Shown here: positions 1 through 25,394 of the stretch, one piece after another | How positions within the stretch are numbered: position 1 is the first letter of the stretch | Layout: every line of letters begins with the position of its first letter | DNA from: Nitrospirota bacterium | Lineage (GTDB): Bacteria > Nitrospirota > Thermodesulfovibrionia > Thermodesulfovibrionales > BMS3Bbin05 | Direction of reading: 5' to 3' | NCBI GenBank assembly: GCA_020351835.1 | Contig: CP070669.1 | Span: 1,575,999-1,601,392 of the forward strand | DNA: 25,394 nucleotides | Notes under the pieces: model-generated | What the model saw: only the letters and a program-made list of their open reading frames with translations | Database searches by the model: none | Told to the model about the DNA's origin: nothing | Translations under genes and position numbers: made by a program

Positions 1-65
1 AGGTTTGCCTTCATCGGGAAACCGGTTGAAGGCAGATTAAGCGTATCCTTGTAATCCTTTGCCAT
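1..65 (-). CDS. ileS: isoleucyl-tRNA synthetase, N-terminal fragment truncated by the window edge
   Basis: Reverse complement of 1-65 reads ATG GCA AAG GAT TAC AAG GAT ACG CTT AAT CTG CCT TCA ACC GGT TTC CCG ATG AAG GCA AAC = MAKDYKDTLNLPSTGFPMKAN, which matches the characteristic IleS N-terminus (DYKDTLNLPxTxFPM). Too short for the ORF track. Confidence 0.85.
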   Translation of the reverse strand, partial: MAKDYKDTLNLPSTGFPMKAN

Positions 66-164
66 AAAAGGAAAATTAACACTCTGATTTGTTAAATGTC
101 AAGAAAGGGGTTTCAAATGAAAAGCATTAAATATTCATAAATGTCAGATTAGTGACTTAATCAC

Positions 165-192
165 TTGACATAGTTTTAAAGCGATGTATAAT
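165..192 (+). promoter_or_regulatory. consensus sigma70-type promoter upstream of the precursor gene
   Basis: TTGACA (165-170), 16-nt spacer, TATAAT (187-192); both hexamers are perfect consensus matches, about 100 nt upstream of the ATG at 301. Confidence 0.7.
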
Positions 193-300
193 TAGAAAAT
201 ATACCTATTGATAAATGTTTCTTTATAGGTAATGTCTATATAGATTGTTTCAACTCACGATCAGGGTCTTTTTTGTGATTTTTATCGAAAGGAGGTGAAT

Positions 301-513
301 ATGGACCTTAAAGAGCTGAAAAAGATACTTTCCGGTCTAGGGCTCGCCGGCCTTATAGCCGGTGCAAGCTTAATGGCTGCCGGCTGTGCAAGCACTGGCG
401 CAAGCGGTTGAGGAGCAGATAAGGCACCACCGGCCAAAAGCGGCTGAAGTGGTAGCTCCGGTGCAGGTAGCACCGATAATCCCGAAGGGAAAAGTGGTTG
501 AAGTTGATCTTAA
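301..513 (+). CDS. sbtA: selenocysteine-containing radical SAM-modified target peptide (selenobiotic / SbtA-like RiPP precursor); TGA at 409, 445 and 499 read as Sec, TGA 505 ambiguous, TAA at 511
   Basis: Strong Shine-Dalgarno AAAGGAGGTG just upstream of ATG 301. Readthrough product MDLKELKKILSGLGLAGLIAGASLMAAGCASTGASG-U-GADKAPPAKSG-U-SGSSGAGSTDNPEGKSG-U-S. Three TGAs sit in the same SG-TGA context. The two KSG-TGA-S blocks (436-450 and 490-504) differ only at synonymous third positions. SECIS-like hairpin follows TGA 445. Next gene is a radical SAM/SPASM protein. Confidence 0.82.
459..475 (+). promoter_or_regulatory. bacterial SECIS-like upper stem-loop for the UGA at 445-447
   Basis: CGGTGC (459-464) - AGGTA loop - GCACCG (470-475): perfect 6-bp stem, 17 nt total, starting 11 nt after the UGA. 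Loop GU lies at +20/+21 from the UGA, as in E. coli fdhF (UGA-N11-GGUUGCAGGUCUGCACC). Confidence 0.72.
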
Positions 514-514
514 C

Positions 515-527
515 GTGCAGTTTGCAC
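515..527 (+). promoter_or_regulatory. possible second, weaker SECIS-like hairpin serving the UGA at 499
   Basis: GTGC (515-518) - AGTTT loop - GCAC (524-527). Loop GU lies at +19/+20 from the UGA 499-501, one nt off the fdhF geometry; stem is only 4 bp. Confidence 0.35.
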
Positions 528-550
528 AATTAAAGTAGTTCAAGGATGAT

Positions 551-586
551 AGGAACGGTGTGTTAAATAAATAGCACACCGTTCCT
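551..586 (+). terminator. stem-loop between precursor and maturase, possible (partial) terminator
   Basis: AGGAACGGTGTG (551-562) pairs perfectly with CACACCGTTCCT (575-586), 12 bp, followed by a modest T-rich stretch TATTTAG. Confidence 0.6.
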
Positions 587-639
587 TATTTAGTGGCTTT
601 CACGTAATCCTCAAAAATAATATAAAATAACTTAGGGAT

Positions 640-2253
640 ATGAGTAAGAAAAACGAAAGAAACGGGCTGATAAATGTACTTGAGGTCTTCCCAAGGACTG
701 CATCGATGTTAAATGACATAGTTAACGAAGAGATCATAAATAAATTCGGGATAGATCTTGAGCGTTTTCCGGATGAAGTAGAAAATATAAAGGAAAGCTA
801 TTCTCTTAAGGATTATATTGGTGATGTTGCAAGAATTGAGTATGCTCGTTTTAAAGCTAAAAATACTGAAGAAAGCATAGAGGAGCCGGAAAATAGAACG
901 GTCAATCCGTCATTTCAGCTTTTACAGGTCTCGTGGCAGAACCTTATATCGATCTTTAACGGAGATGACAAGGGTAAGGGTAATGGTAATGACATTATCA
1001 GTGGTGACCAGCTGATAATGGTTTGGAAGGACAAGGATGAAGATGAAGTAAGAATGGAGTATGCTTCGTCTGACGACCTGCTTGCGCTCAAGATAGTGGT
1101 TGAGGGGATAGGGCCTGAAGATTTAGTTAGTGATACAGACCTCACTATCGGCAAGATCGATAATGTTATAAGGAGTTCCATCGAAAAGGGGATATTGATA
1201 GCACCACCTTCTTCATTGGTCAGAGACCCGGATATCTTTAAGGAGATAAAGGATACTGGTGAGGAGTTCCTGGTTGCCGATACATTCACTTTGCAGTGGC
1301 ATATAACACAGAGCTGTGACCTTCACTGTAAACATTGTTACGACAGGAGCGACAGGACAAATACAGACCTTGCTGATGCTATAAGGATACTTGATGATAT
1401 GAGATCATTCTGCCTCGAGAGAAATGTAAAAGGGCATATTTCTTTCAGTGGAGGTAATCCCCTTATGCATCCTGATTTCCTCGATATATACAATGCTGCT
1501 TCCGACAGAGGTTTTTCTTTGGCTATCCTCGGTAATGTTGCTTCTAGAAAGCAACTAAAAGATATTATTGCTATACAGATGCCGGGATTTTACCAGGTAA
1601 GTCTCGAGGGGCTTGAAGGTCATAATGACAGTATTCGCGGTGAGGGATATTTCAGGAGAGTAATGGATTTCCTGACGGTGCTAAAGGAGTTGGGTATCTA
1701 TTCGATGGTTATGCTCACACTTACAAATGAAAATATCGATCAGGTGATCCCTCTTGCGGAACTCCTCAAGGGTAAAGTAGATAGCTTTACATTTAACCGC
1801 CTGTCTCTTGTAGGTGAGGGTGCATCTCTCAAAATGGCAGACAATGAAAAGTTCAGGAAATTCTTAGAGGACTATATTGAGCTGGCAGGAAAGAACAAGC
1901 ATGTAAGGCTAAAGGATAACTTTATCAATATTATCAGGAGAGAAAAGGGCCAAAACCCGTTCGGAGGATGCGCGGGGTACGGGTGCAGTGCCGCATTCAA
2001 TTTTATCACGGTTTTGCCGGACGGAGAGGTGCATGCATGCAGAAAGTTTCCATCAAAGATCGGCAGAATAATGGATGTCTCTCTTTCGGAACTGTATGAC
2101 TCGGAAATGGCGAAGAAATACCGTTCGGGACCTGAGGAATGCAGGGGTTGCGATATCCGTGCAGTATGCGGTGGATGTATGGCTGTAGCATACGGTTGCG
2201 GGAAGGACGTATTTAAAGAAAAGGACCCTTTTTGCTTCATGCGTTTGGTATAG
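640..2253 (+). CDS. sbtM: radical SAM/SPASM peptide maturase (selenobiotic / thio(seleno)oxazole-type, SbtM-like)
   Basis: 537 aa. CxxxCxxC motif in FTLQWHITQSCDLHCKHCYDRS; C-terminal SPASM pattern CSAAFNFITVLPDGEVHAC...CRGCDIRAVCGGCMAVAYGC...FC; lies directly downstream of the Sec-containing precursor. Confidence 0.85.
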   Translation: MSKKNERNGLINVLEVFPRTASMLNDIVNEEIINKFGIDLERFPDEVENIKESYSLKDYIGDVARIEYARFKAKNTEESIEEPENRTVNPSFQLLQVSWQNLISIFNGDDKGKGNGNDIISGDQLIMVWKDKDEDEVRMEYASSDDLLALKIVVEGIGPEDLVSDTDLTIGKIDNVIRSSIEKGILIAPPSSLVRDPDIFKEIKDTGEEFLVADTFTLQWHITQSCDLHCKHCYDRSDRTNTDLADAIRILDDMRSFCLERNVKGHISFSGGNPLMHPDFLDIYNAASDRGFSLAILGNVASRKQLKDIIAIQMPGFYQVSLEGLEGHNDSIRGEGYFRRVMDFLTVLKELGIYSMVMLTLTNENIDQVIPLAELLKGKVDSFTFNRLSLVGEGASLKMADNEKFRKFLEDYIELAGKNKHVRLKDNFINIIRREKGQNPFGGCAGYGCSAAFNFITVLPDGEVHACRKFPSKIGRIMDVSLSELYDSEMAKKYRSGPEECRGCDIRAVCGGCMAVAYGCGKDVFKEKDPFCFMRLV

Positions 2254-2273
2254 CTCCATCTGGTTCGACATCC

Positions 2274-2292
2274 GGACCATGTTAAATGGTCC
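2274..2292 (+). other. short perfect hairpin after the maturase gene
   Basis: GGACCAT (2274-2280) - GTTAA - ATGGTCC (2286-2292); no clear U-tract follows. Confidence 0.35.
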
Positions 2293-2335
2293 CGTGCAAA
2301 TTAATAAGAACATAAGAATATATAATCATCTTTTC

Positions 2336-2365
2336 TTGACAAATAAAAAATACAGTTATTAATAT
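2336..2365 (+). promoter_or_regulatory. candidate promoter for the Mrp-like operon
   Basis: TTGACA (2336-2341), 18-nt spacer, TAATAT (2360-2365), 4/6 match at -10; AT-rich intergenic region before the operon. Confidence 0.35.
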
Positions 2366-2418
2366 ATCGACCAGCCGTTATATCTCTTTTTTTCCAGATA
2401 ACAAGGGGTTTCTTACAG

Positions 2419-2904
2419 ATGCACTTTATTTACATGTTTCTCATCATGTTCGGCTTCTGGATCGTGCTATCGGGGAAGTTCGATGCTTTCCATATAACAC
2501 TCGGGGTAATATCATGCCTGATAGTTTCATTTCTTTCTCTTGACCTTTTCTTCCATGAAACGAAGAAAAAGGGCAGGATCGCAGAGGTCGTACGCTTTTT
2601 GAGCTATATTCCATGGCTTGTAAAGGAGATCGTGCTGGCGACGATCCATGTTGCATTTATAGCGCTAAGGCCAAATGTCAAAGACAATATAGATCCCAAG
2701 GTTATCATGTTCAAAACCAGGCTTAAAAAGGACCTCTCGAAGGTGACATTCGCCAATTCAATAACTCTTACCCCGGGGACCATAACCATTAAGGTCTCAG
2801 ATGATGAGTTCTATGTTCACGCCCTGACTAAGAAGACGGCCGAGGGTCTGCCGGGAGAGATGGAAGAGCGGGTAGGTAAGGTCTTCAAGGAGTTCGGGGA
2901 ATGA
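2419..2904 (+). CDS. mrpE: Mrp-type cation/proton antiporter subunit E
   Basis: 161 aa. Hydrophobic N-terminus followed by the typical MnhE/MrpE C-terminal half (NSITLTPGTITIKV-like: SITLTPGTITIKVSDDEFYVHAL). Confidence 0.88.
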   Translation: MHFIYMFLIMFGFWIVLSGKFDAFHITLGVISCLIVSFLSLDLFFHETKKKGRIAEVVRFLSYIPWLVKEIVLATIHVAFIALRPNVKDNIDPKVIMFKTRLKKDLSKVTFANSITLTPGTITIKVSDDEFYVHALTKKTAEGLPGEMEERVGKVFKEFGE

Positions 2905-3221
2905 CGACATATTTCATTTACGCAGGTGTAGGACTCTGCTTTCTTATGTTCCTGGCGCTCTATCGTGTGATACTCGGGCCCACGGCAATAGACAGGCTGA
3001 TGGGCGTTAATGTGATCGGCACGAAGACGACCGTTCTTCTTATCGTGATAGGTCTTATTTACGGCAGGGTGGAGATGTTCGTAGATATTGCTATTGCCTA
3101 CGCTTTACTGAACTTCATTGCAACTGTAGGTGCTGCAAGGTATTTTCAGCATCGAAAGAACCTTTGCTCGGTTGGTTTCGGGCTCAGGCACAAGGAAGAT
3201 AAGGGGGATACCACGGAATGA
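2901..3221 (+). CDS. mrpF: Mrp-type cation/proton antiporter subunit F
   Basis: 106 aa. RVILGPTAIDRLMGVNVIGTKTT...DIAIAYALLNFIATVGAARY is the classic MrpF/MnhF signature; start overlaps mrpE stop. Confidence 0.88.
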   Translation: MTTYFIYAGVGLCFLMFLALYRVILGPTAIDRLMGVNVIGTKTTVLLIVIGLIYGRVEMFVDIAIAYALLNFIATVGAARYFQHRKNLCSVGFGLRHKEDKGDTTE

Positions 3222-3550
3222 TCATTGCTCTGACGGTATTACTGACGGTCACAGGGTTCTTTTTCTTCTTTGCTACAACGATCGGACTGATAAGGTTCCC
3301 TGATTTCTATTCAAGGATGCATGCCGCGGGAAAGGGTGATACCCTGTCATCGCTGCTTATGCTTTTGGGCCTTGCAATTTACAGTCTTCATCATTTTTCG
3401 TTCGGCAACTTTCTTGTATCACTTAAGATAATTTTTATAATGGTATTTATATTCCTCGCGAGTCCTACGGCAACACACGCTATTATCGATGCAGGGTTCG
3501 AGTCCGGCGTAAAGCCGTGGACGAAGGAAGAGGAAAGGGCGGAAGAATGA
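3218..3550 (+). CDS. mrpG: Mrp-type cation/proton antiporter subunit G
   Basis: 110 aa. GLIRFPDFYSRMHAAGKGDTLSSLLMLLGLAIY is typical of MrpG/MnhG. Confidence 0.88.
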   Translation: MIIALTVLLTVTGFFFFFATTIGLIRFPDFYSRMHAAGKGDTLSSLLMLLGLAIYSLHHFSFGNFLVSLKIIFIMVFIFLASPTATHAIIDAGFESGVKPWTKEEERAEE

Positions 3551-4560
3551 TCTGGCAGATAGACCTGATGGTGCTGACGCTTATAGTGTTCTGTGCTTTT
3601 TCGGCCGTAATGGTAAAGGACCTGTTGAGCGCGGCAATAATATTCGGTGCATACAGTTTTTTAATGTGCCTTCTCTGGACCGAAATGGGTGCGGTTGATG
3701 TGGCCTTTACAGAAGCGGCGGTTGGGGCGGGCGTAAGTACCATATTCATGATAGCGGCTATATTCAGGACCTCCCGTTCGGTCAAGCATAGGAGCAGGGG
3801 CAGGAGGTTCTATAAGCTGATCGGGTTCTTTGCAGCTGCTGTGACCGGTATGGTTCTGTTATACGGTCAGAGCGATTTCCCCGGATGGGCCGATCCGAAC
3901 TCACCGGCGAGCTCTCATCTTTCACCATACTTTATAACCCATACCATAAGCGATACGGCCGTGCCTAACATTGTTACCTCGGTGCTCGCAGATTACAGAG
4001 GGTTTGATACTATGTTCGAAACGGCGGTAATCTTTACTGCCGGAATAGCCGTTATATTCGTTTTAAGGCAATACCGGCGTGATCAGACCGATGTTGCCGG
4101 TACTGATGAGGTTGCCTACCAGAGCCCTATCATTCAAACCGTATCACGACAGATGGTGCCGTTCATACAGTTGTTCGCCCTTTACGTCGTGGCACATGGC
4201 CACCACAGTCCTGGTGGCGGGTTCCAGGGAGGAGTGATACTTGGAGCAAGTTTCATCCTTGTCGGGCTCAGCTACGATCTAAGGTCGGTCCTTAAGAAGA
4301 TGGGTGAGGGCCCTAACATTATCTTTGGTAACCTGGGGGTATTTCTGTATGCCGGGATCGGTGCCGTATGCATACTTCTAGGGGCTAATTTTCTTGATTA
4401 CAGTGTCTTAAGCAGGATCCTGCCGGCAACAGATAGTGTGATGGCAAGATCCCATGGAATACTGGGTGTCGAGATAGGAGTAGCAATTGCAGTAATGGCT
4501 ATCATGATAGCTATATATGTGAATATATCATCTCACGGAAAATATGATAAGGGGCTTTAA
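3547..4560 (+). CDS. fused MbhD/DUF4040-like domain plus Mrp subunit B
   Basis: N-terminal DLLSAAIIFGAYSFLMCLLWTEMGAVDVAFTEAAVGAG resembles MbhD/DUF4040 domains; C-terminal GHHSPGGGFQGGVILGASFILVGLSYD is the MnhB signature. The track start 3517 is probably upstream of the true ATG 3547, which gives an ATGA overlap with mrpG. Confidence 0.85.
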   Translation: MIWQIDLMVLTLIVFCAFSAVMVKDLLSAAIIFGAYSFLMCLLWTEMGAVDVAFTEAAVGAGVSTIFMIAAIFRTSRSVKHRSRGRRFYKLIGFFAAAVTGMVLLYGQSDFPGWADPNSPASSHLSPYFITHTISDTAVPNIVTSVLADYRGFDTMFETAVIFTAGIAVIFVLRQYRRDQTDVAGTDEVAYQSPIIQTVSRQMVPFIQLFALYVVAHGHHSPGGGFQGGVILGASFILVGLSYDLRSVLKKMGEGPNIIFGNLGVFLYAGIGAVCILLGANFLDYSVLSRILPATDSVMARSHGILGVEIGVAIAVMAIMIAIYVNISSHGKYDKGL

Positions 4561-4563
4561 TAG

Positions 4564-4947
4564 ATGGATGTAATAATCGCCAGCTATAATTACTGGATAT
4601 ACATACTTTTGATGATGATCGGACTGTATGCCATGCTTTCCAAGAACAATCTCGTAAAGAAGATCATCGGTATGAGCATATTCCAGGCCGCAATCATCGT
4701 CTTCTATGTATCGATCGGTGCTAAGAGGGGCGCTACGATCCCGATCATTGAGCATGGGCACGGCCATGGTGCCGCAGAGCATGCGGTAAATGTTATGAAC
4801 TACGTAAACCCGCTCCCCCATGTGCTGATGCTGACTGCCATTGTTGTATCGGTGAGTACGCTCGGTGTGGCCCTTGCCATTATCCTTGGGATACACAGGA
4901 GGTATGGAACGGTCGAGGAGGACGAGATCATGGAGAAGATACAATGA
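4564..4947 (+). CDS. mrpC: Mrp subunit C / NuoK-like protein
   Basis: 127 aa, three predicted TM segments; VLMLTAIVVSVSTLGVALAIILGIHRRYGTVEEDEI typical of MnhC. Confidence 0.85.
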   Translation: MDVIIASYNYWIYILLMMIGLYAMLSKNNLVKKIIGMSIFQAAIIVFYVSIGAKRGATIPIIEHGHGHGAAEHAVNVMNYVNPLPHVLMLTAIVVSVSTLGVALAIILGIHRRYGTVEEDEIMEKIQ

Positions 4948-6437
4948 TCTCACCGGAGCAGTACCCTGTACTGATAGTGGTTATTCCACTTTTGTCGGCC
5001 TTCATTATTAATGTGATCGGATGGTTCAGAAAAGGTTTCTCTTATCCGCTTATCGTTCTTTCCCTCATAATCACCTTTTATCTGTCAGTCAGCACATTGC
5101 TTCAGGTGGTAGATGGAGGTGCTATCAGTTACCGCCTTGGCGGATGGCCTCCTCCTTTCGGAATAGAATACGTTATAGACCATCTTAACGCTTTAGTTCT
5201 TGTAGTAATATCTTTTGTGAGCCTGGCTGCAGCCGTTTTTTCGAAGGAGAGCGTTAAAAAAGAGCTTCCCGACAGAATACCCCAGTACTATACTCTTTTT
5301 ATACTTCTGGTAACGGGCCTGCTCGGAATGACGATAACCGGGGATGCCTTTAACTTATATGTACTTATAGAGATCGCGGCATTAACTTCATATGCTCTTA
5401 TAGCATTTGGCCGTGACAGAGCGCTGGTATCCAGCTTTAACTACGTGATAATGGGTACCGTTGGCGCCAGTTTTTATTTGCTTGGAGTTGGCCATCTTTA
5501 CATCATGACCGGATCGCTTAATATGGGTGACCTGCTCTCAATACTGCCGGCGATATCAGGTTCCAGGGCTATTTTCGTAGCTTTCCTGCTTATAATAGTC
5601 GGTATCTGGACCAAGATGGCCTTTTTCCCGCTTCATGGCTGGCTTCCTAACGCTTATACTTATGCCCCTACCGCAACGGGTGTCCTCGTTGCCCCTCTCA
5701 TGACCAAGGTGTCTGTATATATAATGATAAGGCTGATGTTCTCGGTATTTTCTGCCGATTATGTGTTCAATACCCTTAACGTCCATGACATTATTGTCTG
5801 GATGGCTGTTGCGGCTATTATCGGCGGCTCTCTGCTTGCTCTCACGCAGACAGATTTCAGGAGGATGCTTACCTATCTTATAGTTGCTGAAGTAGGTTAC
5901 ATGGTGGGTGGTGTATGGCTGGCTAACAGCGCCGGCATAACCGGGGCTATATTGCATATCCTGAACGATGCCCTGATGACACTCTGCCTGTTCCTTGTAG
6001 CAGGAATAATCTACCACAAGACCAGAGGACATCATCTGGATGATATCAGAGGGCTATACCGCAAGATGCCGTTTACGATGGCGGCATTTACAGTTGGGGC
6101 CCTTTCCATGATAGGAGTCCCTCCAACAGTGGGTTTCTTCAGCAAGTGGTATCTGATACTCGGTGCTATCGATGCCGGGCAGTGGGGTTTTATGGCAGCG
6201 CTTATCATATCGAGCCTCATAAATGCCGTCCTGTTCTTCAAGGTCATTGAGGTAGGATACTTTGAGCCGATGCACGGCCATCACGATGATGGACACCATG
6301 AGGTGACTATCGATGAGGCTCCATTCAGCATGCTGGCACCATTATATGTTATTGCCGTAAGCTTAATTGTCGTAGGTATATATACGAGCAGCATTATTAC
6401 CAATATCATAGCTCATGCGGTACCGAAAGGATTGTAG
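4944..6437 (+). CDS. mrpD: Mrp subunit D-like proton-conducting antiporter subunit (NuoN/M-like)
   Basis: 497 aa. Proton_antipo_M-type motifs: AFFPLHGWLPNAYTYAPTATGVLVAPLMTKVSVY, GVPPTVGFFSKWYLI; ATGA overlap with mrpC. Confidence 0.88.
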   Translation: MISPEQYPVLIVVIPLLSAFIINVIGWFRKGFSYPLIVLSLIITFYLSVSTLLQVVDGGAISYRLGGWPPPFGIEYVIDHLNALVLVVISFVSLAAAVFSKESVKKELPDRIPQYYTLFILLVTGLLGMTITGDAFNLYVLIEIAALTSYALIAFGRDRALVSSFNYVIMGTVGASFYLLGVGHLYIMTGSLNMGDLLSILPAISGSRAIFVAFLLIIVGIWTKMAFFPLHGWLPNAYTYAPTATGVLVAPLMTKVSVYIMIRLMFSVFSADYVFNTLNVHDIIVWMAVAAIIGGSLLALTQTDFRRMLTYLIVAEVGYMVGGVWLANSAGITGAILHILNDALMTLCLFLVAGIIYHKTRGHHLDDIRGLYRKMPFTMAAFTVGALSMIGVPPTVGFFSKWYLILGAIDAGQWGFMAALIISSLINAVLFFKVIEVGYFEPMHGHHDDGHHEVTIDEAPFSMLAPLYVIAVSLIVVGIYTSSIITNIIAHAVPKGL

Positions 6438-6447
6438 GCCAGAACAA

Positions 6448-7917
6448 ATGGAAACAAAAATATGCATCAGGCCCCTTCTTGCGATACTCGTGTCTCTTAT
6501 AGCCGTGGCCCCTATCGTACTTAGCAGTAAAAGGCCGAACCTTCGCGAGGGATGGACATTTATTGCCGGTATCATAAAGTTCTCTTTGGTCGCATCTATG
6601 GTACCGCTCGTTCTTGATGGTGTAAGGCTGGAGTATACCGTAGCTCAGGTTCTGCCCGGAATGGCGATCAAATTGGCGGTCGACCCGATGGGTTTGATGT
6701 TCGCATTAGTATCTTCTTCATTATGGATAGTAACCTCGGCTTATTCCATCGGTTACATGCGCGGGCTCGATGAGCATAGCCAGACGAGATACTTCTCTTT
6801 CTTTGCCATTGCGCTTTCATCTACCATAGGGGTAGCGTTCTCTGCAAACCTGTTCACCATGTACCTGTTCTATGAGATGCTTTCCCTGGCCACTTATCCT
6901 CTTGTTACTCACCATCAGGACGATGAGTCGCGATACTCGGGGAGAAAATACCTCGCATTCATACTTGGCACATCAATAGGTTTCGTGCTCCCTGCAATGC
7001 TGATATCTTACAACCTTGCGGGCACCCTGGAGTTTGCCAATAATGGCTTCCTTTCAGGTACTACATCAAAGACAGTAATGACGGTTCTGCTTATAATGTT
7101 CGTGTTCGGATTTGCAAAAGCTGCGATAATGCCGTTCCATGGATGGCTTCCTGCCGCGATGGTCGCCCCTACACCCGTCAGCGCTCTTCTTCATGCTGTT
7201 GCTGTTGTTAAGGTCGGAGTCTTCTCGATATTCCGCATCATAACAGGAGTATTCGGTACCGATATGCTGAGGTCGCTTGAACTCGGGACCGTTGTCGCTT
7301 ATCTGGCAGCATTCACAATAATAATAGCGTCACTTATAGCACTTTCACAGGACGGGCTGAAAAGAAGGCTGGCCTTTTCGACGATAGGTCAGCTTTCCTA
7401 CATAGTTCTTGGAGCAGCACTTCTTTCCCCGAAAGGTATGTCCGGTGGACTTGTCCATATAGCTATGCATGCATTCGGCAAGATAACCCTGTTCTTCTGC
7501 GCAGGTGCAATATATGTTGCTACCAGGAAAAAGAATATCAGTGATATGGTCGGTATCGGGAAAAGGATGCCCGTGACGATGATAGCTTTTCTGATAGGTT
7601 CTATGAGCGTTATTGGATTGCCTCCGACCGGAGGGTTCTTCAGTAAGTGGTATCTTGTTCTCGGAACTATAGAAGCTGATCAGATCGTTATGCTATTTGT
7701 TCTTTTAACAAGCTCTCTTCTTAATGCTGCATACTTTCTGCCTATTGTATATAAGGCATTCTTCTGTACTGCAGAGGAATCTATGTTTGATGATAAGGTA
7801 GCTGAGGCACCTGTGTGGTGCGTTGCACCGCTTTCTTTAACGGCCTTGGTCTCTATCGCTTTGTTCTTTTATCCGACCTTATTTATGAGATTAGCAGAGA
7901 TGGCATTAGGTGTCTGA
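6448..7917 (+). CDS. second proton-conducting antiporter-like subunit (NuoL/M/N or MrpA/D-like)
   Basis: AAIMPFHGWLPAAMVAPTPVSALLHAVAVVKVGVF and GLPPTGGFFSKWYLVLG motifs. Likely start ATG 6448 (METKICIRPLL), since the track start 6415 overlaps the upstream gene. Confidence 0.85.
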   Translation: METKICIRPLLAILVSLIAVAPIVLSSKRPNLREGWTFIAGIIKFSLVASMVPLVLDGVRLEYTVAQVLPGMAIKLAVDPMGLMFALVSSSLWIVTSAYSIGYMRGLDEHSQTRYFSFFAIALSSTIGVAFSANLFTMYLFYEMLSLATYPLVTHHQDDESRYSGRKYLAFILGTSIGFVLPAMLISYNLAGTLEFANNGFLSGTTSKTVMTVLLIMFVFGFAKAAIMPFHGWLPAAMVAPTPVSALLHAVAVVKVGVFSIFRIITGVFGTDMLRSLELGTVVAYLAAFTIIIASLIALSQDGLKRRLAFSTIGQLSYIVLGAALLSPKGMSGGLVHIAMHAFGKITLFFCAGAIYVATRKKNISDMVGIGKRMPVTMIAFLIGSMSVIGLPPTGGFFSKWYLVLGTIEADQIVMLFVLLTSSLLNAAYFLPIVYKAFFCTAEESMFDDKVAEAPVWCVAPLSLTALVSIALFFYPTLFMRLAEMALGV

Positions 7918-7927
7918 GGAGGTTAAT

Positions 7928-8176
7928 ATGCAAGGTGAAAAAGAAAAGGATTATTTCGAAAGGCCGGGCAATATCAAGAAGCTTTGGATAGCTCTGTATG
8001 TTGTGTGCGCTTTAACTATAGTATTTGAGCTGTTCATTGACAGGACACCTCATTTTGGTATTGATAGAATATTCGGTTTCTATGCATTGCTTGGATTTGT
8101 CTCTTGTGCGATCCTGATCATTATTGCTAAGGTGATCGGATTTATCCTGAAGAAGAACGAGGACTATTATGATTAA
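7928..8176 (+). CDS. small two-TM protein embedded in the Mrp-like operon
   Basis: SD GAGGAGG at 7916-7922, ATG 7928, MQGEKEKDYFERPGNIKKLWIALYVVCALTIVFELFI...KKNEDYYD (82 aa); overlaps the next gene start. Confidence 0.7.
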   Translation: MQGEKEKDYFERPGNIKKLWIALYVVCALTIVFELFIDRTPHFGIDRIFGFYALLGFVSCAILIIIAKVIGFILKKNEDYYD

Positions 8177-9929
8177 TATACATCCTGGATGGCTTTTAAT
8201 TGCAGGCGCACTGCTTTTGCCGTTGATCGGTGGTAAAGCGCGCAACTGGTTCGTTATATTTCTTCCTGCCGCGGCATTGTACATTATTTCGCAGCTCCAG
8301 CCGGGCATGTCACTGCAGTATCATTTCTTCGGGTATGAACTTACTTTCCTCAGGGTAGACAGGTTAAGCAAGATATTCGGTTATATCTTTACTCTTAATG
8401 CTTTTGCCGCATTCATATATGCCTTTTACGTAAAGGATAGTACTCAGCACATGGCGGCTCTTTTTTATATTGGCAGTGCGCTGGGATCGGTTTTCGCCGG
8501 AGACCTCGTGTCCTTATATTTTCACTGGGAAGTAATGGCGATCGCGTCTACTTTCCTGATCCTTTCAAGGAGAACGAAAAAGGCGATGGGTGCCGGATTA
8601 AGGTACATACTTATGCATATTTTCGGAGGTCTCTGCCTGTTGGCGGGAATAGTGCTTTATATCTCAAAAACAGGCTCGATCGATTTTAACGCTATGACCG
8701 AAAGGACCGCGGCAACGTATCTCATACTCGTCGGGATACTTGTTAACGCAGCAGCACCTCCTCTTTCCGCGTGGCTTTCAGATGCCTATCCCGAAGCCAC
8801 AGTTACCGGTGGGGTTATACTGAGCGCGTATACCACAAAGACCGCAGTGTATACCCTGATAAGAGGATTTCCCGGCTGGGAGATACTTATAGTGGTCGGT
8901 TGCATAATGACGATCTACGGTATTATATATGCGCTTCTTGAGAATGACATGCGTCGTATACTTGCCTATAGCATTATTAACCAGGTCGGTTTCATGGTGA
9001 CGGGCGTAGGGATCGGTACTGTCATGTCATTGAACGGGGCCGCAGCGCACGCTTTTGCTCATATCATATACAAAGCGCTGCTATGGATGTCCGCAGGTTC
9101 GGTCCTTTACATGACAGGTAAAAGCAAGTGTACAGAGCTCGGGGGTCTGTATAAAACTATGCCTTGGACAATGATTTTTGGTACGATAGGGGCACTTGCG
9201 ATCTCTTCGTTCCCAGGCACGAGTGGCTTCACGACAAAAACACTTATTATAGAGAGCTCGGTCCATCAGCATCTCTTTTGGGTATGGATGGTACTGGAGA
9301 TCGCTTCAGCCGGCGTTTTCCTGCATGCCGGAATTAAGTTCCCCTATTTTGTGTTCTTTGCCAAGGACAGGGGCCTCCGTCCCGGAGAAACGAATAGGTC
9401 GATGCTGGTTGCGATGGCCTTTATGGCGTTCCTGTGTATCTTCCTCGGGTTGTTCCCGGGTCCTCTTTATGATATTCTCCCTTTTGAAATGGAACACTAT
9501 CACGCATATTCCTTTGCACATGTTACTACTCAGTTGCAGCTCTTAATGCTGTCAGCTCTTGTTTTCTTCCTGTTCCTTCCTCTTCTTAAAAGAACTGACA
9601 CTATTGCGATCGATACCGATTGGATCTACAGAAGAGGAGGTGCTTTTTTCTATTCTGTGGTTGACAGGGTTCTAAATGGGTTTAATGAGGTTGTGGAAAG
9701 ATTGGTGGTAAAGGGGTTGGTCCGGTCCATTGTCAATTTTTCACAGCTCGCTCCTGCTCTGGTGCTCTCTGCACTTATATATCCCTATTGGGTAATAAGC
9801 GGTTTTGACAAGAAAGAGAGGGCACAAAGGAAGGAAGAGCTGTATCGTGACATCAATACGGGAGCTATGTCGGTTGGCTTAATATCCATCTCTGTTCTCC
9901 TTTATTTAGGGATATTGTTTATCTTTTAA
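8169..9929 (+). CDS. third proton-conducting antiporter-like subunit
   Basis: 586 aa, many TMs; AAAPPLSAWLSDAYPEATVTGGVILSAYTTKTAVYTLIRGFPG, AFAHIIYKALLWMSAGSVLYMTGKSKCTELGGLYKTMP are Proton_antipo_M-type motifs. Confidence 0.85.
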   Translation: MINIHPGWLLIAGALLLPLIGGKARNWFVIFLPAAALYIISQLQPGMSLQYHFFGYELTFLRVDRLSKIFGYIFTLNAFAAFIYAFYVKDSTQHMAALFYIGSALGSVFAGDLVSLYFHWEVMAIASTFLILSRRTKKAMGAGLRYILMHIFGGLCLLAGIVLYISKTGSIDFNAMTERTAATYLILVGILVNAAAPPLSAWLSDAYPEATVTGGVILSAYTTKTAVYTLIRGFPGWEILIVVGCIMTIYGIIYALLENDMRRILAYSIINQVGFMVTGVGIGTVMSLNGAAAHAFAHIIYKALLWMSAGSVLYMTGKSKCTELGGLYKTMPWTMIFGTIGALAISSFPGTSGFTTKTLIIESSVHQHLFWVWMVLEIASAGVFLHAGIKFPYFVFFAKDRGLRPGETNRSMLVAMAFMAFLCIFLGLFPGPLYDILPFEMEHYHAYSFAHVTTQLQLLMLSALVFFLFLPLLKRTDTIAIDTDWIYRRGGAFFYSVVDRVLNGFNEVVERLVVKGLVRSIVNFSQLAPALVLSALIYPYWVISGFDKKERAQRKEELYRDINTGAMSVGLISISVLLYLGILFIF

Positions 9930-9988
9930 ACAGTTGTTGCCCATAATCTTACCTAAATCGTCCATAAGAATATAAAATCTCAATTTTA

Positions 9989-10018
9989 TTGACATAATTC
10001 GCTGTAGATTCGTATCAT
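9989..10018 (+). promoter_or_regulatory. candidate sigma70 promoter for the TauE-type gene
   Basis: TTGACA (9989-9994), 18-nt spacer, TATCAT (10013-10018); SD AAAGGAGG follows before ATG 10097. Confidence 0.55.
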
Positions 10019-10096
10019 AAGCCTCGGTTTTCCTTTGTATTCTTTTAATCATAGTTTAAAGATATTCTCAAATAGGCCTAAAAGGAGGCGGATGTA

Positions 10097-11059
10097 ATGT
10101 TGCGAATGAGACATCTTATTCTTATTATTTCTGTAGTTATGGTCGTTGTATCTGTATTTGGGGTTGCTTTCGGATCTGAAGTGGCCGAAGCACCTGCAGC
10201 TGTAGAAGGGGATGGCCAAGCCTGGTGGTTCTGGCCGCTAGTCCTGCTCATACTCTGTTTCTTCCTTGGTGTATTTGCGGTCCTTGCTGGTGTAGGGGGC
10301 GGTGTTCTTTACGTCCCTATCGTTAGTGGGTTCCTGCCTTTTCATCTTGATTTCGTAAGGGGGGCCGGATTGATAGTCGCCCTTGCAGGTGCACTTGCAG
10401 CCGGCCCGGGACTGCTTAAGAAGGGCATGGCCGACCTGAGACTTGCCATACCTGTTGCGCTGATAGCGTCTACTTGCGCAATATTCGGTGCGATGATAGG
10501 GTTGGCACTTCCTACACATATAGTTCAGACCCTTCTCGGAGCCACGATACTCGGTATAGTTTTGATTATGATAAAGGCCAAGAAGTCAGAGTTCCCGGAG
10601 GTCCCTAATCCTGATAGATTGTCACAATCACTCAGAATAATGGGCGTATACTATGAGCCGACCAGGAAAGAGGATATCAACTGGCAGATTCACAGGACGC
10701 CTCTCGGTCTCGGCCTGTTCGTCTTTATAGGAATCATGGCCGGTATGTTCGGGCTCGGCGCCGGTTGGGCAAATGTACCGGTCCTTAACCTTGTTATGGG
10801 AGCGCCGATAAAGATATCCGTTGCTACGAGTAAGTTCCTTTTATCGATAACGGATACATCGGCAGCCTGGATATACCTTAATAATGGTGCTGTTCTTCCT
10901 TTGATGGTGGTTCCGTCAGTGGTAGGGATAATGCTGGGATCGTTCGTCGGAGTAAGGGTCCTTGCCGTTACGAAGCCGTCTGTAATAAGGATACTCGTAA
11001 TTGCCGTTCTGGGTGTTGCCGGCCTTAAGGCACTTCTTAAGGGTCTTGGTATAGGATAG
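10097..11059 (+). CDS. TauE/SafE (TSUP) family sulfite/sulfonate exporter-like permease
   Basis: 320 aa. Repeated TauE-like halves: GVGGGVLYVPIVSGFLPF and MFGLGAGWANVPVLNLVMGAPIKISVATSKFLLSITDTSAAWIYLNNGA. Confidence 0.85.
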   Translation: MLRMRHLILIISVVMVVVSVFGVAFGSEVAEAPAAVEGDGQAWWFWPLVLLILCFFLGVFAVLAGVGGGVLYVPIVSGFLPFHLDFVRGAGLIVALAGALAAGPGLLKKGMADLRLAIPVALIASTCAIFGAMIGLALPTHIVQTLLGATILGIVLIMIKAKKSEFPEVPNPDRLSQSLRIMGVYYEPTRKEDINWQIHRTPLGLGLFVFIGIMAGMFGLGAGWANVPVLNLVMGAPIKISVATSKFLLSITDTSAAWIYLNNGAVLPLMVVPSVVGIMLGSFVGVRVLAVTKPSVIRILVIAVLGVAGLKALLKGLGIG

Positions 11060-11086
11060 ATAAGGGATAAATACAGGAGGATAAAT

Positions 11087-11497
11087 ATGGAAAATAAAGC
11101 AACAGAAGAACAGATACTATATGCGAATCTGTTGAATAAAGGAATGCTGATAGGGCTTGTTGGTCTAGTTATCACCTTCGTTGTATATGGAGGGGGAATT
11201 TTGAAGCCTTTTATTCCGATCGGTGATGTTCAGAACTACTGGGTGCTCCCTGTAAGTGAATATCTCGAAAAAAGCGGAATGCATGCCGGTTGGTGGTGGC
11301 TTAGTAATCTGAAGTTCGGTGATCTGCTGAATTTTCTGCCGATCGCTTTTCTTTCAGCAGTAACGATCTTTTGTTATGCAGCTATAGTGCCGGGGCTTTT
11401 AAAGAAGAAGGATACGGCATACGTTGTTCTTGCCATACTTGAGGTGATAGTGCTTGTGGTAGCAGCCTCAGGGATACTAGGTTCCGGAGGACATTAA
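11087..11497 (+). CDS. small membrane protein co-transcribed with TauE (possibly DUF1634-like)
   Basis: 136 aa with three to four predicted TM segments, 27 nt downstream of tauE; family assignment is from context only. Confidence 0.6.
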   Translation: MENKATEEQILYANLLNKGMLIGLVGLVITFVVYGGGILKPFIPIGDVQNYWVLPVSEYLEKSGMHAGWWWLSNLKFGDLLNFLPIAFLSAVTIFCYAAIVPGLLKKKDTAYVVLAILEVIVLVVAASGILGSGGH

Positions 11498-11519
11498 AGG
11501 GCACTTGGTTAATTATGAA

Positions 11520-11545
11520 GGGCGGCCCGAGGCCGCCCTTTTTTA
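11520..11545 (+). terminator. rho-independent terminator
   Basis: GGGCGGCC (11520-11527) - CGA - GGCCGCCC (11531-11538) followed by TTTTTTATT. Confidence 0.9.
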
Positions 11546-11582
11546 TTGACCTGCCAATTGTTAGGCTGTATATTGAACTGTA

Positions 11583-12482
11583 ATGGAACTGCTTAAGATA
11601 ATTTTCCCAGCTTCAGGGGTAGAAACATATCTGTTCATTCCTCCACTCGTTGCCTTTGTTATATCTTTTTTCTCTTCAATGGCAGGTCTGTCCGGTGCAT
11701 TCTTTATCCTTCCGTTCCAGATGAGCGTATTCGGTTTTACGTCTCCTTCTGTAAGCTCAACAAACTTCCTGTATAACGTAGTAAGTATTCCTGGAGGGGT
11801 GTTAAGATTCATTCGGGAAAAACGGATGTCCTGGCCTCTCATTTTTGTTATAGTTGCTGGAACATTTCCAGGTGTCTTCGCTGGTTACTTTATAAGAATA
11901 AGATACCTTCCCGACCCGAAAGCATTCAAGCTGTTCGTTGGCCTTGTATTGTTTTATATAGGGATAAGGTTGATAAGAGGTTTCAGGAATAAAAGGAAAA
12001 GGGCCGATCAGGGTGATGCAAGTATGTTCGTTATTTCTAATGTCAGTTATAGCCTGAAAAGAATAAGTTACGATTTTAATGGTGAGACGTTCTCGTTCAG
12101 TGTTCCCGCTATGTTCTTGCTGTCCGCTATAGTAGGAATTATCGGTGGCATTTATGGTATCGGAGGGGGTGCCATCATAGCTCCATTCTGTGTTTCTGTG
12201 TTCGGGTTACCCGTATATACTGTTGCCGGTGCCGCTCTTATGGGGACGTTGATAACGTCCGTTGCGGGGGTATTTGTATACAGCATTGTTCCTTTCGGCG
12301 ATGGTATGGCGGCTCCTCCTGACTGGTCCCTGGGAGCGCTTTTCGGCCTGGGGGGGCTTGCGGGTATATATCTGGGTGCGAAGGTCCAGAGATTCATGCC
12401 CGAACGCGTGATAAAGGTAATACTTGCACTAATTATATTCTGGGTATCAGCAAGATATATATATCAGTTTATAGCCGGGTAG
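11583..12482 (+). CDS. second TauE/SafE (TSUP) family permease
   Basis: 299 aa. SSMAGLSGAFFILPFQMSVFGFTSPSVSSTNFLYNVVSIPGGVLRF and GGIYGIGGGAIIAPFCVSVFGLPVYTVAGAALMGTLITSVAGVF. Confidence 0.85.
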   Translation: MELLKIIFPASGVETYLFIPPLVAFVISFFSSMAGLSGAFFILPFQMSVFGFTSPSVSSTNFLYNVVSIPGGVLRFIREKRMSWPLIFVIVAGTFPGVFAGYFIRIRYLPDPKAFKLFVGLVLFYIGIRLIRGFRNKRKRADQGDASMFVISNVSYSLKRISYDFNGETFSFSVPAMFLLSAIVGIIGGIYGIGGGAIIAPFCVSVFGLPVYTVAGAALMGTLITSVAGVFVYSIVPFGDGMAAPPDWSLGALFGLGGLAGIYLGAKVQRFMPERVIKVILALIIFWVSARYIYQFIAG

Positions 12483-12491
12483 AACGGTCTG

Positions 12492-12947
12492 CTAACGCCC
12501 GGTCCCGTTCTTCTTAAGCAGCTCACTTATTTTACGGTTCTTTCTGGACATGGAGGTCATTAAAGCTGTCTTTCCGTAAATGTCCTTCTTTTCAGTATCT
12601 GCTCCGTTTTCTAATAATATCTTTACGATAAGGGGGTTCCCTGTGACGACGGCCCACATCAGTACCGTTGTGCCTTCACTGTCGCTTGCATTTACATCGG
12701 CTCTTTTGGAAATAAGGAACCTGGCCATCTTAACATTCTCATTGACCACTGCCCACATGAGAGTTGTCTTTCCGTAATGGTCCCTCGTGTCCACAGGGAT
12801 GCCTGAGTTCACGAGCTCCATTACCTTGGCCGTGTCATTATGGTATGCATATTTGATTATCTTATGGACGCTCTTCGAGGCAGACAACGAAATGCTGGGG
12901 GCAACAAGGCATATTATAATAACGAATATAATTTGTCTGAAGGACAT
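12492..12947 (-). CDS. secreted/periplasmic ankyrin-repeat protein
   Basis: 151 aa. N-terminal signal peptide-like MSFRQIIFVIIICLVAPSISLSA; ankyrin repeats DHYGKTTLMWAVVNENVKMARFLISKRADVNASDSEGTTVLMWAVVTGNPLIVKILLENGADTEKKDIYGKTALM. Confidence 0.85.
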   Translation of the reverse strand: MSFRQIIFVIIICLVAPSISLSASKSVHKIIKYAYHNDTAKVMELVNSGIPVDTRDHYGKTTLMWAVVNENVKMARFLISKRADVNASDSEGTTVLMWAVVTGNPLIVKILLENGADTEKKDIYGKTALMTSMSRKNRKISELLKKNGTGR

Positions 12948-13065
12948 TTCAGATATATTTTACCTTAATAATATTGAATTTTACATTGCTACTTAAAAGA
13001 GTGCAATTAAGGTTTATGAAGCAACGTATTCTGATATAATTAATGAAAGTTAGAACAGATTAGGA

Positions 13066-14307
13066 ATGATAACCAAACAGCTTGTCATAAACCTCCTTCT
13101 CATCCTGTCCGTTGCATGGATCATGGGGGATGTGTTCAGAAGGCTAGGATTGCCTTTTGTTATGGGAGAATTATTTGCGGGCATCCTTCTGGGCCCTCCT
13201 GTCCTGGGGCTGGTAACGGCTGCTCCCCCTCTTGAGCTAATGGCAGAGTTTGGGATCTTCTTTGTCATGTTCCATACCGGACTTGAAATGGACCCTAAAG
13301 AGCTTATAGAACATATCAGACCTTCACTTGCCGTAGCTGTCGGCGGATTTGTTCTTCCTTTCATGCTGGGATATTTTGTGACAAGGATGTTCGGAGGTAC
13401 TCTATATCAGTCATTGTTCGTCGGAATGGGCATATCGATAACTGCAATTGCAGTTCAGTCGGTCGTTCTTCGTTCGATGAGGATCCATTCTACCTATCTG
13501 GGACATATAATTATTGGTGCTGCCATTGCCGATGATATTCTTTCTCTGATCGGATTATCCGTTCTGATAGGCCTGGCAAAAACGGGATCTTTCGAACCGG
13601 TCAGCGTTATAATCGTACTTTCAAAGGTTGTAGGGTTCTTTGCTGTAACTATCTTGATGGGGCAATATGTAGTCCCCAGGTTTACAATTCGCCTCCATGA
13701 CCGGGAAGCAAAGGCTTTTACCTTTGCCATGGTTACTGCTTTGTTGATGGCGTTCCTCGCTGAGCTTGCCGGACTGCACCTGATCATTGGTGCCTTTATG
13801 GCAGGGCAGTTCGTACGTAAGGAGATGATGGATGAAAAGATATTTGACGCCATAAGCGACCGTTTCTACGGATTAAGCTACGGATTTCTGGTTCCTATTT
13901 TCTTTGTTTCCCTATCTTTCCATCTCCACATACCCTGGGATCTTAGTTTTATGGCGTTCGCCGCGGTTCTCACCGGAATGGCAGTTGTAGGCAAAGTTAT
14001 CGGCAGTGGAGTGGGGTTGGCTTTCTTCAGGAGGGATATAAGGGAGTCCCTTATAGTGGGATTTGGTATGAATGGACGTGGTGCGGTAGAGCTGGTAGTA
14101 GCGACCATAGTTCTGCAACTTAGCAGTGACCTTATGGCATCAGGAACTATAGCCGAACCATTGCTGACAGAGAACCAGTTCTCTGCGCTTATATTGATGG
14201 CATTTGTCACTACTGTTATGGCTCCAATAACGCTGAAACTCTCAGTAGTTAAGGCATGTAAAGCAGATGAAGCGGCAACATTTTGCAAGCTAATGGATGA
14301 GAACTGA
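13066..14307 (+). CDS. CPA2/Kef-type cation:proton antiporter
   Basis: 413 aa. FVMGELFAGILLGPPVLG, FHTGLEMDPKEL, GAAIADDILSLIGLSVLIG, GFGMNGRGAVELVVATI are monovalent CPA2 signatures. Confidence 0.88.
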   Translation: MITKQLVINLLLILSVAWIMGDVFRRLGLPFVMGELFAGILLGPPVLGLVTAAPPLELMAEFGIFFVMFHTGLEMDPKELIEHIRPSLAVAVGGFVLPFMLGYFVTRMFGGTLYQSLFVGMGISITAIAVQSVVLRSMRIHSTYLGHIIIGAAIADDILSLIGLSVLIGLAKTGSFEPVSVIIVLSKVVGFFAVTILMGQYVVPRFTIRLHDREAKAFTFAMVTALLMAFLAELAGLHLIIGAFMAGQFVRKEMMDEKIFDAISDRFYGLSYGFLVPIFFVSLSFHLHIPWDLSFMAFAAVLTGMAVVGKVIGSGVGLAFFRRDIRESLIVGFGMNGRGAVELVVATIVLQLSSDLMASGTIAEPLLTENQFSALILMAFVTTVMAPITLKLSVVKACKADEAATFCKLMDEN

Positions 14308-14469
14308 ATCTTCCTTGCCGGGATGTTTTAGCAGTTGTTATTTATTGTTCTATCAAATCGCTTAAATCTAATGGTCTGACATAACTGCGATCACTTGACA
14401 ATTGTGAAATGTTGGTAAAAAATCTAAATATAAGGCAGTGCACCAGTGTTAGTGAGGGGAATCTGGATC

Positions 14470-15837
14470 ATGCATATCGAAAGAAGGCACCGGGAAAGAA
14501 GGTCGGAGAGGGTTAAGTATGACATAATGAAGCCCTTCCAGCAGTTCGCTCGTAACGAGGCATCAAGTTCCATACTGCTTATGGGAATGACAGTTATGGC
14601 GCTTATATGGGCAAATTCTCCACTTGCAACGACTTATCATCATTTCTGGGAGACTGAACTTCATTTGTCTCTCGGCGGACATGAGATATCCAGAAGCCTA
14701 AGGGACTGGATAGATGAGGGGCTGATGGCCTTCTTTTTCTTTACAGTCGGTCTTGAGATCAAAAGAGAGATATTGGTCGGTGAGCTTGCATCGATGAAGA
14801 GGGCGTTCCTCCCGGTTGGAGCGGCAATAGGGGGGATGGCGGTCCCGGCTCTGATATTCCTCTTTTTTAATAGTGGCTTATCAACAGCGTATGGTTGGGG
14901 TATTCCGATGGCTACTGACATTGCCTTTTCACTAGGAGTGCTATTTATTCTGGGCAAAAGGGTCCCGATAGGGATAAGAGTGTTCCTCTCCGCATTTGCT
15001 ATAGCTGACGACCTCGGGTCCGTGTTTGTTATAGCAGTGTTCTATACGAAACAGATCTTCACCGAGTATCTTTTAATATCAGCAGTCATCATATTATTCC
15101 TTGCTATTGCTAACTACATGTGGGTAAGGAAGGCTCTTATATACTCCATTCTGGGGATTTTATTGTGGCTGTCTATCCTGGCATCGGGTGTTCACGCGAC
15201 AGTGGCGGGTATAATCGTTGCCATGTTCATCCCGGCCAGGGCAAGGTATGATACGGATGGGTTTATCGAAAATGTTTCAAGATGCATGGAAGAGTATCAA
15301 TGCCCTCCTGATGGCTGCGGTGATACAGTAATGCTGAACCGCAGGCATCTTAATGCGGCTCAGGCCATTGAGATGGCCTGCCACAACTACGAAACTCCAC
15401 TCCAGAGACTCGAGCATGCTCTGCATCCATGGGTCGCCTTTCTTATCATACCGTTGTTTGCCCTGGCAAATGTAGGTGTAACGCTCTCAGGGCTGAATGC
15501 GGGGGATATGCTCTTTTCGCCTCTTGCGCTGGGAATAACGTTAGGGTTGGTCATAGGAAAACCGGTAGGAATCACACTCTTTGCATATATCACTGTTCGA
15601 TTAGGTATCGCCCAGCTTGCAGATGACATAAATTGGTGCCATATTGTCGGTGCCGGTATACTCGGAGGGATAGGTTTTACAATGTCTCTTTTTGTCTCCA
15701 GTCTTTCCTTTGCGGACCCGCAGATACTGGATTCGGCCAAGATCGCTATACTTACCGGGTCTATCATCTCAGGCATAACGGGACTCTTGATACTCAGGTT
15801 CGGCGTCGGGCTACATCCCGGGAAAAGTGCCAGCTAA
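14470..15837 (+). CDS. nhaA: Na+/H+ antiporter NhaA
   Basis: IWANSPLATTYHHFWE, GLMAFFFFTVGLEIKREIL, GWGIPMATDIAFSLGVL, IADDLGSVFVIAVFYT, GGIGFTMSLFVSSLSF. ATG 14470 has a better placed SD (GAGGGG) than the GTG start at 14446 given by the track. Confidence 0.93.
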   Translation: MHIERRHRERRSERVKYDIMKPFQQFARNEASSSILLMGMTVMALIWANSPLATTYHHFWETELHLSLGGHEISRSLRDWIDEGLMAFFFFTVGLEIKREILVGELASMKRAFLPVGAAIGGMAVPALIFLFFNSGLSTAYGWGIPMATDIAFSLGVLFILGKRVPIGIRVFLSAFAIADDLGSVFVIAVFYTKQIFTEYLLISAVIILFLAIANYMWVRKALIYSILGILLWLSILASGVHATVAGIIVAMFIPARARYDTDGFIENVSRCMEEYQCPPDGCGDTVMLNRRHLNAAQAIEMACHNYETPLQRLEHALHPWVAFLIIPLFALANVGVTLSGLNAGDMLFSPLALGITLGLVIGKPVGITLFAYITVRLGIAQLADDINWCHIVGAGILGGIGFTMSLFVSSLSFADPQILDSAKIAILTGSIISGITGLLILRFGVGLHPGKSAS

Positions 15838-16009
15838 CAACACCTTCCCCCTACTTTCTGTTTTCCTAAATGCTTGAAATAAAAGTAAATTTTAGAAATT
15901 AAAGCATATTAGTGTGCATGTATGTACAGCGAAAATGGCAATCGATGACATAAATGAACTAATAACAATAAATATAAGTAAAATTTATATTCTGATTTTA
16001 ATTTTTGTC

Positions 16010-16038
16010 TTGCAAAAGATTTTTTCATTATGTAGTAT
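16010..16038 (+). promoter_or_regulatory. candidate promoter for adk-sat-aprBA-qmoABC
   Basis: TTGCAA (16010-16015), 17-nt spacer, TAGTAT (16033-16038) in a long AT-rich intergenic region. Confidence 0.45.
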
Positions 16039-16134
16039 ATTGCGTTTTCTTTGGTAAGAGGGGTTCGTAAAGATCGGAAACCCTGTGTTTTATCTGGGAA
16101 AAGCTAGTTCAAAATAACTAATTGGAGGTTGCTC

Positions 16135-16788
16135 ATGAGACTCGTCTTACTTGGTGCGCCGGGTGCCGGGAAAGGTACACAGGCCAAGAAGCTTATTGAG
16201 AAATATCAGATCCCACAGATCTCTACAGGTGATATCCTCAGAAAGGCCGTCGCAGACGGAACTCCGCTTGGAAAAGAGGCTAAGTCATACATGGATAAGG
16301 GTGAGCTTGTACCGGATTCGGTCGTTATAGGGCTGGTCAAGGAGAGGCTTTCCCAGGACGATTGCACGAACGGTTATATACTGGACGGATTCCCGAGGAA
16401 CACTGCTCAGGCAGAGACACTTGATAGTGTGCTCGCAGACATGAACGCGTCACTGGACGTAGCACTTAGCGTGGATGTAGACATGGACATCCTTATGAAG
16501 AGGCTTACAGGAAGAAGGACATGCAAGTCATGCGGTCAGATGTTCAATGTGCATTTCTCTGCACCTAAGAAAGAAGGGATCTGCGATAAGTGTGACGGTG
16601 AGCTTTATCAGAGGGATGATGATCAGGAAGAGACGATCAAGAAGAGGCTTGATGTGTACGAGGAACAGACCGCTCCGTTGATAGATTATTATTCGAACAA
16701 GGGGATACTTACCAGTGTAAATGGTGTAGGCAATATGGAAGATATCTTTAAAGAAGTCATAGCGAAGCTTGACACGGTTACGAAATAA
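16135..16788 (+). CDS. adk: adenylate kinase with zinc-type LID
   Basis: [38 protein letters not shown] cysteines CKSCGQMFN...CDKCDG. SD GGAGG at 16124-16128 supports ATG 16135 rather than the TTG at 16129. Confidence 0.95.
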
Positions 16789-16811
16789 ATAACCTTATTA
16801 AGGAGGAAGAG

Positions 16812-18023
16812 ATGGCATTAGTTAATCCGCATGGTAAGGACAAAAAGCTGAAACCTCTTATTCTCGAGGGAAGTGAGCTCGAGGCAGCGAAGAAGAAGGC
16901 TGAATCACTTAAGAAAGTACCTATGACCTCAAGGGAGACCGGTGACCTCATTATGTTAGGTATCGGCGGTTTTACCCCGCTTGAGGGTTTTATGGGATAC
17001 GAGGACTGGAAGGACGTATGTGACGACATGAAAACCTCGGATGGAACGTTCTGGCCTATCCCGATCACTCTGTCAGCCGACAAGGATCTCGCCGACAGCA
17101 TCAAAGAGCATGAGGAAGTAGCTCTTGTTGATGAGGAGAGTGGCGAGACCATGGGTATCATGACAGTACGTGAGAAGTACACAATAGACAAGGCTCATGA
17201 GTGCCAGCAGGTATTTACAACGACCGATATGGAACATCCGGGTGTCGCAAAGGTTATGGAACAGAAAGAGGTAAACCTGGCCGGTCCGGTGCAGGTCCTG
17301 AGCGAAGGTTCATTTCCGACAGAGTATAAAGGTATCTACATGACACCGGCGGAGTCAAGGAAGCTCTTCTCAGAAAAAGGCTGGTCGACAGTTGCAGCGT
17401 TCCAGACAAGAAATCCTATGCACCGTTCTCATGAGTATCTTGCAAAGATAGCCATCGAGATATGTGATGGTGTTTACATCCACATGCTCCTTGGTAAGCT
17501 AAAGGCGGGAGATATCCCGGCAGACGTAAGACAGAACGCTATTGATACACTTACCGAGAACTACTTCACAAAGGAAACAGTTTCAGTTGGCGGATATCCA
17601 CTCGATATGAGATATGCTGGCCCAAGAGAGGCGCTTTTGCATGCGGTGTTCAGGCAGAACTTCGGATGCAGCCACCTTATCGTAGGTCGTGACCATGCAG
17701 GTGTTGGTGACTACTACGGACCCTTCGATGCACATGAGATATTTGATAAGATCCCGGAAGGCGCACTCGAGACACAGCCGCTCAAGATCGATTGGACATT
17801 CTGGTGCCACAAATGTGATCAGATGGCATCAATGAAGACATGTCCGCATGGTAAGGATGACAGGCTCATACTAAGCGGTACAAAGCTAAGAAAAATGCTC
17901 TCAGAGGGCGAGGATGTATCAGAGAAGTTCAGTCGTCCCGAGGTTCTTAAGATCCTGAGGAATTACTATGAGGGTCTCACCGAAAAGGTCGAGATCAAGA
18001 TGCACAAGCATGCTGAAGGATAA
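16812..18023 (+). CDS. sat: sulfate adenylyltransferase (ATP sulfurylase), dissimilatory type
   Basis: 403 aa. [55 protein letters not shown]-like [10 protein letters not shown]. Confidence 0.96.
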
Positions 18024-18115
18024 AGCAGGATTATGGGTTGCCATCATTTTGATGGCTGAGTTTTGCAAACAAGCGGCTTACTTTAGGTCGCAAACATCAA
18101 GAAGGAGGTATATGT

Positions 18116-18553
18116 ATGCCTAGTTATGTGATCACTGAAAAATGTGACGGCTGTAAAGGTCAGGAGAAGACAGCCTGTATGTACATCTGTCCTAATGACC
18201 TGATGAAGCTGGATCGCGACAGGATGAAGGCATGGAACCAGGAACCCGATCAGTGCTGGGAGTGCTACAACTGTGTTAAGATCTGCCCTCAGCAGTCAAT
18301 CGAGATCAGGGGTTACCAGGATTTCAATCCGCTCGGTGGAAATGTTATTCCTCTCAGGGGTACAGATTCCATTATGTGGACTATCAAGTTCAGGAACGGC
18401 GTTCTCAAGAGGTTCAAGTTCCCTATCAGGTCGACCGCTGAAGGTTCAGTAGATCCTTATGCAGGTAAGCCGGAAGCTGACCTCTCAAAGATCAAGCAGC
18501 CAGGTCATTTTACGCAGCAGGGTGCTGGCGTAGAGATGCCAACAATAAAGTAA
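18116..18553 (+). CDS. aprB: adenylylsulfate reductase subunit beta (2x[4Fe-4S])
   Basis: 145 aa. MPSYVITEKCDGCKGQEKTACMYICPNDLMKLD...CWECYNCVKICPQQSIEIRGY. Confidence 0.96.
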   Translation: MPSYVITEKCDGCKGQEKTACMYICPNDLMKLDRDRMKAWNQEPDQCWECYNCVKICPQQSIEIRGYQDFNPLGGNVIPLRGTDSIMWTIKFRNGVLKRFKFPIRSTAEGSVDPYAGKPEADLSKIKQPGHFTQQGAGVEMPTIK

Positions 18554-18572
18554 TAAAGGAGGTTTAAAAAAG

Positions 18573-20576
18573 ATGGAAAAAGAAACTTGCACATTTTCAT
18601 ATTGCGAGAAGCCCGAAGTTATCGAGCATGAAACTGATCTCCTTATCATTGGTGGCGGAATGTCAGCATGTGGTGCTGCTTTCGAGGCTACCAGGTGGGC
18701 CAAGGGTCAGAACATCAGGATAACGATGGTCGACAAGGCCGCAACGGACAGAAGTGGTGCTGTTGCAATGGGACTTTCCGCGATCAACACTTACATGGGT
18801 CAAAACGATCCGGCAGATTACGTAAGGTACGTCAGGAACGACCTTATGGGTATTATCAGGGAAGACCTCGTATACGACCTCGGAAGGCACGTTGATGATT
18901 CAGTTCATCACTTCGAGGAGTGGGGACTTCCGATCTGGAAAAAGGGAGATGAAGGATTCTCACTTGACGGTTTCCAGGCAAGGGATGCAGGAAAGCCGAT
19001 GCTTAAGGACGGTGGAACACCTGTCAATTCAGGCCGCTGGCAGATCATGATAAACGGTGAGTCTTACAAGGTCATCGTTGCTGAGGCTGCAAAAAAGGCT
19101 CTCGAGATAAACAGGCAGGAGACCGGAGTTGAAGAGAACCACTTTGAAAGGGTTTTCATTGTTAAGCTTTTCAAGGATGCTAACGTAGATAACCGTGTTG
19201 CTGCGGCAGCAGGTTTCAGTGTTCGCGAGAACAAGATCTATTTCTTTAAGGCAAAAGCTATGTTGCTTGGTGCCGGTGGTGCGGTTAACGTGTTCAGACC
19301 CAGGTCCAGTAAGGAAGGACAGGGGCGTGCATGGTACCCTGTTTGGAACTCAGGTTCCGGATACGCTCTCGGTATGCAGGTAGGTGCAGAGCTTACCCTT
19401 ATGGAGAACAGGTTCGTCCCGGCCCGTTTTAAGGATGGTTACGGTCCTGTTGGTGCATGGTTCCTCTTCTTCAAGGCGAAAGCCACGAACAGCCTTGGTG
19501 AGGACTACTGTGCTAATGAAGAGGCACTGGCAGAAGCAAAGGCCAAGTATGGCTCTTATGTAGATAAGCTCGGTACAGCAATCAGGAACCACCTGATGAT
19601 GAGGGACATGAAGCTCGGTAAGGGCCCGATCCTTATGAGGACCGACCAGGCTATGGATGCGATCAGTAAGGAAATGATCGAGAAACTTGGTGAAAAAGAA
19701 GGAAAGAAGAAGATCAAGCACCTTGAAGCAGAGGCATGGGAAGACTTCCTTGATATGTGTATCGGCCAGGCCGGTCTCTGGGCATGTGATAACGTTGAGC
19801 CAGATAAGGTTCCGTCCGAGATCATGCCGACAGAGCCTTATATCCTAGGTTCCCACGCTGGTTGCGCTGGATTCTGGGTAAGCGGGCCTGACGATCTCGG
19901 CGCTCCTGTTGAGTGGCACTGGGGCTACAACAGGATGTCGACCGTTACCGGTCTCTTCATGATGGGTGACATCTGCGGAGCATCAGGTCACAAGTTCTCT
20001 TCCGGCTCGCACGCAGAGGGCAGGATAGCCGGTAAAGCAGGTATAGCATTCATCCTTGATAACAAGGATTATTCACCTGCCATCAAGGAGTCGATGGATG
20101 ACATATCAGCTGAGCTCTACCTCCCATACGAGATGTACGAGAAGTACAAGAACTTTACGACCGATCCTAAGATGAACCCACACTACATCAAGCCTGACCT
20201 TCTCCAGACCAGGCTCCAGAAGATAGCTGACGAGTACTTCGGCGGCTGCTCAACATGGTACATGACTTCCAAGACCATGCTCGAGACGGGTCTCAAGAAG
20301 CTCGAAGTTCTTAAAGAGGATGCAGCTAAGCTTGCTGCCGCTGATCTTCATGAGCTGATGAGATGCTGGGAGAACTATCACAGGGTTCTTTCTCTCGAGG
20401 CACATGCACGTCATATCCACTTCAGGGAAGAGTCCAGGTATCCTGGATACTACTACAGAGGTGATTTTGACAAGATCGATGATGAGAACTGGAAGTGCTT
20501 TACAAACTCGGTCTACAATGCAGAAGACCTCACCTGGGAAATGAAAAAGGTTCCTTACGTACAGCTTGTAGACTAA
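18573..20576 (+). CDS. aprA: adenylylsulfate reductase subunit alpha (FAD)
   Basis: 667 aa. LLIIGGGMSACGAAFEA, MGLSAINTYMG, FSSGSHAEGRIAGKAG, RYPGYYYRGDF; immediately follows aprB. Confidence 0.96.
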   Translation: MEKETCTFSYCEKPEVIEHETDLLIIGGGMSACGAAFEATRWAKGQNIRITMVDKAATDRSGAVAMGLSAINTYMGQNDPADYVRYVRNDLMGIIREDLVYDLGRHVDDSVHHFEEWGLPIWKKGDEGFSLDGFQARDAGKPMLKDGGTPVNSGRWQIMINGESYKVIVAEAAKKALEINRQETGVEENHFERVFIVKLFKDANVDNRVAAAAGFSVRENKIYFFKAKAMLLGAGGAVNVFRPRSSKEGQGRAWYPVWNSGSGYALGMQVGAELTLMENRFVPARFKDGYGPVGAWFLFFKAKATNSLGEDYCANEEALAEAKAKYGSYVDKLGTAIRNHLMMRDMKLGKGPILMRTDQAMDAISKEMIEKLGEKEGKKKIKHLEAEAWEDFLDMCIGQAGLWACDNVEPDKVPSEIMPTEPYILGSHAGCAGFWVSGPDDLGAPVEWHWGYNRMSTVTGLFMMGDICGASGHKFSSGSHAEGRIAGKAGIAFILDNKDYSPAIKESMDDISAELYLPYEMYEKYKNFTTDPKMNPHYIKPDLLQTRLQKIADEYFGGCSTWYMTSKTMLETGLKKLEVLKEDAAKLAAADLHELMRCWENYHRVLSLEAHARHIHFREESRYPGYYYRGDFDKIDDENWKCFTNSVYNAEDLTWEMKKVPYVQLVD

Positions 20577-20591
20577 TTATAGCTTCAAATT

Positions 20592-20618
20592 GGATGGGCA
20601 GGTCATTCCTGCCCATCC
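20592..20618 (+). other. strong intercistronic hairpin between aprA and qmoA
   Basis: GGATGGGCAGG (20592-20602) - TCATT - CCTGCCCATCC (20608-20618), perfect 11-bp stem followed by AAAAAAATTTTG. Confidence 0.6.
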
Positions 20619-20703
20619 AAAAAAATTTTGCTTTGAGCCTTCAGGTCTGAAGATCTTTAAACGATAATCAGGCTTGAATCTTCAAAGCGAACGGAGGAAA
20701 AAC

Positions 20704-21960
20704 ATGGCTGAAAACAAGGATATTCTTGTAATCGGAGGCGGAATTAGCGGTCTTACTACAGCTATTGAGGCAGCCGAAGCCGGATACAATGCGACTATAG
20801 TAGAGCGCAATCCGTATCTGGGTGGACGTGTCGCACAGCTGTTCAAGTATTTCCCAAAGCTCTGTCCTCCCTATTGTGGTTTAGAGATAAACTTCAAGAG
20901 GATCAAGACAAACCCCAGGATAACGTTCTATACAGGGGCAGAGGTAGAGAACATCGGCGGCAACGAAGGTGATTTCACAGCTTCTGTAAAGGTCAACGCA
21001 AGGAAGGTAAATGAGAAATGCACAGCATGCAATGCGTGCGTAGAGGCATGTCCCGTTGAAAGACCGAACGATTTTAATTTCGGTATGGACACGACCAAAG
21101 CTATATATCTTCCGCATGATCTGGCGTTCCCGATGAGATACGTTATAGACAGCAGTGTCTGCAAGGGGTCGGAATGCAACAAGTGTAAGGAAGCATGTAA
21201 GTACGATGCAATAGACCTGGACATGCAGGATAAGGCGGTCGAGATCAATGTCGGCAGTATAGTGACTGCAACCGGATGGAACCCTTATGATGCGACCAAG
21301 ATGGATAACCTTGGTTTTGGAAAAATCAAAGATGTCGTTACCAATATGATGATGGAAAGGCTGTCAGCACCTAACGGTCCTACAAAGGGTGCTATCAAGA
21401 GACCGTCTGACGGAAAGGATGTTCAGAGCATAGCCTTTGTTCAGTGTGCAGGCTCAAGGGATGAGAACCATCTGCCCTATTGTTCTGCGATATGCTGCAT
21501 GGCATCTCTGAAACAGGCTACATATATAAGAGAAAAGAACCCTGAATCGGATGTCTATATCTTCTATATAGATCTCCGGGCACCGGGCAAGTATGAGGAT
21601 TTCCTCAACAAGATAGATGCTGATGAAAAGGTAAAGCTGATCAAGGGAAAGGTCGCCAAGATCGAGCAGGATGGTGACGGAGTAGTTGTAACTGCTGAGG
21701 ATGTTATAGGCGGCGGCAAGATCAACCAGAAGGTAGACATGGTCGTACTGGCAGCGGGAATGGAATCAGCACTTAAGGGAAGCAACCTCTTGTCCACAAT
21801 TAAGACAGAGGAGAGTGATTTTGCAGTGTCAGAAGGTCAGACTGAAGGCATATACGCTGCCGGTGTAGCAAGCAGACCGAACGATGTTACAACCTCGGTC
21901 CAGGGGGCTACCGGCGCCGCGTTGAAAGGCATACAGAGTCTGGTGAGGAGGTCTGAATAA
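20704..21960 (+). CDS. qmoA: quinone-interacting membrane-bound oxidoreductase subunit A (HdrA-like flavoprotein)
   Basis: MAENKDILVIGGGISGLTTAIEAAEAGYNATIVERNPYLGGRVAQLFKYFPKLCPPYCG. Likely start ATG 20704 with SD ACGGAGG, rather than 20674. Confidence 0.93.
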   Translation: MAENKDILVIGGGISGLTTAIEAAEAGYNATIVERNPYLGGRVAQLFKYFPKLCPPYCGLEINFKRIKTNPRITFYTGAEVENIGGNEGDFTASVKVNARKVNEKCTACNACVEACPVERPNDFNFGMDTTKAIYLPHDLAFPMRYVIDSSVCKGSECNKCKEACKYDAIDLDMQDKAVEINVGSIVTATGWNPYDATKMDNLGFGKIKDVVTNMMMERLSAPNGPTKGAIKRPSDGKDVQSIAFVQCAGSRDENHLPYCSAICCMASLKQATYIREKNPESDVYIFYIDLRAPGKYEDFLNKIDADEKVKLIKGKVAKIEQDGDGVVVTAEDVIGGGKINQKVDMVVLAAGMESALKGSNLLSTIKTEESDFAVSEGQTEGIYAAGVASRPNDVTTSVQGATGAALKGIQSLVRRSE

Positions 21961-24198
21961 ATGAGCGAATCTAAATTAGGTCTATATATATGTACAGATT
22001 GCGGGATCGGTGATTCTCTGAACGTAGAAGATTTGCAGAACGCAGGCAAGGCAAAGGGTGCGGCCGTTATTAAGACCAATCCCTTTTTATGCAGCCAGGA
22101 GGGAGTGCAGGTCATCAAGGATGACATCAATAATGAGGGTGTCAATAAGATCGTTATAGCTGCATGTTCCCAGAGAGTTAACACAGATGCGTTTGAGTTC
22201 GATCCTCTGAAATATGTTGTAGAAAGGGTCAACCTGAGGGAACACGTTGTATGGTGCCAGCCACCAAACACCGATGAGACCCAGGCAATGGGTGAGGACT
22301 ATATAAGGCTCGGTGTCGTAAGGGCTATGAAGTCAGAGTGCCCGGTGCCGAAGATAACTGATATCAACAGGGACATCCTTGTTGTAGGTGGCGGAGTTAC
22401 GGGCCTGACTGCTGCCCTGGAAGCGGCTAAAGCTGGATCAAAGGTGATCCTTACAGAGAAACAGGCAGAGCTTGGCGGATGGGCTAGGAAGATGCATAAG
22501 GTCACGCCGACGAAGCCGCCGTTCACTGAACTGGAAAAGCCGGTGATCGGCAATAAGATCGACGAGGTTAATGCAAACGACAATATAAAGGTCTATACCG
22601 GAACAACAATAAAGAGCATAGCTGGAGAGCCCGGTATGTACAAGGCTACTCTCGATGTTAATGGCTCGGAAGAGACAGTGGAGATGGGAGCGGTGATCCT
22701 TGCCACAGGCTGGCAGCCTTACGACGCGGCCAAACTTGATAACTACGGCTATGGGAAGATCAAGAATGTCATTACGAACGTTGAGATGGAAGAGCTTGCC
22801 GCAAAGGGCAAGTTAGTAAGACCGTCCGACGGCAAAGATGCAAAGAGCGTAGTGTTCATTCAGTGTGCCGGACAGAGGGATGATAAGCATGTCCCGTACT
22901 GTTCATCAGTATGTTGTAATGTATCTCTCAAGCAGGCCATGTATGTAAGAGAGTCCAACCCTGACGCAGGTGCTTATATCATATACAAGGATATGAGGAC
23001 CCCGGGACTATATGAGAACTTCTACAAGGCAGCTCAGGATGATGAAGGCATATTTCTGGCAAAGGGTGAGTTCCTTGGCGTAGAAGAGGCCGGTGACGGC
23101 AGTGTATTGGTTGAGGTAGATAACCAGCTGCTTGGAAAGAAGGTGAAGATACAGGCCGATATCGTTGTACTTGCAACCGGTATGGTAACAAGCCTGATGC
23201 CGGAAGGTTTTGATGTTAACAACCTTACACCTGAGTATGTAGGGAATATTGTCAGGAAAGAGACCCAGGACGGTGTTATAGAGGAAATAGAAGCAGTACC
23301 TACAACACTTAATCTGGCTTACAGGCAGGGCCCGGAGATGCCGCACCTTAACTACGGTTTCCCGGACTCACATTTTATATGTTTCCCTTATGAGACCAGA
23401 AGGACCGGCATTTATGCTGCAGGAGCCGTTAGACATCCTATGGATTCGGTTCAGTCGGCTGCAGACGCCGCAGGTGCTGCACTAAAGGCGATACAGTGTC
23501 TTGAGCTCACGGCGCAGGGAAAGGCAGTTCATCCCAGATCTGGAGATCAAACATTCCCCGAGTTCAGGCTGGAGTCCTGTACACAGTGCAGGAGATGTAC
23601 GGTAGAGTGCCCGTTCGGGGTACTTGATGAAGATGAGAAGGGAACTCCCAAGGAGCATCCTTATCGTTGCCGCCGTTGCGGTACCTGTATGGGAGCATGC
23701 CCCCAGAGGATAATCAACTTCAAGAACTACAGTATCGATATGATCTCATCGATGATGAAGTCGGTCGAGATCGATGACGAAAGTGAAGAGCCGTTCATAA
23801 TCGGTCTCATTTGTGAGAACGATGCATATCCGGCGCTCGATATGGCAGGACAGAACAGGATACAGTACAGCCCTAACTTCAGGTTCATAACACTCAGGTG
23901 TCTTGGCGGTACTAACCTGGTATGGGTTGCCGATGCTCTGTCCAAGGGTGTTGACGGCATATTGTTGATCGGTTGTAAGTATGGAGATGACTACCAGTGT
24001 CACTTTGTTAAGGGAAGTCAGATGGCAAACGAGAGGCTTGGAAAGGTCCAGGAAACGCTGGACAGACTGATGCTGGAATCTGACAGGATACAGCAGGTTC
24101 AACTCGGAATAAACGAGTGGGACAAGCTTCCGGAGATACTTAACGAGTTCTCTGATGAACTTAAGGACCTCGGACCTAACCCTTATAAAGGATTCTAG
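21961..24198 (+). CDS. qmoB: quinone-interacting membrane-bound oxidoreductase subunit B (HdrA-like flavoprotein fused to MvhD-like domain)
   Basis: 745 aa. VVGGGVTGLTAALEAAKAG, ferredoxin motifs CTQCRRCTVECPFGVL and CRRCGTCMGACPQR, C-terminal ITLRCLGGTNLVWVADALSKGVDGILLIGCKYGDDYQCHFVKGS. Confidence 0.94.
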   Translation: MSESKLGLYICTDCGIGDSLNVEDLQNAGKAKGAAVIKTNPFLCSQEGVQVIKDDINNEGVNKIVIAACSQRVNTDAFEFDPLKYVVERVNLREHVVWCQPPNTDETQAMGEDYIRLGVVRAMKSECPVPKITDINRDILVVGGGVTGLTAALEAAKAGSKVILTEKQAELGGWARKMHKVTPTKPPFTELEKPVIGNKIDEVNANDNIKVYTGTTIKSIAGEPGMYKATLDVNGSEETVEMGAVILATGWQPYDAAKLDNYGYGKIKNVITNVEMEELAAKGKLVRPSDGKDAKSVVFIQCAGQRDDKHVPYCSSVCCNVSLKQAMYVRESNPDAGAYIIYKDMRTPGLYENFYKAAQDDEGIFLAKGEFLGVEEAGDGSVLVEVDNQLLGKKVKIQADIVVLATGMVTSLMPEGFDVNNLTPEYVGNIVRKETQDGVIEEIEAVPTTLNLAYRQGPEMPHLNYGFPDSHFICFPYETRRTGIYAAGAVRHPMDSVQSAADAAGAALKAIQCLELTAQGKAVHPRSGDQTFPEFRLESCTQCRRCTVECPFGVLDEDEKGTPKEHPYRCRRCGTCMGACPQRIINFKNYSIDMISSMMKSVEIDDESEEPFIIGLICENDAYPALDMAGQNRIQYSPNFRFITLRCLGGTNLVWVADALSKGVDGILLIGCKYGDDYQCHFVKGSQMANERLGKVQETLDRLMLESDRIQQVQLGINEWDKLPEILNEFSDELKDLGPNPYKGF

Positions 24199-24238
24199 GT
24201 ATTGTGAAAATAATTAACCTTTTATCGGAGGTATAAAT

Positions 24239-25348
24239 ATGGCTGAAGAAACAATAATAACTCCTGATCTGAATTTTGTCAGGTCATTGAAAGGAGCAGG
24301 AGCCGAGACGCTGAAAAAGTGTTACCAGTGTGCAACGTGCTCTGTTGTATGCCCGATCTCGCCGGATGACAAACCTTTCCCTCGTAAGGAGATGGTGATG
24401 GCGCAGTGGGGTATGAAGCAGGAGCTGGCGGCCGATCCGGATGTATGGCTATGCCATAACTGCAATGATTGCTCCAAGTACTGCCCCAGAGGAGCAAGGC
24501 CTGGAGACGTGCTGAGCGTAATGAGGCAGAAGGCTATTGAAGAGAACGCGGTACCGGGATTCATGGGAAAGATAGTCAGGAACCCGTTCCTTGCTCTGCT
24601 GATCCCGATAATCCTGTTCCTTGCGGTGCTTGGCTCCACCGGTCACCTGAAGGCGCCTGGTGAGGGTGCAATTGAGTATTCGAACTTCATGCCGGTAACC
24701 TACATCGAGATCATATTCATGTCAGCGGTAGGTCTGGCCGGAATTACATATCTGGTGAGCCTTATGAAGTTCTGGAAGACGATGGGGTCAAACGGTGCTG
24801 CAACGTCAAAGGGTTTTGTCCCTTCGCTGATAGCAACACTGGTTGAGCTTATCTCACATAAGCGTTTTGCCAAGTGTGAGGCAAACGGTGACAGAAGGAT
24901 AGGGCATCTGCTGGTGCTGTATGCATTTATCGGTCTTGCTATAACGACTATATGGATCACTTACTACTATTATGTGCCTCACATCGAGACGCACATACCG
25001 CTTAGTGACCCTATGAAATGGCTTGGTAATGGTAGCGCCGCAGCGCTGATCATCGGTTCTCTGATACTTGTAGCTAACAGGATGAAGGATAAGGGGATAG
25101 ACACCATAAGTTCTTCCTTTGACTGGACTTTCCTTATCATGATAGTACTGCTTGCCATATCGGGTATTGCCACCGAAGCAGTAAGGCTGGCGGGGATCAA
25201 GTCAATTGCTTATCCGGTCTACTTTGTTCATCTTGTGTTTGTTTTCTATACGATCGTCTATTTCCCGTATTCCAAGCTTGCTCATATGGGATACAGGGCA
25301 TTGGCTATAACCTATGCAAAGATGGCTGACAGAGATGTTCAGCTGTAG
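24239..25348 (+). CDS. qmoC: quinone-interacting membrane-bound oxidoreductase subunit C (HdrC/HdrE-like)
   Basis: 369 aa. KCYQCATCSVVCPISPD, CHNCNDCSKYCPRGARPGDV, then a multi-TM cytochrome-like domain. Confidence 0.94.
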   Translation: MAEETIITPDLNFVRSLKGAGAETLKKCYQCATCSVVCPISPDDKPFPRKEMVMAQWGMKQELAADPDVWLCHNCNDCSKYCPRGARPGDVLSVMRQKAIEENAVPGFMGKIVRNPFLALLIPIILFLAVLGSTGHLKAPGEGAIEYSNFMPVTYIEIIFMSAVGLAGITYLVSLMKFWKTMGSNGAATSKGFVPSLIATLVELISHKRFAKCEANGDRRIGHLLVLYAFIGLAITTIWITYYYYVPHIETHIPLSDPMKWLGNGSAAALIIGSLILVANRMKDKGIDTISSSFDWTFLIMIVLLAISGIATEAVRLAGIKSIAYPVYFVHLVFVFYTIVYFPYSKLAHMGYRALAITYAKMADRDVQL

Positions 25349-25360
25349 CCGGGAGGTTCA

Positions 25361-25394
25361 ATGAAAGTTAAGGACCTGTTAAAAGAAAAAGGTA
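25361..25394 (+). CDS. start of an unidentified gene truncated by the window end
   Basis: SD GGGAGG before ATG 25361; reads MKVKDLLKEKG. Confidence 0.4.
   Translation, partial: MKVKDLLKEKG

Follow-up and report, generated by a model that had tools for sequence, protein, structure and literature searches.

A predicted three-selenocysteine SbtA precursor and its SbtM maturase in a Nitrospirota genome

We conclude that a short gene at positions 301–507 and its neighbour at 640–2253 of the window (the whole stretch of 25,394 nucleotides analysed here) form, as judged from their sequences, a thio(seleno)oxazole RiPP cassette of two genes and add a member to a known family. The short gene, sbtA, is a further, probably unannotated, family member, and its three UGA codons at 409, 445 and 499 are almost certainly read as selenocysteine (Sec). 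The overall model, a precursor with three Sec in an SbtM cassette, appears highly probable to us, whereas we place its step of export and lipidation a little under even. Its features are the following:

165–192, + strand: sigma-70-type promoter-like site, TTGACA-16 nt-TATAAT (12/12 consensus matches; a consensus match only)
291–295, + strand: Shine–Dalgarno sequence GGAGG, read directly, 5 nt before ATG 301
301–507, + strand: sbtA coding sequence, 68 codons including three for Sec, with TGA 505–507 as probable stop and TAA 511–513 as back-up
301–384, + strand: leader, residues 1–28 (MDLKELKKILSGLGLAGLIAGASLMAAG); TIGR04081 match, conserved SbtA leader
385–387, + strand: Cys29 (TGT), predicted +1 Cys of the lipobox-like M-A-A-G-C (lipoprotein pattern match)
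409–411, + strand: UGA 1, Sec37, context ASG-U-GA (frame reading, family motif, codon alignment)
412–459, + strand: extended hairpin after UGA 1, atypical SECIS candidate (MFE -19.7 kcal/mol, z -2.65)
445–447, + strand: UGA 2, Sec49, context KSG-U-SG (frame reading, family motif, codon alignment)
459–475, + strand: SECIS-like hairpin CGGUGC-AGGUA-GCACCG, 11 nt after UGA 2, fitting the family consensus
499–501, + strand: UGA 3, Sec67, context KSG-U-S (frame reading, family motif, codon alignment)
505–507, + strand: fourth TGA, probable true stop (aligns with relatives' stops; hairpin too near)
515–527, + strand: SECIS-like hairpin GUGCA-GUU-UGCAC in the 3' UTR, 13 nt after UGA 3, fitting the family consensus
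551–586, + strand: intrinsic-terminator-like hairpin between sbtA and sbtM, 15 pairs, U-rich tail (TATTT)
640–2253, + strand: sbtM, thio(seleno)oxazole radical-SAM/SPASM maturase of 537 aa (TIGR04082, Pfam domains)

The coordinates, Shine–Dalgarno sequence, ATG 301 and TGA read-through to TAA 511 described in the initial annotation are all present in the sequence. From 301 the frame is interrupted solely by TGA at 409–411, 445–447, 499–501 and 505–507 before TAA 511–513 ends it, and the read-through peptide is MDLKELKKILSGLGLAGLIAGASLMAAGCASTGASG-U-GADKAPPAKSG-U-SGSSGAGSTDNPEGKSG-U-S-(TGA)-S-TAA. Ser-Gly precedes each of TGA 409, 445 and 499, as had also been noted. The block K-S-G-TGA-S occurs twice (436–450, AAA AGC GGC TGA AGT; 490–504, AAA AGT GGT TGA AGT), and the two copies differ at two places, both synonymous third positions. 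This had been taken as a signature of selection; the repeat and its purely synonymous differences stand, but two such differences are weak evidence by themselves. When positions 412–504 were shuffled by mononucleotide, 41% of the shuffles likewise had no in-frame TAA or TAG. The open frame in the window, judged alone, is thus within chance, and the case rests on the family models and on related sequences.

TIGR04081, which NCBIfam names 'SbtA family thio(seleno)oxazole RiPP natural product precursor', scored SbtA (with U written as C) at 37.8 bits in the 68–70-residue form and at 40.8 bits in a 36-residue form, above the curated cutoff of 30.5; the match spans only residues 1–26/27. The name SbtA is shared with an unrelated cyanobacterial bicarbonate transporter. 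The neighbouring product matched TIGR04082, 'thio(seleno)oxazole modification radical SAM maturase SbtM', along its full length (residues 16–533), scoring 709.7 bits where the cutoff is 350. The sbtM gene starts 133 nt downstream of sbtA on the same strand, an arrangement that recurs in related loci, and two precursor relatives carry a PF27804 (GSU1558_StbA-like) annotation. Each Sec of the window peptide follows a small residue, as in the reported motif SGUG (ASG-U-G, KSG-U-S and KSG-U-S), and in each case it is Gly. The proposal that this is a Sec-containing RiPP precursor of the 'selenobiotic' family, to be recognised by a TIGR04081 search with TGA translated, is borne out by both model scores and by homologues that keep TGA or Cys.

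The 'selenobiotic' family (TIGR04081/TIGR04082) is reported to go back to an in silico prediction by Haft and Basu (2011). According to later accounts, by Bandarian and in a review (PMC9204691, PMC11002830), Lewis et al. (Biochemistry 2021) showed that SbtM turns Gly-Cys or Gly-Sec into a thio(seleno)oxazole in vitro. Four hydrogens are lost per Gly-Cys or Gly-Sec, with H-atom abstraction at the beta-carbon, and at each site two SAM-dependent oxidations join Sec to the carbonyl of the residue before it in a 5-seleno-oxazole; the oxazole chemistry is described there for a Geobacter-type enzyme acting on short synthetic peptides (PMC9204691, PMC11002830). Because thio(seleno)oxazole formation by SbtM was reported in 2021, the earlier remark that the chemical product of this family is uncharacterised is out of date (PMC9204691, PMC11002830). 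Bandarian adds that the SbtA peptide is longer than first believed and has 'at least two' Sec (PMC9204691), and in a 2026 review of selenoproteomes TIGR04081 goes under the name 'Selenobacteriocin', with the motif SGUG and two Sec.

SbtM is 100% identical to GenBank UCG77610.1, a 'selenobiotic family peptide radical SAM maturase' from a Nitrospirota MAG. It carries the Pfam domains Radical_SAM and SPASM (PF13186) together with TIGR04085, the SPASM domain lying at 449–532, and its CxxxCxxC motif (C226/C230/C233) is invariant in 37 homologues. The AF2 model (pLDDT 85.6) has three strands and then three helices at about residues 93–183, ahead of the radical-SAM barrel, and its best structural matches are CteB, SuiB, SkfB, PqqE and anSME. 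CteB and SuiB, which are RRE-bearing maturases, aligned almost from end to end. RRE leader-binding domains have this order of strands and helices. On this modelled fold, the N-terminal unit of SbtM is probably RRE-like and would bind the conserved leader.

Eighty-six loci encoding SbtM relatives were gathered, from genome contigs by a single-protein scan (four relatives) and from metagenomes by an alignment scan (more). Their precursors were located with an HMM built from leaders, which matches the great majority of the related loci, and this yielded 67 distinct complete peptides of 54–114 residues. A protein search with the sbtA product (C for U) returned two relatives only. One of the database relatives, P0001, has W at all three TGA columns, and another stops just before a KSG motif; such mis-calling, with TGA taken as Trp or as an early stop, agrees with the view that standard ORF calling misses these genes. 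The two protein-search relatives suggest that gene callers seldom report SbtA peptides.

The leader of the window peptide has the form of a signal peptide, with a Lys-rich n-region, a hydrophobic region of 20 residues and a lipobox. Lipoprotein signals of the PROSITE PS51257 type combine K or R close to the N-terminus with an uncharged hydrophobic stretch and the pattern [LIVMFWSTAG]2-[LIVMFYSTAGCQ]-[AGS]-C, whose Cys falls at residue 15–35. The strict pattern matches the window peptide (IAGASLMAAGC, ending at residue 29) and 29 of the 67 relatives; a looser one finds a lipobox-like Cys in 33 of the 67, at residue 29 in 27 of them. About half of the family is without a lipobox Cys. Many of these leaders end their hydrophobic stretch in small residues (VAF-G, HAA-S, NAQ-Q), which could be signal peptidase I sites. 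Beside the cassette, no protease or exporter is conserved among the 57 loci for which at least 1 kb of downstream sequence was available, and the largest cluster of neighbouring genes comprises 6 of these loci. Given the signal-peptide and lipobox form of the leader and the lack of a linked protease or exporter, modified SbtA would probably leave the cytoplasm through the Sec pathway, with cleavage just ahead of Cys29.

An alternative that we place close to an even chance is that the N-terminal segment is a plain RiPP leader or an uncleaved membrane anchor, in which case the product would be a cofactor in the cytoplasm or a secreted 'selenobacteriocin' whose processing genes lie elsewhere. It would fit the conservation of the segment across phyla, which is far above that of usual signal peptides, as well as the absence of the lipobox Cys from about half of the family, the name given to the family in the 2026 review and the conserved leader that the RRE-like unit of SbtM would need. 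It accounts less well for the two basic residues followed by about 20 hydrophobic ones that every family leader has, for the strict lipobox pattern in the window and 29 relatives with the Cys exactly at residue 29 in 27 of the 67, and for the lack of any conserved protease or exporter in the 57 loci. That the leader is a genuine Sec signal peptide, of lipoprotein type in about half of the family including the window and of signal peptidase I type in the rest, with periplasmic or lipid-anchored products bearing two to four seleno-oxazoles, is a tentative reading to which we give somewhat less than even odds. For the window peptide, export and lipid anchoring as an envelope peptide with three seleno-oxazoles, argued by analogy, is possible at a little under even.

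The RiPP-lipoproteins DybA and NedA provide one such analogy: their precursors bear a lipobox and their lipidation has been demonstrated experimentally (PNAS 2026, PMC13056109). As in these systems, a lipobox on the precursor would let the general lipoprotein pathway remove the leader and lipidate the product. In SbtA, however, lipidation is predicted from a sequence pattern, and the modifying enzymes differ.

The promoter-like site at 165–192 and the strong terminator-like hairpin at 551–586 frame sbtA, and we infer that they would give more precursor than enzyme through attenuation. The other scanned genes of the window encode an Mrp-type antiporter, two TauE permeases, a CPA2-family cation/proton antiporter, NhaA, Adk, Sat, AprBA and QmoABC; by this gene content, the host is a sulfate reducer. 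None of these genes is linked to sbtAM in other genomes, as surveyed in the neighbours of 57 loci. The downstream Mrp antiporter was considered as a part of the SbtA/SbtM system and rejected, as related loci have no conserved neighbour.

The family bears directly on how the UGA codons are read. In-frame UGAs number none in 1, one in 5, two in 29, three in 29 and four in 3 of the 67 distinct peptides, and 61 of them thus have two to four. Counts of three and of two are equally frequent and exceed all others. The three Sec of the window peptide are therefore ordinary here (29 relatives have two, 29 three and 3 four), although the initial annotation had called three, possibly four, exceptional. 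The motif around the UGA is [G/A][K/Q]-S-[G/S]-U-[S/G]-G-[S/T]-K, and the preceding residue at the 162 family sites is G in 82, S in 70 and A in 10. The closest relatives, L006 by SbtM identity (58%) and L086 by SbtA identity (75%), align codon for codon with the window sbtA, and all three UGA columns are preserved in them. Beyond UGA 409, the window and L086 have 11 codons in common, 11 that differ synonymously and 9 that differ non-synonymously, and no indel breaks the frame, about half of the substitutions in this codon alignment being synonymous.

Cys at the TGA columns of homologues had been named as the sign to look for, and Cys codons (TGC/TGT) do occur in the same motif at several loci (L007, L010, L013, L015, L017, L020 and L032). 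At L064 there are two paralogues, one with UGA and the other with Cys at all three sites. In this motif homologues carry TGA or Cys. In the window, TGA is the ordinary stop of 6 of the 23 long ORFs and read-through is needed by none of them, which makes the recoding local and not a genome-wide reassignment. Sec competence of this organism is assumed: no selA, selB, selD or tRNA-Sec gene was seen in the window (ARAGORN found no tRNA over its whole length), nor any sel gene among the ten scanned ORFs that lie between 12.5 and 25.4 kb of the window. Three other in-frame TGAs with a hairpin were found in the window, and none is selenoprotein-like. TGA 12320 and its hairpin, considered as a second selenoprotein candidate, are out of frame with their gene.

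Hairpins follow the UGA codons throughout the family. A hairpin of at least 5 bp starting 10–20 nt downstream is present at 134 of the 162 UGA sites (83%), compared with 968 of 6000 control positions (16%) in the same loci, and the core G[U/C]GC-N3-7-GC[A/G]C occurs at 108 of the 162 sites and at 42 of the 6000 controls (0.7%). Where Cys stands for Sec, the hairpin is kept at 1 site and lost at 8 of 9 (Fisher p = 1.5e-5, a value that overstates independence because the sites are related by descent, although its direction is unambiguous). The hairpin therefore goes with the UGA and not with the peptide motif. The hairpins were selected for pairing, which would make covariation circular, and the enrichment over control positions and the Cys sites served as controls. 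Across 102 family hairpins the consensus is GGUGCAGGUnGCAC, with an invariant G in the loop followed by G or U, a loop similar to the apical part of the E. coli fdhF SECIS.

Two of the three window hairpins directly downstream of a UGA, 459–475 and 515–527, fit this consensus, and 412–459 is atypical. The first of the two encodes in frame a part of the peptide motif G-A-G-S-T. The second is weak alone (5 bp, z -0.27); GUGCAGUU(U)GCAC is nevertheless invariant in six aligned 3' ends despite differing flanks. The atypical hairpin has a lower stem (412–416/455–459), an upper stem (426–435/442–453) with an AA bulge, and the loop AAAAGC (436–441), which has no GU and starts 24 nt after UGA 409; UGA 445 sits within its 3' arm. 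The same fold is found in L006 and L086, in both of which the A-U pair 427/452 has become U-A on both sides. Rfam returned no SECIS or other credible RNA family, either for the whole window at gathering thresholds or for 250–650 at permissive thresholds.

The apical element of the E. coli fdhF SECIS is GGUUGCAGGUCUGCACC, and GGUGCAGGUAGCACC of the window is close to it. Both also have a hairpin about 11 nt after the UGA and an apical loop that contains G-U. Unlike the fdhF type, the window has three elements within 120 nt, one of them in the 3' UTR, and its UGA 1 element is longer and bulged, has a different loop and contains the next UGA.

The fourth TGA, at 505, is most likely a true stop on the alignment and spacing seen here. 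The TAG and TAA stops of L006 and L086 fall in its alignment column, one codon past the last Sec, and L050, L068 and L042 also read U-x-TGA and then continue into sequence without family character. The only hairpin available to it, 515–527, has its loop only 12 nt from TGA 505, outside the 16–26 nt found at 134 family sites. With TGA 505 as the stop, the product has 68 residues and three Sec, not four, and the possible fourth Sec of the initial annotation falls away. The contrary reading, in which all four TGAs encode Sec in a 70-residue peptide that ends U-S-U-S and stops at TAA 511, draws on the frame being open up to that codon and on the closely spaced Sec residues of another family member (L061, S-S-U-S-S-U); set against the relatives' stops, the non-family sequence beyond U-x-TGA and the hairpin spacing, we judge it improbable.

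It is more improbable still that translation stops at the first TGA and that what is conserved downstream is untranslated RNA structure only. A 36-residue product is the outcome of standard gene calling, TIGR04081 covers merely the first 26–27 residues, and the downstream conservation is largely that of RNA hairpins. Such a product would, however, have no Cys or Sec in the motif modified by SbtM, and the homologues' frame runs without indels across two to four TGAs, with Cys codons substituting for TGA within the same motif in some of them. Hairpins that vanish where Cys replaces Sec behave as SECIS elements and not as a UTR element. That TGA is a sense codon for Trp or Gly in this organism, as the translation of P0001 with W at all three columns might suggest, can be practically discounted, since 6 of the 23 long window ORFs end in TGA, none needs read-through, and TGA alternates in homologues with Cys and not with Trp or Gly.

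With the three UGAs thus read as Sec, the proposed sequence of events would be as follows. The sbtA transcript would start from the consensus promoter at 165–192 and translation at ATG 301. The hairpins at 412–459, 459–475 and 515–527 would recruit SelB and Sec-tRNA(Sec) for Sec insertion at UGA 409, 445 and 499, and UGA 505, with no hairpin at the proper distance, would be a stop. The terminator-like hairpin at 551–586 would probably pass only part of the transcripts to sbtM. SbtM would probably grip the conserved leader through its RRE-like N-terminal domain and, with two SAM per site, convert each Gly-Sec into a 5-seleno-oxazole, with a mass loss of 4 Da per site and of 12 Da over the three sites. 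Export of the modified peptide by the Sec pathway and cleavage before Cys29 would probably follow, and the end product would be an envelope-anchored peptide of about 40 residues with three seleno-oxazoles.

The window cassette shares with the described SbtA/SbtM system the leader, Sec in a small-residue motif (SG-U-G/S), a SECIS just downstream and the adjacent radical-SAM/SPASM gene. It differs in its host, a Nitrospirota MAG, whereas the family has been described as limited to Geobacter and 'Desulfbacteria' (PMC9204691), and in its three Sec, compared with two in the representative of the 2026 review and 'at least two' according to Bandarian (PMC9204691). The window peptide also has a lipobox Cys after the leader and a UGA stop one codon past the last Sec.

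Bufferins are 5-thiooxazole peptides made by MNIO enzymes, with Sec signal peptides and copper binding. Bufferins and oxazolins resemble the window SbtA in their Cys-type heterocycle, signal-peptide-like leader, several modified sites and lack of a dedicated exporter. Their modification, however, relies on an oxygen-dependent multinuclear iron oxidase and its partner protein, whereas the enzyme here is an anaerobic radical-SAM one; bufferins use sulfur, whereas the window peptide would use selenium, and their copper binding is demonstrated. No MNIO enzyme (DUF692, which works with a DUF2063 partner) was found among the scanned long ORFs of the window (all but four). The window SbtA is an analogue, not a member, of the bufferin/MNIO thiooxazole RiPPs.

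The window gene adds little to a family that was predicted in 2011 and enzymatically characterised in 2021. Across this family, two to four Sec per peptide of 54–114 residues is the rule, which places SbtA peptides among the most Sec-dense bacterial gene products. The compact SECIS GUGC-N-G-[G/U]-N-GCAC, found 10–16 nt past the UGA at nearly all sites, could serve for automatic annotation. If the leader is a Sec signal peptide, the family would be an anaerobic, radical-SAM selenium counterpart of the copper-binding bufferins, and its products, we infer, may act as soft-metal chelators or as redox groups of the envelope; as a corollary, the recurrent G-A-G-[G/S]-T would be the mere translation of the SECIS hairpin, with no function in the peptide. 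A signal-peptide and lipobox leader with no linked protease or exporter would give an experimental handle on the mature product and on what it does.

The cassette formed by the RiPP precursor gene sbtA and the radical-SAM/SPASM maturase gene sbtM (sbtAM) is accompanied in the window by, among others, the following genes:

1-65, minus strand: 5' end of a divergently transcribed gene, MAKDYKDTLNLPSTGFPMKAN
2419-9929: Mrp/Mnh-type multisubunit cation/proton antiporter operon, after sbtM
10097-12482: two TauE/SafE-family permease genes, either side of a 136-residue membrane ORF (11087-11497)
16129-25348: complete dissimilatory sulfate-reduction block (adk, sat, aprB, aprA, qmoA, qmoB, qmoC)

The divergent product MAKDYKDTLNLPSTGFPMKAN resembles the N-terminus of isoleucyl-tRNA synthetase, which makes the gene a candidate for that enzyme. 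Among the ORFs scanned, the antiporter operon comprised MnhE, F and G, a fused MbhD/MbhE/MnhB ORF, a 4L-like subunit and at least one Proton_antipo_M ORF; comparison of neighbours across the 57 loci with at least 1 kb downstream revealed no conservation of this operon beside sbtAM. A Pfam scan of the 136-residue ORF gave no match, and all seven genes of the sulfate-reduction block are devoid of in-frame TGA.

At the 3' end of sbtA (window 499-513), the UGA read as Sec and the probable stop UGA are separated by one codon (UGA AGU UGA), with a back-up TAA two codons past the latter. The two UGAs appear to be distinguished solely by their spacing to the SECIS-like hairpin at 515-527. The 3' UTR houses the terminal SECIS of sbtA in related SbtM-encoding loci, including L003, L008, L022, L057 and L075, where the UAG stop codon often provides the first bases of the stem (AAA-UAGUGCAGUUUGCACUA).

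Tandem pairs of sbtA were found in some loci (L008, L040, L044, L047, L060, L066 and L064). Typically one member has three Sec in addition to the lipobox Cys29, while its partner lacks that Cys and has two Sec; in L064, a Sec version adjoins an all-Cys version. Separately, an ORF in L062 (2006-2407, minus strand) joins an SbtA-like leader, in which UGA occurs once (AQAA-U-AG), to a C-terminal region of about 100 residues that includes CNTCH, a haem c-type CxxCH motif. The product is possibly a cytochrome-like protein that contains Sec and has borrowed the SbtA leader; this fusion was left out of the family statistics. The public gene call P0001, an sbtA relative (L086, 767-976), renders TGA as Trp and shows W in all three Sec columns; the gene caller apparently changed the genetic code on this short contig.

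Another SECIS-like element lies within the coding sequence:

459-475: internal in-frame SECIS hairpin, also present in L002, L004, L006, L007, L011-L013 and other loci

This hairpin, GGUGCAGGU[A/G]GCACC, is missing downstream of eight of the nine motif positions in related loci where a Cys codon replaces the UGA. Because it reads in frame as Gly-Ala-Gly-[Ser/Gly]-Thr, the RNA structure appears to impose the peptide motif GAGGT/GAGST/GAVST that recurs across SbtA cores.

Follow-up and report, generated by a model that had tools for sequence, protein, structure and literature searches.

A probable selenocysteine codon followed by a probable SECIS hairpin in the sbtA selenopeptide gene of a sulfate-reducing Nitrospirota bacterium

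The window, which is the whole stretch of 25,394 nucleotides of Nitrospirota DNA analysed here, contains near its 5' end the short gene sbtA followed by the maturase gene sbtM. Residues 1–26 of the sbtA product, the leader, match the NCBIfam model TIGR04081 with 37.8 bits (cutoff 30.5); this is the model of SbtA family thio(seleno)oxazole RiPP natural product precursors. The product of sbtM matches TIGR04082 (SbtM) with 709.7 bits against a cutoff of 350, and shares 100% of its residues with a protein encoded on a 2.29-Mb contig of an NCBI Nitrospirota metagenome-assembled genome (MAG). The name SbtA is also in use for a cyanobacterial bicarbonate transporter. The rest of the window holds mrp/mnh antiporter genes, NhaA, adk, sat, aprBA, and qmoABC-like genes, a gene content that makes the host a sulfate reducer. 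Within the window there is no tRNA gene and none of selA, selB, selC, and selD. The open reading frame 11583–12482, which adjoins the cation/proton antiporter genes, has a weak match, far below cutoff, to the C-terminal (TauE-like) part of the magnetosome protein MamO (NF040961). The features of the sbtA locus are the following.

165–192, + strand: sigma-70-type promoter-like site upstream of sbtA, TTGACA-16 nt-TATAAT, with 12 of 12 consensus matches (putative function)
290–297, + strand: Shine-Dalgarno sequence AGGAGGTG, 3 nt ahead of ATG 301 (from the sequence)
301–507, + strand: sbtA, selenopeptide (RiPP) precursor of 68 codons with probable Sec37, Sec49, and Sec67 (translation, TIGR04081, homologues)
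409–411, + strand: first in-frame UGA, probably encoding Sec37; a canonical SECIS is missing from the usual distance (conserved in frame)
423–457, + strand: non-canonical hairpin 11 nt after UGA409, loop AAAAGC (RNAfold, weak evidence)
445–447, + strand: second in-frame UGA, probable Sec49, the codon of main interest here (KSG-U-SG context, the family motif)
459–475, + strand: putative bacterial SECIS hairpin CGGUGC-AGGUA-GCACCG for UGA445 (fold, leave-out covariance model, census, covariation)
499–501, + strand: third in-frame UGA, probable Sec67, in the C-terminal family motif SG-U-S-stop (translation, family)
505–507, + strand: fourth TGA, probable stop codon judging from homologues, with a back-up TAA at 511–513
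515–527, + strand: weak SECIS-like hairpin GUGC-AGUUU-GCAC in the 3' UTR (fold)
551–592, + strand: intrinsic-terminator-like hairpin after sbtA, a 15-pair stem and then TATTT in a T tract
640–2253, + strand: sbtM, radical SAM/SPASM maturase (TIGR04082, Pfam Radical_SAM and SPASM)

Translation of the frame from ATG 301 gives MDLKELKKILSGLGLAGLIAGASLMAAGCASTGASG-U-GADKAPPAKSG-U-SGSSGAGSTDNPEGKSG-U-S-U-S-TAA. Glycine precedes all three probable selenocysteine (Sec) residues, which matches the Gly-Cys/Sec substrate motif (PMC9204691). The likely gene model of sbtA extends from 301 to 507, with Sec encoded at 409, 445, and 499, and with UGA505 as the stop codon. In the GenBank record of the MAG contig with the identical SbtM, the protein UCG77609.1 is a 36-residue 'selenobiotic family radical SAM modification target peptide' that ends at UGA409. 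Instead of the 36-residue leader given in GenBank, the gene probably yields a lipoprotein-like precursor of 68 residues, three of them Sec. The promoter-like site 165–192 and the strong terminator 551–592 flank sbtA, and the 5' UTR of about 100 nt has no match in Rfam. As a result, sbtM lies on the far side of a terminator and is preceded only by a weak promoter-like site at 599–628.

The codon T445 G446 A447 is followed by 11 nucleotides (448–458) and then by the 17-nt hairpin 459–475, in which a stem of six Watson-Crick base pairs closes the five-nucleotide loop A465 G466 G467 U468 A469. The hairpin forms the core of both the minimum-energy and the centroid structures calculated by RNAfold. 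It is read in frame, and its translation is (S)-G-A-G-S-T-(D). The preliminary description of the locus, made from the sequence, had reported this codon, spacer, and hairpin, and had stated that the hairpin is read as coding sequence; its coordinates and letters are exact. It had also argued that such an arrangement is unlikely to arise by chance. The window has a single TGA, that at 445, with an 11-nt spacer, a perfect 6-bp stem, and an NGGTN loop. Of 1000 dinucleotide-shuffled versions of the window, with both strands included, four contain this configuration (chance 0.004). A looser pattern, in which TGA precedes some hairpin whose loop contains G[GU], is common and occurs at 21 of the 917 TGA triplets in the window. 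The generic geometry by itself is thus weak evidence, and the claim is carried by comparative data.

A covariance model was built from 78 hairpins of relatives with the window excluded. This leave-out model matches positions 457–477 with 25.9 bits (E = 4e-4), which is the only significant match on both strands of the 25 kb. No Rfam family is matched at gathering scores in the whole window, and at E ≤ 10 the segment 380–620 has only chance-level matches to miRNA and viral families, located on the terminator. The abundance of the loose pattern and the glycine-rich composition of the SbtA core would suit a hairpin formed by chance, or a reassigned code in which UGA is a sense codon for Gly or Trp. 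Set against this are the rarity of the exact configuration in the shuffles, the E value of the family model, and the use of TGA as the terminating codon of six of the 21 long open reading frames in the window, which leave such an explanation a probability next to nil. With TGA as an ordinary stop codon in those six frames, the genetic code is standard, and reassignment has been rejected. The sequence GCACC is present twice, at 424–428 and 470–474, so that the 5' arm of the putative SECIS, GGUGC (460–464), has two alternative partners; the copy at 424–428 also belongs to the hairpin 423–457.

Relatives of the locus were collected by an SbtM-alignment scan with one genome per species, in which 80 loci were taken from at least 579 genomic sbtM loci. 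Searched with a hidden Markov model of the leader, about 75 of the 80 loci proved to contain SbtA genes. Nearly all of these genes contain two to five in-frame TGAs in the context [S/G/A]-U-[S/G/T/N]-G. Some of them have Cys codons at equivalent positions (loci L002, L004, L008, L032, L048, L065, and L070), and interchange of Sec and Cys is common at the same motif positions. A census was made of every in-frame TGA, picked by reading frame only, which gave 188 sites in 70 loci; each was scored for a stable hairpin whose loop contains G[GU] and is centred at +19 to +24. Such a hairpin follows 141 of the 188 UGA sites, compared with five of the 84 Cys codons at equivalent positions and 4.3 ± 2.1 of 188 in dinucleotide shuffles of the UGA sites. 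The segment from +7 to +38, taken from sites that were not selected for structure, has a mean folding energy of -9.4 kcal/mol after UGA and of -5.7 kcal/mol after Cys codons (Mann-Whitney p = 9e-15; p = 1e-10 for per-locus means).

The hairpins at internal sites fall into two spacing classes that are one codon apart, with the loop centre at +20 (26 sites, including UGA445) or at +23 (62 sites). After terminal UGAs, the same hairpin falls in the untranslated 3' UTR, and its stem often includes the stop codon TAG (TAGTGC-GGTC-GCACTA). Two closely related Desulfobacteria loci differ both in the UGA codons and in the hairpin: the peptide ...TS-U-NGGGS-U-SGET-GAGST-GGEK of L003 (934–1000) corresponds to ...TS-C-SGKTS-C-SGET-GGEK in L002, where both UGAs are replaced by UGC and exactly the 15-nt hairpin GGTGCAGGTAGCACC is missing. 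Two loci, L070 (position 509) and L035 (position 1326), have terminal Cys codons and retain the 3' UTR hairpin; they look like recent conversions of Sec to Cys with a relic SECIS.

Covariation was scored in a set of 80 distinct hairpins, chosen beforehand to have stems of 4 bp or more. The preliminary description had pointed to homologues as the place where covariation and a conserved loop GU should be seen, and both are found there. In the 80 hairpins, 89% of the cells pair and double changes occur at all seven stem pairs, the pairing of the inner four pairs being partly by construction because of the pre-selection. The covariation score is 0.62, against 0.23 in shuffled data and at most 0.19 with slid partners. 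The frame-based census, the fold-energy test, and the comparison of L003 with L002 are free of the stem pre-selection. At the second loop position, G466 in the window, all 80 hairpins have a G, and 65 of the 80 loops contain a GU dinucleotide. The consensus of the family SECIS is a 6–7 bp stem with the loop N-G-[G/U]-[U/C/G]-N centred at +20 or +23. Compensatory changes in the stem alter the encoded amino acids while the pairing persists, as in the following stem arms and peptides.

GGUGC...GCACC: G-A-G-S-T
GAUGC...GCAUC: D-A-G-G-I
GACGC...GCGUC: D-A-G-G-V
GACAC...GUGUC: D-T-G-S-V
AGUAC...GUACU: S-T-G-S-T

These substitutions bear on the proposal that the conserved element is the peptide motif G-A-G-S-T, recognized for instance by SbtM or by an export system, with the RNA hairpin arising incidentally from the codons of the motif. 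The reading frame through the hairpin is the same in every case, and motifs rich in Gly, Ala, Ser, and Thr are typical of the SbtA core, as the proposal would have it. However, the residues vary while the pairing is kept (GAGST, DAGGI, DAGGV, DTGSV, STGST, and GAVGT), the same hairpin occurs in 3' UTRs that are not translated, and it is absent after Cys codons apart from the five of 84 and is deleted where UGA has become UGC. A peptide-level origin of the hairpin is thus extremely unlikely.

Accordance among these lines of comparison, together with the TIGR04081 leader, the adjacent sbtM, and the promoter-like site, Shine-Dalgarno sequence, and terminator that sbtA has of its own, makes it highly probable that UGA445 is a Sec codon in sbtA, that the hairpin 459–475 is its bacterial SECIS, and that sbtA encodes a thio(seleno)oxazole precursor. 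On the other side stand the lack of a match in Rfam and the need to read through UGA409, a codon with no canonical SECIS. The analysis shows directly the sequence, the assignment to the family, and the comparative RNA data; SelB binding, Sec insertion, and the chemistry of the product are inferred. The preliminary description had taken the hairpin as evidence for Sec insertion at UGA445 that is independent of the downstream enzyme. Insertion at this codon is supported by the family census, the covariation, the leave-out model, and the loss of the hairpin together with the change of UGA to UGC. The independence does not really hold, because the gene encodes SbtA, the substrate of the neighbouring SbtM.

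Established knowledge of bacterial Sec decoding suggests how the locus would function. Once UGA445 occupies the ribosomal A site, the hairpin 459–475 would be positioned just outside the mRNA entrance. Its apical loop, A465–A469, would bind the C-terminal domain of a SelB molecule carrying GTP and Sec-tRNASec, and SelB would deliver Sec at UGA445 in competition with release factor 2. The ribosome would then melt the hairpin and read it as Gly-Ala-Gly-Ser-Thr. The resulting peptide would consist of a signal-like or lipoprotein-like leader and a core rich in Gly and Ser, most likely with three Sec residues, and would have the C-terminus ...KSG-U-S, set by UGA505. SbtM produced from the adjoining gene would turn the Gly-Sec units into selenooxazoles.

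The preliminary description had ascribed to the hairpin the exact geometry of the SECIS of Escherichia coli fdhF. The minimal E. coli SECIS comprises nucleotides 15–31 counted from the U of UGA, and has G23 and U24 in its loop (PMC8659212). The 43-nt fdhF element used for the comparison has 100% identity to fdhF of more than 5400 E. coli genomes. The spacing part of the claim stands: the 11-nt spacer and the span of nucleotides 15–31 are common to both elements, the letters G-N-U-G-C-A-G-G-U of the 5' arm and loop are located at equal offsets, and G467 and U468 of the window are nucleotides 23 and 24. The remainder does not, since the window hairpin lacks the bulged U17, its nucleotide 17 being G461 paired with C473, and has a five-nucleotide loop instead of the six-nucleotide loop of fdhF. 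Unlike the fdhF element, the window hairpin has a perfect 6-bp stem and is not prolonged by a lower stem as far as the UGA, and the SbtA family has a second spacing class, longer by one codon (loop centre +23). The hairpin consensus of the SbtA family has no bulge, and the bulged U17 is a feature of the E. coli element in particular and is not known as one of bacterial SECIS in general. With the covariance model of SbtA hairpins, the fdhF element reaches only 4 bits, and the term 'fdhF-type' therefore applies only to the spacing and the loop letters.

Downstream of UGA445, the codon UGA499 is separated by 13 nt from the hairpin 515–527. The distance from UGA to loop is 17 nt, as at UGA445, and the invariant G is at +19. 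The stem of this hairpin has only 4–5 bp in the window, and its score is 15.8 bits with a model that includes 515–527 and 11 bits (E = 1.5) with the leave-out model. In the closest relatives, the counterpart has longer stems of 6–8 bp (TTAGTGCAGTTTGCACTAA). The C-terminal motif of the family makes it probable that UGA499 encodes Sec, and many SbtA homologues end in U-S-stop or U-N-stop. The hairpin 515–527 starts just 7 nt past UGA505. An arrangement U-x-UGA is present in eight loci, and in five of them the frame, if continued, passes through the hairpin into unrelated sequence. These five frames and the C-termini of the homologues make UGA505 unlikely as a fourth Sec codon; judging from the same sequences, it is most likely the stop codon, with TAA 511–513 as back-up.

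Upstream of UGA445, the codon UGA409 precedes it in frame, so that a ribosome must read through UGA409 to reach UGA445. In bacteria, SelB contacts the SECIS as well as the tRNA, and a SECIS close to the codon is regarded as necessary. The sequence downstream of UGA409 has no match to the family model, including the leave-out model. The closest relatives, L081, L083, and L084, also have this UGA in frame (...S-U-TGDKAPP...-U-SGEKSGAGGT). The layout in the window is UGA409, 11 nt, the 35-nt hairpin 423–457, one unpaired nucleotide (C458), and the putative SECIS 459–475, which the hairpin thus abuts. The first two nucleotides of the next Sec codon, U445 and G446, take part in base pairs of the 3' arm of the hairpin 423–457. 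For L081, L083, and L084 a comparable hairpin is predicted, and one of its pairs shows a compensatory change (A426:U453 in the window, U:A in L081 and L084, and C:G in L083), and another group of Nitrospirota loci (U-GG-KKGDAQQAPAKSG-U) has an analogous helix of GACGCUCAGC with GCUGAAGCGGC; the covariation of these hairpins that hold the next UGA comes from 4–8 related sequences, with structures drawn from the same data.

Approximately 29 upstream UGAs, mostly in Nitrospirota loci, are without a canonical SECIS and are located 30–110 nt upstream of the only family-type SECIS of their gene. An upstream-UGA layout like that of the window recurs in about 15 loci. Eight Nitrospirota loci (L007, L009, L017, L034, L059, L062, L073, and L074) have two or three UGAs that are 30–51 nt apart; only the last of these has a canonical hairpin, which is in the 3' UTR with TAG inside the stem. 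Desulfobacteria have pairs of UGAs with one hairpin in common, the two codons being 9 or 18 nt apart. Such pairs with a single SECIS hairpin after them occur at the following positions.

L003: 934 and 952
L011: 1120 and 1138
L005: 1077 and 1086
L030: 1297 and 1306
L055: 222 and 231
L071: 464 and 473

It might be supposed that UGA409 is a true stop codon, that the product is the 36-residue peptide, and that the part downstream is untranslated and represents either a relic core or a 3' UTR or attenuator that controls sbtM. The GenBank protein ends at this codon, no canonical SECIS accompanies it, and the hairpins occupy the region between sbtA and sbtM that precedes the terminator. However, a 36-residue product would be a leader only, without a Gly-Sec/Cys core for SbtM to modify, whereas past 409 the reading frame is intact, as are the SG-U-SG motifs and the spacing of the hairpins. 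The closest relatives share the in-frame arrangement despite a divergence of about 42% in SbtM, and the recurrence of the layout in about 15 loci also argues against termination. The end of the GenBank protein loses weight because automatic gene callers cut the relatives at the first UGA as well, giving products of 36 residues in L082 and L084. Termination at UGA409 is therefore very unlikely, and the reading as Sec37 is preferred.

For the decoding of UGA409 and the other upstream UGAs, three readings are possible: a non-canonical SelB site of their own, a canonical SECIS brought near by folding of the RNA, or inefficient read-through. In constrained folds, the stretch between UGA and SECIS forms one closed domain, which begins at a point between +12 and +16, encloses the next UGA, and stops 1–9 nt short of the SECIS stem. 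Such a domain would place the SECIS at an effective distance of 12–20 nt from each UGA on arrival of the ribosome. The exterior paths in the constrained folds are 12–24 nt long and are not significantly shorter than in shuffles; the fraction of shuffles with a path no longer than that observed is 0.1–0.7 at nearly all sites, with a range of 0.01–1.0. It is doubtful that one canonical SECIS serves several upstream UGAs in sbtA genes. If it did, such a 'collapsible spacer', or alternatively a second, non-canonical class of SelB sites, would constitute a mode of bacterial Sec decoding that is so far undescribed. Messages with several UGAs and one recognizable SECIS could be used to test how strict the rule on the distance between SECIS and UGA is in bacteria.

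The layout has a counterpart in the mRNA of eukaryotic selenoprotein P, which also has several UGA-Sec codons. Many SbtA genes have an adjacent canonical SECIS at the last UGA only, often in the 3' UTR, as in selenoprotein P. By contrast, selenoprotein P is decoded with SBP2 and eEFSec and a kink-turn SECIS, and the likeness is one of layout only.

The 'selenobiotic' SbtA/SbtM family was reportedly treated by Haft and Basu in 2011, and the SbtM of Geobacter lovleyi by Lewis et al. in 2021. SbtA genes of this family contain a stop codon in frame, directly followed by a SECIS, and encode at least two Sec residues, and SbtM makes a thio(seleno)oxazole from Gly-Cys/Sec (PMC9204691, PMC11002830). 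The locus in the window agrees with this system in its TIGR04081 leader and adjacent TIGR04082 maturase, both above the cutoffs, and in having UGAs in frame that a SECIS follows at once, with several probable Sec residues per peptide. It differs in that the host is a Nitrospirota MAG, whereas the stated limit of the system is Geobacter and Desulfobacteria, and in the Sec context, which is SG-U-[SG]G as opposed to the quoted motif GGUG (PMC9204691). Further differences are that one of the three probable Sec codons, UGA409, is without a canonical SECIS and that the public record of the peptide is cut to 36 residues. BSepDB makes no mention of the SbtA family, and a literature search on SECIS together with radical SAM returned nothing.

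The SbtA family and its SECIS are thus already known; what is new is a member from a sulfate-reducing Nitrospirota bacterium with a truncated public annotation, and the residual novelty is the decoding of the upstream UGA409. The analysis corrects the gene model of sbtA relative to GenBank and places the SbtA/SbtM selenopeptide system in the genome of a sulfate-reducing Nitrospirota bacterium. The family-specific SECIS consensus could serve for the re-annotation of hundreds of truncated sbtA genes.

Loci with SbtM and SbtA are also present in MAGs labelled as Gammaproteobacteria, Chloroflexota, Acidobacteria, and Planctomycetota/Brocadiaceae (L008, L035, L043, L048, and L053). The range may therefore be wider than Geobacter and Desulfobacteria (PMC9204691), with errors in MAG binning as another possible source of these labels. 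A metagenome scan with a DNA pattern of the leader yielded one new locus only, L086, and the window's own clade comprises four relatives. The sbtA-like gene of L086 (1769–1960) has a TGA within the leader, at codon 12, and is either a pseudogene or the result of a sequencing error. Two sbtA paralogues are arranged in tandem in L050, L058, L059, L062, L070, and L073, and sbtA is located downstream, not upstream, of sbtM in L006, L012, and L016.
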